Assembly: GCA_963699535.1 (NCBI GenBank)
Contig: CAVOUJ010000018.1
Coordinates: 16,417-80,416 of the forward strand
Direction: 5' to 3'
DNA: 64,000 nucleotides
Source of the DNA: an uncultured beta proteobacterium
Lineage (GTDB): Bacteria; Pseudomonadota; Gammaproteobacteria; Burkholderiales; SG8-39
Of the stretch, positions 1 to 64,000 are shown in pieces. Each line of letters begins with the position of its first letter. Positions within the stretch are counted from its first letter, which is position 1. A program made the translations under genes and the position numbers. The notes below the pieces were generated by a model, which worked only from the letters and a program-made list of their open reading frames with translations, had not been told where the DNA came from and made no database searches.

Positions 1-1040
1 GCGCGCGTCGCGCGGCTCGCGCTGCGACCTCCAGTTCTCCTGCGCGAGGGCAAGCGCCCTCTCTTTTTGCCCGAGAAGATGGAGGTTGAACCGTGCCTCC
101 TCCTGCAGGTGGAGCTTGTCGCCGCGCAGTGCCGCCGCGTCGAAGCGCGCCTTGAGCGCCTGGACATGCTCTCGACCTTGCGGCGCATCGAGAGCTTTTT
201 CGGCAAGCGCCAGACGCAGCAGCAGCACGTCCGAGCGCACCCAGTCGCGCAGCACAGGTACGACCTCAGCGGGCCTTCCCTGATCGAGCAGGAAATCCGA
301 CCAGGCCGCGAGCAGAAACTGGTCGCGGACGCGCAGGCCCAGCGCGGCCCGAAAATGCTCCTCGGCCTGCTTCGCGTCGCCTTGGCGGAGTGACATCTCG
401 GCGAGCCGGGTCAGTAGCCAGACGCGCGCGGCAGGCGAACCGTCCGGGTCGCGTGCGAACGCCGCAGCCAGAGCACGATGCGCCGCGGCTGCTTTCCCGG
501 TGGTCCCGTCCACGTAAGCCATGCAGGCGACCGCGCCCAGCTCGGTCTCGATCCCCCGCAGAGCGACGCAATCGGCGCGCGCGGCGGCATAGTCGGCCTG
601 GACCATGTGTATGGCCGCGCGCCAGGACCAGGCCCGGGCGTTCTTGGGGTCCGCGCGCGTCGCAACCTCCAGGTCCCGCAACGCGCTGGAAAAGTCGTGA
701 CTGTACTGCTTGACGATTGCGCGCATCACGAGCGCCTCGGTCGGCGCTTCGGGCGAATCCCACCAGGGCTTGAGCGCGGCCTGGGCGTAGCCGGCGTAGC
801 GCGGGTCGCCTTCCTCGCCGGCAAGTTCGAAGTAGCGCTCGGCTAGTCGGAGCGCGACTTCCAGATCTTGGGGATCGCGAGCGAGCTCGGCACGCAGCCT
901 CCGCAGCTCGCGCGCGACGGGATCGCCCGGTCTCACCGGGAGGCGCTCGAGCACCGTGGCGTCATCCTTGGGAACGTAGGGAGCAGCATGCGCCGCAGCC
1001 GCCAACACCGCGACCGCGGCACCACGAGCCAGGTTAATGA
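1..1040 (-). CDS. Exported TPR-like protein, runs off the left edge (partial)
   Basis: Not in the ORF track. Manual minus-strand translation gives ...AVAVLAAAAHAAPYVPKDDATVLERLP...GDPRYAGYAQAALKPWW...QYSHDFSSALRDLE...ARAWSWRAAIHMVQADY, i.e. signal peptide then helical TPR-like repeats; start codon uncertain. Confidence 0.7.
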
Positions 1041-2077
1041 TCGTGCCGATGGTGTATGTCCGGATAGTGCGGATGGCTGTGGGTGAGCGGTTCATGCTGG
1101 TGAGCATGCGAGTGCGGCTCAGCGCCGCCCCAGTCGAAATCGTGCTGATGGCGATGATGCGCATCGTGCGTGTGAGGATGGACGTGGGCGAGCGCGTCAT
1201 GCCTGTGCAGGTGCTTATGGTGCTCGGTGAGATGCAGGACAACCCCGGCCGCCATCAGAATCGATGCGGCCCAGAACCAGGCATCGGACCGCTCACCGAG
1301 CAGTACGAACGACAGGACCGCGCCGATGAATGGCGCGGTTGAAAAGTACGCCCCGGTGCGCGCGGTGCCCAGATGGCGCAGCGCCACCACGAACAGGGCC
1401 AGACTGACCCCGTATCCGAGCAGCCCGACCAGAGCCGCAGCCCCCGCCAGACCCGGAGGCGGCAGCCCTGCCCCGAAAGCCGTCGCCGCCGAGATGTTGA
1501 CCACACCCGCTGCGAGACCCTTGATGCCGGCAATCTTTACCGCGTCGCCCGAGGAAATCCTGCGCGTGAGATTGTTGTCGAGCGCCCAGAGGAAGCAGGC
1601 AGCCGCCACCGCAAGAGCCGGCCAGGAAACGGCCACCTCGCCCGGCCGCCAGCTCAAGAGGGCCCCGCCGCACACGATCAGGAGCATTCCCAGCATCACG
1701 CGGCGGTCGAAATTCTCCCGGAACGCGAACCACGCAAGAACCGCGGTAAACACGCCCTCGAGGTTGAGCAGCAGCGAAGCGCTGGACGCCGGGGTGGCGG
1801 CGAGGCCCAGCATGAGCAGCACCGGTGCAACGACCCCGCCCGAGACAACCGCCGCGGCGAGCCACTTGGCGTCGCCCGGGGAGAACCGGGGGCGCTCGGT
1901 GCCGGCCGCGTCCGGGCTGCGCAGGGCGAGCCACAGTCCAAGTCCCACCCCGGATCCGGCGTAGAGGAGGCCTGCAAGCATGACCGGCTCCACGGTGCCA
2001 ACGAGCAGTTTGGCGATCGGTGTGCTCGCCCCGAACAGGGCCGCAGCGGCGAGGGCATGAGAGACGCCGGGTTTCAT
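1034..2077 (-). CDS. DMT/EamA family transporter with His-rich C-terminal tail
   Basis: About 10 hydrophobic helices, EamA-like motifs (LLLNLEGVFT, WALDNNLTR), tail HHKHLHRH...HYPDIHHRHDH. Confidence 0.85.
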   Translation of the reverse strand: MKPGVSHALAAAALFGASTPIAKLLVGTVEPVMLAGLLYAGSGVGLGLWLALRSPDAAGTERPRFSPGDAKWLAAAVVSGGVVAPVLLMLGLAATPASSASLLLNLEGVFTAVLAWFAFRENFDRRVMLGMLLIVCGGALLSWRPGEVAVSWPALAVAAACFLWALDNNLTRRISSGDAVKIAGIKGLAAGVVNISAATAFGAGLPPPGLAGAAALVGLLGYGVSLALFVVALRHLGTARTGAYFSTAPFIGAVLSFVLLGERSDAWFWAASILMAAGVVLHLTEHHKHLHRHDALAHVHPHTHDAHHRHQHDFDWGGAEPHSHAHQHEPLTHSHPHYPDIHHRHDH

Positions 2078-2259
2078 GCCACGGCGGCCTCCGGACCCAC
2101 GGGAAAACAACGGAGTATGGGGCGCCCGCGCATGCGGCCTCGACCCCACCCCTGGGGATTCTGGAAAACCTTCGCGTTTTCAAGTATCTCTGATACGATA
2201 CGCGCTGGTTGACCGGTTTCCGGTGACCGGATTCTAAAAACGCTCAGAGGAGAGATCAG

Positions 2260-2493
2260 ATGAAGAAGCTTGTTTTGTTGCTGACCGCCGCAGCCTTTGC
2301 AGTGTCGAGCGGCTTCGCAGTTGCCGCTTCCCACGCCGGCGCCCAGCCGATGAAGAAGGAAGAAGGGAAGAAGGAAGAAGCGAAGAAGAGCGAGAAGAAA
2401 GCCGCCAAGAGCGAGAAGAAAGCCGCCAAGAAGGACACCAAGGCCGCCAAGAAGGACACCAAGGCCGCCAAGAAAGACGAAGCGAAGAAGTAA
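2260..2493 (+). CDS. Small secreted Lys/Ala-rich low-complexity protein
   Basis: RBS GAGGAG, signal peptide MKKLVLLLTAAAFAV..., KSEKKAA and KKDTKAA repeats, own terminator. Confidence 0.75.
   Translation: MKKLVLLLTAAAFAVSSGFAVAASHAGAQPMKKEEGKKEEAKKSEKKAAKSEKKAAKKDTKAAKKDTKAAKKDEAKK
2386..2469 (+). repeat. Two pairs of 21-nt in-frame tandem repeats
   Basis: aagagcgagaagaaagccgcc x2 followed by aagaaggacaccaaggccgcc x2. Confidence 0.9.
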
Positions 2494-2509
2494 ATTTCGC
2501 GACGTACCG

Positions 2510-2545
2510 AAAAAGGCAGGGAGCTCCTCCCTGCCTTTTTTCTTT
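2510..2545. terminator. Bidirectional intrinsic terminator
   Basis: aaaaaggcagggag-ctc-ctccctgccttttt between convergent genes. Confidence 0.85.
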
Positions 2546-2591
2546 CTTGCGTTTCCCGGCATCTCCGGATTCGGAGGCCGACGATGGGTGT

Positions 2592-2972
2592 TCACGCCTG
2601 GGCGGCGGGCTTATCCTCGCGCTCGGCCAATTCCTTGTGCACCGCCGCCATATCGAGTTCCTTGCCCTTTGCGATGATCTGCTCGAGCGCCGAGCCGGGA
2701 AGCGCGCCCGCTTGAGCGAAAAGGATCACCTTCTCGCGGAATAGCATCAGCGTGGGTATCGAGCGGATGTTGAACGATGCGGCCAGCTCCTGCTCTTCGT
2801 CCGTGTTGACCTTGCCGAACACGATGTCGGCATGCTTTTCGGAAGCCGCCTCGAAGACCGGCGCAAAGCCCTTGCAGGGCCCGCACCAAGGCGCCCAGAA
2901 GTCGACGACGATCATGTCGTTGCCGTTCACGACTTGATCGAAATTGTCCTTGGTCAGCTCCACCGTCGCCAT
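2592..2972 (-). CDS. trxA: Thioredoxin
   Basis: VDFWAPWCGPC active site, IRSIPTL cis-Pro loop. Confidence 0.9.
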   Translation of the reverse strand: MATVELTKDNFDQVVNGNDMIVVDFWAPWCGPCKGFAPVFEAASEKHADIVFGKVNTDEEQELAASFNIRSIPTLMLFREKVILFAQAGALPGSALEQIIAKGKELDMAAVHKELAEREDKPAAQA

Positions 2973-3030
2973 TTGGGAATCTCCGAACCCGTTGAACCGC
3001 CGGCAGTATAACAGGGGCACTCTGCCCTAT

Positions 3031-3828
3031 TCAGCGCAGCGCCTTGAGAAACCCTTCGATCGAACGCCAGTACTCAGGCTCGCCCGAGATACCGTCGTGA
3101 TCGGATCGGGGAACCTCGCGCCAGGTCTTCGCGCCGCGCCACGCTTCGAACAGGACCCGCGAATGCGCGGCCGGAATGATGCGGTCCTCGGTCGCCACCA
3201 GGCAAAGGAGCGAAGCGTCGACCTTTGGCGCGAGGGCCAGCGAGTCGAACCGGTGCCGCAGCATGAGCGACACCGGCAGAAACGGATAATGGCGCCTCCC
3301 GACTTCCGCGATGCTGTCGTAAGGCGACACCAGTACCACGCCGCGCAGAGGGCGATGCGCCGCAAGGTGTACCGCGACCCCGCTCCCGAGGCTTCGGCCC
3401 ATCGCGACGATGCGGTCCGGGTTCACGTCGGGCCGAAGCTTGGCGTAATCGTAGATCGCGAGAGCATCCTGGAAGAGTTCCTTCTCGCCCGGCCGGCCTT
3501 CGCTTTCCCCGTAACCGCGATAGTTCACGAGCAGCAGGGACCAGCCGGCAAACCGGCCTGCGACGTCGACGAGCCAGGAGACCTCCTCCGCGTTCCCGCC
3601 GAAATAGACGACGAGCGGCGCGGGCGTCCCGGACCCCTTCACCAGCCAGCCGCGCAGTCTCGCTCCGTCCGCAGCGACCAGGGTCAAATCCTCGACGTTG
3701 GGGCGCGGGGCGGGGCGGGACTCCAGCGGCCTGGGAAAGAACAACAACCGTTCCTGGAAAGACCACATGAGCAGTGAGAGTACCAAAGCGACGCCGAGGA
3801 TGATCCTGACGAGCGAGGCGATCATCAA
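3031..3828 (-). CDS. Alpha/beta hydrolase (BEM46/ABHD13-like)
   Basis: YFGGNAE, NYRGYGESEG, GRSLGSG nucleophile elbow, N-terminal TM helix. Confidence 0.85.
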   Translation of the reverse strand: MMIASLVRIILGVALVLSLLMWSFQERLLFFPRPLESRPAPRPNVEDLTLVAADGARLRGWLVKGSGTPAPLVVYFGGNAEEVSWLVDVAGRFAGWSLLLVNYRGYGESEGRPGEKELFQDALAIYDYAKLRPDVNPDRIVAMGRSLGSGVAVHLAAHRPLRGVVLVSPYDSIAEVGRRHYPFLPVSLMLRHRFDSLALAPKVDASLLCLVATEDRIIPAAHSRVLFEAWRGAKTWREVPRSDHDGISGEPEYWRSIEGFLKALR

Positions 3829-5135
3829 TGCAGCTTAACCCGCGGCTCGGTGCCACGCTTGAGGAAGCGCGCCAGGGTATCGAGGGCGACGCCCACCGGA
3901 CCGTGTAGCGCGTACAAGTGCATCTTGTACAGCGAGACGTACATGAGCCTCGCAAACCAGCCCTCGACGCGGTAGCTCTTGCCCGAGAGGAAGCCCATCA
4001 GAGATCCGATGGTGCTGTATTCGCCCAGCGACACCAGCGAGCCGAAATCGCGGTAGCGGAACGGACGCGGCGGCTCTCCTCGCAATCGACCATCGATCGT
4101 GCGCGCCAGGTGGGAGGCCTGCTGGTGCGCGGCCTGCGCCGCGGGCGGCACCGGCAGGTGTCCTTCCCTGCGCGGGAATGCCGAGCAGTCCCCCAGCGCA
4201 AAAATGTCCGGATCGCGAGTCGTTTGCAGCGTCTCGAGCACAATGAGCTGGTTCAGGCGATTCGCCTCGAGGCCGTCGAGATTCCCGAGGATGTCCGCCC
4301 CTTTGATTCCCGCCGCCCAGACTGCGAGGTCCGCGGGGAACGAATTGCCGCCCCGGGTCTTCACCTCGGTCGCAGTCACCTCGACCGCCTGCTCGGAACA
4401 GAGCACCCTCGCGCCCAGTCCTTGGAGCGATTGGGTCACCGCTTTCGCGATGCGTTCCGGGAGCATCGGCAGGATGCGCCGGCCAGCATCGATCAGCGTG
4501 ACGTCGAGAAACCGCTCCGGATCGATGTTCTCCAGGCCGTACGCCGCGAGCACCCGCGTCGTATTGTGCAACTCGGCGGCGAGCTCGACGCCGGTCGCGC
4601 CACCGCCCACAATCACCACGCGCAGTTGCGCCGGCGCCGTGCCCGGCCGGTAGTTGGCCTGGATGCAGGCGCGGATCAGTCGCCTGTGGAAGCGGTCGGC
4701 GTCGGCGGCCGTTTCGAGCGCGTAAGCGTGCTCTTCGACGCCGGGAACGCCGAAAGTGTTCGCAACGCTGCCGATGGCGATGACCAGCGTGTCGTAGCGC
4801 AGCGTGCGGCGCGGGATGACCTCGCTTCCGCGCTCGTCCAGAGTCGGCGCCACAACGATCTCTCGACGCCTGCGGTCGAGCCCTTCGAGCGCTCCGCAAC
4901 AGAAGTTGAAGTGGTGCCAGCGCGCCTGCGCGAGGTAGTCCAGCTGATGCGCATGGACGTCCATGCTGCCCGCGGCAACCTCGTGCAGGAGGGGTTTCCA
5001 GACGTGGGTTTCGTTCTGATCCACCAGGGTGACGACGGCCCGGCCCTTGCGCCCGAGCCGGTCGCCGAGCCGAGTTGCCAGCTCAAGGCCCCCCGCTCCT
5101 CCGCCGACCACAACGACGTGATGCCGATCGTTCAT
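3825..5135 (-). CDS. ndh: Type II NADH dehydrogenase
   Basis: VVVGGGAGG and VGGGATGVELAAEL Rossmann motifs, WKPLLHEVAAG, C-terminal PRVKLH. Confidence 0.9.
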   Translation of the reverse strand: MNDRHHVVVVGGGAGGLELATRLGDRLGRKGRAVVTLVDQNETHVWKPLLHEVAAGSMDVHAHQLDYLAQARWHHFNFCCGALEGLDRRRREIVVAPTLDERGSEVIPRRTLRYDTLVIAIGSVANTFGVPGVEEHAYALETAADADRFHRRLIRACIQANYRPGTAPAQLRVVIVGGGATGVELAAELHNTTRVLAAYGLENIDPERFLDVTLIDAGRRILPMLPERIAKAVTQSLQGLGARVLCSEQAVEVTATEVKTRGGNSFPADLAVWAAGIKGADILGNLDGLEANRLNQLIVLETLQTTRDPDIFALGDCSAFPRREGHLPVPPAAQAAHQQASHLARTIDGRLRGEPPRPFRYRDFGSLVSLGEYSTIGSLMGFLSGKSYRVEGWFARLMYVSLYKMHLYALHGPVGVALDTLARFLKRGTEPRVKLH

Positions 5136-5187
5136 GAAAGCCCGGTTTGCCGCCAGGCCGACCCTGATATGATTTTCGACGCGAATT

Positions 5188-6102
5188 ATGCATGACTGGA
5201 CTGGAAAGTATCGCGGGCGCTTCGCGCCCTCGCCCACCGGCCCGCTGCACTTCGGATCGCTCGTCGCGGCGGTCGGAAGCTGTCTCGAAGCGCGCGTTCG
5301 CGGCGGCGAATGGCTGGTGCGCATGGAGGATCTCGACCGGCAACGCGAGGCCCCCGGCGCGGCGGACGCGATTCTCCGGGCGCTCGAGGCGTTTGGATTC
5401 GAGTGGGATGGAGAAATCGTTTTCCAGAGCCGCCGTGACGCCGCCTACGCCGCGGCGCTCGAGCGCCTGGAGGAGCAGGGGGCGGTGTTCCGCTGCGCAT
5501 GCACGCGCCGGGAGATCTCCGACTCCTCGCTCTCCATTGCAGGCGAGCCCGTCTATCCGGGCACGTGCAGAAATGGCGTCCCGCGGGGACGCGAGGCGCG
5601 GACGACTCGCGTGCGGGTGGAGCAATCGGCGATCGCCTTCGACGACTTGCTCCAGGGAAGGATGGAGCAGCACCTCGGCCGCGAAGTCGGGGATTTCGTG
5701 GTGCGCCGCGCGGACGGCTACTTCGCCTACCAGCTTGCGGTCGTGGTGGACGACTTTGAGCAGGGCATCACCCACGTGGTGCGCGGCGCGGACCTCCTCG
5801 CCTCCACCCCCCGGCAGATCCTGCTGCAACGCTTGCTGGCCTTCCCCACGCCGGGCTATGCGCACCTTTCGGTTGCGGTCAATCGAGATGGCGAAAAGCT
5901 CAGCAAACAGACGCTCGCCGCGCCCCTTACGGAGCGCGATGCGCCGGCCGAGCTCGCGCGGGCGTTGCGCTTCCTCGGTCAGAGTACGCCCGCCGACCTC
6001 GCTGAGGCGAGCATTCCCGAAATCTGGACCTGGGCGCGGAAGAACTGGCGCACCGAAGACATCCCCCGGCGAGGCAGCCTGCCGGCGGATGAAGCCCTCT
6101 AG
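5188..6102 (+). CDS. gluQ: Glutamyl-Q tRNA(Asp) synthetase
   Basis: GRFAPSPTGPLHFGSL, CxCTR, YQLAVVVDD, KLSKQ; no anticodon-binding domain. Confidence 0.92.
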   Translation: MHDWTGKYRGRFAPSPTGPLHFGSLVAAVGSCLEARVRGGEWLVRMEDLDRQREAPGAADAILRALEAFGFEWDGEIVFQSRRDAAYAAALERLEEQGAVFRCACTRREISDSSLSIAGEPVYPGTCRNGVPRGREARTTRVRVEQSAIAFDDLLQGRMEQHLGREVGDFVVRRADGYFAYQLAVVVDDFEQGITHVVRGADLLASTPRQILLQRLLAFPTPGYAHLSVAVNRDGEKLSKQTLAAPLTERDAPAELARALRFLGQSTPADLAEASIPEIWTWARKNWRTEDIPRRGSLPADEAL

Positions 6103-7013
6103 TACCGCAATCCGGCCGCCCTGCGCTGCGGCATGAGAACGACCGCAACCGCCGCGACGACGAGGACCAGCGCGGCGAAATCGCTCCACTGCGGACGCTC
6201 GCCGAGCACGAGCATGCCGCTGAAAACACCGACGATCGGAATCATCAGAGTGGAAAGAGACGAAACGCTGATCGGCGCGTGGGTCGCGATCTTGATCCAT
6301 GCCCAGTTGCAGAAGATCGAGCTGACGAGCGCGTTGTAGATCAGCCCCACCAACGGCAAGGTCGAAAGCCCGAACGGCGAGAAGCTCCCCTTCTCGAAAA
6401 CGAGAGCGCCAGTGGTGATGGGCAACAGGGCCAGCAGCATCTGCCAACCGGTAAACGAAGTCGTGGGAAGATTGACCGGCCAGCGCTTCATGATAGCCGT
6501 GCTGATCGCCCAGCAGATCGCCGAGGCGACCAGAAGCAATGCCCCGGTCGGAGAGCGCCCGACGGCGCGCACCTCCTCGCCGAGGAGCAGCAACATCCCC
6601 AAGAGACCCAACACCACACCCGCCAGACGCCTGCCGGTCAGCGGCTCGCGCAGGACCCACACCCCGAGCAGCACACCCCACACCGGAAAGGTGTACGCGA
6701 GGATCGCCGCCCGGCCCGAATCCATGAACGTGACGCCATAGACCGCAAGGACATTCCAGGCGGCGACGTTGAAGGCAGTGATCACGATCAAGCGCGGCCA
6801 TTGTCCGCGTGGAACCCGGATCGGCAGCCCGTTGGCGCGTGCGATCGTAAACAGACCCACGGCGCCGGCGATCAGGCACAGGACGCGGAAATGCAGCGGC
6901 GCCATTTCCGTCATCACGACCTTCATCAGCGGCCAATTCGATCCCCAGCCCAGCGCGAGCAGAACCACCAGGACAATGATCGCCGGAGGCAAGGCGGACG
7001 TGCGCGTGCTCAT
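6099..7013 (-). CDS. DMT/EamA family transporter
   Basis: About 10 TM helices, WGSNWP, LREPLT, LGERP. Confidence 0.85.
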   Translation of the reverse strand: MSTRTSALPPAIIVLVVLLALGWGSNWPLMKVVMTEMAPLHFRVLCLIAGAVGLFTIARANGLPIRVPRGQWPRLIVITAFNVAAWNVLAVYGVTFMDSGRAAILAYTFPVWGVLLGVWVLREPLTGRRLAGVVLGLLGMLLLLGEEVRAVGRSPTGALLLVASAICWAISTAIMKRWPVNLPTTSFTGWQMLLALLPITTGALVFEKGSFSPFGLSTLPLVGLIYNALVSSIFCNWAWIKIATHAPISVSSLSTLMIPIVGVFSGMLVLGERPQWSDFAALVLVVAAVAVVLMPQRRAAGLRY

Positions 7014-7136
7014 ACCTGGACCCGTTTATTAATATGAAACAGCGTGTTACTGGATAGTATTCACTGACTTCGGAGTCCGGGGGAAACTTTTTTCTCCTCT
7101 AACACATTGTTTATATTGACTTACATTCGCATATAT

Positions 7137-7202
7137 TGCGAAGCACAAATTTATTGTTGACAGAGCTTGTTTTCCCGGTAGAATCTCGATTGGTGCAGTG
7201 CA
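7137..7202 (+). promoter_or_regulatory. Sigma70 promoter of phasin flanked by PhaR-type TGC-N3-GCA boxes
   Basis: TTGACA (7157-7162)-16 nt-TAGAAT (7179-7184); TGCgaaGCA at 7137-7145 and TGCagtGCA at 7194-7202. Confidence 0.7.
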
Positions 7203-7241
7203 ATATTTCTAGACCGCAATAACCGAATGAAGGAGATCACC

Positions 7242-7790
7242 ATGTACTTCACGAACGAACAAGTCGCCGCCGCCAACAAGGCTGGCGTAGAAGCCATCCT
7301 GGGTCTCGCGAACTCTCAACTTGCAGCTTTCGAACGCCTGTCGCAACTGAACGTCAACGCGGCCAAGGCTGCCTACGAAGAAGGCACCGGACACGCCAAG
7401 GCGCTCCTTGCCGCCAAGGACGTCCAGGAATACCTCAGCTTGAACGCAGCAATCGCGCAACCGGCGATCGAAAAGGCCATTGCGTACACACACGGCCTTT
7501 ACGAAGTCGCTTCTCAAACGCAGGGCGAGGTAGCGAAGTTTTTCGAAGCGCGGACCGCGGAGTTTAGCAAGAACGTCGTCGGACTTCTCGACAAGGTTTC
7601 GAAGAACGCGCCGGCAGGTTCCGACGCTGCGGTCGCCGCGGTGAAATCCGCGCTTGCCGCGGCCAACTCGGCCTACGAAAGCATGAACAAAGCGGCGAAG
7701 CAGGCCACCGAGATCGCCGAGGCGAATTTTGCCGCCGCGACCACGGCAGCAAAGGAAACGCACAAGAAGCAGCAACGCGCGACAGCCTAG
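7242..7790 (+). CDS. phaP: Phasin (PHA granule protein)
   Basis: EQVAAANKAGVEA...KNAPAGSDAAVAAVKSALAAANSAYE is typical of betaproteobacterial PhaP; RBS AAGGAG. Confidence 0.9.
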   Translation: MYFTNEQVAAANKAGVEAILGLANSQLAAFERLSQLNVNAAKAAYEEGTGHAKALLAAKDVQEYLSLNAAIAQPAIEKAIAYTHGLYEVASQTQGEVAKFFEARTAEFSKNVVGLLDKVSKNAPAGSDAAVAAVKSALAAANSAYESMNKAAKQATEIAEANFAAATTAAKETHKKQQRATA

Positions 7791-7845
7791 ATCGCAAAGT
7801 CTCCTCCGCGCCCACAGTCCTCCTCCTCCTCTCTGTGGGCGCCCT

Positions 7846-7873
7846 AAAGCCCTGGCGCAAGCCAGGGCTTTTT
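7846..7873 (+). terminator. Intrinsic terminator (likely bidirectional)
   Basis: aaagccctggc-gcaa-gccagggcttttt. Confidence 0.85.
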
Positions 7874-7896
7874 GTTTGTGCTCCGCAAGGAGCCGT

Positions 7897-9762
7897 TCAG
7901 GCTGCGGCGCGCGTCCCTGCGTCCGCACCGATCGTTAAGACCTTTGGTGAAGGCCGCTCGCGGTACAGCTCTTCCACGAGGTCCGCGCGGTTCTTCAGAA
8001 CCGCGCCCTGGTTGATCGAGCCCTTGTCGGTGATCTCGTGCATGTCGATCGAGGGCGGTGACTCCAGCAGGATCATGCGGACGATCCGGTTGGAGCTGCC
8101 GGTGCTGCCCGCAACCAGGCGCTCCAGCAGATTCTCAAAACGGGCGCGAACGCGCTCATCGCCGAGGACTTCCGAATCCGTGCCACCGCAGATATCCCGG
8201 CAGGCCGCGAGATTCGGAAAGACGAGCGCCGCGATGAAGTCCCGTTCGTGTCCCGCGATCACGACGTCGCGCACGTGGGGCGCCCCCTCCAGGATCACCT
8301 TCGCTCTCAGCGCCCCGACGTTGACCCAAGTTGCAGTAGAAAGCTTGAAATCCTCGGAGATGCGGCCGTCGAAGACCAGCCCCTTCAAGGGATCCGCGGA
8401 ATCGGCGAATTTCACCGCGTCGCCCATGCGGTAGAAACCTTCTTCGTCGAACGCGGCCCGGGTGAGTTCTGCTTCGTGAATGTAGCCTGGCGTGACGTTC
8501 GGCCCGCGCACGCGGAGTTCGATCTTTTCGCCGTTCGGGACGAGCTTCGCTTCCAGACCGGGAGCGGGAAGGCCGACGACGCCGGCGCGCCCGCCGGTGT
8601 CCCAGTTGCCGCACAACGCGAAGGGCGCCGTTTCGGTCGAGCCCAGTGCCGTGATAAGCGGAATGCGCTCGCCGCAGGTTTCGGCTGCAAGCCGCTCGAG
8701 CGCATCCCAGACGTTCTGGGACATGCCTGCTCCCGCGTAGAGCAGCATCGAGAGCTGGCTGAAGAATCTTTCCCGCAGCGCCGGTTCGCGCTGCAAATAG
8801 GGAATGAGATCCTCGTAACCCTTCGGGACATTGAAGTAGAAGGTCGGCGCGATTTCCCGAAGGTTGCGCACGGTCTTTTCGATCTCGCCGGGACCCGGCC
8901 TGCCGTCGTCTATGTAGAGCGATCCGCCGTTGTAGATCACCAGCCCGAAGTTGTGGTTTCCACCCGCGGTGTGGTGCCAAGGCGACCAGTCGAGGAGCAC
9001 CGGGGGGGTATCACCGAGAAACGCCAGCGTCTGAAGGATCATCTGCTGGTTGCTGCACAGCATGCGCTGCGTGTTGATCACGCCCTTGGGGAGGGAGGTG
9101 GAGCCGGAGGTGAACAGGATCTTGGCGACGGTATCGGGACCGACATTGTCGTGGGCTCGGTCCACGGCTGCAGTGGGACCGGTCTGTTGCAGCTCCGCGA
9201 AAGGGGTCGCGAGGCGCCCTTCGGGGGGCTCCCCCGCCACGACCAGTTCCGTCTCGGCCGGCACCGCGCCCGCGATCGCGCGCGCATAACGGCGCCCGTC
9301 CGTGGCGAATACCAGTCCTGGCTTGAGCAACGACAGGATATGCCGGAGCCGCCCGAAGTCGGAGGAGACGAGCGAATACGCCGGCGACACCGGCGCGAAC
9401 AGCACGCCCACATGCAGCGCGGCGAGCGAGAGCAATCCATGGTCGACGTCGTTCTCCGAGAGAATCACGACCGGCCGATTCTGCGACAGCCCTCTATCGA
9501 GAAGCGCCTGTCCGATCGACCGCACGACGCGCAGCGTGGCGGCGTAGTCGAGCCTCCTCCAATCGCCGGATCGGGCGCGGCCCGCGATGCAGATTCGATC
9601 GGGAGCAACGCGGGCCCAATGCAGGAGCCGCTCGGTGAGGGTCCGCGGATAGGGGCCGAGTGGATACGGCGACCGCAGATAGGTCACGCCGCCGGGAGCC
9701 TTCGAAACATCCATACCGATCGGCCCGAAATGCGTGCGCCTGAATGGAGCGGAGGTCGTCAC
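7897..9762 (-). CDS. fcs: Feruloyl-CoA synthase-like acyl-CoA ligase
   Basis: [50 protein letters not shown]; GTG start overlaps the upstream stop. Confidence 0.85.
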
Positions 9763-10565
9763 CTGCTTTTCCTCACCTTGGGAGCGCGCTTGTCCAGAAA
9801 GCTCTGCATGCGCTTCTTCGCTTCGGGGTCGGCCTGCGCGATGCCGGAGATCATCGCCTCCATGAACATGCCGTGGTCCTGCCCCGCTTCGGAGATCCGA
9901 GGGAGCGCGTGCATCACCGCGAAGTTGGTGAGCGGCGCGTTGGCCGAGATCAATCTCGCCAGCTCGAGGCCCTTGCGCAGCCCTTCCCCCGCGCCGACGA
10001 GATAATGTGAAATCCCGAACTGCTGGCCTTCCTCGGCGGAATACACCCTCCCGGTCAGCATCATGTCGGTCATGCGCGCGGCGCCGATGATGCGGGGCAG
10101 GCGCGCCGAGCCGCCGCCGCCGACGAAAATTCCGCGCTGGCCTTCGGGAAGCGCGTAGAACGCGGAAGGCTCGGCCACTCGAATATGCGCCGCGCAGGCG
10201 AGCTCCAGGCCGCCGCCGACCACCGCCCCCTGCAGCACGGCGACGACCGGCACCGAACCGAACTGGACCCGGTCGAAAGCGCGATGTCCCATCATCGAGT
10301 GCATCATGCCGTCGGCGGCGGTCAAGTCCTTCAGTTCCGCGAGGTCCAGGCCCGCGCTGAAATTGCCGCCCTCGCCGTACAGCACCACCGCGCGTACGCC
10401 CGGGTCGACACTCGAGAAGAACCGCTCGATCCCGGAAAAGAGCGCGTCGTTCAGGGCGTTGCGCTTGGCAGGGCGATCCAGCCGCACGACCGCTATCTCC
10501 CCGTCGCGCTTGACCCGCAGGTCGCCTTGCGCAGACATCACCGGATCGCCGGCCGCTTCTTTCAC
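9759..10565 (-). CDS. Crotonase/enoyl-CoA hydratase
   Basis: FSAGLDL, GAVVGGGLELA, LPEGQRGIFVGGGGS. Confidence 0.88.
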   Translation of the reverse strand: MKEAAGDPVMSAQGDLRVKRDGEIAVVRLDRPAKRNALNDALFSGIERFFSSVDPGVRAVVLYGEGGNFSAGLDLAELKDLTAADGMMHSMMGHRAFDRVQFGSVPVVAVLQGAVVGGGLELACAAHIRVAEPSAFYALPEGQRGIFVGGGGSARLPRIIGAARMTDMMLTGRVYSAEEGQQFGISHYLVGAGEGLRKGLELARLISANAPLTNFAVMHALPRISEAGQDHGMFMEAMISGIAQADPEAKKRMQSFLDKRAPKVRKSR

Positions 10566-10662
10566 GATGCTTCCTCCACAAACGTCACCGACTGAGATTA
10601 TCGATCATAAACACTCCTCCGGCGGCTGACCCCGCGACGCACAGTCGCCGGGCTTCCCGGCG

Positions 10663-11427
10663 TCAAGCGGCCCGGCCCTTCCCGGCCGCTTCCCACCTTC
10701 CACCGAGCGCGGCGACTCCCGCCTTCATCTGCTCGATGGCCGGCGCGACTTCGTCGGGCGAGCCGCGCACGCCGAGCTCGATATGGCGGCGTACGCCCGC
10801 CTCGCCCATGCTCGGAAGGCTGAAGGATTTGAGGCGCCGGTAGCGCGTTTCCACCTCCTGCATGAGGGGCGTGATCGTCGATTCCGGCAAGTCATAGACG
10901 ATGATCGAGGCTTCGGCTTCGGGCGCGAGATGGAACAGATGGGCATAGTGCTGGTCGAGCACCCACTCCACCATAGGCCAGGCCATGATTGGAAAGCCCG
11001 GCACGAAATGGTGATCCGCGACCGAGAAACCGGGAATCTTGTTGTACGAGTTCGGAATGATGCGGGAACCGCGCGGAAACTCGCCCATTTTCAGCCTCTG
11101 CGGCGTGACTTCCATGTCGGTACGCGAGCGTATCGCCGCCTCGGCGTCCGGATGCAAGGCGAGCGGAACACCGAGCGCATCTGCTGCGCACTGGCGGGTG
11201 TGATCGTCGGGCGTTGCGCCTATGCCGCCGAAGCTGAAGACCAGATCTCCCGAAGCGAGCGTGCGCTTGAGTGTGGTGGTGATGAGATCGGGCGTGTCGC
11301 CGAGATACTCGCACCAGTCGAGTCGCATGCCGCGCGCCGCGAGGATTGCGATGAGCTTCGCGAAATGCTTGTCTTCGCGCTTGCCGCGCATGATCTCGTC
11401 GCCGATGATGATCGCGCCGACCCTCAC
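10663..11427 (-). CDS. CinA-like molybdopterin-binding domain protein
   Basis: IIIGDEI, GGIGATPDDHT, FVPGFP. Confidence 0.85.
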   Translation of the reverse strand: MRVGAIIIGDEIMRGKREDKHFAKLIAILAARGMRLDWCEYLGDTPDLITTTLKRTLASGDLVFSFGGIGATPDDHTRQCAADALGVPLALHPDAEAAIRSRTDMEVTPQRLKMGEFPRGSRIIPNSYNKIPGFSVADHHFVPGFPIMAWPMVEWVLDQHYAHLFHLAPEAEASIIVYDLPESTITPLMQEVETRYRRLKSFSLPSMGEAGVRRHIELGVRGSPDEVAPAIEQMKAGVAALGGRWEAAGKGRAA

Positions 11428-12170
11428 ACGCGCCTCGCCTCGCCCTCGACCGGCTCGGTGCGCAGCTCACCGAGCCGAGCCAGGCCGTAGTGGATGAAGG
11501 CGAGCCCTCCGTACACGGGCATGACAAACCCCACGAGCGGAATGTGCCCGATGAGCGCGAGCGCGACGCCGAGCAGGTAGAGCTCGCCACGGCTGCGCCG
11601 GATCGTCTCGGCGATCTCTGCGGCGCTGCCGTGCTCGGCGAGTGCGTCGTAGCGGAACACGCGCTGGTTGAAATAGCCGAACAGGGCGAGCGGCAGCACG
11701 GGCCACAACGGCGGAATCAGCCACAGCGGCAGGCTGAGGATGAAAAGCATGGAAAACAGGATGAGCGCCACGAGCGCGTTCCAGACGCTTCCTGAGAAGG
11801 TACCGCCCTTTCTCCTGGCGAGATCCCGATAATCACGCTCGCTGACGTGGGCGACCATCGCCGGCATGGATACGATGCTGATGATCACGACCGCCGTGAT
11901 GAGGACCGCGGGCACGAAGAGGAACAACAGGAGAAGCCACCCGAACCACGCTGCGATCAGAGTCATCGGCCATATCGAGACCGCCCATTCGTACACCGGC
12001 CACTGGTGCAACTGGAAGTCGATCCATCGTGCCGCTTCGCTCCAGTACAGCGAGGCGAGCGTCACCCAGACGGCGAGCGCGACCAGAATTGGCCACACCA
12101 TGAGCCACAGCATCCTCGGATGCAGCAGGCTCGCGAAGGCTTTGAGCAGGGCGGAGAAGACTCTTTCCAT
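11424..12170 (-). CDS. EI24/CysZ-like membrane protein
   Basis: Hydrophobic hairpins, RVFRYDALAEH motif. Confidence 0.75.
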   Translation of the reverse strand: MERVFSALLKAFASLLHPRMLWLMVWPILVALAVWVTLASLYWSEAARWIDFQLHQWPVYEWAVSIWPMTLIAAWFGWLLLLFLFVPAVLITAVVIISIVSMPAMVAHVSERDYRDLARRKGGTFSGSVWNALVALILFSMLFILSLPLWLIPPLWPVLPLALFGYFNQRVFRYDALAEHGSAAEIAETIRRSRGELYLLGVALALIGHIPLVGFVMPVYGGLAFIHYGLARLGELRTEPVEGEARRV

Positions 12171-12176
12171 GCGGCG

Positions 12177-15100
12177 CTAGTAAGTCTGCCACATCTTCGT
12201 CAAGCGCTTGACCGAAACCGGCACTGGCGTCTTGAGCTCCTGCGCGAAGAGCTGCACGCGCAGCTCCTCGAGCAGCCAGCGGAACTGGTCCAGCCGCGGG
12301 TCGCTCGCGCTCGATTTCGCCTGCTTCGCGCGTTCGCGCTCCCACTGCGCGTGGAGCGGCGCAAATTCCGCGGCGAGGCGCGCGTCGCGCCCCGGATCGG
12401 CGCGCAGCTTGTCCAGTCGCAAACTCGCCGCTTTCAGATACCGGGGGAAATGCTGCAGTCGCTCGTAGGGGGTTTGCTCGATGAATCGCCCGGACAGGAG
12501 CTGCGCGATGCTTTCCCGGACCGTCGCGGCAAGGCTCGGGGAACGCCTTGAAAGTCTGCTGGAGCTTCTTCTGCAGCACCGCGTGCTCGGTGAGGATCGC
12601 CGTTGCAAGACGCGCGATCTCCTGGGCGAGGAGCGTCACCCGCGAGCGCGCCTCCTCGCGCCGCCGCTCGAACTCGGCTCGGGTCCGCGGCCAGGGTTCC
12701 TGCATGCAGGCGCGATCGAACGCCGCAGCGAGAAGCTGCTCCTTCAATTCCTGCCGCCCCACCGAAGGGCGCGAACTGCATTGCCATCGCCTGCAGTCCG
12801 GGGAGGTTCTTCTCGATATGGCGGGCCTGCTCTTTCAACTGCAGCATGAAAAGGCGCCGCAGTCCCGCATGGTGCGCCTCGCGCGCCTTGTCCGCCGAGT
12901 CGAACACCTCGAGGCTGACCGACCCGCCCCTGTCCAGCAGACCAGGATAGCCGATCAGCGCCTGGGAGCCGCGCCGGATCTCCATCACCTCTTCCAGGTC
13001 GCCAAACTCCCAGCCGGTGAATTCCGCTGCCGGCGCCTCGGCCTTGGCAAGCTCGGAGAACTTTGCTCCCGCCTGCTCGCCCAGCTCGGAGCGGAGCTGC
13101 GCGATGTTGCGGCCCATCGCGAGCTGGCGGCCATGCTCGTCGACGATGCGGAAATTCATCGAGAGGTGCGCGGGGAGCATTTCCGTTCTGAACGCATCCG
13201 TTGGAATGGCCAGATTCAGCTCGCGCCGCGCATAGCGGGCGATCGCCTGCGCGAGAGGCACATCCTGCGTCTCGGCTGCGAGGAAGGCGTCGACGAACTC
13301 CGGTAGCAGCCCGAGGGAGTGTCGGAGCTTATGCGGCAGCGACTTGGCAAGCCGCGTGATCTTCTCGCGCGCGAGCCCCGGCACCAGCCAGTCCGCCTTC
13401 GCCGCGTCGATCTGATTGAGCGCGAGGAGCGGCGCTGTGAGCGTCACGCCGTCCTTCGGCGACCCCGGCTCGTGGTGGTACTCGAGCGCGAAGCTGCTTC
13501 CTCCCATGCGGACCTCGTGCGGGAACTGCGCGGTGGTGATCCCCGCCGCCTCGTGACGCATCAGGTCCTCGCGCTTGAGAAACAGCAGCTTCGGATTCGC
13601 GCCCTCGGCCTCGCGCCGCCAGCGCTCGAAGTCCGCGCCGTTGTGGATACCTTCCGGGATCAGGCTCTCGTAGAAAGCGTAGATCAGCTCGTCGTCGACG
13701 AGCACGTCGGGGCGGCGCGACTTGTGCTCGAGCTGCTCGATCTCGCGCACCAGCCGGCGGTTGTGCCCGAAAAACGGCGCGCGGGTCTCGTAGTCACCTT
13801 CGACGAGAGCCTGGCGGATGAAGATCTTTCTCGACTCCGCGGGGTCCATCGGGCCGTAGTGCACGCGCCGGTTCGCATACAAAGGCAGCCCGTAGAGCGT
13901 CGCGCGCTCGAAGGCAGCGACGTGCGCGGGCCTTCTCTCCCAGTGCGGCTCGAAACGGTGACGCTTGACGAGGTGCGCGCCCACCGATTCCAGCCACTCC
14001 GGGTCGATCGAGGCGACGCAGCGCGCGTACAGCCGCGTCGTTTCGGTGATCTCCGCCGCCATCAGCCAGCGGCCCGCTTTCTTGCCCACGCCCGACCCGG
14101 GATGGACCCAGAAGCGGATTCCGCGCGCACCGAGGAAATTTCCCTCCTCGGTCTTCATGCCGATGTTGCCGAGGAGGCCCGCGAGCAGCGAGCGGTGTAT
14201 CTGCGCATAGGTCGCCGGCGTTCCCGAGGCGCGCCAGCCGAGCTCGGCGGTCAGTTCCTTGAGCTGGGCGTGGATGTCGCGCCACTCGCGCATGCGGTTG
14301 AAGGAGAGGAAGTGTTCGCGGCAGGCTTCGCGCAGCTTGCGGCCGGATTTCCGGTGCGCGAGCGCTTCCTCGAAGAACTTCCACAGCTTGAGCCACGCAA
14401 GGAAATCGGACTTTTCGTCGTCGAAGCGCTTCTGCGCCTCGTCCGCCGCGCCGGCGCGCTCTGCGGGCCGCTCGCGCGGGTCCTGCACCGAGAGCGCCGC
14501 GGCGATGACCAGCACTTCGGCCAAGGCGTTTTCGGCCCTGGCTGCGAGCACCATGCGGCCGATACGCGGATCGACCGGGCAGCTTCGCCAGCTGCCTGCC
14601 GACGTCGGTCAGCTCATTGCCTTCGTCCACCGCGCCCAGCTCGGCGAGCAGCGCGTAGCCGTCCTGGATCGCGCGCGGCGCGGGCGGATCGATGAAGGGA
14701 AAGTCCTCGACCTCGCCCAGGCCGAGCGACTTCATCCGAAGAATCACGTTGGCGAGCGATGAACGCAGCACCTCTGGATCGGTGAATTCCGGGCGCCGCT
14801 CGAACTCGTCCTCGGCGTAGAGGCGCACGCAGACCCCGCTCGCGACCCGCCCGCAGCGGCCCGCACGCTGTTTCGCGGCGGCGCGCGAAATATTCTCGAC
14901 GCGCAGCTGCTCGACCTTGTTGCGGTAGCTGTAGCGCTTGACGCGCGCAAGGCCCGTGTCCACGACATAGCGCACGCCCGGCACGGTGAGCGAGGTCTCG
15001 GCGACGTTGGTCGCGAGCACGATGCGACGTCCGCCGTGCGGCTTGAACACGCGCTCCTGCTCTTCTGCCGAGAGCCGCGCGAACAGGGGCAGGATCTCGG

Positions 15101-15909
15101 TGTGCGGGGGATGATGCTTCCTCAGCGTCTCCGCCGCCTCGCGGATCTCGCGTTCGCCGGGCAGGAACACGAGGACGTCGCCCTCGCCCCGGCGCGCCAG
15201 CTCGTCCGCCGCGTCGCTGATCGCGTCGTTGAGATCGTAGTCGTCGCCATCCGACTCGACCGGGTGGTAGCGGATCTCCACGGGATAGAGCCGCCCCGAA
15301 ACCTCGATGACCGGCGCAGATCTTCCGTCCGTCTCGAAATGCTTCGAGAAACGCTCCGCGTCGATCGTCGCGGAAGTGATGACGAGCTTAAGATCCGGAC
15401 GCCTCGGCAGGAGCTGCTTTACGTACCCGAGCAGGAAGTCGATGTTGAGGCTGCGCTCGTGCGCCTCGTCGATGATCAGCGTGTCGTACTGGCGAAGCTC
15501 GCGGTCTCCCTGCGTCTCGGCGAGCAGGATGCCGTCGGTCATGATCTTGATGTAGGAGCGCGGACTCGACCTTGTCGGTGAAGCGGATCTTGTAGCCGAC
15601 GGCTCCGCCGAGCTCCGTCTTCAGCTCCTGCGCGACGCGGGCGGCGGTCGCGCGCGCGGCGATCCTGCGCGGCTGGGTGTGGCCGATGAGCCCGCGGATG
15701 CCGCGCTCGAGCTCCAGGCAGATCTTCGGGAGCTGCGTGGTCTTGCCCGACCCGGTTTCCCCGCAGACGATCACGACCTGGTGCGCGGAGATGGCCTCGG
15801 CGATCTCCTTGCGCTTAGCGCAGATCGGCAGCTCCGGCGGAAACTCGGGGCGCGGCCGCAGCGCGCGTCGCCGCTCGATCTCGGCCGGAGAGAACGTCAT
15901 CAGCGGCAA
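12177..15909 (-). CDS. hrpA: ATP-dependent RNA helicase HrpA (split by at least 4 frameshifts, likely sequencing errors)
   Basis: [35 protein letters not shown]-terminal [17 protein letters not shown] spread over consecutive ORFs. Confidence 0.9.
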
Positions 15910-15934
15910 ATGCGCGTGCCGTCGACCCCGCTGA

Positions 15935-16522
15935 TCATTTCCGGCGGAGAAGGCGTTCCGCGTAGCGCGCGAGCGGATCGACTTCCAGGTTCACGCGGTC
16001 GCCTTTGCGCAGGTGCCCGAGCGTGGTCACGGCCAGGGTGTGTGGAATCAGGTTGACCTCGAACTCGGCGCCCCGCACCACGTTCACGGTGAGACTCACG
16101 CCGTGCACCGCGATCGAGCCCTTGCGCGCGATGTAGCGCGCAAGCCCGGCCGGCGCGCGCACCCGGAGCCGTCGGCTCGCGCCCTCGGGCTCGAAGCGCG
16201 TGACTTTCCCGATGCCGTCGATGTGACCGAGAACGAAGTGACCGTCGAGCTTGTCGGAGAGCCGCAGAGACTTCTCCAGGTTGACCTCGCCGGCGCGGTC
16301 GAGCCCGGCGGTGCAGCGCAGGGTCTCGCGGGACACATCGACGCCGAAGCTTTTCTTTCCGCGCCTCACCACGGTGAGGCAGGCGCCGTTGACCGCGATG
16401 CTGTCGCCCACCGCAACGTCGCTCAAGCGCAGCGCGACCGCGTCAATGGCGAGGCTCACTCCACCCTTGGCCGGCTTGACGCCGGTGATTTTGCCGACAG
16501 CGGCTATGATTCCGGTAAACAT
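15935..16522 (-). CDS. ribE: Riboflavin synthase alpha chain
   Basis: MFTGII N-terminus, [17 protein letters not shown] repeats. Confidence 0.95.
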
Positions 16523-16585
16523 GGAAAAGAATTCTACTTGGCTTTGTCCGGCGAGTCGCCGCGGCCAACTGCACCGGCGCGGCCG

Positions 16586-17044
16586 ATGAAGTTCCTGAGG
16601 GCAGTCCGGCTGGACGCTTCCGACGATCTCGTTTATTCCGAGAGCGGCGCCGCCCGCGACGGAGAGTGGCTGGTTTCGGGGGGCTACACCGTGTGCGATC
16701 CCTCAGGAAGCAGCCACCGCACGCCCAAATGCCGTTGCCTCACCTCATTCGTCGCTGTGGACAGCCACGGGCGTAGCACGCTCGCCGAAGTCGCGGAGAT
16801 CGACGAGGCGGAGTACCAGCAAGTCATAGAGCGCCTGACGCGACATTTCACCGACGACCTCGGCGCGCCTACGGTGGAGGCGGCGCGCGCCGCCGCACAA
16901 GACGAGGCCGAGTACACGGCCGGCTTGTGCGAAAGCTTCAGCTCGGAGGTCTGGATTACGGTTGAGCGCACTCCTGCCGGCGAAGGCGTCGAGGAGCACT
17001 ACTCGGTGTTCAAGCGGCTGATGATCGGGGGCCACAAGCTCTGA
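16586..17044 (+). CDS. DUF6505-like hypothetical protein
   Basis: MKFLRAVRLDASDDLVY...GEWLVSGG...GAPTVEAARAAAQDE resembles DUF6505 (recognised from memory). Confidence 0.55.
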   Translation: MKFLRAVRLDASDDLVYSESGAARDGEWLVSGGYTVCDPSGSSHRTPKCRCLTSFVAVDSHGRSTLAEVAEIDEAEYQQVIERLTRHFTDDLGAPTVEAARAAAQDEAEYTAGLCESFSSEVWITVERTPAGEGVEEHYSVFKRLMIGGHKL

Positions 17045-17419
17045 ATCGGCCCCGAGCGGCCGGGAATCTCGTGTCAGCTGGGGGCCTTGGAGAGTTCCTT
17101 TTTCGGAGCATTCGAGCCGGCCGTTTTCGCGCTCTGCTTCCCCAGCTTCTTCGCCCGCTTGGCTATCCCCGCGGAGTCCTTCCTCGCTCTTTTCTTCCTT
17201 CGCCTGGTCTCCAGCATCTTGGAGTGAGTCACGTGAGTCAAAACGGGCCTCCGGTCAATGAGTTGTCCGATGCCCCGATTCTAGGGCACGAACGCCGCGA
17301 TCGCTACGCCTTATGCAGAAACAGCAGGCTTGCGTCCATCCGGGAAGGAAACAATCCCTGGCCCTTACGTGCGCTTACGCACAGAGCGGACCGGCCGGGA
17401 AGGGTACATTGGGGATCCT

Positions 17420-17635
17420 ATGATCTTCGGGTGGCCTCTGATGTGGTTTGGCATATTCGTCGTCGGATACGTCATATTCATCGCCGGCGTGGCGATTGGC
17501 GCCCATTTGCTCGACGCGCCTCCGCAGTGGATCGGCGTCGGCATTCTCTGCCTGGTCGGGTTAGCGATCGTCCATGGCGTGAAGGCGACCCGACAAAAAG
17601 ATACCCCGCTCGCTTACCCCCCCAGTCCGAAATAG
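17420..17635 (+). CDS. Small two-TM membrane protein
   Basis: Two hydrophobic helices followed by KATRQKD. Confidence 0.6.
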   Translation: MIFGWPLMWFGIFVVGYVIFIAGVAIGAHLLDAPPQWIGVGILCLVGLAIVHGVKATRQKDTPLAYPPSPK

Positions 17636-17657
17636 CCACTCGATTCGAAGCCGGTTC

Positions 17658-18761
17658 TCAGAGCTTCAAGGCCTTGTAAAGGAACGGCAGACTGACATCC
17701 ATCCGGTAGTCGACGTCGGAGTGGTCGTCATCGAATTCTTCGTAGGTATGCCGGATGCCAGCCTGAGCGAGGCGCTTGGAGAGAATCCGCGCGCCGTAAT
17801 GGATGTGGTACTGGTCGCGCCAGCCGCAATCGATGTAGACGCCAGAGAGCGACTTCAAGTTGTCGCGGTATCGTGCGACGAGGCGGATCGGGTCGTGCTC
17901 TCGCCACTTGCGCCAGCGCTCTTCGATCGCTTCGCCGGATTCGAGGTTGAACGGAACGCGAAAGCGGTTGGGTGCCTTCGGGTCCGGGTCGTAGGTCGCC
18001 GCCATGCACAGGTTCATGATGCAGTGACCCTCGGCGGTCGAGAGCTTTTCCTTTTTCCACACGTACGCAAGGAAGCGCTTGATGCGCCCATCGTCCCGCC
18101 CTTCAGCGAGGCCCTTGCGGTTCGACTCGCCGCGCGCGTCGTATCGCCCGGCCTTGCGCTTGGGCGCGCGGTGCTTGGCCAATTCATTGAGCGTATTCGG
18201 CCAGTCGTGCCAGTAAACGAAATCGAAATACGCATCTCCGGAGTGGTTCGCGATCGCGCCCCAGTGCTTCGCGTACTTCATGCCGTGGATGATCGCGCCG
18301 TATCCGCCGGATGATTTTCCGAAGCAGCCGCGGTGCTCGCGGCTCGCAAGTGTCCTGAATTCGTGGTCCACGAAGGGAATGATCTCGCGTGTGAGATAGT
18401 CGGCGTAGTTCCCGATCGCCGACGAATTCACGTACTGGTTGCCGCCGAGCGCAGTGAAGCAATCGGGAAAGACGATGATCGCCGGCCCCATCTTCCGCTC
18501 GTGGATGAGCCGCGCCGCGCGCTCCGGGACGTTGTCGCCGAAGGGCTTCCAGTTCGCGTGTGCGAGGCCGGAGCCCGTGAAGCCGACGAGGTCGTAGAGC
18601 ACCGGGAAGCGGCGGTTGCCGCCTTCGTCGTACTGCGGCGGCAGCCATACTCCGAGCTTGCGCACGTGCGGATCGCGCAAGGGGTTGTCCTTGAGGATGT
18701 TCGATGCGTGCTCGAGCACGAGGAGAGTGCCGGCGGGGCCTTGGGGGCGTTTGAGGGCCAT
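17658..18761 (-). CDS. Putative esterase (Fes/PF00756-like alpha/beta hydrolase)
   Basis: WLPPQYD, FPVLYDL, GKSSGG nucleophile motif, EEFDDDH. Confidence 0.8.
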   Translation of the reverse strand: MALKRPQGPAGTLLVLEHASNILKDNPLRDPHVRKLGVWLPPQYDEGGNRRFPVLYDLVGFTGSGLAHANWKPFGDNVPERAARLIHERKMGPAIIVFPDCFTALGGNQYVNSSAIGNYADYLTREIIPFVDHEFRTLASREHRGCFGKSSGGYGAIIHGMKYAKHWGAIANHSGDAYFDFVYWHDWPNTLNELAKHRAPKRKAGRYDARGESNRKGLAEGRDDGRIKRFLAYVWKKEKLSTAEGHCIMNLCMAATYDPDPKAPNRFRVPFNLESGEAIEERWRKWREHDPIRLVARYRDNLKSLSGVYIDCGWRDQYHIHYGARILSKRLAQAGIRHTYEEFDDDHSDVDYRMDVSLPFLYKALKL

Positions 18762-18989
18762 GCGTATTCTCAGATCTGGCGATGCTACGCGATTGTGGCA
18801 TACCGAAGCTGGATACGACTCAAAGTCCTAAGCCCTCAAACAGGCATAGAATGCTCTCGACGCGCGTGCGAGTTCAGGATTGGCGGCGTCAGACTTGGGT
18901 TCGGATCTTTAGTGGAGCCAATGGAGTCCATCGAGTCGGCGCTGAAGGTGTGCGGTTCCGGAGAATAGGCACTGGAGACAATCCCATGA

Positions 18990-19970
18990 TTGCCTCGCAC
19001 CGTATCGCTTGCCGCGCTCGCCGCAATCGCCTTGTCGCTCGCCTCGCACCCGGCCGCGCCCCAGAGTTTCGCGCCGACGAGGCCGGTGAAGGTCGTCTCC
19101 CCCTTTCCCAGTGGACTCGGCCCGGACGTCGTCGCCCGGGTCCTCGCCGACCGGCTGACGAAGGTCTGGAACCAGCAGGTGATCGTCGAACCGAGGCCGG
19201 GCGCGCATGGAATCCTCGCGATCGGCGCGATAAAGAAGGGCAAACCGGACGGTCACGAACTGGGCTTCATCAGCATGGGACACCTCGCGATCAACCCGAA
19301 CCTCTTGAAAAGCATCCCCTACGATCCGGAGAGGGACTTCGCGCTGCTCTCGATGGTATACCGCACGCCGTTCTACCTCGTCGTATCGACCGCCGGCGCG
19401 CACCGCAGCATCCCAGAATTGATCGCTCACGCAAAGGCAAACCCCGACAAGCTGACCTACAGTTCGCCTTCCGTCGGCAGCGTGCCGCATCTGGGCGGCG
19501 CGCTGCTCGCCTTCATGACCGATACCCGAATGGTTCACGTTCCGTACAAGGAAGGGCAACAGCCGTACCTGGCGGTCGCAAACGGCGACGTGGACTGGAC
19601 GCTGGGCTCGATGGGCTCGGTCATGCCTCTGGTCAATGCCGGGAAAATCAGAATCCTCGCCGTGACCACGAGATCGCGGCTGCCAAACCGCGCCGACATT
19701 CCGACGGTCGAGGAGGCGGGCGGGCCGGCCGGCTTCTTCGTCGATTCGTGGGGCTCGATGGTCGCACCGGCGAGCGTACCGGCGGATGTGGCGAGAAGCC
19801 TGGCGTTGGACATCGCAGCGGCTCTCGCCCACCCTGAGGTCGTCGAAGGCCTTCGGCGCATAGGATTCGAGGCCTCGCCTTCCACCCCTGCGCAGCTCGC
19901 GGAGGTCCTGCAGTCCGACCTCAAGAAATACGGTGAACTGATCAAGCGCGTAGGGGTGCAGCCGGAGTGA
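18990..19970 (+). CDS. TctC/Bug tripartite tricarboxylate transporter substrate-binding protein
   Basis: PVKVVSPFPSG, PDGH, HVPYK, IPTVEEAG. Confidence 0.88.
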   Translation: MPRTVSLAALAAIALSLASHPAAPQSFAPTRPVKVVSPFPSGLGPDVVARVLADRLTKVWNQQVIVEPRPGAHGILAIGAIKKGKPDGHELGFISMGHLAINPNLLKSIPYDPERDFALLSMVYRTPFYLVVSTAGAHRSIPELIAHAKANPDKLTYSSPSVGSVPHLGGALLAFMTDTRMVHVPYKEGQQPYLAVANGDVDWTLGSMGSVMPLVNAGKIRILAVTTRSRLPNRADIPTVEEAGGPAGFFVDSWGSMVAPASVPADVARSLALDIAAALAHPEVVEGLRRIGFEASPSTPAQLAEVLQSDLKKYGELIKRVGVQPE

Positions 19971-20115
19971 GCAGCGCGGTGCGCGCCCTACCGAGGAGCC
20001 GGGTCGGCCCTCTGCAGGCGAAGCCAGCGTCTCTGTGGCTTTCTAAGGTATTCCCCGAGGTCGTCTAGGGAACGCACCTAGAGACACGGCTCGCTCCCGG
20101 CCTTATGCTGCCCTC

Positions 20116-20205
20116 ACGATTGGAAGCATCAATCGTCCCGACGCCTCGCTCTCCCCTCCCTAAGCGAGCGACGGGCAAAGCCGCGGGAAACCGCGGCTTT
20201 TTTTT
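20116..20205 (+). ncRNA. Candidate anti-SD small RNA (betaproteobacterial toxic-sRNA-like)
   Basis: -10 TATGCT at 20104-20109; three hairpins, the middle one with loop CTCCCCTCCCTA; ends in a GAAA-loop terminator with T8. Confidence 0.6.
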
Positions 20206-20277
20206 GTCCCAAGAGGCTCGGCGCGCCGTCTGATCGGGGCAGGCGAGCCAAGAGAATTCGGTTACCCCGCTCGGGGT

Positions 20278-20724
20278 CTATCTCTGTCGCGCGGCGGCTT
20301 CGCGCGCCACCAGGGCGCCTTCCGCGTCGCCGCGCGCCTCACGCGCCTGGGCGATGAGGCGCCAGTTCTCCGCACGCAGGGCGGGATCGTCCCGCGCCCA
20401 GGTGTTGGAGCGCGCCGCGAGGCCTTCGACCTGCATGTAATCGCCCTGCGCGAGACGCACCCGCGCGAGTTCCTGCCACACGCGCGGGTTTCGCGGCTCG
20501 ATCCTGAGCGCGCGCTCGAGCGATGCCGCGGCGTTTGCCAGGCGCCCGGCTTGCGTGTCCGCCTGCGCGCTTTCCATCAGGCTTGCGATCGCGACTGTCT
20601 CGGTGCGCGATGCTTCCGCGGGAGGCGCAGGCTCGGGCGTCGGAGCGCTCGGCTGCATCGGCAGGCTTGTGCACGCCGAAAGGAGCGCGGCGAGGGCAAC
20701 GAGCGAAGACCTGCGGACGTTCAT
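20278..20724 (-). CDS. TPR lipoprotein, LpoP-like PBP1B activator
   Basis: Lipobox LSAC, Pro-rich linker, AAASLERALRIEPRNP TPR; directly downstream of mrcB as for Pseudomonas lpoP. Confidence 0.75.
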   Translation of the reverse strand: MNVRRSSLVALAALLSACTSLPMQPSAPTPEPAPPAEASRTETVAIASLMESAQADTQAGRLANAAASLERALRIEPRNPRVWQELARVRLAQGDYMQVEGLAARSNTWARDDPALRAENWRLIAQAREARGDAEGALVAREAAARQR

Positions 20725-20749
20725 GGTCCGCTATTCTCCGCCAATTCTG

Positions 20750-23089
20750 CTATCTTCCGAAGAGCCGTTCCCACAAGCCTTTCGCGCGCTGCTTCACCTC
20801 CTCGACCGCCGTGCCCACGGCGCTCGCGCAGGGCGCACGCTCGGCGGGCGCCGAGCCCTGCGCGAAGGGCAGCTCCAGAGCGCCGCCGCAACCCGAGTCC
20901 GCGCGCAGGCCGCTCATCGGGTCGATGAGCACGTTCTCTATCCCTTCGGGCTTGGGCAGTGCGAGCGGCTCCGGGTGGAGCGCGGCCATGAGGTCGCCCC
21001 AGGGCGGGAGAGCCGCGGCGGCGCCCGAGAGCCGCGCGGCGCGGTTGTCATCGTAGCCGATCCACACGACCGCGAGCCGGTCTCCGGTGAATCCCGCGAA
21101 CCAGGCGTCGCGCTGCTCGTCGGTCGTCCCGGTCTTGGCTGCGACCGCGGTCTCGGGAGGCAGCCAGCTCTTGAGCGCCTGGCCCGTGCCTTCGCGCACC
21201 ACCCCCTGCATCGCCGCCGTGATGAGGTATACGGGCTCGGGCGGGAAGGCCTGCTCGACCGCGAGCGGGTAGCGCTTCAGGGGCGTCCCGTCCTGGGTCG
21301 TCACCTCGCGGATGGCGCGCAAGGGTGTACGAAAGCCACCGCTTGCGATCGTCTGGTACATCTGCGCGACTTCCAGGGGAGAGAGCTCTAGCGCGCCGAG
21401 CAGCGTCGAGGCGTAGGGTTTCAGCTCGCGCTCGATCCCGAGCCGCCTCAAGGTGGTGAACACGCGCTCGATGCCGATCTCGGTCCCCAGGCGCGCCGTG
21501 GCGACGTTGTAGGACTGCGCGAGCGCGGTCCTGAGCGGCACCGCGCCGTGGAACTGCTTGTCGTAGTTGGCCGGCTCCCAGTCGGGCGCGCCGCGGCTCT
21601 TCCACACGAAGGGCCCGTCGTCGATCGGCGTGACCAGGGTGTAGCGCGAGGGCTCGGCGAGCGCAGTCAGGTAGATCGCAGGTTTCAGGAGCGAGCCCAC
21701 CGGCCGCGCGGCGTCGAGCGCCCGGTTGAAGCCGCGGTATCCGGTGTCGCGCCCGCCGACGATGGCCTGCACTTCGCCGCTCTGGTTGTCCGTAACGACG
21801 ATCGCGCCCTCGAGGCCGGGGGCGCCGAAGCGCTTGTCGCGGTCGAACTGCGCGAGCCGGCGGGTGAGCGCTCGCTCGGCCTCTCCCTGCGCTCGCGGAT
21901 CGAGCGTGGTGAAGATCCGCAGACCCTCGGAGCGCAGGTCGGCTTCGTCGTACTCGCGCCGCAGCTGCCGGTGCACCAAATCGACGAAGGCCGGATGAGG
22001 CGAAGTGCCCATCGCGGCCTTTGCGCTCACTCCGAGCGGCGCGGCGCGCGCCACGGCGTACTCTTCCGGCTTGATCGAGCCGCGGTCGCGTGCCTCGCGC
22101 AACACGAGATTGCGCCGCTCGAGCGCGCGCTGCGGGCGGCGGTAGGGGTCGTATACGCCCGGCCCCTTGACCAGGGCGACCAGCAGCGCGCTCTCGGCGA
22201 GCGTGAGCTGCTCGACCGTCTTGCCGAAGTAATGCAGCGAAGCGAGGCCGACGCCGTGGATGGCGCGGTCGCGGTCCTGGCCGAGGTAGATTTCGTTGAG
22301 ATAGGTCTCGAGGATCTCCTCTTTTCCGTAGTGGAGTTCGAGGAGCACCGCCATGATGAATTCGGTACCCTTGCGCCGGAGCGTGCGCTCGGGCGTGAGA
22401 AAGAAATTCTTGACGAGCTGCTGGGTGAGCGTACTCCCGCCCTGGAGACCCCTGAAGCGCACGAAACTCCAAAGTGCGCGCGCGATTCCGCGCAGATCGT
22501 AGCCGTGGTGGGTATGGAAGCTGCGGTCCTCGACCGCGATCAGCGCATTGACGAGATGCTTGGGGACCTGGGAGAGGCGCACCAGCACCCGGTCCTGATT
22601 GTTCGCGGGATAGATCCCGCCGATCGGAAGGGGCTCCAGCCGCACCAGCGGGAGATCGCGGCCTTCGGCGTCCGCGACCCTCGCGACCTTGCCGCCTTCG
22701 AACGCGACGCGGATGCGCCGCGCGGGTTGCGGCCCGTCCCAGAAGACGAAGGGGCGCAGCGCGATCTCGAGGCCCTCGGCCGTCCTTACGAACCAGCCCG
22801 ATTCGCCCTCGCGCAAGCCGTCGCGGTAGCCGGCATCGCGCAGCTCCTGCATCACCTCGGCGAGCGCGATCCGCAGTCCCGCGTGCAGCTCGAGCGGCCG
22901 GGCGTAGATCCGCGCGGGGAGCGCGAACCGCCGGCCTTCGAATTCGCTGCGCACGCGGAAATCGAGATACAGCGTGAAGCCGGCCGCGAGCAGAGCGAGC
23001 GAGAGGAAAGCGTAGCGGAGATAGCGCCAGAACTTCGCGCGGCTCGAGGGTGGAGTACCGAACATCCGGCGGCGGAACATCGAGGGCAT
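20750..23089 (-). CDS. mrcB: Penicillin-binding protein 1B
   Basis: UB2H region, EDRSF, QGGSTLTQQLVKN, SLLK, SYN, KTGT. Confidence 0.93.
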   Translation of the reverse strand: MPSMFRRRMFGTPPSSRAKFWRYLRYAFLSLALLAAGFTLYLDFRVRSEFEGRRFALPARIYARPLELHAGLRIALAEVMQELRDAGYRDGLREGESGWFVRTAEGLEIALRPFVFWDGPQPARRIRVAFEGGKVARVADAEGRDLPLVRLEPLPIGGIYPANNQDRVLVRLSQVPKHLVNALIAVEDRSFHTHHGYDLRGIARALWSFVRFRGLQGGSTLTQQLVKNFFLTPERTLRRKGTEFIMAVLLELHYGKEEILETYLNEIYLGQDRDRAIHGVGLASLHYFGKTVEQLTLAESALLVALVKGPGVYDPYRRPQRALERRNLVLREARDRGSIKPEEYAVARAAPLGVSAKAAMGTSPHPAFVDLVHRQLRREYDEADLRSEGLRIFTTLDPRAQGEAERALTRRLAQFDRDKRFGAPGLEGAIVVTDNQSGEVQAIVGGRDTGYRGFNRALDAARPVGSLLKPAIYLTALAEPSRYTLVTPIDDGPFVWKSRGAPDWEPANYDKQFHGAVPLRTALAQSYNVATARLGTEIGIERVFTTLRRLGIERELKPYASTLLGALELSPLEVAQMYQTIASGGFRTPLRAIREVTTQDGTPLKRYPLAVEQAFPPEPVYLITAAMQGVVREGTGQALKSWLPPETAVAAKTGTTDEQRDAWFAGFTGDRLAVVWIGYDDNRAARLSGAAAALPPWGDLMAALHPEPLALPKPEGIENVLIDPMSGLRADSGCGGALELPFAQGSAPAERAPCASAVGTAVEEVKQRAKGLWERLFGR

Positions 23090-23236
23090 TGTACTTTGAG
23101 GGGATGTCGTGCCGGTCGTTCATGACTGACAGGATGCGGAAAAGGACGGCGTTCGCGACCCGACTGTCGCCTCGCAACGACGGCCGGTAATAGAATGAGC
23201 GGTACACTCTAGAGCCGTCCTCGCAAGGAGTCCCCC

Positions 23237-23602
23237 ATGCCCAACCCCGTCGTCCACTGGGAGATGATGTCGAAAAACCCAGCCAAGATCTCGGCTTTCT
23301 ACGAGAAGGTGTTCGGCTGGACGATCAAGCAAATGCCCGAGATGGACTACCACCTGGTGGAAACCGGCGGCCAGGGCGGGATCAATGGCGGCATCTTCAA
23401 GCCCAAGCGCAAGGGCCCCTGGCCCGGCAACATGACGCTCTACATCAACGTCGACGACCTCGCCGCGTTCCGCAAGAAGATCGTCGCCGCCGGCGGCAAG
23501 ATCCACGTCGAGGAGCAGGAAGTCCCCCGAATGGGTTCCTTCTCGCTCTTCACCGATCCCGAGGGCCGGATGATGGGGATCTGGAAGACGGCGAAGATGT
23601 GA
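23237..23602 (+). CDS. VOC/glyoxalase family protein
   Basis: MPNPVVHWE, FYEKVFGW, FTDPEG. Confidence 0.85.
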   Translation: MPNPVVHWEMMSKNPAKISAFYEKVFGWTIKQMPEMDYHLVETGGQGGINGGIFKPKRKGPWPGNMTLYINVDDLAAFRKKIVAAGGKIHVEEQEVPRMGSFSLFTDPEGRMMGIWKTAKM

Positions 23603-23606
23603 CGTC

Positions 23607-23970
23607 ATGAGCGCCGCACCCGGCTTCAAGAAGCGCCCCGACTACCGCATCACGACGCAGCCGGCCGGCGTGCGCGTGCAGGTCACCTTCCGGGGCGAAG
23701 TCATCGCCGATACGACGGACGCGGTTCGTCTCGGAGGAGGGGAGCTACGCCGCGGTCTTCTACATCCCGCGCGAGGACGTGAAGATGGAGCGCCTCGAGC
23801 GCTCGAGCCACCAGACCTACTGCCCCTACAAGGGCCGCGCCTCGTACTACTCGCTCGAAGGCGCGCAGAACGCGGTCTGGTCCTACGAACAGCCCTACGA
23901 CGAGATGCTCGACATCAAGGGCCTGCTCGCCTTCTATCCCGACAAGGTCGATTCGATCATCGCGGTCTAG
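23607..23970 (+). CDS. DUF427 family protein (one frameshift near 23735)
   Basis: VIADT then YIPREDV...TYCPYKGRASYY...NAVWSYEQP in the adjacent frame. Confidence 0.8.
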
Positions 23971-24499
23971 TCACGACCGGCCGCCGCAGGCGCGCCGCAG
24001 TTCCTCGCGCTCGTCCGCGCTCAAGTCCCGGCTGAAGTGGAGCATCCGATCGAGGATGTCGTCGGTCTCGAAGTAGGCGTTGCGGCATTCGAGGTGCACG
24101 AACCCGCCCGGAGCGAAGCGCCCCTCTTCCCAGTACACGAGCCGGATGCGCCAGGTCCCGCGCTCGATCGGCTCGCGGCAGCTGCGGCATTTCGCCTGTG
24201 CACCCGGCGAGCGCTCGGCGCCGTCGATCCGCGGCAGGCGAGGGTGCGCGAGGCTCGCGCGCGCGGTACGCTCCAGAGCTCTCGCGATCGGGCACTGCCA
24301 TTGCCGTTTCCGCGAGGGCGGCAAGCAGCGGCTCCGGCCGTTTGTACGCCGCGCACAGAGGATGGAACCACACGGTCATCTCGCCCTCGGCGAAGGGGTT
24401 GGGCAGACGTTCGCCGAAACGCAGCTCTCCGCGCTCGATGGTCGGCGCAGCCGCGGCACTTGGAGCGGCCGCTCGTCGCGGGTTCGAAGAGTGGGGCAC
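23971..24499 (-). CDS. Stand-alone tandem PARP-type zinc-finger protein (frameshifted)
   Basis: Joined frames give FEPATSGRSKCRGC..IERGELRFG...WFHPLC and AERSPGAQAKCRSCREPIERGTWRI...FVHLEC, two CxxC...HxxC fingers. Confidence 0.7.
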
Positions 24500-24644
24500 G
24501 CGAGGGCGGGGTCGCTCCGAGGGTCTCGCGTATGGTAGCCGGACTGCGACAATACGCGCCATGCTCATGGCAATAGGAGGCGGACATAGGTCCCGATCGC
24601 GTCGCCTTTGCGGCTACAACCTAGGACGGAATCGTAAGAAAAAC

Positions 24645-25274
24645 GTGACCCTCCCCGCCGAGAACGCCGAACTGGATCGCTGGAACGCGCGCTTTGCCGC
24701 CGAGGGCTTCGTATTCGGCACCGAGCCCAACGCCTTTCTCGCCTCGCAGCGCGCGCGCCTGGCGCCCGGCATGAGCGCGCTATGCGTGGCCGACGGCGAA
24801 GGCCGCAACAGCGTCTGGCTGGCGAAGCAGGGTCTCGAAGTGACGGCGTTCGATTTCTCGCCCGTCGGCCTGGCCAAGGCGATGAAACTCGCGCAGCAGA
24901 GCGGCGTCAAGGTGGACTATCGCCAGGCGGACGTGAACGAATGGGACTGGGACGCCGCGCGGTACGACGTCGTCGTCGCGATCTTCGTCCAGTTCACTCC
25001 CCCGGTCCAGAGATCCCGGATGTTCGAGGGCATGATCCGCGCCCTGAAGCCCGGCGGGCTCCTGATCCTCCAGGGCTATCGCCCGGAGCAGCTCCGCTAC
25101 GCGACCGGCGGACCGAAACAGGTGGAGAACCTCTACACCGAGCCGCTGCTTCGAGAGAGCTTCGCCACACTCCAGTTCCTTCACCTCGCCTCGCACGACG
25201 ACGTGGTCGACGAAGGCGCGGGCCACAAAGGCATGTCCGCATTGATCGACTTGGTGGCGCAACAGCATGGCTGA
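24645..25274 (+). CDS. Class I SAM-dependent methyltransferase (TehB-like)
   Basis: FGTEPNAFL, LCVADGEGRNSVWLA, LKPGG. Confidence 0.85.
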   Translation: MTLPAENAELDRWNARFAAEGFVFGTEPNAFLASQRARLAPGMSALCVADGEGRNSVWLAKQGLEVTAFDFSPVGLAKAMKLAQQSGVKVDYRQADVNEWDWDAARYDVVVAIFVQFTPPVQRSRMFEGMIRALKPGGLLILQGYRPEQLRYATGGPKQVENLYTEPLLRESFATLQFLHLASHDDVVDEGAGHKGMSALIDLVAQQHG

Positions 25275-26265
25275 GATCGTCCTCGCGGTCGGCACTTCGC
25301 ACTCGCCGATGCTGAACGCGACCCTCGAGGAATGGAGCCGGTTCGAGCCGCGCGAGACGACCATGAAATTCGTCGACCGCGAGGGCAATCCCAGCACCTA
25401 CGAAGCGCTGCTGCGGGAAGCCGGAGGCCGCTACGCGGGCGAAGCTACACCGGAGAAATTCGCCGCGCGCCACGCCGCCGCCCAGGCCGCGCTCGACCGG
25501 CTGTCCGCCGAGATCCGCGACGCCAGGCTGGACGCGCTGGTGGTTTTCGGAGATGACCAGAAGGAGCTGTTCCTCGAGGACAATATCCCGGCCCTGCTCG
25601 TCTATCGCGGCAAGACCCTGGCGCACGCGATGCGGCCACCGAAGCCCGAGTGGGTAGACTGGTTCGCCGCGATCCAGGAACGCTACTACCTCCCCAGCGG
25701 CCGCGCCGAGTTTCCGGTCGAGCACGAACTCGCGGAGCATCTGATCGCCTGTTTGATGCGCCGCGATTTCGACGTCGCGGTGTGCGACCGCCCCCCGCGC
25801 GGCGAGGGCGAGGGCCATGCCTTCGCGTTCGTCCACCAGCGCCTGTTCGGCTTCGGGCGGACGGCGCCGGTCGTGCCCATGGTGCCGGTATTCCTCAACA
25901 CCTACTACCCGCCCAATCAGCCCACGCCGGCGCGGTGCTTCCGCGTCGGCCAGGCGGTCCGCGCCGCGATCGAATCCTGGGGCAGGCCTGCGCGCGTGGG
26001 CGTGCTCGGATCGGGCGGGCTCACTCACTTCGCCATCGACGAGGACTTCGACCGCGGGATCGTGCGCGCGCTGCAGGCGAAAGACGGCGATGCGCTCATG
26101 CGCCTGCCGCCGCGCAAGCTCAACTCGGGCAACTCGGAGATCCGCAACTGGATCGCCATGGCAGGCGCCTCGGAGCATCTGCCCGCGGCGTGGGCGGAAT
26201 ACATCCCCGGCTATCGCTCCCCCGCCGGAACCGGGACGGGGTTCTGCTTCGCGGCGTTCCGCTGA
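25267..26265 (+). CDS. LigB-family extradiol ring-cleavage dioxygenase
   Basis: GTSHSP, FGDDQ, GHAF, GSGGLTHF, NSEIRNW. Confidence 0.82.
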   Translation: MAEIVLAVGTSHSPMLNATLEEWSRFEPRETTMKFVDREGNPSTYEALLREAGGRYAGEATPEKFAARHAAAQAALDRLSAEIRDARLDALVVFGDDQKELFLEDNIPALLVYRGKTLAHAMRPPKPEWVDWFAAIQERYYLPSGRAEFPVEHELAEHLIACLMRRDFDVAVCDRPPRGEGEGHAFAFVHQRLFGFGRTAPVVPMVPVFLNTYYPPNQPTPARCFRVGQAVRAAIESWGRPARVGVLGSGGLTHFAIDEDFDRGIVRALQAKDGDALMRLPPRKLNSGNSEIRNWIAMAGASEHLPAAWAEYIPGYRSPAGTGTGFCFAAFR

Positions 26266-26344
26266 GCGGCGCGGCGCGCGTGACGGTAAATTCAATCCGG
26301 CCGTCGCCGGCGCTTTGCGCCGTTGCGGTGGCGCCACCCTCGTC

Positions 26345-27316
26345 TCAATCGATCTTCGCGCCGATATCCTTCACGAGCTTGCCGTACTTCTCGTAGTCGC
26401 GGCGGATCGAGGCGGCAAACTCGTCCGCCGTCGTGATCCATGGCTCAGCCCCACCGACGCTGCCCATGCCCTTTCTCACCTCGGGCAGCGCGAGCACCTC
26501 GTTGATCGCCACGCGCAGGCGGCCGATGATCGGCTGCGGCGTAGCCGCCGGCGCCCAGATGCCGAGCCAATTGTTGACTTCATAGCCGGGAAAGAATTCC
26601 CCGATCGTCGGCACTTCGGGCAACAACTGCAGGCGATTCCGGCCGGTGACCGCCACCGCGCGCAGCCTGCCCGCTTTGACCAGCGGCCCGGACGACGTCC
26701 CGGCCATCACGATCGGCACTTCGCCGGCGACCGCCGCGGCGACGGCCGGCGACCCGCTCTTGTACGGGACGTGCACGAGATTGATCCCCGACCGCTGCTT
26801 CAGCATCTCCATCGAGAGATGGTGCTGGCTGCCGTTGCCGCCCGAGGCATAGTTGAGGGGCGGTTGGGCGCCGCGTGCGTACTCGAGGAACTCCCTGAAG
26901 TTCTTCGCGGGAACGGCAGGATTGACCGACAGGATGAGCTGCGTGATCACCGTCGTGGCCACGGGCGCGAGATCCTTCAGCGGGTCGAAGCTCATCTTCG
27001 CGTAGATGTGCGGGTTGATCACGACCAGGCTGTCCGCGCCGAAAAGCAGCGTATAACCGTCAGGTGCCGATCGCGCCACATGTTCGCCGGCGATGTTGCC
27101 GTTGGAGCCCGCCCGGTTTTCGACCACGATCGGCTGGCCCAGCCGCTCCGAGAGCGGACCCTGCATGACCCGCGCCGCCACGTCCGGCGCGCCTCCCGGC
27201 GCGATCAGCACGACGAGCTTGATCGGCTTGGTCGGATATTGTTGTGCGACCGCTCCCCCCGCGAGACACACCGCCGCGAGCAGCGCAGCGCTCCACGTCT
27301 TGAGTCGCGGCATCAT
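26345..27316 (-). CDS. TctC/Bug substrate-binding protein
   Basis: YPTKPIKLVV, VENRAG, APDGYTL, HVPYK. Confidence 0.9.
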   Translation of the reverse strand: MMPRLKTWSAALLAAVCLAGGAVAQQYPTKPIKLVVLIAPGGAPDVAARVMQGPLSERLGQPIVVENRAGSNGNIAGEHVARSAPDGYTLLFGADSLVVINPHIYAKMSFDPLKDLAPVATTVITQLILSVNPAVPAKNFREFLEYARGAQPPLNYASGGNGSQHHLSMEMLKQRSGINLVHVPYKSGSPAVAAAVAGEVPIVMAGTSSGPLVKAGRLRAVAVTGRNRLQLLPEVPTIGEFFPGYEVNNWLGIWAPAATPQPIIGRLRVAINEVLALPEVRKGMGSVGGAEPWITTADEFAASIRRDYEKYGKLVKDIGAKID

Positions 27317-27402
27317 AATACTTCCCTCCTTTGTCTTGGCTCCATCGCTCGCGATCATCCTACCTGGAGTGCAATCCAAACTTGAGGTGCTCGGTGCCGT
27401 AA

Positions 27403-28203
27403 TCACTGCGCCCGGAAGCTGATATCCCCGTACTGGGCACGGGCCTTCTCGCTCGTGTTCCTGGCATCGGTCATCACTCCCACTCCGACGATGTCCCAGG
27501 GTTCCTCGCCGAACGCCATCCTGTAGTCCTCGAGCACGTTGCGCCGCAACTCGCGCCACTCGCCGATGCGGCCATCACCGTTCTCCACGACGATGGTCTG
27601 GATCTTCTTGGTCTCGTCGTTCGCGACTACGGTGCCGGCCGGGGCGCTGTTCGACCAGCTGTACATGATGATCGCGTACGGCATCTTATCGCCGGTGAGC
27701 GCCTTGTAGAGCCGCAGGGCGAGCTTCTCACCGAAGTCCAGCCGCTTCAAATCCCCGTGGAACGCGATGATCACGCGCGCCGGGGAGTCGTCGCGCGCGG
27801 GAACCCGCGGGTCGATCTCCGCCGGGGCCTGCACCACGCGCCAACGCCACTCGATCAGCGGATGGCGCGCCGGGTCGATGCGGATGCGCCGGTAGAACCC
27901 CGAGGCCGAGCCGTCCGCGCGCCCCTCGAGCACTGCGCCCGGGCTGCTCCCGACCAGGCGGTACTCGCTCTTCCTCGCAAAGGGCGAAACGACAAAGCGG
28001 CCCCAGCCGGGCAGCGGGTCGCCCGCGCGGCCCTCTGAGAAGCGCGCCGCCTCGACCAGGTTACCCGTCTCGCGCTCGAGCTCGGCGACGATCGCGGTCG
28101 ATGCGAGCAGCTCGTCGACCGGGGCACCGGCGCAGGCGGCGAGCGCCGCGCCGCAGACGAGCGCCCCCGCGTAGCGAAGAGATTTTGTCCGAAGAGCCAT
28201 CAA
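27403..28203 (-). CDS. DUF3047 family lipoprotein (copy 1)
   Basis: Lipobox LAAC, EWRWRV, DDSPAR, MPYAIIMYSW, RNVLEDYRMAFGEEP, GVMTD. Confidence 0.8.
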   Translation of the reverse strand: MMALRTKSLRYAGALVCGAALAACAGAPVDELLASTAIVAELERETGNLVEAARFSEGRAGDPLPGWGRFVVSPFARKSEYRLVGSSPGAVLEGRADGSASGFYRRIRIDPARHPLIEWRWRVVQAPAEIDPRVPARDDSPARVIIAFHGDLKRLDFGEKLALRLYKALTGDKMPYAIIMYSWSNSAPAGTVVANDETKKIQTIVVENGDGRIGEWRELRRNVLEDYRMAFGEEPWDIVGVGVMTDARNTSEKARAQYGDISFRAQ

Positions 28204-28269
28204 TCCCGATTGGGAGATGGGTGTCCCCCAAGCCTGAAAGGTAGTCCTGAGTGTGACACCAATCGGCTA

Positions 28270-29330
28270 TTACCGCTGCCCAACGCCTAGACAACGCGCC
28301 AAGGTATACTCGTACCGCTGGAGCTGCCCGGGCGTCGCGAAGTCGGCGTGCTGCAGGCCCCAGCGCAGGTCCTTGATGCCGAACTCGGCGTCCATCGCCT
28401 CGTAGGTCGCGACGACCTGCTCGATATTGTCGGCGCTGGTCGGGCTGCCGGCTTGGGCGTTCTCGTTCCGCCAGCGCGCCTGCGCGCACAGACGCTGCGC
28501 TTCGAGCCACACGGCGTAGCCGTTGGCGTTGGCGGGCGTCGCGAAGGGCGCGGCCCATTCGCCGATCGCGCCGGTGCGCAGCATGTCGTCGCCGAAGAAC
28601 TGGAACTGGTTCTTGCAGCCGCTCGCGCAGCTCGGGCAGCTGCTTGTCGAGTCCGCCGAGCTCGGGGATGAACCCCTGGTTGTGCAGGAAGTTGATCTGC
28701 AGGCGGATCAGCGTTCCGGTCCTCGGCGTGCAGCGCGAGCCAGGCGTCGTACATGCGGTAGTGGTTCAGGTTGAAGAGCGGGTGGGTCGGCTGCGGATCG
28801 AGCGAGGCCGGGTCGAGCGTCCCGGTCGCCGCCGCGACCAGCGTCTGGTCGAGCACCGCGGTGATGCCGACGCTCGCCGAAAACGCCTGCGCGTCGAGCG
28901 CGCTGCGCTTCTTGTCCTCGAAGGTCTGGCGGACTCTGAGGTGGTAGAGCGCGCGATTCGCCATGTTGGGGTTGCCGCCGGCGATCGAACCGTCGGCGCC
29001 CACCGCCACCGGGCCGGCGAGCGGCGCGGTCGCGCTCTCGAAGAACTGCTTGCCCAGCGTGTTGGTCGCGCGCCGGCCCGCCGCCGCCCTGGTAGAGGAA
29101 TACCGGCCGGTCGGGCACCGCGGCGTCGAGCTCGGCGAGCGTCGGCAGGCGCAGCTCGGCGAACATCCGCGGCGTGCCGGCGCCCATCGCGGTGATGAAC
29201 TGGCCCGCCGGCACGTCCTGCCGTCGCGCGGCGAGCATCGCCAGGACTTCGGCGAGGTTGATCGCGAGCTCCCACTGCGCGACGTGGTAGCCGGGGCGGT
29301 TGGCCAGGCTGACGAAGTGGCCCAATCCGC
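28270..29330 (-). pseudogene. Internal fragment of an amidohydrolase-3 (YtcJ-like) gene, heavily frameshifted and truncated at both ends
   Basis: HFVSLANRPGYH, RLPTLAELDAAVPDRPV, GITAVLD, LRWGLQHA spread across several frames; no proper start or C-terminus. Confidence 0.65.
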
Positions 29331-29345
29331 AATGGGAGTCCCCCA

Positions 29346-30287
29346 ATGAAGAAGCTGCTCGTCATCCTGTGCCTTGCCGCCGCCTCACCCGCACTCGCTC
29401 AAAACTGCCCCGAGAAGAACCTGCTCTACTGGCAGGCCTTCCCCTCCGGCGGGGAATCCGACATCTCGGCGCGGCACCAGCAACTCGTGCTGAAGAAGCG
29501 TTGCGCCGCGATCGAAACCATCATCCAGTACAAGCCCGGCGCGGGCGGGGGTCTGATGTGGTCGCAGATGAACCAGCTTCCGGGCGACGGGTTGAACATC
29601 ATCGGCATCAACCTGCCGCACATCGTGCTCCAGCCTCTCGAAGGCCAGGTCCAATACAAGACCGAGGACGTGACCCCGGTGTTCTGGTACCACTACACGC
29701 CCGACGCGTTGGTGGTGAGCGAGGCGAGCCCGTACAAGACCTTCATGGATTTCGTGAAGGGCGCAAAAGCGGATCCGGGCAAGCTATCCCTGGGAGGCTC
29801 GGGGCTCAACTCTGCAAACCACGCCGCGCATGAGCGCCTCAACGCGAAGTTCGGCGTCAAGACTACCTACGTTCCGTACAAGGGAACCGGCGACATGACG
29901 ATCGCGGTGCTCGGCGGACACGTGAACGGAGCAATATCGTACACGGCGTTCGCGATCAACAACAAGGGCAAGGTGCGGGCTCTCGCGGTGGCGATGGAGA
30001 AACGCCATCCGCTTCTCCCCGACACGCCGACTTTTCGCGAGCTGGGCATCGACTGGGTGGACGGCGCCTACCGCGGGATCGGCGTTCCGAAGTCGACATC
30101 GGCCGAAGCGAGGAAGCGCCTGTCGGATCTCTGGGCCGCACTCAACGCCGACGCCGAGATGCAGGCGTTCGCCGCGAAGAGCGGCTTCGAGCTCGTGAAC
30201 GTCGGTGTCGACCGGATGGACGCGTTCATGAAGGAAAAGCGCGCCCTGTACATGGAAAGCGCCAAGCTGCTGGGGCTGGTGAAGTAG
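29346..30287 (+). CDS. TctC/Bug substrate-binding protein
   Basis: FPSGGESD, KPGAGG, YVPYKG, PDTPTFRELG. Confidence 0.85.
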   Translation: MKKLLVILCLAAASPALAQNCPEKNLLYWQAFPSGGESDISARHQQLVLKKRCAAIETIIQYKPGAGGGLMWSQMNQLPGDGLNIIGINLPHIVLQPLEGQVQYKTEDVTPVFWYHYTPDALVVSEASPYKTFMDFVKGAKADPGKLSLGGSGLNSANHAAHERLNAKFGVKTTYVPYKGTGDMTIAVLGGHVNGAISYTAFAINNKGKVRALAVAMEKRHPLLPDTPTFRELGIDWVDGAYRGIGVPKSTSAEARKRLSDLWAALNADAEMQAFAAKSGFELVNVGVDRMDAFMKEKRALYMESAKLLGLVK

Positions 30288-30311
30288 GTCCGAAACGACG
30301 ACTCACCCGCC

Positions 30312-30677
30312 ATGCCCGTCAAGAAGATCCTGATCATCGACGATTCGCCCACCAACCGCCACGTGATCTTCGAGATTCTGGCCAGAAACGGCTACCGGTG
30401 CATGCTCGCCGAGACCGGCCAGCAGGGGATCGACAAGGCGAAAGCCGAGCAGCCGGACCTCATCCTGATGGACGTGGTGATGCCCGATATGGACGGCTTC
30501 CAGGCTACGCGCATCATCACCCGCGACGAGGCGACCAAGCACATCCCGGTGATTCTGTGCACCAGCAAGAACCAGCAGACCGACCGGGTGTGGGGTTTGC
30601 GCCAGGGCGCGAAGGACTACGTGCTCAAGCCGATCGAGGAGGTAGATCTCCTCGCCAAGATCAGGGCGCTCGGCTGA
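30312..30677 (+). CDS. pilH: PilH-like single-domain response regulator
   Basis: ILIIDDSPT, LMDVVMP, TSKNQQTDRVWGLRQGAKDY. Confidence 0.8.
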   Translation: MPVKKILIIDDSPTNRHVIFEILARNGYRCMLAETGQQGIDKAKAEQPDLILMDVVMPDMDGFQATRIITRDEATKHIPVILCTSKNQQTDRVWGLRQGAKDYVLKPIEEVDLLAKIRALG

Positions 30678-30695
30678 ACCTCGCCCGATGCCCGC

Positions 30696-31493
30696 TTATT
30701 GCTCCTGCCTGAAGATGATGTCGCCGTACTGGGTGCGGGTGTTCTCGTTCAAATGGTCGGCGTCGGTCATCACCCCCACTGCGACGATGTCCCAGGGCTC
30801 TTCGCCGAAGGCCCGCCGGTAGTCCTCGAGAACGTTGCGACGGAACCCGCGCCACTCCCCGGCGCGCCCGCCGCTGTCAACGACGATCATCTGGATCTTG
30901 CCGGTGTAGCCGCTGGGTGCAATGGTCTCGACGGGCGCGTCGCTCGCCCAGACGTACATGAGCATGGCGTAGGGCAGCTTCTCGCCGGTGAACGCCTGGT
31001 ACAGCCGCACCGTCGTGCGCTCCTCGATGTCGAGCCGCTTCACGTCCCCGTGAAAGCAGATGACGATGCGCGCCGGCGAGTCGTCGCGCGCATGAATGCG
31101 GGGGTCTGCCCCGGCGAGCGGCTCCATGACGCGCCAGCGCCATTCGACGATCGGATGGCGCGCCGGATCGATGCGGATGCGCCGGTACAAGCCCGATGCC
31201 GAATCCTCGGCGTGCGCTTCCAGCACCATGCTCGGGTTGCTCTCGGCCAGCGCGTACTCGGTGCGCCCCACGAAAGGCGAGACGACAAAGGGGGTCCAGC
31301 CGGGCGGGACCTCGCCCGCGCGGCCCTCGGAGAAGCGCGACACCTCGACCTGAGGCCCGGTCTCGCGCTCGAGCTCGGCGACGATCTCGCTCGAGACGAG
31401 CAGCTCGTCGCCCGGGACGGTCGCGCAAGCAGCCAGCGCCGCGCCGCACACGAGCGCTGCCGCTCTACGGATGAGTCTTGCCTGGAGGGTCAT
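30696..31493 (-). CDS. DUF3047 family lipoprotein (copy 2)
   Basis: Paralog of 27403-28203 with shared YRRIRIDPARHP and RNVLEDYR.AFGEEPWDIV. Confidence 0.8.
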   Translation of the reverse strand: MTLQARLIRRAAALVCGAALAACATVPGDELLVSSEIVAELERETGPQVEVSRFSEGRAGEVPPGWTPFVVSPFVGRTEYALAESNPSMVLEAHAEDSASGLYRRIRIDPARHPIVEWRWRVMEPLAGADPRIHARDDSPARIVICFHGDVKRLDIEERTTVRLYQAFTGEKLPYAMLMYVWASDAPVETIAPSGYTGKIQMIVVDSGGRAGEWRGFRRNVLEDYRRAFGEEPWDIVAVGVMTDADHLNENTRTQYGDIIFRQEQ

Positions 31494-31601
31494 CTGTCGG
31501 GATAGGGAGTGTACTATCGCCCTCTCTATGAGCGCCAATCCCGGCCCAAGGTTCAAAAAGCGCCCCGACTGCGCCGAATGGGTCGACTTCTTCAGCGCGG
31601 T

Positions 31602-32886
31602 CTAGCCGTCGCGCGCGAGGCGTAGCCCCGAGAACTGCCAGCGCGCCTCCGGCGGGAAGAAGTTGCGGTAGGTCGCGCGGATATGGCTCGCGGGTGTGGC
31701 GCAGGATCCGCCGCGCAGTACGTGCTGGCCCGACATGAACTTCCCGTTGTACTCGCCTACCGCGCCCGCCGCGGGCCGGAATCCCGGGTAGGGAGCGTAG
31801 TCGCTGCGCGTCCATTCCCACACGTCCCCGAAGATCTGCGCGGGCGTGCCGTCGCCCGGCGCCTCACGCAGCGCGAGCGGATGCAGCGCGCCGGTCTCGA
31901 GGAAATTGCCCGTGAGGGCGGCGCCGCGCGCCGCCACTTCCCACTCGGCTTCCGTCGGCAGCCGCCCTTTGGCCCAGCGCGCGAACGCGTCCGCCTCATA
32001 GAAGCTCACGTGGCAGACGGGCGTGTGGGGATCGATCGGCACTTCGCCGTGCAGGGTGAACGCGTGCCAGCCCTCGTCGCGGCGCTCCCAGTACAGGGGC
32101 GAACGCCAGCCGCGCGAAACTACGAGGTCCCAGCCGGCGGAGAGCCACAGTTCGGGCCGGCGGTAACCGCCGTCCTCGATGAACTCGGCGAAGTCGCCGT
32201 TCGTGACCGGATGCGTGGCGATAAGGAAGGGGTCGAGCCAGACACGGTGGCGCGGCGTCTCGTTGTCGAACGAGAATCCCGAGCCGGCGTGCCCGATCTC
32301 GTAGAGCCCGGCGGCCACTGAGACCCAGCCGCGCTTGCGCGCGGTGATCGGCGTGAGCGGCCACTGCTTCTGGTACGCGGGCTTCGCGGGATTGCGCGAA
32401 AGCAGGTGCTTCACGTCGGTGAGGATCAGCTCCTGGTGCTGCTGCTCGTGGTGCAGCCCCAGCTCGATCAGGTCGCCGGCCTCCGCGGGCAAGCGCTCCT
32501 GAGGCGAGCAGCTCGAGCAGCGCCGCGTCGACGTGACGGCGATAGGCAAGGATCTCTTCGAGGCTCGGGCGCTGGAGAGCATGCCGCGCTCCGGCCGCGG
32601 GTGTCTGTCGCCGACCGCGTTGTAGTAGGAGTTGAACAGCACGCGGTACGCCGGATCGAAAGGCCGGTAGCCCGGGCTGCGCTTCGAGGACGAAGGTCTC
32701 GAAGAACCAGGTGGTGTGCGCGAGATGCCACTTAACCGGGCTCGCGTCGGGCATCGACTGGATCGCGCAGTCCTCCGCGGAAAGAGGTGCGGCGAGCGCA
32801 ACGCTGGCGGCGCGCGTCGCGGCGTATCTCTCGCCGCGACCGTCGCGCTGCGACGGCTTCGGATCGGGAATCGGCTTCACGGGCAC
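31602..32886 (-). CDS. egtB: Ergothioneine sulfoxide synthase EgtB (frameshifted)
   Basis: QSMPDASPVKWHLAHTTWFFETF, FNSYY, GLHHEQQHQEL, FGE-sulfatase domain, EYNGKFM, RATYRNFF. Confidence 0.85.
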
Positions 32887-32960
32887 CTCCTCGTATCCTC
32901 GGACTGGTCCCAGGAACGGTAGCATAATCCTCTTTCCAACCGGACCCTGAGGAGGATCAC

Positions 32961-33365
32961 ATGACCAACCCGGAGCTTGCCGGCGTCGCGGCCCTGCTGC
33001 TGCGCGTGTCGCTGGGAATAATGTTCTTCGCGCACGCCTGGGTGAAGATCAAGGTGTTCACCCCCGCCGGAACGGCGAAGTACTTCGAGTCGCTCGGCAT
33101 TCCCGGATGGATCGCCTACGCGACGATCGCGGCCGAGATCGCCGGCGGCGCGCTCCTCATCCTCGGCATCGGCACGCGCTGGGTAGCGCTACTGCTCGTG
33201 CCGCTGATCCTTGGTACCATCGTCCTCGTGCACGGCAAGGCGGGGTGGCTGTTTACCAACAAGGACGGCGGCTGGGAGTATCCGGCCTTCTGGGCGGTAG
33301 GGCTGCTCGCGCTCGCCGCGCTCGGGGACGGTTCGGCGGCGCTCGGACCCATGATGGGGCTCTGA
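32961..33365 (+). CDS. DoxX family membrane protein
   Basis: LLRVSLG..FFAH, AEIAGG, GGWEYP. Confidence 0.88.
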   Translation: MTNPELAGVAALLLRVSLGIMFFAHAWVKIKVFTPAGTAKYFESLGIPGWIAYATIAAEIAGGALLILGIGTRWVALLLVPLILGTIVLVHGKAGWLFTNKDGGWEYPAFWAVGLLALAALGDGSAALGPMMGL

Positions 33366-33385
33366 GGCCGGGACTCGCGGGCCGC

Positions 33386-34129
33386 CTACGCGGTGGTCAT
33401 CACTACCGGCGCGTGGTCGCTCGTTCCGAAGCCGGCGAGCACCGTGCAGCCCGCGGCGCGCGCCGCGATCGCGGGTGAAGCGAGAATGTAATCTAGCCTC
33501 CAGCCGATGTTGCGCTGGCGCAGGTTGCGCCACGGCGCCCACCAGGTGAAGAGGTTCGGGTTGTCGGGGTCCATCGTGCGGCCGACGTCCACGAGGTGCC
33601 CGCCGAGGAGCTTGTCGAGAAGTTCGCGCTCCTCTTCCCGCTGCCCGATCATTCCAGGCTTGCGCTCGTTCGGATGCACGTCCATGTCGGTGCGGGTGAT
33701 GTTCATGTCGCCGCAGAGGATGAGCTCGCGCCCTTCGCGCTGCAACTGCTTCACCCAGGCCGCGAGCTTCACCACGAAGCCGAGCTTCGCCTCATAGTCC
33801 TTGCCCCCGTTCGGCACGTACACCGAAGCGAGCGCGAGGTTGCCGAGGTCGGCCTGCACGATGCGCGACTCCATGTCGAATTCGGGGTGGCTGAACGCAG
33901 GCTCGTCGTCGAACAGGCCTTTCCTGATATGCAGGGATACTCCGGAGTAGGCGCGCAGGCCATGCCAGTACGCGTGGTAGTCCTCGAACTTGACCTGATC
34001 GGGAATCTGCGCGGCCTCTGCCTTCAGCTCCTGAAGGCAGACGACGTCCGGACGATCGCGCTCGATCCACTCGCGCACCTGTGCCTGGCGCGCGCGGATC
34101 CCGTTGACGTTCCAGGTAGCGATTTTCAC
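33386..34129 (-). CDS. xth: Exodeoxyribonuclease III
   Basis: KIATWNVNGIRAR, LQELK, SVYVPNG, GDMN, GWRLDY, SDHAP. Confidence 0.92.
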   Translation of the reverse strand: MKIATWNVNGIRARQAQVREWIERDRPDVVCLQELKAEAAQIPDQVKFEDYHAYWHGLRAYSGVSLHIRKGLFDDEPAFSHPEFDMESRIVQADLGNLALASVYVPNGGKDYEAKLGFVVKLAAWVKQLQREGRELILCGDMNITRTDMDVHPNERKPGMIGQREEERELLDKLLGGHLVDVGRTMDPDNPNLFTWWAPWRNLRQRNIGWRLDYILASPAIAARAAGCTVLAGFGTSDHAPVVMTTA

Positions 34130-34201
34130 AGCAGGGAATCCTAACCCGCCCCAGCCCAATCCGGCTATCATCGCGGCTTTCGCGCAAGCAGATCCCAGCT
34201 C

Positions 34202-35191
34202 ATGTCGAAGCTCAGTCTTTCCATCGCGACGACCGACTACGACCACTTTCGCGACTTCAGGATGGGTCTGGTCAGGCCTGAGGGCATCGACTACAACTGG
34301 CTCGACCTTCCTCACCACGAGTGCTTTGCGCGCTTCACCGCGAATCGCGAGTTCGATCTTTCTGAGCTTTCTTTCGCGAAGTTTTCGGCGGAGGTCACGC
34401 GCGAGGGGAGCGACATCACCGGGCTTCCCGTGGTGTGTTCGCGGCTCTTCCGCTTCGGATCCTTCTATGTCAACCGGAAGAGCAGGATCAAATCGGTGGA
34501 AGACCTCAAGGGGAGGAAAGTCGGCTCTCCAGAATGGGCGCATTCCGCCGCGGTGTACATGCGCGGCTGGATGCACAACGAAATGGGCGTGAAGCTCGAA
34601 GAGGTTCACTGGGTCCAGGCGGGGGCGAACACGCCCGGGCGCGAGGAGAAAGTCGAGCTCAATCTTCCCAAGGGCGTGCGGCTCACGCGCATCGCCGACA
34701 AGTCCCTCTCCGAGCTGCTCGCCGCGGGCGAGATCGACTGCGCCATCATCGCCCGGCCGCCGGACTGCTTTCTCGCGGGCCACCCCGACGTTTCGCGCCT
34801 CTTTCCGGATTATCTGAAGATGGAAGAGGCGTACTACGAGCACACTCGCGTGTGGCCGATCATGCACATCATTGCGATGAAGAAACGCATCGTGGACGAA
34901 CATCCCTGGGCCGCGCGCAACCTCTACAACGCATTCCAGGAATCGAAGCGCCGCAGTATCGCGCGCCTTCTCGACCCGGCCGTGTCGCGCTACCCGCTGC
35001 CGTGGCTCGCCACCTACGCGCGCAGCATGGTCGAGCGCTTCGGCGGCGATCCCTTTCCCTACGGAATCGAGGAGAATCGCCCGACCTGGGAGCAGATGGC
35101 GCTGTACACGTATCAGCAGGGCATCGCGCGCCGCCGCTACACGCCAGAGGAGATCTTCCCCCCGGGCATCGCAACCCGGGTCGTGATCTGA
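34202..35191 (+). CDS. 4,5-dihydroxyphthalate decarboxylase-like protein
   Basis: LSIATTDYDH, FDLSELS, WPIMHII, FPYGIEENR. Confidence 0.75.
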   Translation: MSKLSLSIATTDYDHFRDFRMGLVRPEGIDYNWLDLPHHECFARFTANREFDLSELSFAKFSAEVTREGSDITGLPVVCSRLFRFGSFYVNRKSRIKSVEDLKGRKVGSPEWAHSAAVYMRGWMHNEMGVKLEEVHWVQAGANTPGREEKVELNLPKGVRLTRIADKSLSELLAAGEIDCAIIARPPDCFLAGHPDVSRLFPDYLKMEEAYYEHTRVWPIMHIIAMKKRIVDEHPWAARNLYNAFQESKRRSIARLLDPAVSRYPLPWLATYARSMVERFGGDPFPYGIEENRPTWEQMALYTYQQGIARRRYTPEEIFPPGIATRVVI

Positions 35192-35199
35192 GCGGCGGC

Positions 35200-36471
35200 C
35201 TACTCGACGACGCGCAGCCTGGAACGCGATGCCTTGGCTCGATCGAGAAGGAGCTTGCGCTCGCGCGAGTTGCGCGTGAGGGAAGCCGCCCGCTCGAACT
35301 CTGCACGCGCTTCGTCCATGCGACCGAGCTTAACGAGCAGGTCGCCGCGCACCGCAGGGAGCAGGTGGTAACCCTTGAGCAACGGCTCGGAGATCAAGGT
35401 GTCGGCGAGCGCAAGCCCCTCCGCCGGGCCGAAAGCCATCGAGACCGCGACGGCCCGGTTCAGCTCGACGACGGGCGACGGCGCGATCTGGGCGAGCGCG
35501 TCGTAGAGCGCCGAAATCCGGACCCAGTCGGTCTCTGCCGCCGTGAGCGCCCGCGCGTGACAGGCGGCGATCGAGGCCTGGAGCGTGTAGGGGCCGAGCG
35601 TTCCGCTCAGAGCCTGTGCGCGCGCCAGGGCGGCGAGGCCGCGGCGGATGAGCAGGTGATCCCAGCGCGCCCGGTCCTGATCGGGCAGGAGCACGGGCTC
35701 CCCCGACGGGCCGGTTCGCGCCGGTGCTCGCGATGCCTGGATCTCCATCAGCGCGATAAGCCCGTGGACCTCCGGCTCCCCGGGAAGGAGCCCGGCAAGG
35801 ATGCGCCCGAGGCGCATGGCGTCCTCGCACAGCGCAGGCTGCATCCAGTCGTCGCCCGCGGTCGCCGAGTAGCCTTCGTTGAAGACCAGGTAGAGGACTT
35901 CGAGCACCGACGCGAGGCGCGCGGGCAGCTCGCCGGCGCGGGGGACCTCGAAGGGAACGCGCGCCTCGGCGAGCGTCCTCTTCGCCCGGACGATGCGCTG
36001 CGCGATCGTCGTCTCCGGGACGAGAAAGGCCCGCGCGATCTCTTCGGTAGTCAGGCCTCCGAGCACTCGCAGCGTGAGCGCGGCGCGCGCCTCGGTCGAG
36101 AGCACGGGATGGCAGGCCGTGAACATGAGGCGTAGAAGATCGTCGCCGATGTCGTCGTCGACCGCCGCCTCGAAGTCGGTAATGACCGATTCTTCCAGCT
36201 CGCGGCTCAGCTCCTGGTGCTTGCGCTCGAGGAGCTTGTTCCGCCGGAAATGATCCAGGGCCCGGTTCTTCGCGGTCGCCATGAGCCATGCGCCGGGCTT
36301 GTCCGGAACGCCCGCCCTAGGCCAGGTTTCGAGCGCGGCGACCAGCGCGTCGTGCGCCAGTTCCTGCGCAAGACCGACGTCCCGGACCATCCGCGCGAGA
36401 CCCGCGATGATCTTCGCCGACTCGATTCTCCAGACCGCGTCGATCGCCCTGTATGTATCTGAAGCCGTCAC
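35200..36471 (-). CDS. ECF42-type RNA polymerase sigma factor with C-terminal TPR/DUF6596 extension
   Basis: DALVAALETWP, DDLLRLMFTACHP, YLVFNEGY, DQDRARWD, SPVVELNRAVA; associated with DGPF genes. Confidence 0.88.
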   Translation of the reverse strand: MTASDTYRAIDAVWRIESAKIIAGLARMVRDVGLAQELAHDALVAALETWPRAGVPDKPGAWLMATAKNRALDHFRRNKLLERKHQELSRELEESVITDFEAAVDDDIGDDLLRLMFTACHPVLSTEARAALTLRVLGGLTTEEIARAFLVPETTIAQRIVRAKRTLAEARVPFEVPRAGELPARLASVLEVLYLVFNEGYSATAGDDWMQPALCEDAMRLGRILAGLLPGEPEVHGLIALMEIQASRAPARTGPSGEPVLLPDQDRARWDHLLIRRGLAALARAQALSGTLGPYTLQASIAACHARALTAAETDWVRISALYDALAQIAPSPVVELNRAVAVSMAFGPAEGLALADTLISEPLLKGYHLLPAVRGDLLVKLGRMDEARAEFERAASLTRNSRERKLLLDRAKASRSRLRVVE

Positions 36472-36497
36472 GGCGGAGTTCCCGATCCGCGCACCGC

Positions 36498-37025
36498 TTA
36501 CTTCTCGGCTACAGCCTTGAGACTGGCGAGACCGGCCTCGAAATCCTTGCCGATCATGCTGTCCATGCTGCAGAAGATTCCGATGAGCTTGGAGATGTAG
36601 GGGCTCGGGCCGTATAGGGCCCAGGTGACGTTGGTCGTGTCGCCTTTGGGCTGCAGCGTGAAATCGACGGAGTTTCGAGCCTCGAAGGGTTTCACGAACT
36701 CCAGCTTGATCGAAACCTTGGAGGGCGGGACGGATTCGGTGATCTCCATGCGCCCCTGGCCGACGTCCTTGTTGCCCTCCCACGAGTACGAAGCGCCTTT
36801 GCCGCTCGTCGCGTCGCCCCAGGACCGCCTCATCGCCGGGTCCTTCTTCTCCCAGGGCGACCAGGAGTCCCAGCGCTTGAAGTCGTTCAGCAGCGCGAAG
36901 ACTTTCTCCGGCGGCGCCTTGATGCCGGCCGAGCGCTCGACGCGGAACGTGTCGGGACGGGTCGCGGCGTAGACGAGAATGGCGGCGATCAGGACGACGA
37001 CTGCGATAATGATCTTCTTCAGCAT
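36498..37025 (-). CDS. SRPBCC/polyketide cyclase family protein
   Basis: N-terminal TM, WDSWSPW, KDFEAGLASLK. Confidence 0.82.
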   Translation of the reverse strand: MLKKIIIAVVVLIAAILVYAATRPDTFRVERSAGIKAPPEKVFALLNDFKRWDSWSPWEKKDPAMRRSWGDATSGKGASYSWEGNKDVGQGRMEITESVPPSKVSIKLEFVKPFEARNSVDFTLQPKGDTTNVTWALYGPSPYISKLIGIFCSMDSMIGKDFEAGLASLKAVAEK

Positions 37026-37041
37026 GGCCTTCTCCTTGTTC

Positions 37042-37401
37042 CTAGGCTTCCACCATGACCTTGAAGCCGCCGTAGATCATGCGCTTCGCGTCGAAGGGCA
37101 TGGACGAAACGTCTCCCATGCCCGCGATGCGCGGGTCCTTCATCACCCTGGCGTTGACGCGGTCGCGGTCCTTGCGCGACTTGAACACGATGAACGAGAA
37201 CCACACGACCTCTCCGCTCTTGAGCTTGACGCTCTGCGGGAACGAGGTGCGCTTGCCCGGCTTCACGTCATCAGCCATGCATTCCCGGAACTCGAGTGCG
37301 CCGTGCTCGCGCCAGATCTTGCCGGCCTTGCGCGCCAGGCGGCGATAGGCCTCGGCTTTCTTCTTGGGAACGGGAAGAACGAATCCATCGACGTAGCTCA
37401 T
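37042..37401 (-). CDS. DUF1428 family protein
   Basis: MSYVDGFVLPVP, HGALE, MPFDAKRMIYGGF. Confidence 0.88.
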   Translation of the reverse strand: MSYVDGFVLPVPKKKAEAYRRLARKAGKIWREHGALEFRECMADDVKPGKRTSFPQSVKLKSGEVVWFSFIVFKSRKDRDRVNARVMKDPRIAGMGDVSSMPFDAKRMIYGGFKVMVEA

Positions 37402-37441
37402 GTGACTCTCCTCATGCTCTCTTTGGGAATGGCGAAACGGT

Positions 37442-37882
37442 TCATGGTTTGGTTTCTCGCATGCGGTGCAGAACTCCGCCGAGCCAGGCGCAGGGCAGAG
37501 CGGTGAGCACGAGCGCGATCGGATACCAGCTCGGGCCCAGATCCATCGGTATCGTGGCGATCGCACCGGCCAGGCTGAGCACAGTGCCTATCGCACCCAA
37601 GACCAGGGCGTGACGCATCGGATTGCGGGGCGCGAACCATGCGGCAATGTAGCTCCCCAGGACGGCGTATACGGTGCGATACGCCAGCGCGAGAAGAAGC
37701 AGGCCCGTGTCATGCATCGGCTCGCCCCAGGGCGGATAGACCTCGAGCGCGTGCAGCAGCTGATCGGTGCCGAGTGAAAGAACGACGACGGCGAAGAACC
37801 CCAGAAGCACCGCGCCCGTGCTTCGCCACAGGCGACCCGACGGAATCGAAAGTCCTTCTCCGGCTGCGTTATCGCCGCTCAT
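37442..37882 (-). CDS. Hypothetical 4-TM membrane protein
   Basis: Four hydrophobic segments, GPSWYP motif, in operon. Confidence 0.7.
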   Translation of the reverse strand: MSGDNAAGEGLSIPSGRLWRSTGAVLLGFFAVVVLSLGTDQLLHALEVYPPWGEPMHDTGLLLLALAYRTVYAVLGSYIAAWFAPRNPMRHALVLGAIGTVLSLAGAIATIPMDLGPSWYPIALVLTALPCAWLGGVLHRMRETKP

Positions 37883-38237
37883 GGGCTTCCTTCCGACCTT
37901 TGACCGTTTCCCGGATCGGCCGGATCGGCCGCACTTCGACGCTGCCCACCCGCGCGGGCGGGATCTTGGCGGCGAGAGCGGCCGCTTCGTCGAGGTCCCT
38001 GGCCTCGATGAGGTAGAACCCGGCGAGCTGCTCCTTGGTTTCGGCGAAAGGCCCGTCGGTGATGGATACCTTGCCGTTCCGGACCCGTACGGTCGCCGCC
38101 GTCTTCACCGACTCGAGAGCTTCCGAGGCGCTGCAGTGGCCGCTCTTGCGGATCTCGGTGTCGAAATCCACGCAATCTTCGTCGGGCAGCTCGGCCAGAC
38201 GATTCTCGTCAAGATAAACCAGGCAAAGGTACTTCAT
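37869..38237 (-). CDS. YciI/DGPF family protein
   Basis: DGPFAETKEQLAGFY, VEVRP. Confidence 0.9.
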   Translation of the reverse strand: MKYLCLVYLDENRLAELPDEDCVDFDTEIRKSGHCSASEALESVKTAATVRVRNGKVSITDGPFAETKEQLAGFYLIEARDLDEAAALAAKIPPARVGSVEVRPIRPIRETVKGRKEAHERR

Positions 38238-38276
38238 GTTCGCTCCGGATTCTGAACAACGGTCTTTTCGCTAGCG

Positions 38277-38711
38277 TTACGTCGGCCTACTTCGTTGCGA
38301 TGAACCCGAGCGCGCGCCTTCGCTCGAGGTCCCTCTCCTCCCCCTTGCAGCCGCCTTCGCCGAGTTCTGTTTCACTCTCAGCTTCACGATTCTTTCGATC
38401 AGGCCGTAGGGGATGGGCCGATCGAGCGGAAACCTCAAGTTGCCTTTCTCACCCGCATAGGCCGAAACCGCCCTTTCCAGGGTCGCATCGCCCTTCACCG
38501 GCGGATAGAACCCGATGTGCTCCTTGAAGGCGGCGAAGTACACCAGGGCGCCGTTCAGAGTGAAAGTCGGAATTCCATAGCTGATGGTCTCCTGCGCGCG
38601 GGGCGCCGCCTTGCTAATCGTCGACCTTATCCTTTCGAGAATCGCCCGGATCTCGGGCGAAAACGCTGTGATGTACTCGTCGATGCTCCGTGGCGATTTG
38701 CGCGTTGCCAT
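38277..38711 (-). CDS. DUF1801 (YdhG-like) protein
   Basis: SIDEYI, ETISYGIPTF, HIGFYP, LDRPIPY. Confidence 0.85.
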   Translation of the reverse strand: MATRKSPRSIDEYITAFSPEIRAILERIRSTISKAAPRAQETISYGIPTFTLNGALVYFAAFKEHIGFYPPVKGDATLERAVSAYAGEKGNLRFPLDRPIPYGLIERIVKLRVKQNSAKAAARGRRGTSSEGARSGSSQRSRPT

Positions 38712-38727
38712 GATGGTCTCTTGCCGG

Positions 38728-39144
38728 CTATTTCTTCTTTCCGATCTCCATCTCGCGGAAGCGATCGACCGCCTCACTCGGTCCGAAATCCTCCAGCTCG
38801 AAGAGCTGCCGGACCTCGATCTCGCACTCCTTCCCATCACCTGAGGGACTGGGAAAACGCCTCGCCCATTCCATCGCTTCTTCCCTCGACTTCACCTGGA
38901 TGAGCGTGTAACCGGCGATCAGTTCCTTGGTCTCGGCAAAGGGGCCGTCGATCACATTGCGCTTTCCCCCCGAGTACCGGACGCGCCAGCCCTTGGAGCT
39001 CGGCTTGAGCCCCGAGGCGTCCAGCAGCACCCCGGCTTTCTGCAATTCCTCGTGGTACTTCTGCATCTCCGACATGAGCTTCTCGGAGGGCAGGAGGCCG
39101 GCTTCCGAGTCCTTCGTGGCCTTGACTATCATCATGAATCGCAT
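38728..39144 (-). CDS. YciI/DGPF family protein
   Basis: MRFMMIVKAT, DGPFAETKELIAGY. Confidence 0.9.
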   Translation of the reverse strand: MRFMMIVKATKDSEAGLLPSEKLMSEMQKYHEELQKAGVLLDASGLKPSSKGWRVRYSGGKRNVIDGPFAETKELIAGYTLIQVKSREEAMEWARRFPSPSGDGKECEIEVRQLFELEDFGPSEAVDRFREMEIGKKK

Positions 39145-39218
39145 CGTCAATCCTCCATTGGCTCCGGTTTGGGCGTCGCCCTCCAGACGGTTTCGGCCGG
39201 AGCGAAGGCGCCTACTGT

Positions 39219-39247
39219 ACGACGAACGAGGCCGGTCGAAATCGACG
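39219..39247 (-). promoter_or_regulatory. ECF42-type promoter
   Basis: Minus strand cGTCGATTTCG-N7-TCGTTCGTCGT upstream of a DGPF gene. Confidence 0.75.
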
Positions 39248-39291
39248 CTCCGGCAAGTCTGCCCTGCCGGCCGAGGGCAGCCGAGGCGACT

Positions 39292-39720
39292 TCAGTTCTT
39301 CTTCGCCGCGACCTGCGCGCGCACGCGCTCCTCCTGCTCCCTCAGCTCGGGAGTGAACTCCGCGCCGAAGTCCTCCGCCTCGAACACCTGGCGGATCTCG
39401 ATCTCGGAATCCCCCGGCATCGGATTGGGGCAGCGCTTGACCCATTCGATCGCCTCTTCCTTCGACTTCACCTGCCAAATCCAGTAGCCGGCGATCAGCT
39501 CCTTGGTCTCGGCGAAGGGCCCGTCGATAACGGTGCGCTTGGCTCCCGAGAACCTGATGCGCGCGCCCCTCGAACTCGGGTGGAGCCCCTCGCCCTCGAG
39601 CATTACGCCGGCTTTCGCCAGCTCCTCGTTGTACTTCCCCATCGCGGCGAGGAGCTTCTCATCCGGCATCACGCCCGCCTCCGAGTCCTGGGTTGCCTTG
39701 ACTATGATCATGAATCGCAT
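39292..39720 (-). CDS. YciI/DGPF family protein
   Basis: MRFMIIVKAT, DGPFAETKELIAGY, EIEIRQVFE. Confidence 0.9.
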   Translation of the reverse strand: MRFMIIVKATQDSEAGVMPDEKLLAAMGKYNEELAKAGVMLEGEGLHPSSRGARIRFSGAKRTVIDGPFAETKELIAGYWIWQVKSKEEAIEWVKRCPNPMPGDSEIEIRQVFEAEDFGAEFTPELREQEERVRAQVAAKKN

Positions 39721-39788
39721 CGTCTTCTCCTATTAGTCGGGAGCGGGGCCTCCGGATGGTCCTGGCCGGACAACCTGGCTCTACTTGC

Positions 39789-39817
39789 ACGACGAACGAC
39801 AGGCAGCGAAATCGACA
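39789..39817 (-). promoter_or_regulatory. ECF42-type promoter
   Basis: Minus strand TGTCGATTTCG-N7-TCGTTCGTCGT; matches the TGTCGA/-CGTC ECF42 consensus. Confidence 0.8.
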
Positions 39818-39873
39818 GGTACAGTAGCTTTTCTTTTTGAAGTACTCGTCAAGTGTCGGCAGCGCTAGCCGGC

Positions 39874-40446
39874 TCACTCGGGCCTGAGCGCCTCGACCTG
39901 GATGCGCAGCGTGACGTCCGGCTTGAAGCCGTACTGCTCCCCATAGTCGATGCCGAAATCGCTTCGCTTGAAGGTGCCGAAGGCGTCGGCACCGCAAAGC
40001 TCGCGCTTGAAGAGAGGATGGGGGATGCACTTGAACAGATTGATCTTCAGAGCGACCGGCCTGGTCACACCGTGCAGGGTCAGCTCCCCGGTCAGCGTGG
40101 TGGGCGCCCCGTTGACGAAACGACCCAGCTTCCCTCTATAGGTAATCATCGGATACTTGGCAGCGTCCAGCTGGTCCGGACCCGCCACGTATTCGCTCAC
40201 CTTGGCGTGGCCGAAGTCGATGCTGGCCGTCTCGATCGCGACCTCCACTGTTCCGGTTCCGGCGACTTTATCCATGGTCACCTTGCCCGTGGTCTTGTTG
40301 AACTTGCCGCGCCAGATCGACAGGCCCATGTGGTCGGCCTCGAAGCTGGGATAGGTGTGCTCGGGATCGATGTTGTACGTGACCGGCGCGGCCGAAGCGG
40401 CGCCGCAGAGGGCGAGGCCGAGGGAAATCAGAAGGGCGTTCTTCAT
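39874..40446 (-). CDS. YceI family periplasmic protein
   Basis: Signal peptide, YNIDPEHT, GELTLHGVTRPV, KRSDFG. Confidence 0.88.
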   Translation of the reverse strand: MKNALLISLGLALCGAASAAPVTYNIDPEHTYPSFEADHMGLSIWRGKFNKTTGKVTMDKVAGTGTVEVAIETASIDFGHAKVSEYVAGPDQLDAAKYPMITYRGKLGRFVNGAPTTLTGELTLHGVTRPVALKINLFKCIPHPLFKRELCGADAFGTFKRSDFGIDYGEQYGFKPDVTLRIQVEALRPE

Positions 40447-40928
40447 GACGAGGTCTCTGCCAAATACTCTTCGAGGCGTCCCAGGTGCTGCTTCATCCCT
40501 TCGAAGGCCCCGTAGGTCTTGATGACGTAGTCGCGCGCCTTGGCCGACGGGAAGACCGAGTGCATGTCGAGGCGGGTCTTGCCGCCTTGCTCCACGAAGG
40601 TCACCGTCACGTGGAAATTCACGGGCTCAACTTCCTTGTCGCCGCCGTGCTTGTAGACGAGGCGTTCCGGCTTCACCACCTCGAGGTAGGTGATCTTGTT
40701 CCGGTAGTCTCGCCCGTCGGGGCCGTGCATCACAAAGCGCCACACCCCGCCCGGTTTCACCTCCATGCTGTGGGTCGTGGTGGTGAACCCGTTCGGGCCC
40801 CACCATTTCACGACGTGCTCCGGATCGGTCCAGACCCTCCAGACCAGCTCGCGTGGCGCGCTGAAGACGCGCGTCCCGTGGATCTCGCGGTCGCCGACCA
40901 ACGCGGCGCTCTCACTTTCTGCGGCCAT
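40443..40928 (-). CDS. SRPBCC/AHSA1 domain protein
   Basis: RVFSAPRELVW, WWGPNGF, MHGPDG. Confidence 0.87.
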   Translation of the reverse strand: MAAESESAALVGDREIHGTRVFSAPRELVWRVWTDPEHVVKWWGPNGFTTTTHSMEVKPGGVWRFVMHGPDGRDYRNKITYLEVVKPERLVYKHGGDKEVEPVNFHVTVTFVEQGGKTRLDMHSVFPSAKARDYVIKTYGAFEGMKQHLGRLEEYLAETSS

Positions 40929-42303
40929 GTTTCATCTCCTCGGTGATCAGATCGGCGAGACGGTCGAGGCTTTCGCTCCAGCCCTGGTTCTGGCCGCGGC
41001 CGGCCTCGCCCGGAGGCGTCGTCTGCCGCACGGTGAGCTTCGTCTTGCCGCCCTCCTCGGCGAACGTCACCGTGGTCACGAGCTCGTGGCCGGGAAGGTT
41101 GTCCAGGATCGCGGTGAAGACGATGCGCTCGGGTACTACGATCTCACGGTACACGCCTTGGAACGGGTAGTCCTGGCCGCCGGGTCCGCGCATTACGAAG
41201 CGATACGCGCCTCCCGGCCGGAAGTCCATCTCGCAGCCGGGCAGCGTGAAGCCTTTCGGTCCCCACCATCGCCTCACATGTGCGGGATCGCTCCACACCT
41301 TGAAGACCAGTTCGCGCGGCGCATCGAAAACGCGCGTGAGGATCATCTCGCCCGCGTGTCTGCCTTCGACGAAATCTTTCAGCGAAGTGCCGACGATCTC
41401 GGTCCAGCCTGCGACGAAATTCGCCTTTGCGAACGCGGGCAGCTTCGGGAAAGTCTCCAGGCCTGCGTGCGTCAGCCGCACCCGCGTATTGCTCCCCTGG
41501 GCGAACAGCTCGAAGGTCACCAGCGAGTCGCCCGCGTACCCCTCGTACCGCCACGTGTACGCCAGCCGCTTGTTGGGAATCGCCTCGGTTACCCTGCACC
41601 GATGAGAATACTTGGCTCCTTCGTCTCCGCCATAGAACTGGAATTCGAAGCCGACCACCGGCGCGAACTCGCGGATGTCGAAGGACCATTGCCTGATGTC
41701 CTCCTTGTCGGTGAGGGCCTTCCAGACCAGGGCGACCGGCGCATCGAAGGTGCGCTCGACGACGAGGGGCTCGTCCTGGGTCGCCAGCCGAACGTCCAGA
41801 CGCGCCCTCCTCAGGTCTTCGGCAAGCCGATCCAGGGATTCGCCCCAGCCTTGCTGGTACGCCTTCTGATTTTCCTTCGAAGCCCGCTCGAGGCCGGCGT
41901 GCTCCACGGTGACGGTCGTCTTGCCGTCGCGCTCGGTGAACGTCGCCGTGATCACCGACTCCTTCGGATGGCCCGGCGGCGGCTCGACGATGTTGCCGTG
42001 CTCATCCGAGAAGTAATCGGTGAAGACGAGGCGCTTTGGTTCGACGATTTCGCGGTACACGCCTTTGCCCCAGATTGCGTTGCCATCGGGTAGATTCACG
42101 CGAAAGTGAAGCGTGCCTCCCTCGCGGAGATCGACCTTGCAATAAGGCATGGTCGCGCCCTTCGGCTGGCCCCACCACTGCATGAGGTGCTCGCGCTCGG
42201 TCCACGCCTTGAAGACGAGGCGGCGCGGCGCGTCGAACACGCGCGTGAGAACAAGACCTCGCTGCTCGGGCTTGGCTGCGGCACTACTTTTTCTTGCGGC
42301 CAT
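40912..42303 (-). CDS. Triple SRPBCC/AHSA1 domain protein
   Basis: Three RxFDAP...GW.E repeats in one frame. Confidence 0.82.
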   Translation of the reverse strand: MAARKSSAAAKPEQRGLVLTRVFDAPRRLVFKAWTEREHLMQWWGQPKGATMPYCKVDLREGGTLHFRVNLPDGNAIWGKGVYREIVEPKRLVFTDYFSDEHGNIVEPPPGHPKESVITATFTERDGKTTVTVEHAGLERASKENQKAYQQGWGESLDRLAEDLRRARLDVRLATQDEPLVVERTFDAPVALVWKALTDKEDIRQWSFDIREFAPVVGFEFQFYGGDEGAKYSHRCRVTEAIPNKRLAYTWRYEGYAGDSLVTFELFAQGSNTRVRLTHAGLETFPKLPAFAKANFVAGWTEIVGTSLKDFVEGRHAGEMILTRVFDAPRELVFKVWSDPAHVRRWWGPKGFTLPGCEMDFRPGGAYRFVMRGPGGQDYPFQGVYREIVVPERIVFTAILDNLPGHELVTTVTFAEEGGKTKLTVRQTTPPGEAGRGQNQGWSESLDRLADLITEEMKHGRRK

Positions 42304-42637
42304 GTTCCTTCTCCTTGCGTTGCAGTTCCTTGAGGTAGGCGCCGAGCTTGTCGAAACTCTCCTCCCAATGGCGACGGTAGTACTCGACCCAGTCGGCGAC
42401 GCCCTTCAGCGGGGTCGCCTGGAGCCGGCAGGGCCGCCACTGCGCCTCTCGGCCGCGCGCGATCAAGCCCGCGCGCTCGAGCACCTTCAGATGCTTGGAG
42501 ACGGCGGGAAGGCTCATGTCGAAGGGCTCAGCCAGTTTCAGGACTGAGGTTTCGCCCGAGGCGAGCCGTGCGAGGATCGCGCGCCTTGTGGGATCGGCGA
42601 GAGCGGCAAAGGTCGAGCTGAGGCGATCGGGGGACAT
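42284..42637 (-). CDS. ArsR/SmtB family regulator
   Basis: FAALADPTRRAIL, PAVSKHLKVLE, GREAQWRPC. Confidence 0.9.
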   Translation of the reverse strand: MSPDRLSSTFAALADPTRRAILARLASGETSVLKLAEPFDMSLPAVSKHLKVLERAGLIARGREAQWRPCRLQATPLKGVADWVEYYRRHWEESFDKLGAYLKELQRKEKEHGRKKK

Positions 42638-42661
42638 GCAATGAATATCGGTAAACTGTAA

Positions 42662-42699
42662 TTAACCTATAGGTTAAATACAAACCCGCCCCTTGTCAA
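42662..42699 (-). promoter_or_regulatory. ArsR promoter/operator
   Basis: Perfect 16-bp palindrome TTAACCTATAGGTTAA (42662-42677) downstream of a minus-strand TTGACA (42694-42699). Confidence 0.75.
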
Positions 42700-42872
42700 A
42701 TAAGGTAGACCGGCCCGACACCTCGGACAGTTCATGCCGAGCCAGCGCTTAGTCCTTGACCCGGCGCCCGACCCACAGCGGACGCGGCGGCCGCTAACCC
42801 CTTTTGTCGGGCGCGGCCGGATCGATGTACAATCCACCGGTCGAGTAGACCACCACCAACCAGGGGAGGGAC

Positions 42873-43367
42873 GTGGCCCACCTGGATTTAGCGACGGAGA
42901 TCATCGTCTCCGAGAGCCGCCGCGCCCGAGGGCGAGGATTGGGGCGGCCGCTTGGGCTGCGCACGGATGTCATCCTGAGTTACGGCGAGCGGCGCCGAGT
43001 CGAAGAGCTTGCCGCGTTCGACTTCACCCTGGTGCGCAATCGGCTGGTCCAGCAGGGATTGCTGCCCGAGGAGTGGGCCGATATGGCCATCCTGGAGTTT
43101 CGGCGCTATCTGGCCTTGCGATTGCTGAGCCCGGGCCCCGTCATGATGCTCAGTGCCGTCGTCGACGAGGTCTGGCACGCGAGCATCCTCTTCACACGGC
43201 TATACGCGGACCTGTGCCAGCGCGTCCTCGGCTACTTCTTGCACCACGACCCGGAGATGCAGCCCATCGCGGACCCTGGCGCCGAATGGCGGGTCTTCGA
43301 AGAACGCTACACCGCCCTGTTTGGGGCACCGGGACCGCTCTGGCAAGCGTGGCAGCCTCTGGAGTAA
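42873..43367 (+). CDS. GRDP/DUF1399-like domain protein (stand-alone)
   Basis: EFRRYLAL...SAVVDEVWHASILFTRLYADLCQRVLGYFLHHDP...FEERYTALFG; RBS GGGAGG; upstream TTGTCG-18-TACAAT. Confidence 0.7.
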   Translation: MAHLDLATEIIVSESRRARGRGLGRPLGLRTDVILSYGERRRVEELAAFDFTLVRNRLVQQGLLPEEWADMAILEFRRYLALRLLSPGPVMMLSAVVDEVWHASILFTRLYADLCQRVLGYFLHHDPEMQPIADPGAEWRVFEERYTALFGAPGPLWQAWQPLE

Positions 43368-43397
43368 CACCGGAAAACATCAAAAGGAGGAAAACTG

Positions 43398-43943
43398 ATG
43401 GCACAGCTCAAGCTCGATCTCAATAACGCCAGCACAGGTGATCCCATCCAGGTGGAGGCGCGCTCCGCACTCACCGTGCCCGAGGCCATCGACCGACGTA
43501 CCATTCGACAGGCGATCATGACGCAACTGCTGATCGAAATCGCCGACGAGATCATCAATAAGGGTGCGAGGCTCGAGGTGGTGCGCGAGGATGGAGAGGT
43601 CGTCAAGAGCAACCTCATGACTCTCTACAATAGCAATCAGCTCCCCTTGCTCCGTGCCCTTATCAAGGACCCGGAGGCCGCATTCAACGCGCGCCGCAAC
43701 AAGCTCTTTGTCGAAGAAAACCCCAAAGACCCTTCTGCCCCTCCTGCCCGTAAGCCTTTTGGCTCGATCAACCTAGCCGTCTTTCGGAATGCAATGGCCC
43801 TCGGCGACGGCAAGTCGCCCCTCAAGCCCGAACAGGTCGAAGAGGTGGCGAAGCGCGTGATGATACGGGCTGGCCGGTCCAGCGGCTACGGAAAACGGTT
43901 GAGCGAAGCCTACGACGATCGTGGTTTCGCAGGGTGCAAATAG
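43398..43943 (+). CDS. Hypothetical protein with no recognised family, ends ...GFAGCK
   Basis: Strong RBS AAGGAGG, 30 nt after the upstream gene, natural amino-acid composition. Confidence 0.75.
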   Translation: MAQLKLDLNNASTGDPIQVEARSALTVPEAIDRRTIRQAIMTQLLIEIADEIINKGARLEVVREDGEVVKSNLMTLYNSNQLPLLRALIKDPEAAFNARRNKLFVEENPKDPSAPPARKPFGSINLAVFRNAMALGDGKSPLKPEQVEEVAKRVMIRAGRSSGYGKRLSEAYDDRGFAGCK

Positions 43944-43959
43944 AAGCTGGCGAGCCCGA

Positions 43960-45087
43960 TCATCTGTCTACTGACCTGGCGCCAGGTGATGCAGCCCTGG
44001 GGCCGGGCGCCTGCCGCGGTTCGCGGGAAGCGCTCGTTCCCAGGAACTCCGTGACCTGAAGGGCGATGCTGTCCGGGAGGGTGATGCCGAGACCCCGAGC
44101 GGTCTCCAGGTTGACGACCAAGATGAATGTGCTCGGCTGTTCGACCGGAAGCTCGGCGGGGTTAGCACCGCGGAGGATCTTGTCGACGTGGGTGGCGGCG
44201 CGACGGTAGAGGTCGGGAAGGTTGGGGCCGTACGACATGAGCCCGCCCGCGACGACATACGGACGCAGATCGTGCACGGTCGCCATGCGATGCTCGCGCG
44301 CGAAGCGAGCGATCTCCGCCCGCCTGGCAAAGAAGAGCTGATCGCCCAGCGGAACAATCGCGCCCACTCGCTCTGACTTCGCACTCTGCAGGGCGGCCGC
44401 CAGCTCCTCGGGGGCTCGGACGCGGCGGGCGACGACGTGGATGTTCGAAGCTGAGGCCGCGGCCTCCGTCTCTCGCAGGCCGGCCTGGGCGCTCGAATTG
44501 TCCGGGTTCCACAGGACCAAGATGCGTCGGATCGAAGGCATCGTCTCTTTGAGCAAGACGAGCCGCTTGGCCGCCAGCCCCGGGGCGAGCAGGCTCATCC
44601 CGGTAATGTTGCCCCCAGGCCGTGCCAGGCTCTTCACGAACCCCGACTCCACCGGGTCACCGCTATTCGTCATGACGATTGGAATCGAGCGGGTGGCTTT
44701 CTGTGCCGCCTCGGTTGGGACGGTCCCGCCCGTGACGATGACATCGACACCCAGTCGAACGAGGTCTTCCGCGGCCGCACGCACGAGGTCGGAGTCGGAA
44801 CCCGTGTAACGATACTCGACCGTCAGATTCACTCCGTCGACCCACCCGTGCTCCTCCATGCCCTGGAGAAAGTTGCGGGTTCCGCTCAAACGCGGGTCGG
44901 GATCCTCTGGGGCCATGAAGCCAATGCGTACCATCTTGGGCGGGGTTTTGGTCGGGGCTGGCGTGGCGCCCGGTTTTGGAGTCGGCGAGGGCGTGGAGTC
45001 GCACCCGCTGAGCAGGCTCACAGCAAGCAGGCAGGCGCAGCTCAGGGAAAGAGCGCCGCGCCAGAACGGTCCCGACTTGGGCTTCAC
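43960..45087 (-). CDS. ABC transporter substrate-binding lipoprotein (ABC_sub_bind/COG2984)
   Basis: Lipobox LSGC, DPVESGFVKSLARPGGNITG, GGLMSYG, LPVEQP. Confidence 0.85.
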   Translation of the reverse strand: MKPKSGPFWRGALSLSCACLLAVSLLSGCDSTPSPTPKPGATPAPTKTPPKMVRIGFMAPEDPDPRLSGTRNFLQGMEEHGWVDGVNLTVEYRYTGSDSDLVRAAAEDLVRLGVDVIVTGGTVPTEAAQKATRSIPIVMTNSGDPVESGFVKSLARPGGNITGMSLLAPGLAAKRLVLLKETMPSIRRILVLWNPDNSSAQAGLRETEAAASASNIHVVARRVRAPEELAAALQSAKSERVGAIVPLGDQLFFARRAEIARFAREHRMATVHDLRPYVVAGGLMSYGPNLPDLYRRAATHVDKILRGANPAELPVEQPSTFILVVNLETARGLGITLPDSIALQVTEFLGTSASREPRQAPGPRAASPGARSVDR

Positions 45088-45156
45088 AAGGGGTCTTCCT
45101 TGGTCGCGTCCACCGGCGAGTATAGTCCTCCGTCTGTCGGACGTTGCAGGCCCCGC

Positions 45157-46722
45157 TCAGTCGCGTGAGCGCGGCCCGCTCCGTTGGACTTTGCCGCCCG
45201 GGCCCCGGGGCAGCTCGGAGACCACGTCGACCCGCCGCAGGCGCTTGTGCTCAGCCAGGCGATCCGCGGCGTGCGCGATCAAGGCTTCGCCACTCACCTC
45301 GTGTCCGGGGCGCAGCACGACGTAGGCCCGCGGCACTTCGCCGTAACGCGGCGAGCGCATCGGGACCACGACCGCGTCTGCGACCGCAGGGTGCTCCAGC
45401 AGGGCTGCTTCGACCTCCGCGGGAGCGACCGGCAGGCCTCCCACCTTGAGCATCTGTTTCGTCCGTCCGACGATGACCAGATGACCGCGAGCGTCCTGGC
45501 GGGCCAGATCGCCGGTGCGCATCCAGCCGTCGAGGCCAAATGTCGCCGCAGTCGCCTCCGGCTGGTTCCAGTAGCCGACGGCGACCTGCGGGCCGCGGAT
45601 GAGCACCTCGCCGATCTCGCCCGTCGCGACGTCGGCGTCAGTCCCGGGAATGATGATCCGCTCCTCCGTGTCGGGTACCGGGCAGCCCACTGAGGTGGCG
45701 TTCACTTCTCCGAGAGGCACGCGATTGGCCGCCCCGCCAGTCTCGGTGAGATGGTAGGCTTGGACCACCGGGCAATGGAACGCGCGCTCCGCCAGGCTCG
45801 CAGTAGAGGGCGGCAAGGGCTCGCCGCCGGTTTCGATCACGCGCAGCGTCGGCGTCGCCTGCGGTGAGCTGAGCGCGCGCTCGGCCAACTGGCGCAGGTA
45901 CGTGGGCCGCACCATGAGATGGGTGGCGTGGTGCGCTCCGAACATGGCCAGCGTCTCGTCGGCCTCGAGCCAGCTCTGCGCGATGGCGGTAGCGCCCTGT
46001 GCGAACACCAGGCGAATCGAGTTAGAGAACAAGCGGAGGGTCATGACGATGCTGTCGGGGGTCACCCAACCGGTCGCCGCGAGCTGGCGGCTCGATGCGG
46101 TGAGGTTTGTGTGCGTGAGCATGGCCCCTTTCGGCAGCCCGGATGTGCCGCTGGAATACGGCAGCAGTGCGATGTCTCGCAGTGGGTCGATCACCACCTC
46201 GTCCGGGTCGTGGCGCTCAGCCTTCTGCAGCTCCCAGATGTCTTCGAGGGCGCGAATCCACCGGACGCTGTCGAGCTCACCCAGGATGGCGAGCTGCTCG
46301 ATGGTCCACAAGAGCGGCGCGGGCGCCACGGCCACGACGGCGTTGGCATCGGTCAGATGTGCCAGCAGCTCCCGTTCCTTCAGTTTCGCATTGAAGGTCG
46401 TGACCCGCGCACCGGCCAGGAAGGCGCCGTACATCGCGACGACGAGCTCACGCGTCGCCGCCGCCCCGAGTGCCACGGTCTCGCCGGGGGCGAGATTGGC
46501 TTCCCGCTGCAGCAGCGCGGCCACGCGTCGTGCGCCTTCCCACAGGTCACGATACGTCGACCGCGTCCCGGCGGCGTCGATCAGGGCGATCTTATCGGGG
46601 AAGCGCTCCGCCCCACGCCGCAGATCCGCCCATGCGGGCTCCTCCGGGTAAGGGCGCAGGGAACGCCAGGGACTTCGCAGCACCGGAGCAGACCACTCTA
46701 GTGCCAGGTTCACCTTGACCAT
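45157..46722 (-). CDS. AMP-binding acyl-CoA ligase (class I adenylate-forming)
   Basis: YSSGTSGLPKG, GGEPL, YHLTETG, RTGDL, GRTKQMLK, GKV. Confidence 0.85.
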   Translation of the reverse strand: MVKVNLALEWSAPVLRSPWRSLRPYPEEPAWADLRRGAERFPDKIALIDAAGTRSTYRDLWEGARRVAALLQREANLAPGETVALGAAATRELVVAMYGAFLAGARVTTFNAKLKERELLAHLTDANAVVAVAPAPLLWTIEQLAILGELDSVRWIRALEDIWELQKAERHDPDEVVIDPLRDIALLPYSSGTSGLPKGAMLTHTNLTASSRQLAATGWVTPDSIVMTLRLFSNSIRLVFAQGATAIAQSWLEADETLAMFGAHHATHLMVRPTYLRQLAERALSSPQATPTLRVIETGGEPLPPSTASLAERAFHCPVVQAYHLTETGGAANRVPLGEVNATSVGCPVPDTEERIIIPGTDADVATGEIGEVLIRGPQVAVGYWNQPEATAATFGLDGWMRTGDLARQDARGHLVIVGRTKQMLKVGGLPVAPAEVEAALLEHPAVADAVVVPMRSPRYGEVPRAYVVLRPGHEVSGEALIAHAADRLAEHKRLRRVDVVSELPRGPGGKVQRSGPRSRD

Positions 46723-46846
46723 CTTAACCTTGGCTCGCCATCACAGATTGCGGCCCTCGGCCGAGAGGGCGCCGCCGGCGAAGTGTTCTTGATGAGGACC
46801 GCTGACCGGGTGGTCGTCTGATTTCTTCATGGTTCGGCTCCCGAGG

Positions 46847-46955
46847 CTATCGACCGGCGTAGGCCTTCTTCAAGCCTTCGATGTCGATTTTCTTCTTCTT
46901 CAACATCGCCTGCATGACTCTTTTGGATTTCTCGGGATCGGGATCGCCCAGGTGG
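46847..46955 (-). pseudogene. C-terminal remnant of a PhnB-like VOC protein
   Basis: [34 protein letters not shown] with no N-terminal part. Confidence 0.6.
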
Positions 46956-47025
46956 CGCCTCAGTCCGGCCCGTCGCCACTGGGGGCAGACGCACAGTTGA
47001 AGCTGCGCCCGCAGAAGCCTCCGGT

Positions 47026-47798
47026 CTATGTCTTCAGCCGATACCCGGTTCTGAAGATCCACGCCACGACGGCGAGCGACACCGCGAGGAACACGGCCGT
47101 CACGAGCGAGGCTCACGCCGACGCCGACGTCGGCGATCCCGTAGAAGCTCCAGCGGAATCCGCTCACGAGGTAGACCACGGGGTTGAACAGCGACACCGT
47201 CTGCCAGAACGGCGGCAGCATGTCGATGGAGTAGAAGCTGCCGCCGAGAAACGTCAGCGGCGTGATGATCAGGAGCGGTATGGCCTGGAGCTTCTCGAAA
47301 CCGTCCGCCCAGATGCCGATGATGAAGCCGATCAGGCTGAAGGTCACCGAGGTCAGCACCAGGAACAGGATCATCCAGACCGGATGCTCGATCCTGAGCG
47401 GCACCAGCAGCGCCGCGGTCGCGAGGATGATGAGGCCGAGGACGACCGATTTGGTCGCGGCCGCCCCCACGTAGCTCACCACGATCTCGAGATAGGACAC
47501 CGGCGCCGACAGCAGCTCGTAGATGGTCCCGGTGAACTTCGGGAAAGTAGATGCCGAACGATGCATTGGAGATGCTCTGCGTCAGGAGCGACAGCATGAT
47601 CAGCCCCGGCACGATGAAGGCGCCGTAGCTGACGCCCTCGACCTCGGGGATGCGCCCGCCGATCGCCGCGCCGAAGACGACGAAGTACAAGGCCGTCGAA
47701 ATCACCGGGGCGATGATGCTCTGCATCAGCGTGCGCCGCGTGCGCGCCATCTCGAACTTGTAGATCGCGCGGATCGCGTAGAGGTTCATGCCGCTCAT
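47026..47798 (-). CDS. ABC-2 permease (YadH-like), two frameshifts
   Basis: [43 protein letters not shown]. Confidence 0.82.
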
Positions 47799-48721
47799 TT
47801 CTTCTCTCTCACCAGGGTGACGAAGATGTCCTCGAGCGAGCTTTGCGTCGTGTGGAGGTCCTTGAACCGGATGCCCGCCCCGGTCAGCGCGTACAGCATC
47901 GCGGCGATCCCGGCCCGATCGCCCCGCTCCTCGTACGTATAGATCAACTCGGCTCCATCCTTCGCCAGCTCGAGGTTGTAGGCGGAGAGCGCGGGCGGAA
48001 TGCCCTCCAGCGTCTTCTCCAGGTGCAGCGTCAGCTGCTTCTTGCCGAGCTTGCGCATCAGCTCGGCCTTGTCTTCCACGAGGATGATCTCGCCTTTGTT
48101 GATTACCCCGATCCTGTCGGCCATCTCTTCGGCCTCGTCGATGTAATGGGTGGTGAGGATGATGGTCACGCCGGCGGCCTGGAGGGAACGCACCAGCTTC
48201 CACATCTCCTGTCTCAGCTCGACGTCGACGCCCGCGGTCGGCTCGTCCAGGAACAGGATCCGCGGCTCGTGCGACAGCGCCTTGGCGATGAGCAGGCGCC
48301 GCTTCATGCCGCCCGAGAGGGTCATCACCTTGCTGTCCTTCCTTGCCCAAAGGGACAGGTCCTTCAGCACCTTTTCGATGTGCGCGGGATCGGCCGGCTT
48401 GCCGAAGAGTCCGCGGCTGAAGGACACGGTGTTCCACACCGATTCGAACGCGTCGGTCGTCAGCTCCTGCGGCACGAGACCGATCAGGCTGCGCGCGGCC
48501 CGGTAGTCGGCGACGATGTCGTGGCCGTCCACGAGAATCTTCCCCTGGCTCGGATTGACAATCCCGCAGATGATGCCGATCAGCGTCGTCTTCCCCGCGC
48601 CGTTGGGACCGAGCAGCGCGAAGATCTCCCCGCGGCGAATCTCCAGGTTGATGCGCTTGAGTGCCTGGAGACCGGAGGCGTAGGTTTTCGAGAGGTTCGC
48701 TACCGAGATGATCGGTTGCAT
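47795..48721 (-). CDS. ABC transporter ATP-binding protein (YadG-like)
   Basis: [26 protein letters not shown]. Confidence 0.9.
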
Positions 48722-48746
48722 GAGTGCTGTGCTTCAGGTGGACGGC

Positions 48747-49829
48747 TCAAAGCCTCGCCAGAATGCGGAGGCCCTCGGCGATGCGCTCGATCTCGCGGAT
48801 CTTCAAAGCCTTGGCCTGCGAAAGCTCGGTCAGCTCAGGCAAGTGGAACATTCCACGCCCGGAGTCGCCGATGATGCTCGGCGCAAGGTAGACGAGCAGC
48901 TCGTCCACCACGCCCGCCTGGAGCAGCGAGCCGTTCAGCTTGGTTCCCGCTTCGACGTGGATCTCGTTCAGCTCCCGCCGCGCGAGTTCTTCCATCAGCT
49001 TGAAGAGCTCGACCTTGCCTCGGTCGTTCGGGATGATGACGATCTCCGCACCGGCCGACTTGAGCGCGGCGATTCTCTCCTCATCGTTCACGGCGCCGGC
49101 GATGAGCGTCTTCCCGTCCTTGAGAAGACGCGCCGAGGGTAGAGTCTCGAACTTCGAATCGACGACGATCTTGAGCGGCTGCCTCGGCGTGTCGATTCCG
49201 CGCACGTTGAGCTGCGGATCGTCGTCCCGGACGGTGCCGAAGCCGGCGAGTACCGCGCAGGCGCGCGCCCGCCAGCGGTGGCCGTCCGCCCTCGCCGCCT
49301 CACCCGTGATCCACTGGCTCTTGCCGTTCGCGAGCGCGGTGCGGCCGTCCAGGCTCGCCGCGATCTTCATGCGCACCCAGGGCCGGCCGCGCGTCATGCG
49401 CGCGACAAAGCCGATGTTGAGCTCGCGCGCCTCGTCTTCCCTCAAGCCCTGCTCGACCGCGATCCCCGCCGCGCGCAGCTTCGCAAAACCCGCGCCCGCG
49501 ACTTTCGGGTTCGGGTCCCGCATCGCGGCGACGACACGCGCAATGCCCGCCGCGACGATGGCGTCGGCGCAGGGCGGGGTGCGTCCGTGATGGCTGCAGG
49601 GCTCGAGGTTGAGATAGAGCGTCGCCCCGCGGGCCTTCGCACCGGCAGCCTGGAGCGCGAGCACCTCTGCGTGCGGCATCCCCGCCTTCTCGTGCCAGCC
49701 TTCGCCCACGACCGCGCCGTCCCTGACGATCACGCAACCGACGCGCGGATTGGGGGTCGTCGTATACAGGCCGCGCCCGGCGAGCGCCAGCGCCCGCCCC
49801 ATGAGCTCGTGGTCGGCGGCGGAGAACAT
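48747..49829 (-). CDS. ribD: Riboflavin biosynthesis deaminase/reductase
   Basis: [34 protein letters not shown]. Confidence 0.93.
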
Positions 49830-50312
49830 CACTTCGGCGGCGCGGCGCGTGCGCTTGCTGCCCGGCTTCTTCACCTCGAGTATCGCCTCGCGGAAGTCGT
49901 CCACGCGCTGGAAGTCCTCGTACACCGAGGCGAAGCGGATGTAGGCGACGTCGTCCATCTTCTTCAGCTCGCGCATCACCATCTCGCCGATGACGCGGCT
50001 CGGGATTTCGCGCTCGCCGAGCGCGAGGATGCGCTGCTCGATGCGGGTGATCGCCTCGTCGACGTACTCGGTCGGCACCGGCCGCTTGTGCAGGGCGCGC
50101 ATGAACCCGGTGCGGATCTTCTCGACCTCGTAGGGAACGCGGTTGCCGTTGGTCTTCACCACCATCGGCATGGAAAGCTCCACGCGCTCGTAGGTGGTGA
50201 AGCGCTTGGCGCAGGACTCGCACTGGCGCCTGCGGCGCGTGCTGTCGCCGTCCTCCGACTCGCGCGAGTCGATGACCGCAGTATCTTCGGCCTTGCAGTA
50301 AGGGCATTTCAT
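49829..50312 (-). CDS. nrdR: Transcriptional repressor NrdR (reads in-frame into ribD as assembled)
   Basis: [24 protein letters not shown] cone, [10 protein letters not shown]. Confidence 0.92.
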
Positions 50313-50319
50313 GTCAGGT

Positions 50320-50368
50320 CCACCACTCCGGCGCTTCGCGCCACCCCTCCTCTTCCGAGGAGGGGAAG
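50320..50368. repeat. REP-like intergenic palindromic element
   Basis: ccaccactccggcgcttcgcgcca followed by hairpin cccctcctc-ttcc-gaggagggg. Confidence 0.55.
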
Positions 50369-50389
50369 GGATCAGCCCGCGGCGACGCG

Positions 50390-51682
50390 CTACGCCCCGG
50401 CCGCTTCCGCCGCGCGCTGGGCATTCGCGGTTTCAGCCACCCGGTATACGGGGAAGCGCGCGCAGAGCTCCTTCGTCTCGCCGGCCACGCGCTTCAGCGT
50501 TTTTTCGTCCTGCGGAGCATCGAGCACGTCGGCGATGAGGCTCCCCATGCGCCCGGCCTCGGCCTCGCGGAAACCACGGGTCGTCATCGCGGGAGATCCC
50601 AGGCGGATGCCGCTCGTCACCGTGGGTTTCTCAGGGTCGTTGGGGATGGCGTTCTTGTTGACCGTGATGTGGGCCCTGCCGAGCGCGACTTCGGCGTCGC
50701 GACCAGTGGTGCGCTTCGCGCGCAGGTCGACGAGGAACATGTGCGAGTCGGTGCCGCCGGAGACGATGCGCAGACCGCGTTCCTGAAGGGCATTCGCCAT
50801 CGCCCTGGCATTCGCCATCACCTGCTTCTGGTAGTCGCGGAACGCGGGCTCGAGCGCTTCCTTGAAGGCCACGGCCTTGGCGGCGATGACGTGCATCAAC
50901 GGCCCGCCCTGGAGGCTCGGGAAAATGCTCGCGTTGAGTATCTTCTCGTGCTCGGCTCCCGCCAGGATCAATCCGCCGCGAGGCCCGCGCAGCGTCTTGT
51001 GCGTGGTGCTCGTCACGAAGTGCGCGATTCCTATGGGGCTGGGATAGAGGCCGGTAGCGATCAGCCCGGCGTAGTGTGCGACGTCGGCCATGAACCAGGC
51101 GCCGATGCGGTCGGCGATCGCGCGAAAGCGCTTCCAGTCGATGACCCTCGAATACGAGGAAGCGCCGGCGACGATCATTCGGGGCCGGTGCGCGTTCGCG
51201 AGCCGCTCGACTTCGTCGTAGTCGATGCGCTCGTTCGCATCGAGCCCGTAGGCATGCGCCTGAAAGATCTTCCCGCTGATGTTGACCGAAGCGCCGTGGG
51301 TGAGGTGCCCGCCGTGGGCGAGCGACATGCCGAGGATCGCGTCGCCCGGCTTCAGCACCGAAAGATACGCCGCCTGGTTCGCCTGCGCGCCCGAGTGCGG
51401 CTGCACGTTGGCGTACTCGGCGCCGAACAGCTTCTTCGCGCGGTCGATGGCGAGCTGCTCGGCGATATCGACGAATTCGCAGCCGCCGTAGTAGCGCTTG
51501 CCCGGATAGCCCTCGGCGTACTTGTTGGTGAGCTGCGAGCCCTGAGCGGCGAGCACCGCGGGGCTGACGTAGTTCTCGGAGGCGATCAGCTCGACGTGGT
51601 CTTCCTGGCGCTGGTTTTCCTGCTGTATCGCCGCCCAGAGCTCCGGGTCGACTTGATGCAGGGTCTTGTTGGGATTGAACAT
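50390..51682 (-). CDS. glyA: Serine hydroxymethyltransferase
   Basis: [34 protein letters not shown]. Confidence 0.96.
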
Positions 51683-51750
51683 TTCTTGGAAACCTAGGGT
51701 GGGGGTGCGAGGGCGAATATTACCATCCCCAGTGTTTCCGGGACTCAGTT

Positions 51751-54700
51751 TCATCGGCCAGCGGCACGGTTCTTCTCAGACGCCTGTGCCCTTACTGCGT
51801 CGAAGATCTCCCTCGCCAGAATCGGAAACGCCGCGCTCTGAAACTCCCGGTCGTCCATGTAGCGGGTGACGATCTTGTCGTTCTCGGCCATGCGCTCGAT
51901 CATGAGGTCCTCGATCAGCTTGCGGATGCCGAGCTCGAACTTGTCGAGCGGATTGGCGAGCGCCGTCTGGATGACCTGCTCGTTCTTGGCAGGCCTTCTC
52001 CTTGATCTGCTGGAAGAAGAGGCGGTCTTCCTCGGTGAACTGGTGCCGAAGCGTTCGTTGAGCACCTCGATGATCTCGGACAGCGGCACCTTCTCGTCCT
52101 TGGCCTTGCCGGTGCCGACATCGGTCGGGCTCTTGACGTACTGCGCCTCGCCCTCCTTGAGCGTCGATCGCGCCCGAGAAGACGCGCTCCAGCCGGTAGT
52201 ACTGCAAGCGCCACCTCGTCGCCGACCTTGATCGATCGTCGTGTCGCGGTCGAGCGGCAGATGCGGCAGCAGGAACCGTCCGTAGCTGTAGAGCATCTCC
52301 AGGTCCGGATCGGCGTAGGGGATGATCTGGCTCAGGAACGCGTAGATCTTCACGTAGCCGCCGAGCTTCTCGCGGAACTCCTCGCGCTTGTCTTCGTCCT
52401 CGATCGCCTTGAAGCGGTCCACGGCCGGCTGCAGGTGCCGCTGCATGTGCGCGTGGTCGGCGGCGCTCTGCCGCTCCGTCGGCTTGTAGAAGACTCTGCG
52501 CGAAGGCCTCGACCTCGCTCCAGTGGTAGACCTGCGCCTGATCGAGCTCGTGCTTCAGCGCTTCGAGCTGCGCGGGATCGGACGCCTCCTGCCAGGCTCG
52601 GTCGTGTCGTAGTAGGGCTTGAACGCGCGGTAGATGTTCTCCGGCGTCGTTGACGAAGTCGAGCACGAACGGCGCGTCCTTGCCGGGAATCATGCGGTTG
52701 AGCCGCGAAAGCGTCTGCACCGCCTGCACGCCGTCGAGCCGCTTGTCCACGTACATCGTGTGCAGCAGCGGCTGGTCGAAGCCGGTCTGGTACTTGTTGG
52801 CGACCAGCAGGACCTGGTAGTCCGGCGAGTCGAAGCGCTCGGGCAGCTGCGCTCTCGCTGATCGGCTTGCCGGTGACGACGTCGGTGTTCATGCCCGGCT
52901 CGGTGTACTCGAGGCCCGTCTCCGGGTCGCGCACCGTGCCGCTGAAGGCCACCAGCGGCCGGATGTCGGTGTAGCCGTTCTCCGCGATGTAGCGCTCGAA
53001 CGCCAGCATGTAGCGCACGGCGTGCAGGCGCGACGACGTGACCACCATCGCCTTGGCCCGCCCGCCGAGCCGGTGCTTCACGCTGCGGCGGAAGTGCTCG
53101 ACCATCACCTCGGTCTTCTGCTCGATGTTGTGCGGGTGCAGGCTCATGAACTTGGCCAGCGCCCGCGCCGCCTTCTTCTTCGGCAGCTCGGGATCGTCCT
53201 CGGCCGCCTTGAGCAGCCGGTAGTAGGTGGCGTAGGTCGTGTAGTTCGTCAGCACGTCGAGGATGAAGCCCTCCTCGATCGCCTGCCGCATGCTGTAGAT
53301 GTGGAAGGCCTCCGGCTTGCCGCTCGGCGCCCGGCCGCCCGAACAGCTCCAGCGTCTTGCCCTTGGGCGTGGCGGTGAAGGCGAAGAAGCTCAGGTTCGG
53401 CTGCCGCCCGCGCGACTGCATGACCTGGTTCAGCCGGTCTTCCCAGTCCGGCTTCGCCCTCGTCGTTCTCGTCTGCCGCCGCGCCGAGGATCGCCTTCAG
53501 CTCGCGCGCCGTCTCGCCGGTCTGGCTGGAGTGCGCCTCGTCCACGATCACGGCGTACTTGCGCTTGCGCGATCGCCGCCTCCCACGCCTTCGCCTGCTG
53601 CCTTCTCCTCCGTCGGTCGCCTTCTCCTGGCTCTCGGCGCCGGCCGCGTGCAGCAGGCCGCGCAGCACGAAGGGGAACTTCTGCAGCGTGGTGATGACGA
53701 TCTTGGTGCCGTCGATCAGCGCCGCCGCGAGCTGCTTGCGAGTCCTGGTCGATCGCCTTGACCACGCCCTGCGCGTGCTCGATCTGGTAGATCGCGTCCT
53801 GAAGCTGCTGGTCGAGCACGCGCCGGTCGGTGATGACGATGACGCAGTCGAAGACCTTCGCGGTCCTGCGCGTCGTGCAGGCTCGCCAGCCGGTGCGAGA
53901 GCCAGGAGATGCTGTTGGTCTTGCCGCTGCCCGCCGAGTGCTGGATCAGGTAGTTGCGGCCCGGCCCTTCGCCGCGCGCCGCGGCGACGAGCTTCCGCAC
54001 CGCGTCGAGCTGGTGGTAGCGCGGGAAGATCATCGTCTCCTTGGTGACCCGCCGCTGGCCGCCCTTGCCGTCGTCGACCTTCTCCTCCTTCTTCTCGACG
54101 AACATGAAGTGCCCGAGGATGTCGAGGAAGCTGTCGCGCTGCAGCACCTCTTCCCAGAAGTAGCCGGTGCGGTAGCCGGACGGATGCTGCGGGTTGCCCG
54201 CGCCGCACTGCACCTCGCCCGGATGGCTGCCGCGGTTGAAGGGCAGGAAGTGCGTCTCCTCGCCGCGCAGCCGCGTGGTCATGTGGACTTCGTCCGGGTC
54301 GGCGGCGAAGTGCACCAGCGCGCGCGTCTTGAACTCGAACAGCGGCGCGCGCGGGTCGCGGTCCTCCTGGTACTGCCGCACCGGCATGGCGCCAGCTCTG
54401 GCCGGTGCCGGGATTCTTCAGCTCGCAGGTCGCGACCGGCAGGCCGTTCACCGCGAAGACGCAGGTCGACCGTGTCGTGCTTGCCCGGGATGGCAGGGCA
54501 CCTGGCGCGTGACCGTCAGCCGGTTCTTGCGCGTAGAGCGCCAGCACCTCGTCGTTCAGGCCGTGCGCCGGCTTGAAGTAGGCGAGGCGGAAGGTCTTGC
54601 CGTAGAACTTGAAGCCGTGCCGCAGGACGTGGAGCGTGCCCTTGAGGTCCAGCTCCTTGACCAGCGCGTTGAGGAGCAGGTCTTCCAGGCCCGCGCCGTG

Positions 54701-54881
54701 CAGCGTCTGCATCTCGGCCCAGAGCTTCGGTTGCGTCTCCTCGATGAAGCGAAAGGATTCGCGCCGGGAAGAGCGCGCGCTCCTCGTCCCATTCCGCAAG
54801 GTCGCCGGATTGCCAGCGAGACTTCTCCTTGAGGATCGTCTCGACATAGGTTTCAAACGCCTTTTCGTTGGTCTGGGCCAC
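51751..54881 (-). CDS. hsdR: Type I restriction endonuclease subunit R (many frameshifts)
   Basis: [57 protein letters not shown]. Confidence 0.88.
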
Positions 54882-54882
54882 G

Positions 54883-55395
54883 TCAGGACTTCCAAGTGAA
54901 GCGCACGCCGAGCTTCTCCAGCATCTCGAAGGTGTCGATGCAGGGAACCTCGAACGCGGCGCACACGTCCGGAATCTTGACCTCTTTCTTCGACTCGGGT
55001 GCGGCAACTTCCTGGGTCACCACCGTCAGCCCGTGCTCGCCGGCATGCGCGACCAGCCACCCGTCCGGCACCATCGCGAATTCCGCGAGGGCTTCAGGGC
55101 GATAGCGGTTCTGCGCTCCCGCCCAGCTGATGATCTTGCCGTAGCGGTCTCCGACCGTCTTGCTGTTTGTCGACTCGAAAAAAGTGGAAGGGGATTTGTT
55201 CTTCACCCATTCCCGCAGCTCGTCCTTGCCCTCTTCGATTTCCTTGCGGATTCGGTCGATGCTCGAGATGACGCCCTGTTTGTGATGCCACACCAGGCAG
55301 TCCCAGAAGCCCGGGCAAACATCGAACCTGTAGTAGCGGCGGTGCGCTTCCATCAGCACGCTCGCGTCGAGAAGATAGCGAGCGCGCCGCGCCAT
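54883..55395 (-). CDS. DUF4411 family PIN-domain protein
   Basis: YLLDASVL, YYRFDVCPGFW, DGWLVA, VVTQE, KIPDVC. Confidence 0.82.
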   Translation of the reverse strand: MARRARYLLDASVLMEAHRRYYRFDVCPGFWDCLVWHHKQGVISSIDRIRKEIEEGKDELREWVKNKSPSTFFESTNSKTVGDRYGKIISWAGAQNRYRPEALAEFAMVPDGWLVAHAGEHGLTVVTQEVAAPESKKEVKIPDVCAAFEVPCIDTFEMLEKLGVRFTWKS

Positions 55396-55396
55396 G

Positions 55397-56551
55397 TCAG
55401 AGACTGATACCCAGATCTTTCGCGTACTTGTCGAAGGTCACCCCATGCAGCCCGGTGAGGCTGTACGCCTCCCTGAAGAGCAGACGGCCTTCCTTCGCGG
55501 CGGACATCACCGCGCGCGCGAATCGCTTGCCCAGGCGGACGTTCTGGTTGTTGTAGAAATCGCCTCCGCCCTTTGCCTTCGCGGCCTGTCTGCGCTCGTC
55601 GGCCTGGTACGCCCGATAGAAATCGAAGAACGCATCGCGCCCGATCAAGTCCAGATCGAGCGCGCGCCGCGCGGCAACGATGGGGCTGACCTTGAATTCG
55701 CGCGCGAGTGCCTGGAAGGGTTCAGGCTGAGCTTTCGCACGCACCCAGAGTTCTCTGAGTTCTGCAGCCGGAACGAGAAACTCGGCCGCCACGCGGTTGC
55801 AGAAGACTTCACGCCGGTCGCCTTCCGCGTGAAGGTCCGGAAGATCGAAGATGCCGCCCTCGCCGATCCACAGGTGCGCCAGCTCGTGCGCGAGCGTGAA
55901 CATCTGCGCAGAACGCGCGTCCGCGCCGTTAATGAACACCAGCGGCGCGTACTCATCCGAGAGCACGAAGCCTCTGAACTCGCTCGGGTCGAGCTTGCGG
56001 TGCGTGTCGTTGCCCACGACGCCGTTGATGACGACGAGGATGCCAGCCGCTTCTGCCGCCTCCCGCAAGACACTCAGCGCTTCAGTCCACGTTCCTATCC
56101 GGCCCGCCCAGCCGTCGCCCATGCCGAGCGTCCGGCGAACGTTCCTTGCGACGGATTCGATGTTGTCTGCGAGCTTGGCAGCGCCGATGTACGACTGACG
56201 CTCATGTCCCATTTCAATCAAGTAGTCGCGCATCCAAGCCTGCCGGCGCTGCATTGTGTGCAGCGTATCGATCAGATTCGGACTGGCACGCCTGATCGGC
56301 TGGTCGCGGGCAGTCCTAAAGTCCGGGACCGGCAGCTTTTCCTCCGGCGGCTCGGACAAGAAGAAATACCCGAGCGGCGTCCACGTCTTCTTCGCCAGCG
56401 TCTCGAGCTGCTTGAGCGTCGGCTGCGCGTCGCCGGACTCCCACTGCCCGATCCGGGGGAAATAGCGCGCGAGCGCCTCGAGGCTGCGGCCGGAGCGCTC
56501 GATCGCCCAGCGGATCAGCTCGGGGTTGACGTTAATGCTTTGTTCGGCCAC
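55397..56551 (-). CDS. Xre-HTH + ImmA/IrrE (COG2856) zinc metallopeptidase
   Basis: N-terminal WESGDAQPTLKQLE HTH, FRGF, FTLAHELAH (HExxH), EVFCNRVAAEFLVP. Confidence 0.88.
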   Translation of the reverse strand: MAEQSINVNPELIRWAIERSGRSLEALARYFPRIGQWESGDAQPTLKQLETLAKKTWTPLGYFFLSEPPEEKLPVPDFRTARDQPIRRASPNLIDTLHTMQRRQAWMRDYLIEMGHERQSYIGAAKLADNIESVARNVRRTLGMGDGWAGRIGTWTEALSVLREAAEAAGILVVINGVVGNDTHRKLDPSEFRGFVLSDEYAPLVFINGADARSAQMFTLAHELAHLWIGEGGIFDLPDLHAEGDRREVFCNRVAAEFLVPAAELRELWVRAKAQPEPFQALAREFKVSPIVAARRALDLDLIGRDAFFDFYRAYQADERRQAAKAKGGGDFYNNQNVRLGKRFARAVMSAAKEGRLLFREAYSLTGLHGVTFDKYAKDLGISL

Positions 56552-56557
56552 GGGATT

Positions 56558-57940
56558 TCAGGAAACGCTCGCCACCTCAATCCTATTATCGTGGGTCTGA
56601 CCCCGCACGTCGATTTTGCCCGTGACTGCTGCGGTAATCAGGGCGGTGCGGTACTCCTGAAGGCGCTCGATGACCGCGTCCACCTTCAGCATCATGCGAT
56701 CGAGGTTCGCGGTCTCGTGATCCAGATAGTCGGCGATGACCGCTTGTTCGGAAAGTGGAGGAAACGGGAACGAGAAGTCCACAGCATGGCTGATGTTGAA
56801 CTGTTTTTGTGCCGCGCCGTATTGAACGATCTCGATCTGGTCACGGCCAATCTGAGAATTTAAGGCATACATCAACCACCGTGAATTGAACCGCTCGTGT
56901 CTGCGAACGATCATCATCGACGCGCAGTTGGCGCCTTCCAGTTCAGGAGGGACCACGGCAGCAACACCGGGATACCCGACACGCACGACAACCAAGTCCC
57001 CAGAGTTCAGTCGGCTCTTTCTCAACGGTCCATCACTCACTTCCGGCGTACATCTATCGCAATCCGAGGTATCGATGGAGCCCTCATGAATATCCCCGCC
57101 AAGCAAGAACGGAACGCCTTCATCGCTGACGTAACTCGAGGGGTTGACGACGACCCCAACAGTAATTCCGTCCGAGATATGCCGAAGGCGCCTTATATGC
57201 CAATGCTCAGGTACATCGCCAATCCATGCAATGCCGGACGGTTTGAATTTGCGCCTTGCGGCCAACAGATGGCCTCGAGCAACGACGCGCGAGACGAGCG
57301 CGGCACGTTTTTCCTTTAGCCGCTCGGTCAACTCGCGCTTCTTCGCGACCAGCGTGTCAATTCTTACGGTCTCAAAATCCAGGAAGTCGGCAATGGCGCG
57401 CTGTTCATCGAGCGAAGGCACGGGAAACCAAGCCTCGCCAATCGATGACTTTGGCAATCCATAACGCGTAATTCCGGTCGCAGCCATTTGAAACTGCTGG
57501 TTGACCGCAGATGCCTGCATAGTGCGCAGTAGAAACCTAGGAAGAAGAACGTCCTGCCTTGGCCGAATGACAGCGAGGTGATATCCGCAAACGAGGTCTG
57601 GCGCCGATTCAACGACAAGCGCAGGTACTGCGATATCGTTCCACTCTTCCGAGTCTTTGGTAATCAGTACATCACCAACTCGTAAAGCGAAGCGAACGAT
57701 CTCATCTGGGGTGGCCGTCGTTTCCATAAGGCCCATGTCGGGGCGAATCTCGTCGTTGTAATAGACGTCCGTATAGTTACAGAGCCGCACTGGCAACTCG
57801 TCGTCCGATGGCACCTTGTCCACATTGCTAACCCAAGATGTCGCCGCCGTTTTCAACCGCTTCACGTCCCAATACTCCGGTACGTTGCCAAGCCATTCGA
57901 CGCCGCTCGGTTTGTATCGTGAGTAGGGCTTGCATCGCAC
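56558..57940 (-). CDS. hsdS: Type I R-M specificity subunit S
   Basis: Duplicated YKPSGVEWLG/FKPSGIAWIG, PSLDEQ/PPLSEQ, ALITAAVTGKIDV; visibly lower GC. Confidence 0.92.
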   Translation of the reverse strand: MRCKPYSRYKPSGVEWLGNVPEYWDVKRLKTAATSWVSNVDKVPSDDELPVRLCNYTDVYYNDEIRPDMGLMETTATPDEIVRFALRVGDVLITKDSEEWNDIAVPALVVESAPDLVCGYHLAVIRPRQDVLLPRFLLRTMQASAVNQQFQMAATGITRYGLPKSSIGEAWFPVPSLDEQRAIADFLDFETVRIDTLVAKKRELTERLKEKRAALVSRVVARGHLLAARRKFKPSGIAWIGDVPEHWHIRRLRHISDGITVGVVVNPSSYVSDEGVPFLLGGDIHEGSIDTSDCDRCTPEVSDGPLRKSRLNSGDLVVVRVGYPGVAAVVPPELEGANCASMMIVRRHERFNSRWLMYALNSQIGRDQIEIVQYGAAQKQFNISHAVDFSFPFPPLSEQAVIADYLDHETANLDRMMLKVDAVIERLQEYRTALITAAVTGKIDVRGQTHDNRIEVASVS

Positions 57941-57968
57941 GGCTAGGCCTTTTCGTGCCTGATATCGC

Positions 57969-60083
57969 TCACGCTGTAGTCTCCTTCAGCATTGCGACGA
58001 TTTCGGTTTCCAGGATTTCGATGTCCGTCTCGATGTCCTCCAGTGGCCGCGGCGGTTCATAGCGGTAGAAATGCCGGTTGAGCGGGATTTCGTAGCCGAC
58101 TTTGGTCTTGCTCTCGTCGATCCAGGCATCCGGCACGTGCGGCAAGACTTCGCGCTTGAAATAGGCCTCGATGTTTTCTTTCAGCGGCACGTTTTCGGTG
58201 TCGCGCAGATCCGGATCGGGCTCGGGGTTGCCGTTGCGGTCGCGGCAGATTTCGGCGGTTTCGTCGCGCTCGCCGAGCGCGTTCAGGACGGCTTTGAGTT
58301 CCGCCGCGTTCAGACGCACGCCGCGCTTCGCGGTCGACGGCCTTCAGGTCGGTCAGGAACTCCTTGCGGTCTTTGTAGAGCTTCTCGCCGGTCTCCTCGC
58401 CAAAGTCGCGGAGCAGCTCGCGGATGGCTTCTTGCCGCTGTCTGACCGTCTTCGATTTCTTCGCAGCCGCGCTTCTTCGTTCTTCTTGTTGCTGGTAGCG
58501 AGATTCTTGAAGCCGGATTCCTCGTTCCAGCCGCGCGATGCGCTCGGCGGTCGCCTGAAAGTTCAGCCGCAGCGGACGCTCGACGGTGATCTTGTGGAAG
58601 CCGAAGTCCTCGTTGTCGAAGACCTTGCTGACGACGAGCGTCTTTTCCTGTGCCGTCGATCGGTGAACTTGCGCGTCTCGCCGTCCTGGAAGTCGCCGTA
58701 GATGCGCGTGATCTCGCCGATCTGGTCGGGCTCGCCCTCGTCCTTGTCGCCGATGCTTGTTGCGTTTGTTGCCGAGGCTCTTCCTCATCTTGACGAAGAA
58801 CTGGCGCGCGTCGATGAGCTGAATCTTTCCCTTGCGCTGCTGTCTCCTTGCGGTTGGTGAGCACCCAGATGTAGGTCGAGATGCCGGTGTTGTAGAAGAG
58901 CTGGTCGGGCAGCGCGACGATCGGCCTCCAGCCAGTCGTTTTCGATGATCCACTGGCGGATGTTGCTCTCGCCGCTGCCGGCGTCGCCGGTGAAGAGCGG
59001 CGAGCCGTTGAAGACGATGCCGATGCGGCTGCCGCCCTCCTTCGGCGCGCTGCATCTTCGAGAGCATGTGCTGGAGGAAAAGCAGCGAGCCGTCGTTGAT
59101 GCGCGGCAGTCCGGCGCCGAAACGGCCGTCGTAGCCGAGCGTGTCGTGCTCCTTCTCGATGAAGCTCGCTGCTGCTGTTTCCACTCCACGCCGAACGGCG
59201 GATTGGCGAGCATGTAGTCGAACGTGCACTTCTTGCCTTTCTCGTCGCGGTCGAACGCCGTCCTTGGTGAAGCTGTCGCCGAGCACGATGTTGTCGGCAT
59301 CCTCGCCCTTGATCAGCATGTCGGACTTGCAGACGGCCCAGGCTTCGTCGTTCCAGTCCTGCCCGAAGAGATGCGGATTGGCGTCTGCGTTGAGGTCGCG
59401 GATGTACTTTTCTGCGACCGACAGCATTCCGCCGGTGCCGCAGGCAGGGTCATAGATAGTTTTCACGACGTGGCTACGCCGCAAGTCCTTTTCCGGAGAA
59501 AGCAGCAGGTTCACCATCAACTTGATCACCTCGCGCGGCGTGAAGTGCTCACCTGCCTCCTCGTTCGACTGCTCCGCGCCGATGCGGATCAGCTCCTCGA
59601 AGACGTAGCCCATCTGCACGTTGTCCACGTGCTCGGACGAAAGGTCGAGACTTGCGAACTTCTTGACCACCTCGAAAAGCAGATTCTTCTCGCGCCATGC
59701 GTGCGATCTGCTCATCGAAGGCGAACCGCTCCATGATGTCGCGCACGTTTGCCGAGAAACTTGTTGATGTAGCCGTTGAGGTTGGGCGCGAGCTGGTTGG
59801 GGTCGTCGAGCAGCTTCGCGAAGTCGAGCCTGGAAAGGTTGTAGAAGGGCCGCTGGGTGATCTTCTGCAGCAGACTGCGGACGACGTTCTCCGGCTTGCT
59901 CTTGATCGCGGGATATTCCTCAAGGACCTTCGCCTTGGTGGACGCCAGCAGGCAATCGAAGCGCCGCAGCACCGTCAGCGGCAGGATCACCTTGCGGTAT
60001 TCATTGCGCTTGTACGGTCCCCGGAGCAGGTTGCAGATGCTCCAGATGAAGTTCGCGAGCTGCGAATGAGTTTCGGCGTTCAT
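57969..60083 (-). CDS. hsdM: Type I R-M N6-adenine methyltransferase M (many frameshifts)
   Basis: ILPLTVLRRFD, GEHFTPREV, YDPACGTGGML, NPPFG, KVGYEIP. Confidence 0.88.
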
Positions 60084-60158
60084 TCCTTGCTCTTATGGCT
60101 CGCCAAGCTACGATTGTAGCGGTTTGCCGCCGCGACGCCGCCCGTTCAGACTGCTGAT

Positions 60159-60251
60159 CTACTTCCTTGCCTCGACCTGCGCCGCCTCCCACAGGCGCCT
60201 TTCCAGCGCGTGGTTGGCGTCGTCTTTCTCGGTCGGTGCGACCCAGCGCAT
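60159..60251 (-). pseudogene. 30-aa remnant resembling the N-terminus of another HsdM
   Basis: RBS GGGGAGG then MRWVAPTEKDDANHALERRLWEAAQVEARK*; LE.RLW.AA is the HsdM N-terminal motif. Confidence 0.55.
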
Positions 60252-60264
60252 GAAGCCCTCCCCT

Positions 60265-60567
60265 TCAAGCAGCCTTCAGCACCTCGACCTCCCGGTCGAG
60301 CTTGCCCGCAATCGCGTCCTTCGCGACCTCCAGATCGTAGTGCGACTGGAGGTTCATCCACATCTGCGCCTCCATGCCGAAGAATTTTCCGAGCCGCAAC
60401 GCAGTGTCGGCGGTGACGGCGCGCTTGCCTTGGACGATTTCGTTGATGCGTCGAGGCGGCACCGCGATGCCCTTGGCAAGACGGTGCTGAGTGATGCCTA
60501 AGGGCCGAAGAAACTCCTCCGCGAGAATCTCTCCGGGGTGAATGGGAGGCAACTTGCGCTTGGCCAT
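60265..60567 (-). CDS. higA: HigA family antitoxin (orphan)
   Basis: [33 protein letters not shown]. Confidence 0.9.
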
Positions 60568-60636
60568 GATGTTTCTCCGTCAGCGCCGGGTGGGTCGTCA
60601 ACGCAGCCGGGGCCGATGCGTTTGTCGGGTGGTGTC

Positions 60637-61176
60637 ATGAAAACACAGCCCCGTACTGCAGACGGCATCGATGCACGCATTGTACTTGTGCGCGGCCACA
60701 AGGCGATACTCGACCGGGATCTTGCCGACCTCTACAGGGTCCCTGTGCGGTCGCTCAATCAGGCCGTGACGCGCAACCTCGATCGTTTTCCGGAAGATTT
60801 CATGATTCAGCTCGAGTGGGAAGAGATGGAATCTTTAAGATCACAGATTGTGATCATAGACAGGAGCCCGGAGCGCGGCGGCCGCCGCGGCATGCACCTC
60901 AAGTACCCGCCTCGCGCCTTCACCGAGCAGGGCGTCGCCATGCTTTCCTCCGTGCTGCGAAGCAAGCGCGCGGTGCAGGTCAACATTGAGATCATGCGCG
61001 CCTTCGTGCGCCTGCGTGCTCTGCTCGCCTCCAACGCCGATCTGGCGCGAAAGTTCGCCGCGCTCGAAAAGAAATATGACGCCCAATTCAAAACCGTGTT
61101 CGACGCCATCCGAGAACTGATGGCACCGCCGGAGCCGAAGTCCAGGCGCCGGATCGGATTCATTTCCGGAGACTAG
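60637..61176 (+). CDS. ORF6N (KilA-N-related) DNA-binding domain protein
   Basis: [44 protein letters not shown]. Confidence 0.85.
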
Positions 61177-61181
61177 GGAAG

Positions 61182-62601
61182 CTACTCCCGTGCCGTCAAG
61201 GCCGACGCGTCCCAACCCCCACCCAGCGCTCTCACGAGCCCCACCGCGGCGACGAGCCTCCGTCCGAGTATCCCCACCGCGGTGCGCTCGTTGTTGAGCT
61301 GCGCCGTCTGCGCGACAGCCACGTTGATGTAGCTCACGATGCCGGCCTTGTACTGGTTGGTCGTGAGTTCCACAGCTTGGCGCGCCGCGCGCACCGCCTC
61401 GTCCTGCACCTTCGCTTCCTCTTCGAGAATGCGAAGAGCCGCAAGGTTGTCCTCGACCTCGCGGAATCCGGCGAGCACGGCCAGACGGTATTCGGCCACG
61501 GTGGCATCGTAGGAGGCGATCGCCTCCTCGGTCTGTGCGCGCCGCAGGCCCGCGTCGAAAAGGGACTGCACGAGCGCCGGGCCGATCGACCAGAACCTGC
61601 TCGGCGCGGCGAACCAGGTGGCGGCATCGGCGCTGCGCGAGCCGTATACGCCCGACAGCGTGAGCGACGGAAAGTAGGCCGCCTTGGCGACACCGATCTG
61701 GGCGTTGGCGGCAGCGACCCTGCGCTCGGCCGCGGCGATATCCGGGCGGCGCTCGAGCAGCTCGGAGGGCAGACCGACCGGAATGCCCGGCATCTTCAGG
61801 TCGCAGGCGCGTCTCGGAAATGGAGACGTCCGAAGGCGGCTTGCCGACCAGCACCGCGATCGCGTTCTCGAGCTGCGCGCGCTGCACGCCGATATCGATC
61901 GCCTGCGCCTGGGTGCTCTTCAATTGCGTCTCGGCCTGGACGACGTCCACTTTCGGGACCACGCCGGCCGAGTAGCGGTTGCGCGTCAGCTCGAGCGTTC
62001 TTTCGTAGGCTGCCGCGGTCTCGTCGAGGAGCCGCTTCCCCGCGTCCAGCACCCGCAGCTGAAGGTAGTTCGACGCCAGCTCGGACTGCGCCGAGAGGCG
62101 CGCCGCGGCAAGATCGGCCGCTCCCGCCTGCGCGCCTGCTTCGCTCGATTCCACCGTGCGCCGCAGGCGTCCCCACAAGTCCGCTTCCCAGGCGGCACCG
62201 ACGCTCGCCGAGCGGTTGGTGATCACGCTTCCTGCGGTCGTTCCCCCGATCGCGCCGGAGGGCGAACGGCTGCGCGTCGCCGAAACGTTGGCGTCTACGG
62301 TCGGGAAATAGGCCGAGCGCGAGGCGTCGACCAGGGCCCGCGCCCGGCGGAACTGCGCCTCGGCCGCGAGCACGTTCTGGTTCGAGACCTCGACCTGCTC
62401 GACGAGGGCGTTGAGATGCGGATCGCCGAAAGCCTCCCACCACTTCCCGCCTATCTCCTCGTCGCGCGGTTGCGCCACTTTCCATTCGCCTGTTCCCTTG
62501 TACGCCTGGGGGACTGCAGCTTGGGGCCGGACGTAGTCGGGCCCTACAGCGCATCCCGCGAGCGGAAGGAAGACGGCGAGTGCGAAAGCCCGGCGCTTCA
62601 T
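61182..62601 (-). CDS. RND efflux outer membrane lipoprotein (NodT/OprM family), one frameshift
   Basis: LAGCAVGPDY, WEADLWG, PSELLERRPDI, ALGGGW. Confidence 0.88.
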
Positions 62602-62602
62602 C

Positions 62603-64000
62603 TCACCTCCAGCGCCGCTCCGCGCCGGCGTCCGTCCAAACGCGCCGGCACCACAGACGGAACCGGTCGAGGTAGAGGTACACCACCGGTGTCGTATACA
62701 GCGTCAGAAGCTGGCTGAAAATCAGTCCGCCGACGATGGCGATGCCGAGCGGCCGGCGAAATTCCGAGCCGTCGCCGAAACCGATCGCGAGCGGTACCGC
62801 GCCCAGCATCGCCGCCATGGTGGTCATCATGATCGGACGGAAGCGCAGCAGGCACGCCTGGAAAATCGCCGCCTCGGGGCTCCTGCCTCCCTCGCGCTCC
62901 GCCTCGATCGCGAAGTCGATCATCATGATCGCGTTCTTTTTTACGATGCCGATCAGCAGAATCACACCGATCAGGGCAATGACACTGAACTCGGTCCGAA
63001 ACGCCATCAGCGCGAGCAGCGCCCCGACGCCCGCCGAGGGCAAGGTGGAGAGAATAGTGATCGGGTGCACGGTGCTTTCGTAGAGGATGCCGAGCACGAT
63101 ATAGACGGTGAGGAGCGCGGCGAGGATAAGCCACGGCTGGCTCTCCAGCGACGCCCGGAAGGCGCGCGCCGTTCCCTGAAAGCTGCCGTGCACCGTCGTC
63201 GGCACGCCGAGCTGCGCCATCGCCCGGTTGATCGCGTCGACCGCCTCGCCGAGCGTCACGCCGAGCGCGAGGTTGAAGGAAATCGTCGAAGCGACGAACT
63301 GGCTCTGGTGATTGACGGCAAGCGGCGCGGTGGTGGGCTCGTAGCGCGCGATCGACGAAAGCGGCACCTGGCCGCGCGTGGGCGAGAGCACGTAGACGTT
63401 CGCGAGCGCCTCGGGGCTCTGCCAGTACTGCGGCGCGACCTCCATCACGACGTGGTACTGGTTGAGCGTCGAGTAGATGGTCGAGACCTGCGCCTGGCCG
63501 AATGCGTTGTAGAGCGTCTGGTCGATCATCCGCATGGTGATGCCCAGGCGCGCTGCGGTCTGCCGGTCTATGACGAGCGTCGTCTGCAGACCCTTGTCCT
63601 GCTGGTCGGTGTTGACGTCGGCGATCTCGGGCAGCTTGGAGAGCGCCTGGCGCACGCGCGGCTCCCAGAGCCTCAGTTCCGCCAGTTCGTCGGCCTGCAA
63701 GGTGAACTGGTATTGCGCGCCCGACTGACGGCCGCCCATCCGTATGTCCTGGACCGGAACGAGGAACAGGTTCGCGCCCGGCATCTGCGCCAGGCGCGGG
63801 CGCAGCCGCGCGATCACCTGGTCGACGCTGACCCTGCGCTCTCTCACGGGCTTCAGCGTGATGAACATGAAGCCGGAATTGCGCTGGCCGCCGCCCGTGA
63901 AGCCGACGACGTTCTCGACCGCCGGATCGCTGCGCACGATCTCGATGAAGTCGGCGAGCTTCTGACGCATCGCCTGGAACGAGATCCCCTGGTCGGCCTG
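62603..64000 (-). CDS. mdtC: RND efflux permease MdtC-like (partial, runs off the right edge)
   Basis: [39 protein letters not shown]. Confidence 0.85.

Follow-up and report, generated by a model that had tools for sequence, protein, structure and literature searches.

Gene layout and the accessory island

Within the window (the whole stretch of 64,000 nucleotides that was analysed) two genes follow each other on the plus strand. Gene 1 (42873..43367) starts with GTG and encodes a tail-less UCP032817-like (PF27765) protein of 164 aa; gene 2 (43398..43943) starts with ATG and encodes an orphan protein of 181 aa that combines constrained blocks with near-neutral spacers. Both proteins are predicted to be helical, and both reading frames have the positions and lengths given in the initial annotation. 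The intergenic spacer of 30 nt (43368..43397, plus strand) contains an AAGGAGG ribosome site, and GGAGG-type sites lie ahead of both starts, in agreement with the strong ribosome binding sites proposed before. A promoter-like sequence TTGTCG-18-TACAAT had been described as well: it is present on the plus strand at 42804..42833, where a promoter scan found this one site versus 0.3 expected from shuffled sequences, and eight of 10 upstream regions in an alignment retain its TACAAT box, whereas conservation does not extend to the −35 box. No terminator was found in a scan of the locus. Co-transcription of the two genes is weakly indicated by contigs from RNA libraries of relatives, which in two studies cross the boundary between gene 1 and gene 2; such contigs cannot demonstrate a single transcript. 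The RNA runs covered small shares of the window, and the uncovered parts of gene 2 carry no information.

Both genes are real beyond chance. We base this on the 83 and 46 homolog clusters recovered for gene 1 and gene 2 in homolog searches, on purifying selection acting on gene 1 (dN/dS 0.20–0.34, compared with 14 loci) and on three constrained blocks in gene 2 (residues 31–45, 121–135 and 151–165). The two also co-occur, as the first description had led us to expect: of 20 metagenome loci carrying gene 2, 15 have gene 1 immediately ahead of it, and the other five are undecidable. However, these loci come from close relatives with common downstream synteny, and the 15 adjacencies are therefore not 15 independent events.

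The pair had been described as a two-gene operon; rather than standing alone, it sits inside a four-gene accessory island of ∼4.3 kb (42700..47025, ends approximate to ∼10 nt), together with an AMP-binding ligase and a binding protein. The latter, a substrate-binding protein of family PF04392 (ABC_sub_bind), has a lipoprotein-type signal (LLSGC) and is encoded on the minus strand at 43960..45087, convergent with gene 2; upstream of it on the same strand lies the gene for the acyl-CoA-synthetase-like ligase (45157..46722). When positions 38000–52000 of the window were compared by BLAST with 30 congeneric genomes, matches ended at ∼42700–42706 and restarted at ∼47021–47031. In at least 10 congeneric genomes the flanks abut on one contig, giving an empty site that is clean in the alignment, and both gene 2 and the ligase ortholog were found in 0 of the 30 congeners. 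The four genes have been gained or lost as one island. We looked for a GC anomaly of the island relative to its flanks and saw none, and the island contains no mobility or phage genes. It is inserted beside an operon with an ArsR-family regulator; since this neighbour is kept in congeners without the island, we consider the adjacency an accident of the insertion site.

The ligase ortholog is rare. It occurs in one of 401 genomes of a phylum sample, which is the source genome itself, and in 3 of 39 genomes of another order, in two of which (G427 and G432) it lies beside gene-1 homologs. The gene stays close to the pair across four gene arrangements and, at one locus (L047), immediately follows gene 2 in the same orientation; one genome (G428) has the ligase and the binding protein without the gene 1/gene 2 pair. 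In model searches the protein matches generic acyl-CoA synthetase models only, all below their cut-offs. Furthermore, none of the 24 loci at which the domain of gene 1 carries a Cys tail in cis has an AMP-binding gene beside it, so that any specificity of the ligase is limited to the subgroup of gene 1.

Family and conserved core of gene 1

Judged by sequence, gene 1 is a tail-less member of Pfam family PF27765 (UCP032817-like) and a remote relative of the GRDP-like/DUF1399 proteins (PF07173). The assignment is a precomputed PF27765.1 match, without a separately computed score, that covers its own protein (P0001) as well as each of the 83 homolog clusters. The nearest ESM-Atlas clusters are likewise PF27765 (score 0.96), the closest one being 90% PF27765, and gene 1 agrees with the stand-alone bacterial proteins of this family (∼140–160 aa) in size and in its all-helical prediction. 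The protein had been called DUF1399-like, which holds at the level of a sister family: the DUF1399 model itself misses gene 1 (no family at E ≤ 1 in hmmscan; the gathering score of PF07173 is 22.7 bits), but the core D-x-x-W-H...Y-x-x-x-C...H-H-x-P is common to PF07173 and gene 1. Among 25 proteins recovered by the gene-1 profile, five match PF07173 (three of them above its cut-off), and one Atlas cluster bears both families. A scan of genome contigs with the same profile returned only two loci.

In a direct read gene 1 carries VDEVWHASILFTRLYADLCQRVLGYFLHHDP. All three motifs of the core are present, and the residues D98, W101, H102, Y111, C115, H124, H125 and P127 are invariant in an alignment of 24 superfamily members (18–49% identical) that takes in the PF07173-positive sequences L009, L013 and L017. 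Gene 1 differs from PF07173 proteins in having no Gly-rich tail: as reported initially, it stops right after the domain with WQPLE. In 81 of the 83 homolog clusters Cys is absent from the last 12 residues. A 147-aa subgroup of gene-1 proteins comprises ∼47 metagenome clusters.

Foldseek comparisons of the gene 1 and gene 2 models with the PDB gave nothing at E ≤ 0.001, and profile searches of PDB sequences with both proteins reached a best E of ∼1. The best hits of wide VIA-align searches had Z scores of 4.1 for gene 1 (rmsd 4.6, 89 aligned) and 4.3 for gene 2 (rmsd 3.6, 79 aligned); a comparison of gene 2 with viral models gave nothing, and the Atlas held no usable match for it. Neither model resembles a solved fold, so a catalytic precedent is absent. 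The range of DUF1399/GRDP-like and UCP032817-like domains extends from bacteria to plants, without known biochemistry: our literature search found no mention of UCP032817 or PF27765, and the accessible portions of the plant GRDP literature describe phenotypes only. As far as these searches show, neither a function nor a partner has been described for PF27765, and a pairing with CK-tailed proteins and a ligase cassette is absent from the family's description.

The tail of gene 2 and Cys tails elsewhere

Gene 2 belongs to a very rare family with no recognised relative among known families, which confirms its orphan status. An NCBIfam search with gene 1 and gene 2 gave nothing beyond a weak match of gene 2 to FlhC (12–13 bits versus cut-offs of 27 and 216), which we judge to be chance; the name RatB antitoxin, given to one gene-2 homolog by one source, is backed by no model. 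The protein ends in GRSSGYGKRLSEAYDDRGFAGCK (direct read), and its sole Cys is indeed the penultimate residue (180 of 181). The predicted model comprises a confident body and a disordered tail of residues 165–181 (43890..43940, plus strand; pLDDT <50 at residues 165–169 and 178–181), at the end of which GFAGCK is encoded at 43923–43940. The linker before the terminus varies from 12 to 45 residues across homologs. Outside the short blocks and the tail the protein evolves in a near-neutral manner (pN/pS 0.9–1.1), and its dN/dS is 0.42–1.16 versus 0.20–0.34 for gene 1 in the same genomes. The terminal Cys, whose conservation had been left as a question, is well kept: CK forms the end in 43 of the 46 clusters, an xxxGCK terminus is seen in 42 of 44 aligned sequences, and a distant relative of 136 aa ends in GGEDCK. 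Such an ending is rare, being found in one of 3640 ORFs of at least 100 aa in the genome, namely gene 2 itself; the background ORF sets were called greedily and contain spurious frames.

The domain had been said to be accompanied usually by a Gly/Cys tail in cis, and for bacteria this stands. In the phylum sample, 19 of 26 distinct distant ORFs with the domain have a Cys within the last 12 residues, compared with 674 of 3640 (18.5%) in the background, and 17 of the 26 have at least two Cys in the last 25 residues (background 10%); the Cys tail is absent in seven. Three of these distant relatives are TIGR04222 proteins composed of the N-terminal domain, TIGR04222 and a Gly/Cys tail.

Tail-less homologs of gene 1 also have Cys-tailed neighbours elsewhere. 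In G432, a genome of the other order, a gene for a 174-aa protein ending in GECK begins 11 nt after the gene-1 homolog. This protein shows no relationship to gene 2 (hhalign probability 0.3%, BLASTP E = 3), and its only relative found, P0138, ends in DCK. In G427, of the same other order, the homolog faces a 78-aa precursor of the NHLP clan that ends in GCGLCGD (NF038399, 41 bits versus a cut-off of 40). Four other copies of the NF038399 family in this genome end in GDAFPxGPF without Cys; the Cys-tailed copy is the only one beside a gene-1 homolog. A second gene-1 copy in G427 has a stop codon inside and adjoins a monooxygenase. However, the tail-less homolog in G401 is followed by a 314-aa protein without a Cys tail. 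The proposed split of domain and tail into two proteins is thus supported by unrelated Cys-tailed partners beside tail-less homologs, cis tails being the rule, but the roles of enzyme and substrate that went with it are inferred. The hint of a helix-DP-helix motif common to the three partner types did not reach significance.

We compared the locus with known systems of this kind. In the accessible text of PMC12452194, TIGR04222 membrane proteins with C-terminal Ser/Gly/Cys-rich tails are proposed as MNIO substrates whose N-terminal part may aid biogenesis. The likeness lies in the idea of a Cys tail as business end and of an N-terminal part that perhaps helps maturation. In contrast to these proteins, gene 1 and gene 2 lack the TIGR04222 domain as well as membrane segments (both are predicted to be soluble and helical), and gene 2 has a tail with only one Cys and a Lys at its end. 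The island also differs from MNIO-dependent (bufferin-type) RiPP systems, since none of its four genes encodes an MNIO. The genes are adjacent as a RiPP enzyme and its precursor would be, and the G427 homolog, opposite an NHLP-clan precursor whose C-terminal core contains Cys, recalls NHLP/Nif11 systems. However, gene 2 has no match to NHLP/Nif11 leaders at E ≤ 1 (hhalign probability 0.13% versus NHLP), and the island is without protease, transporter or known RiPP enzyme. Rather than a short precursor of the RiPP kind, gene 2 is predicted to be a folded helical protein of 181 aa that bears a tail.

A proposed split domain–tail module and its alternatives

We propose that the two genes form the core of a four-gene accessory cassette and represent the split form of a widespread module that consists of the domain and a flexible Cys tail, a reading to which we give an even chance. 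Gene 1 would be the domain without tail; gene 2 would provide the tail, in which a disordered linker of varying length leads to a Gly-Cys-Lys end, and the fast-evolving helical body that bears it. The Asp-x-x-Trp-His, Tyr-x-x-x-Cys and His-His-x-Pro motifs of gene 1 may form a pocket that receives this tail and that probably binds a metal, and the thiol of the tail would be the working group, either modified in the pocket or serving to complete the site. An activated acyl group may come from the AMP-forming ligase, which is the least supported step. The observations behind this proposal are the adjacency of the two genes, the conservation of the tail, the cis-fused relatives, the unrelated Cys-tailed partners elsewhere and the joint gain or loss of the four island genes; we infer from them the binding of gene 2 by gene 1, the metal and any chemistry. 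A more specific version, which we regard as speculative and unlikely, holds that the UCP032817/GRDP-like domain, including plant DUF1399, is a new small metalloenzyme whose substrate is a near-C-terminal Cys in its own tail or in that of a client, and that here, together with the AMP-forming ligase, it builds an acylated or otherwise modified Cys-Lys end. If true, this Cys-directed metalloenzyme would represent a protein or peptide modification pathway of an undescribed class.

In most members of these families the Gly/Cys tail, the presumed working partner, is fused to the domain, which makes them hard to study. Here domain and tail reside on soluble proteins of 164 and 181 residues with a single tail Cys and a companion ligase, so that a clean binding, metal or mass-spectrometry experiment is feasible. 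The same pairing with unrelated partners in related genomes offers a testable handle on the function of the family, and it bears on the current question of what modifies the Cys-rich TIGR04222-type tails in many genomes without MNIO.

The strongest alternative, though unlikely in our view, is that the tail Cys is a ligand and not a substrate: gene 1 and gene 2 would form a metal or redox complex (a buffer, chaperone or sensor) without covalent change. The invariant residues of gene 1 include classic metal ligands, namely one Asp, one Cys and three His, and there are cis relatives with metallothionein-like GGCGGCGGD tails, located on the cytoplasmic side by the positive-inside rule (read by eye). 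Bufferin-type Cys-rich peptides, moreover, chelate copper according to the accessible text of PMC12452194. However, the single Cys of GFAGCK would chelate poorly in comparison with multi-Cys tails, the neighbouring ArsR-family regulator operon, which could be read in favour of a metal function, owes its position to the insertion site, and the ligase would be left without a role.

The ligase has its place in a second alternative, in which gene 2 would be a carrier or scaffold whose Cys or Lys receives an acyl or aminoacyl group from the AMP-forming ligase, with gene 1 processing or transferring it. We consider this distinctly improbable, because the enzyme matches only generic acyl-CoA synthetase models below cut-offs, because G428 keeps ligase and binding protein without the pair and because no ligase lies near the cis-tailed relatives. 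To our knowledge, no carrier protein uses a terminal Cys. Nevertheless, the ligase ortholog matches the pair in rarity (1/401; 0/30 congeners) and remains beside it through four arrangements, and constraint in gene 2 is confined to the short blocks and the tail, as expected for a scaffold; the accessible parts of the literature describe existing pathways in which small molecules are built on the C-termini of scaffold peptides.

An equally low probability is assigned to a conflict system (toxin–antitoxin or anti-phage defence) with gene 2 evolving fast through an arms race. The patchy distribution of the accessory island, the tight two-gene operon and the higher dN/dS of gene 2 than of gene 1 would fit such a system. 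Yet gene 1 and gene 2 gave no PADLOC or PHROGs family at E ≤ 1 (libraries of described systems only), gene 2 has no viral fold match, and the pair is accompanied by a ligase and a binding protein in an island without mobility or phage genes. Furthermore, the same domain is found fused to Gly/Cys tails among housekeeping neighbours, e.g. purD and xseA.

Modification of the Cys tail by a multinuclear non-haem iron (MNIO/DUF692, PF05114) enzyme encoded elsewhere, with gene 1 as recognition partner only, is very improbable. The genome does have one MNIO gene, and TIGR04222 proteins make up 40% of the signal-less Cys proteins before MNIO genes in the accessible text of PMC12452194, but the same text reports that a third of TIGR04222 genomes are without MNIO. 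The sole MNIO gene lies on another contig (C11) in a complete bufferin-type operon with precursor, DUF2063 and DoxX; 0 of 54 neighbours of the 24 cis-tailed loci are MNIO enzymes, and no MNIO match was obtained in G427, G401 or G278, the last being 100% complete and encoding Gly/Cys-tailed domain proteins.

Finally, we attach just as little weight to the view that the genes have no functional link and are neighbours by descent in one clade, their Cys likeness being coincidence: the gene-2 loci do come from related organisms with common synteny and some tail-less homologs have no Cys-tailed neighbour, but an unrelated partner family in another order also ends in CK against a background of 1/3640, the only Cys-tailed NHLP-family copy is the one beside the homolog, and fusion of domain and tail in cis is the rule.

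The gene pair and its two families

The initial annotation had described two plus-strand ORFs, and their positions, starts and ends proved exactly as claimed: gene 1 (42873..43367, +; 164 aa) starts with GTG and ends in WQPLE, and gene 2 (43398..43943, +; 181 aa) starts with ATG and ends in GFAGCK, its sole cysteine being residue 180. The genes are spaced by 30 nt, GGAGG-type ribosome sites lie upstream of both starts, and each gene occurs once in its own genome. A promoter scan returned the promoter-like sequence TTGTCG-18-TACAAT at 42804..42833 (1 site vs 0.3 expected) and no terminator. Of this promoter, also proposed initially, the TACAAT box is kept in 8 of 10 aligned upstream regions, whereas the −35 box shows no conservation across the ten. 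RNA-library contigs of relatives from two studies bridge the gene 1–gene 2 junction; expression of the two genes as one unit is weakly supported.

Gene 1 gave no match at E ≤ 1 in Pfam and NCBIfam scans, the Pfam set having been scanned without the PF27765 model. In a large protein collection a precomputed PF27765.1 label is carried by all 83 gene-1 homolog clusters, its own protein included; the ESM Atlas names this family 'UCP032817-like', and in one ESM Atlas cluster PF07173 (GRDP-like) is also assigned to 10% of the members. The homologs fall into two groups, a close one of 164–195 aa with 71–90% identity to the window protein and a second of ~147 aa with 40–53% identity. A profile built from both groups detected weaker relatives in 22 of 401 phylum-sample genomes, and PF07173 was matched by 5 of the 25 weaker-relative ORFs, 3 of them above cut-off. 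Since PF07173 is reached by these relatives and gene 1 carries the PF27765 label, gene 1 can be assigned by its sequence to PF27765, as a remote relative of DUF1399: the DUF1399-like character claimed initially holds as distant kinship, but gene 1 itself is not a member. The accessible parts of the DUF1399 literature deal with plant phenotypes alone, and the literature found does not mention 'UCP032817' or 'PF27765'. Residues D98, W101, H102, Y111, C115, H124, H125 and P127 are invariant in 24 superfamily sequences that share 18–49% identity with gene 1. The AlphaFold2 model of gene 1 is all-helical and confident (mean pLDDT 87.9); it matched no solved structure (no Foldseek match at E ≤ 0.001, best VIA-align Z only 4.1), and the gene-1 profile reached a best E of ~1 against PDB sequences.

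The gene-2 family is very small, with 46 clusters among 5.8 billion proteins and 14 representatives in a search of 1.84 billion proteins. Two of the latter, P0135 (inspected) and P0136, are long repeat proteins that matched over short stretches and were taken as chance matches. Gene 2 was found in 1 of 401 phylum-sample genomes and in none of 36 same-family genomes, 30 of which belong to the same genus. Its model consists of a helical body and a disordered end (mean pLDDT 79.6; below 50 at residues 165–169 and 178–181); neither a fold match (Foldseek against PDB, VIA-align, viral models) nor a match to PADLOC or PHROGs was obtained. The evolution of gene 2 is unusually fast, with dN/dS values of 0.42–1.16 against 17 related loci compared with 0.20–0.34 for gene 1 in the same genomes. 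Constraint forms a mosaic, with pN/pS of 0.14 at residues 31–45, 0.29 at residues 121–135 and ~1 in the spacers (15 pairs; L034 and L038 were excluded as near-duplicates of L033 and L037).

The domain goes with a cysteine near a flexible C-terminus

A conserved Cys near a flexible C-terminus goes with the conserved domain, encoded either in the same gene or in a neighbouring one. What stands out most in gene 2 is its C-terminus: CK forms the end in 43 of the 46 clusters, in line with the expected conservation of the terminal cysteine, and the three others include a short 134-aa fragment (P0102) from a contig of 803 nt. Of 44 aligned sequences, 42 end in xxxGCK; GGEDCK is the end of a distant 136-aa relative, and the last conserved block lies 12 to 45 residues from the C-terminus. 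The relative P0130 carries a twin-arginine-like signal (MKRRAFLTSAG...) at its start and GFLGCK at its end; this signal would put the protein outside the cell, or the start may instead be miscalled. Within the gene-1 subfamily, 81 of 83 clusters have no Cys in the last 12 residues.

Homologs of the two genes co-occur, as had been anticipated: gene 1 lies immediately upstream on the same strand in 15 of 20 metagenome loci retrieved with a gene-2 profile. Of the other five, loci L036, L044, L047 and L048 contain at most 150 nt of upstream sequence, and L049 is only a 25-residue partial match. Judged by eye from translations, the loci of the whole set have downstream genes in common; they thus derive from related organisms and do not count as independent.

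Evidence for the domain–tail link that is independent of the gene-2 loci is provided by the cis tails of distant relatives and by partners in another order. A Cys within the last 12 residues occurs in 19 of 26 distinct distant domain ORFs vs 674 of 3640 background ORFs, and at least two Cys in the last 25 residues in 17 of the 26 vs 10% of the background. Cis-tailed relatives typically end in GGCGGCGGD, one ends in GTCK, and three of the distant domain ORFs are TIGR04222 proteins; for bacterial relatives the proposed tail in cis was thus recovered.

Among 39 genomes of the order containing the MAG behind locus L028, three carry tail-less gene-1 homologs, and one broken fusion was found in addition. 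In genome G432 a gap of 11 nt separates the gene-1 homolog from the next gene, which encodes a 174-aa protein ending in FKIVGECK, for which no similarity to gene 2 was detected and whose sole relative found ends in LVKDCK. Because a CK end occurs in only 1 of 3640 ORFs (≥100 aa) of the window's own genome, that one being gene 2, a chance origin of a second, unrelated CK-ended family at the same position is very unlikely. In G427 a 78-aa NHLP-clan precursor (NF038399, 41 bits, cut-off 40) faces the gene-1 homolog and ends in ASSGCGLCGD. This 7.1-Mb genome contains 18 NF038399 matches scattered across contigs (L066, L071, L074, L075), and four other copies that we read share the Cys-free end DNPxxPGDAFPxGPF; its second gene-1 copy has an internal stop codon. 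The 314-aa product downstream of the gene-1 homolog in G401 has no Cys tail. At locus L029 (G402:C23, 2855–4445) the ORF of a family-2 glycosyltransferase also encodes, at its end, the N-terminal half of a domain like that of gene 1; the remainder of this domain lies in a different frame, owing either to a frameshift within a fusion or to an assembly error.

A four-gene island with an AMP-binding ligase

SHMT identities of 71–91% to congeners and 50–55% to the other order place the contig in its genus. Congener DNA matches the window to ~42700 and again from ~47025, and in at least 10 congeners the flanks abut on one contig; the empty sites were aligned. Besides the gene pair, the 4.3 kb absent from congeners encode a substrate-binding lipoprotein of PF04392 (43960..45087, −) and an AMP-binding ligase (45157..46722, −); the unit is this four-gene island. 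GC content shows no difference setting it apart.

The gene pair is gained and lost jointly with the ligase. Gene 2 and the ligase were each found in none of 30 congeneric genomes. Orthologs of the ligase are rare: at E ≤ 1e-100, and with only three candidates scored per genome, one was found in 1 of 401 phylum-sample genomes. In the other order 3 of 39 genomes have one; in two of these three it lies at most 5 kb from the gene-1 homolog, in differing order and orientation. At metagenome locus L047 the ligase (84% identity) lies immediately downstream of gene 2 on the same strand; in genome G428 the binding protein and ligase are present and the gene pair is absent. The ligase matches generic acyl-CoA synthetase models only, every one below cut-off. 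In the other order, genes for histidine kinases and response regulators lie beside the gene-1 homolog or the module of binding protein and ligase (L058, G427:C24, 4109–6645; L059, G432:C349, 592–2562; also L065 in G428), which hints at regulated expression.

A perfect palindrome, TTAACCTATAGGTTAA, lies at 42662–42677 before an ArsR-family regulator gene and is also kept in congeners without the island; the genes at 39874–42637 encode this regulator and, after it, AHSA1/SRPBCC proteins (three repeats in one of them) and YceI. An ORF at 46847–47566 (−) encodes the C-terminal half of an ABC-2 permease domain and crosses the island's right boundary, so that island DNA supplies its last ~60 residues; the end of this protein may have been altered by the insertion. 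A further ORF at 48750–50312 (−; 521 aa) combines an NrdR zinc ribbon, an ATP-cone, a cytidine-deaminase domain and RibD_C, and looks like an nrdR–ribD fusion or a lost stop codon.

Possible roles of the tail thiol

The initial annotation had proposed an enzyme-plus-precursor system in which the His-motif protein of gene 1 acts on the Cys tail of gene 2. Its observation is confirmed, and its interpretation, which is supported in part, can be extended considerably: an uncharacterised domain-plus-Cys-tail module occurs here in a new form, split and portable. We propose that the gene-2 tail would enter a pocket of the invariant Asp/Trp/His, Tyr/Cys and His-His-Pro residues, probably built around a metal, with the tail thiol as the putative working group. 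The thiol may become modified, as originally suggested, it may be a metal ligand only, or it may carry an acyl group supplied by the ligase. The split pair lends itself well to testing the biochemistry of the domain family for the first time.

According to the accessible text of PMC12452194, the Cys-rich tails of TIGR04222 proteins have been proposed as substrates of MNIO enzymes, and one third of TIGR04222-bearing genomes lack MNIO. Such a route is unlikely for the island cassette, since no MNIO enzyme is among the 54 neighbours of 24 cis-tailed loci, the complete genome G278, with its Gly/Cys-tailed domain proteins, gave no MNIO match, and the sole MNIO gene of the window's own genome belongs to a complete bufferin-type operon on a different contig. 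This operon (L050, contig C11, 113711–117496) encodes a small four-Cys signal-peptide precursor, the MNIO (DUF692), a DUF2063 protein and a DoxX-like membrane protein, with a sigma-factor-like gene upstream on the opposite strand.

Follow-up and report, generated by a model that had tools for sequence, protein, structure and literature searches.

A likely VapBC52-type toxin-antitoxin cassette between the hsdS and hsdR genes of a type I restriction-modification operon

The closest described relative of the gene pair analyzed here is VapBC52 (Rv2514c-Rv2515c) from M. tuberculosis, for which structures of the VapB52-VapC52 complex are available as PDB entries 9vzy and 9vzz (PMC13273310). The two proteins form a 1:2 antitoxin:toxin complex, and in response to ssDNA the antitoxin cleaves away its N-terminal domain and thereby releases the toxin, a PIN protein that cleaves tRNA. 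Self-cleavage on ssDNA is abolished by H216A/H220A, an FR motif has been described, and residue C229 serves as a ‘cysteine switch’ that auto-inhibits the antitoxin (PMC13273310). Protection against phage D29 was observed only when VapC52 was overexpressed alone, and co-expression of the antitoxin abolished this protection (PMC13273310). Even for VapBC52 of M. tuberculosis, it is thus unproven that the intact pair provides defence.

Other described or predicted systems resemble the pair in part. The same pairing is found among the ‘three-component’ systems (DUF4411.1 plus HTH-DUF955) that were predicted from gene neighbourhoods only by Matelska et al. (2017), a study that also reported PIN-like genes coupled to type I subunits (PMC5499597). 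RosmerTA (RmrT/RmrA) and the ‘ImmA/Rosmer’ antitoxin node of NetFlax likewise employ an antitoxin built from an HTH and an ImmA/IrrE peptidase. In NetFlax, the node is described as having swappable toxins, PIN-like partners are noted, and gene order is said to vary (PMC10440598). The CapH/CapP proteins of CBASS, IrrE/PprI-DdrO and ImmA-ImmR share the same peptidase fold and the same logic of responding to ssDNA or DNA damage, and their peptidases activate genes by cleaving a repressor that is a separate protein. Finally, PrrC and RloC, together with other cassettes embedded in type I systems (DarTG2; ‘guilt-by-embedding’), resemble the pair in their position between hsdS and hsdR and in a likely tRNA-cleaving output. 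This slot within type I restriction-modification (R-M) operons is a described hotspot for embedded cassettes, DarTG2 among them (PMC12255303).

The window (the whole stretch of 64,000 nucleotides that was analyzed) carries, on its minus strand, the gene order hsdM, hsdS, HTH plus M78/IrrE peptidase, DUF4411 PIN and hsdR (Table 1). The original prediction had described these genes as co-oriented and separated by gaps of 1 to 6 nucleotides around the pair, and its coordinates proved exact. The peptidase gene starts 6 nucleotides after the hsdS stop codon, a single nucleotide separates the peptidase and PIN genes, and another single nucleotide lies between the TGA of the PIN gene and the GTG at position 54881, where hsdR starts downstream. 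The gap between hsdM and hsdS is larger, at ~28 nucleotides. Within positions 51500-60700, neither promoter-like sites (2, versus 1.2 in shuffles) nor terminator-like sites (11, versus 7.5) exceed what is seen in shuffled sequences. The pair is probably transcribed together with the type I operon.

Table 1. Coordinates of the gene pair, its host operon and the surrounding island in the window.
Feature	Position	Strand	Remarks
Inserted island (type I R-M with embedded pair, plus ORF6N gene)	51702..61201	.	between glyA and outer-membrane efflux gene
hsdR, type I restriction subunit	51751..54881	-	frame broken 20 times as assembled
DUF4411 PIN-like toxin gene (VapC52-type)	54883..55395	-	170 aa, intact
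Three-domain HTH + IrrE/M78 Zn-peptidase antitoxin gene (VapB52-type)	55397..56551	-	384 aa, intact
hsdS, type I specificity subunit	56558..57940	-	460 aa, intact; Pfam Methylase_S
hsdM, type I methyltransferase	57969..60083	-	frame broken 13 times as assembled
ORF6N-domain gene, island right end	60538..61176	+	Pfam ORF6N E 2.1e-27; PADLOC candidate PDC-S05 E 1.2e-48

The smaller protein of the pair belongs to the DUF4411 family, matching PF14367 from end to end (profile positions 1-159/159) with an E value of 2.2e-52 and a score of 177.5 bits against a cut-off of 23.5. All 24 aligned homologues share its PIN acidic residues D10, E52, D111 and E129, whose spacing mirrors that of the active-site residues D6, E48, D99 and E117 in VapC52. 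The AF2 model of the protein has a pLDDT of 95.2 and finds its best Foldseek matches among VapC and FitB toxins. Sequence identity between the window pair and VapBC52 is low, especially for the toxin, which matches the chain 9vzy_D (‘DUF4411 family protein’) with an E value of 1e-7 as a single sequence and of 2.3e-24 as a profile. No PADLOC family, RmrT models included, matches the protein at E <=0.01 in PADLOC-DB v2.0.0, a release that has no DUF4411 model, and a search of NCBIfam with the same protein gave no match.

The larger protein combines a Peptidase_M78 domain (PF06114, E 2.1e-16) with a weak HTH_3 match at residues 13-55. It aligns to 9vzy_A with an E value of 7.5e-26 as a single sequence and of 9.2e-68 as a profile, in the latter case over positions 6-383/386 and chain residues 2-388/393. 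In its AF2 model (pLDDT 86.3), an N-domain of five helices is followed by a middle domain with the peptidase and a C-domain of four helices, with flexible linkers at residues 80-85 and 325-330; confidence is low in both of these segments and at 237-243. Profile and Foldseek searches relate the peptidase to the structures 7t5t, 3dte and 8sln, and the Foldseek matches of the antitoxin include IrrE, PprI-ssDNA, PrpR, CapP and C.Csp231I, which are the structural neighbours reported for VapB52 as well (PMC13273310). The zinc-site residues H222, E223, H226 and E248, which make up the HExxH plus Glu arrangement, are invariant in 29 of 29 homologues. At the junction between the N-domain and the middle domain, which is the probable site of self-cleavage, the window protein reads D-F78-R79-T, where the arginine is again present in all 29 homologues and is preceded in every one of them by F, Y or L. 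The six residues that follow F78-R79 have pLDDT values below 50 in the AF2 model.

In both the window pair and VapBC52, the toxin is a DUF4411 PIN protein carrying the four acidic residues, and its gene directly follows that of an antitoxin of about 390 amino acids. The two antitoxins agree in the order of their three domains, in the zinc site (HExxH plus Glu), in the F-R motif at the junction of the N-domain and in a helical domain that is conserved at the C-terminus. The original prediction of a PIN toxin under protease control that reacts to DNA damage or ssDNA is borne out for the homologous VapBC52, which the window pair matches at full length while keeping the catalytic and junction motifs. 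The accompanying statement that the pair was uncharacterised has been overtaken for the pair itself since June 2026 (VapBC52), and still stands for any role as an R-M guard. Searches of the literature on DUF4411, on cassettes embedded in type I R-M operons and on ImmA/PIN/Rosmer systems turned up no bench work on the pair in that capacity. The paper on VapBC52 does not discuss a gene context like that of the window copy, which sits in a type I R-M operon; the word ‘restriction’ occurs there twice, neither time concerning gene context (PMC13273310).

One regulatory feature of VapB52 is missing from the window protein. The column of the ‘cysteine switch’ residue C229 is occupied by Phe235 in the window, it holds Cys in 0 of 29 homologues, and the loop that follows HExxH contains a Cys at another position in 1 of 29. 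Activation may accordingly proceed differently from that of VapB52, perhaps with another trigger, and not all members of the family may follow the cysteine-switch model. Because the switch is a regulatory detail of one member and not part of the fold, we classify the window pair as a variant member. Taken together, these characteristics make it likely that the two genes constitute a VapBC52-type type II toxin-antitoxin cassette, that is, an autonomous unit with a self-cleaving antitoxin and a tRNA-cutting PIN toxin that occupies the hsdS-hsdR hotspot.

The other related systems differ from the pair in several respects. The toxin matches no recognised RmrT family in PADLOC, and the matches of the antitoxin to RmrA are weak: 16 RmrA models from PADLOC match it, the best with an E value of 3.4e-13 and 47 bits over residues 34-323, which is no better than the match to capP (E 6.6e-13). 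An NCBIfam hit of the peptidase to ‘spr1629 family repressor/antitoxin’ is below threshold (35.8 bits, versus a cut-off of 335). In systems of the window type the antitoxin gene always comes first, whereas gene order at the Rosmer node is reported to vary. Systems of the CapH/CapP, IrrE/PprI-DdrO and ImmA-ImmR type act on a separate protein, whereas in the window antitoxin the substrate HTH is fused to the peptidase, and its output, by homology, would be the release of a bound toxin. Neither a separate CapH repressor nor a CBASS operon adjoins the pair, whose neighbours in the window are hsdS and hsdR. The ABC-ATPase sensor domain of PrrC and RloC is absent from both window proteins in Pfam, PADLOC and NCBIfam searches.

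To place the window copy among its relatives, we used a census of 68 DUF4411 loci drawn from three samples; sampling of two phyla found the pair in 21 of 401 and in 73 of 401 genomes. In all 67 assessable loci of the 68, the gene immediately upstream of the PIN gene encodes the peptidase, a pairing that is far beyond chance. The junctions between the two genes range from -38 to +9 nucleotides in 28 measured loci plus the window, with a 4-nucleotide overlap being the commonest arrangement. These 28 junctions come from loci that keep the PIN start, namely 27 PIN loci and the 30-codon remnant in L013, and L004 was left out.

The original prediction had proposed asking how frequently the pair occurs within hsd operons. 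Type I genes adjoin it in 17 of the 68 loci, which is ~25-fold above a background of ~0.9% (608 HSDR_N matches in 401 genomes of ~3.5 Mb), and the binomial probability for 9 of 40 loci lying beside type I genes is ~1e-10. In eight loci plus the window, the pair occupies the slot that precedes hsdR and has the same orientation as the operon; it follows hsdS in seven of these loci and in the window, and hsdM in L036, for which no hsdS could be identified. The pair comes directly after an R-M-S operon in three more loci (L007, L009, L064), and other methyltransferase or restriction genes adjoin it in seven further loci. Together with the ssDNA trigger of the homologous VapBC52, this distribution speaks for a back-up linked to R-M, which might be either a PrrC-like guard that fires when HsdR or HsdM is blocked by an Ocr/ArdA-like inhibitor, or an amplifier triggered by ssDNA and DNA fragments arising from restriction and RecBCD.

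We nevertheless judge such a back-up to be quite unlikely, as several observations argue against it. No type I gene is nearby in 51 of the 68 loci, and near-identical peptidases reside inside and outside hsd loci (L038 versus L052, L042 versus L044). On the peptidase tree (FastTree, with SH-like support only), the type I label requires 14 changes, at least 11 of them forced, compared to a mean of 16.1 when labels are shuffled; 73 of 500 shuffles give values as low as that observed, and thus the label is no more clustered than shuffled labels. The R-M context has been gained and lost repeatedly. PrrC is reported to occur almost only inside type I R-M operons (Payne 2024, preprint), which is not the case for the DUF4411 pair, and neither protein of the pair has a domain resembling the ABC ATPase of PrrC. 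Furthermore, unrelated cassettes share the hsd slot beside the pair (Gabija-like, KwaB-like, and AAA_21 with DUF4276), as do DarTG2 and others elsewhere (PMC12255303), and therefore the observed enrichment is expected from the hotspot alone. As a result, the proposal of a dedicated R-M guard comparable to PrrC is not supported, and we conclude that the pair is an autonomous cassette residing in a known defence hotspot.

A cassette of this type could instead serve addiction only, stabilising the acquired island or plasmids through post-segregational killing with no role in phage defence. The classical type II layout, with the antitoxin gene first and overlapping frames, is compatible with this possibility, as is the presence of the pair on plasmids and ICE-like elements (e.g. 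L005 and L034), including 50 of 72,556 plasmids, 25 of them conjugative. Many copies lie among housekeeping genes, and the intact VapBC52 pair failed to protect against phage D29 when co-expressed (PMC13273310). We consider this explanation unlikely, because the pair is strongly enriched beside R-M genes and beside other defence genes (CRISPR-Cas, SIR2, TIR, RT and Gabija-like), and because an antitoxin that cleaves itself in response to a signal suits a sensor better than passive decay. Moreover, HTH-peptidase antitoxins of the RmrA type are reported in defence systems (PMC10440598).

A third explanation assigns the HTH-peptidase protein the role of a C-protein-like regulator that times hsdR expression, with the PIN gene as a passenger. 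The N-domain does resemble C.Csp231I, an R-M controller protein (3lfp, profile E 6.7e-5; 4jcy, Foldseek match), its gene lies just upstream of hsdR, and L013 retains the peptidase gene in the hsd slot even though the PIN gene has been replaced. The same resemblance to C.Csp231I has been reported for VapB52 (PMC13273310). Such a controller is highly implausible, however, given that the peptidase is tied to a PIN gene in every assessable locus, three quarters of which are without hsdR, and that the pair also follows the last gene of R-M-S operons, where nothing remains downstream to be controlled.

If the window pair is a VapBC52-type cassette, its mechanism can be outlined by homology. The toxin would be a metal-dependent RNase of the PIN fold, and its most likely target is the anticodon loop or the variable loop of tRNAs. 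Its antitoxin would consist of an N-terminal Xre/C-protein-like HTH, a Zn-peptidase middle domain similar to IrrE and CapP, and a small helical C-terminal domain, and one antitoxin would clamp a toxin dimer with its N-domain on the outside and its C-domain over an active site. Upon a trigger, which is ssDNA for the characterised homologue, the peptidase would act on the antitoxin itself, cleaving it at the conserved (F/Y/L)-R junction that follows the N-domain; the complex would then disassemble, and the freed toxin would halt translation to produce growth arrest or abortive infection. Thus, binding between the two window proteins, self-cleavage, the ssDNA trigger and the tRNA target are all predicted from what has been established for VapBC52. 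The cassette would be self-sufficient, and in the window it lies between hsdS and hsdR, within a type I R-M island of horizontal origin. This slot is a general landing site for independent defence cassettes.

A more specialized function for the copies embedded in R-M operons can be imagined, wherein the antitoxin senses by-products of restriction, such as DNA ends or ssDNA produced from phage DNA by HsdR and RecBCD. The operon would then act in two stages, with restriction followed by tRNase shutdown if DNA breakdown persists, and loss of the cysteine switch in this clade would reflect another trigger threshold. We regard this elaboration as improbable. Even so, the assignment to the VapBC52 type places a candidate mechanism on a pair whose members are still annotated as ‘DUF4411 family protein’ and as ‘ImmA/IrrE family metallo-endopeptidase’ or ‘XRE family transcriptional regulator’. 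It also indicates that a type of cassette so far studied in one pathogen is widespread, mobile and enriched beside type I R-M genes, which provides material for testing whether the intact pair defends against phages, and whether its placement in R-M operons matters or is a hotspot effect only.

The condition of the host operon differs among its genes. The product of hsdS matches the PADLOC Specificity_I models with E values of 1.1e-103 and 3e-101 (residues 1-451 versus 2-443/448). The frame breaks in hsdR and hsdM had been missed in the original prediction. Fragments of hsdM match PADLOC MTase_I (E 1.9e-102) and Pfam N6_Mtase, and comparison with the intact 707-residue HsdM of L002 reveals 15 indel events, of which 13 break the frame and 12 of those are insertions; without the extra bases, its 708 codons contain 0 stops. 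Likewise, a tblastn search with the intact HsdR of L013 (978 aa; Pfam HSDR_N/SWI2_SNF2/T1R_D3-like) tiles hsdR in alternating frames and yields 22 indel events, 20 of them frame-breaking, with 19 being insertions of +1 or +2 outside homopolymers. Dropping the extra bases from hsdR leaves 0 stops in 977 codons and gives 85% amino acid identity, with 355 of 525 nucleotide differences falling at codon position 3.

In total, the 5.07 kb of hsdR and hsdM contain 33 frame-breaking indels, whereas ~4.9 kb of adjacent genes contain 2 and the pair, at 1.67 kb, contains 0. Because the indels are distributed so unevenly, we discarded a uniform assembly error rate as their origin; ancient pseudogenes were rejected because the genes have no stops and show third-position-biased divergence after the extra bases are dropped. 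The 33 indels are probably consensus artefacts. A count of GC3-phase switches per 3-kb block placed the hsdR block near the 90th percentile, a measure that is too noisy to separate broken genes from short ones. Given that hsdR and hsdM are not open as assembled, one should not assume that the pair is expressed alongside a functional R-M system.

The boundaries of the island are evident from two genomes of the same genus (L015 from G005 and L019 from G002), which match the window up to position 51701 and then, within ~60-170 nucleotides, match it again from position 61202 onward.

The restriction-modification (R-M) operon is read from the minus strand in the order hsdM, hsdS, a 384-aa gene, a 170-aa gene and hsdR. 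The third and fourth genes form the pair considered here, a candidate antitoxin that combines an HTH domain with an M78/IrrE peptidase and a candidate DUF4411 PIN toxin. The gene order, coordinates and tight gaps that the original prediction described around this pair are correct: 6 nt separate the hsdS stop from the peptidase start, and a single nucleotide lies both between the peptidase and PIN genes and between the PIN TGA and the hsdR GTG, with a spacing of ~28 nt between hsdM and hsdS. The N-terminal HTH_3 match of the 384-aa protein is weak, and its HELAH motif is present. Promoter and terminator consensus scans of the operon block returned no excess over shuffled sequences.

Genes in and around the island that carries the pair
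Feature	Position	Strand	Assignment
nrdR and ribD read as one ORF, 521 aa	48747-50312		
hsdR	51751-54881	-	GTG start
PIN gene, 170 aa	54883-55395	-	DUF4411 (PF14367), full-length, E 2.2e-52
Peptidase gene, 384 aa	55397-56551	-	Peptidase_M78/IrrE, E 2.1e-16
hsdS	56558-57940	-	PADLOC Specificity_I models, 1e-103; single open 460-aa frame
hsdM	57969-60083	-	Fragments match PADLOC MTase_I, E 1.9e-102
ORF6N-domain gene	60538-61176	+	PADLOC candidate PDC-S05, E 1.2e-48
Outer-membrane efflux gene	61182-62601		NodT/OEP-like

In two genomes of the same genus, the sequence following glyA runs straight into the outer-membrane efflux gene, which marks 51702-61201 as an insertion, an acquired island that contains the R-M operon with the pair plus an ORF6N gene. 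The latter lies at the right end of the island and is divergent from hsdM. The source genome has a single DUF4411 gene, and a second copy of the window's hsdR or hsdM was not found in it.

The pair belongs to the family of the M. tuberculosis toxin-antitoxin system VapBC52. When 29 peptidase homologues are built into a profile, its match to chain A of PDB entry 9vzy (labelled 'HTH cro/C1-type domain-containing protein', 393 aa) spans the whole length with an E value of 9.2e-68, and the corresponding PIN profile, built from 24 homologues, reaches 2.3e-24 against chain D (annotated 'DUF4411 family protein'); the window proteins alone give 7.5e-26 and 1e-7, respectively. Entries 9vzy and 9vzz belong to a June 2026 study of Rv2514c-Rv2515c (PMC13273310), which describes VapC52 as a tRNase of the PIN type with anticodon or variable loops as its targets, and VapB52 as an antitoxin of three domains: an N-terminal HTH domain that binds the outside of the toxin dimer, a middle IrrE/CapP-like Zn peptidase, and a C-terminal helical domain that covers an active site. 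The 1:2 VapB52:VapC52 complex has a Kd of ~267 nM. On exposure to ssDNA, VapB52 cleaves off its own N-domain, an activity that is lost in H216A/H220A, and the same study names a conserved 'FR' motif as the probable cut site and Cys229 as a 'cysteine switch' (PMC13273310). Phage protection was obtained with the toxin alone only and was lost once the antitoxin was co-expressed. The paper gives the mechanism and does not discuss R-M context.

The catalytic sites of both window proteins are intact: all 24 PIN sequences share D10, E52, D111 and E129, and all 29 peptidases share H222, E223, H226 and E248. The window's junction motif is D-F78-R79-T, and all 29 homologues have the arginine, always preceded by F, Y or L. 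AF2 models the antitoxin with a pLDDT of 86.3 as a peptidase core flanked by five helices on the N-terminal side and four on the C-terminal side, with low confidence at residues 80-85 (right after R79), 237-243 (the loop after HExxH) and 325-330 (before the C-domain), such that the conserved junction motif lies beside a flexible linker. Its Foldseek neighbours (IrrE, PprI with ssDNA, PrpR, CapP and C.Csp231I) are the same set listed for VapB52 in PMC13273310. The best folds for the PIN model (pLDDT 95.2) are the VapC and FitB toxins. In contrast to VapB52, none of the 29 homologues has a cysteine at the column of Cys229. Because the window antitoxin carries Phe235 at this position, the pair is a VapBC52 family member that lacks this one regulatory detail.

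The characterized homologue supports the earlier reading of the pair as a protease-controlled PIN toxin. By homology, one antitoxin would hold a toxin dimer until a nucleic-acid signal, probably ssDNA, induced self-cleavage after the N-domain, whereupon the freed PIN protein would cut tRNAs and growth would stop. The pairing of DUF4411.1 with an HTH-DUF955 fusion was predicted in 2017, in a paper that also indicates that PIN-like genes can couple to type I subunits (PMC5499597), and the 2023 NetFlax study connects PIN-like toxins with an ImmA/Rosmer antitoxin node (PMC10440598).

We assembled a census of 68 PIN-bearing loci from three samples. Sample A comprises 11 loci from a sequence search of one genome per species, with L013, a locus that retains 24 PIN codons, as a twelfth. 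For sample B, Pfam matches were collected from the window's phylum (401 genomes, 21 with a match above the cut-off), giving 17 loci; five genomes with fragmentary or sub-threshold matches were left out. A second phylum, likewise represented by 401 genomes (73 with a match), supplied the 40 loci of sample C, where full-length matches with E <=3.2e-39 were kept and ~47 weaker or partial rows were set aside. The two genes are strictly coupled, in that a peptidase gene lies directly upstream of the PIN gene at 67 loci, and the remaining locus is cut off 395 nt upstream and is not assessable. Peptidase-PIN junctions range from -38 to +9 nt, the commonest being a 4-nt overlap (28 loci); the measurements cover sample A and B loci in which the start of the PIN gene survives (27 PIN loci plus the L013 remnant, without L004).

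Type I genes adjoin the pair at 17 of the 68 loci (5/11, 3/17 and 9/40 in samples A, B and C), or at 18 if an hsdR located 6.6 kb away at L040 is included. The sample C count derives from a phmmer search with 18 queries taken from the earlier samples, together with Pfam scans of the nearest ORFs at the other loci, a procedure by which distant hsd families further off could be missed. The placement seen in the window, on the same strand before hsdR, recurs at eight loci (L002, L022, L036, L038, L054, L057, L059 and L076); the pair follows hsdS at seven of these, and at L036 it follows hsdM, with no hsdS identified. At three more loci (L007, L009 and L064), the pair is found right after an R-M-S operon. 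The 401 sample C genomes yield 608 HSDR_N matches in 280 genomes, corresponding to ~0.9% of positions near hsdR (21-kb neighbourhood, genomes of ~3.5 Mb). The P values, ~1e-10 for 9/40 against this background and ~1e-11 for 17/68 against a generous 3%, overstate the case because related genomes are not independent; the enrichment beside type I genes is large. Two weaker DUF4411 matches outside the 40 examined loci (G555:C8 and G683:C12) lie less than 100 nt from an HSDR_N match, and thus the type I share over all sample C matches may be somewhat higher.

Other restriction-type neighbours are present at seven further loci. These include type III res and mod genes on either side of the pair (L023), XamI with a methylase (L040), an MmeI-like methylase (L061) and an N6_N4 methylase (L066). 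At L063 and L067, the pair (~7980-9626) is situated between an Eco57I-like methylase (~1350 aa) and an SNF2-PLD helicase (~1130 aa); L011 has the helicase downstream, and no methylase was recognised upstream of its pair. The setting at these last three loci is a two-gene restriction-like or DISARM-like one, distinct from type I.

The original prediction went on to propose that the pair may guard the R-M system, and the evidence does not support a dedicated guard. First, type I genes are lacking near 51 of the 68 loci. Many pairs reside among housekeeping genes, L005 and L034 are on ICE-like or conjugative elements, and other defence neighbours include CRISPR-Cas, SIR2, TIR proteins and a reverse transcriptase. 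The PIN gene is also found on 50 of 72,556 plasmids, 25 of the 50 being conjugative. In this distribution the pair differs from PrrC, which is almost exclusively embedded according to the 'guilt-by-embedding' preprint (10.1101/2024.01.29.577857). Second, the type I label is scattered over a FastTree phylogeny of 68 peptidases (the window and 67 loci, excluding L010 and L051). It changes 14 times, with at least 11 of these changes required by supported branches, versus a mean of 16.1 for shuffled labels, and 73 of 500 shuffles were as low. Near-identical peptidases occur inside and outside hsd loci (for example, L038/L052 and L042/L044), and the enrichment in R-M loci is accompanied by repeated gain and loss. 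Third, the hsd slot is shared with unrelated cassettes that stand beside the pair: at L057 a Gabija-like DUF2813/OLD-TOPRIM ATPase with a UvrD helicase, at L038 a KwaB-like gene, and at L064 AAA_21 with DUF4276. DMP19 (L057) and AAA_13 and RhuM (L068) likewise occur at hsd loci that contain the pair. The same slot is described as a hotspot, with DarTG2 between hsdS and hsdR, in PMC12255303. The pair is a member of a known family in a known kind of place.

The R-M genes and the order predicted around the pair are present, but the prediction missed that the reading frames of hsdR and hsdM are interrupted in the assembled sequence. Relative to the intact 978-aa HsdR of L013, hsdR has 22 indel events, 20 of them frame-breaking, and 19 of these 20 are +1 or +2 insertions outside homopolymers. 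Relative to the intact 707-aa HsdM of L002, hsdM has 15 events, of which 13 break the frame (12 by insertion). The two genes together thus hold 33 frame-breaking indels, 31 of them insertions, mostly of single bases outside homopolymers. When the extra bases are removed, hsdR reads through 977 codons and hsdM through 708 with no stops in either, at 85% and 80% identity to these relatives. Third codon positions account for 355 of 525 nucleotide differences in hsdR and for most of those in hsdM, the same pattern seen in the intact peptidase gene (168/249). The pair itself (1.67 kb) aligns to L002 with no frame-breaking indels, and hsdS could not be aligned to that locus.

Nearby housekeeping and efflux genes have two +1 insertions in ~4.9 kb (~49835 and 61804). 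The density in hsdR and hsdM, ~6.5 per kb, is incompatible with a uniform background indel rate (Poisson P ~4e-28 versus these neighbours, and ~2e-5 versus zero in the pair). The breaks may be real and very recent damage. However, we infer that they are probably consensus artefacts at stretches common to co-occurring variants of the island; L002 and L013, with similar hsdR and hsdM and a different hsdS or embedded gene, demonstrate that such variants exist. The odd clustering of these insertions, like the absent cysteine switch, is worth follow-up. The outer-membrane efflux gene is split by the insertion at ~61804 in comparison with a same-genus genome. Likewise, the nrdR-ribD fusion is probably another +1 assembly insertion, since four of five relatives from the same genus have one base fewer at ~49835.

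The nearest relative of the window outside an hsd locus, L004 (8658-10425 of a Burkholderiales contig), is a relic of the same island. The end of hsdS adjoins the initial 92 nt of hsdM, hsdR is absent, the peptidase gene is intact and the PIN gene has a deletion of ~88 nt; MazF and HipBA genes lie nearby. In the close island relative L013 (621-3599), the hsdS-hsdR slot still contains a 384-aa peptidase with an intact HExxH, but after 24 codons the PIN gene gives way to a 600-aa SLFN_AlbA_2 and HATPase_c_4 ORF; either the partner was swapped or an inserted cassette destroyed the toxin. Decayed toxins also accompany intact peptidase genes at L021 and L029, with in-frame TAG and TAA stops, respectively, and at L012, where an IS adjoins a PIN gene with an altered C-end. 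L036 (7118-10246) has tandem HTH-M78 peptidase genes between hsdM and hsdR, with the PIN gene after the second and an AbiEi/AbiEii pair downstream. Finally, the Longimicrobiales genome that contains L005 (G423) carries three DUF4411 genes.
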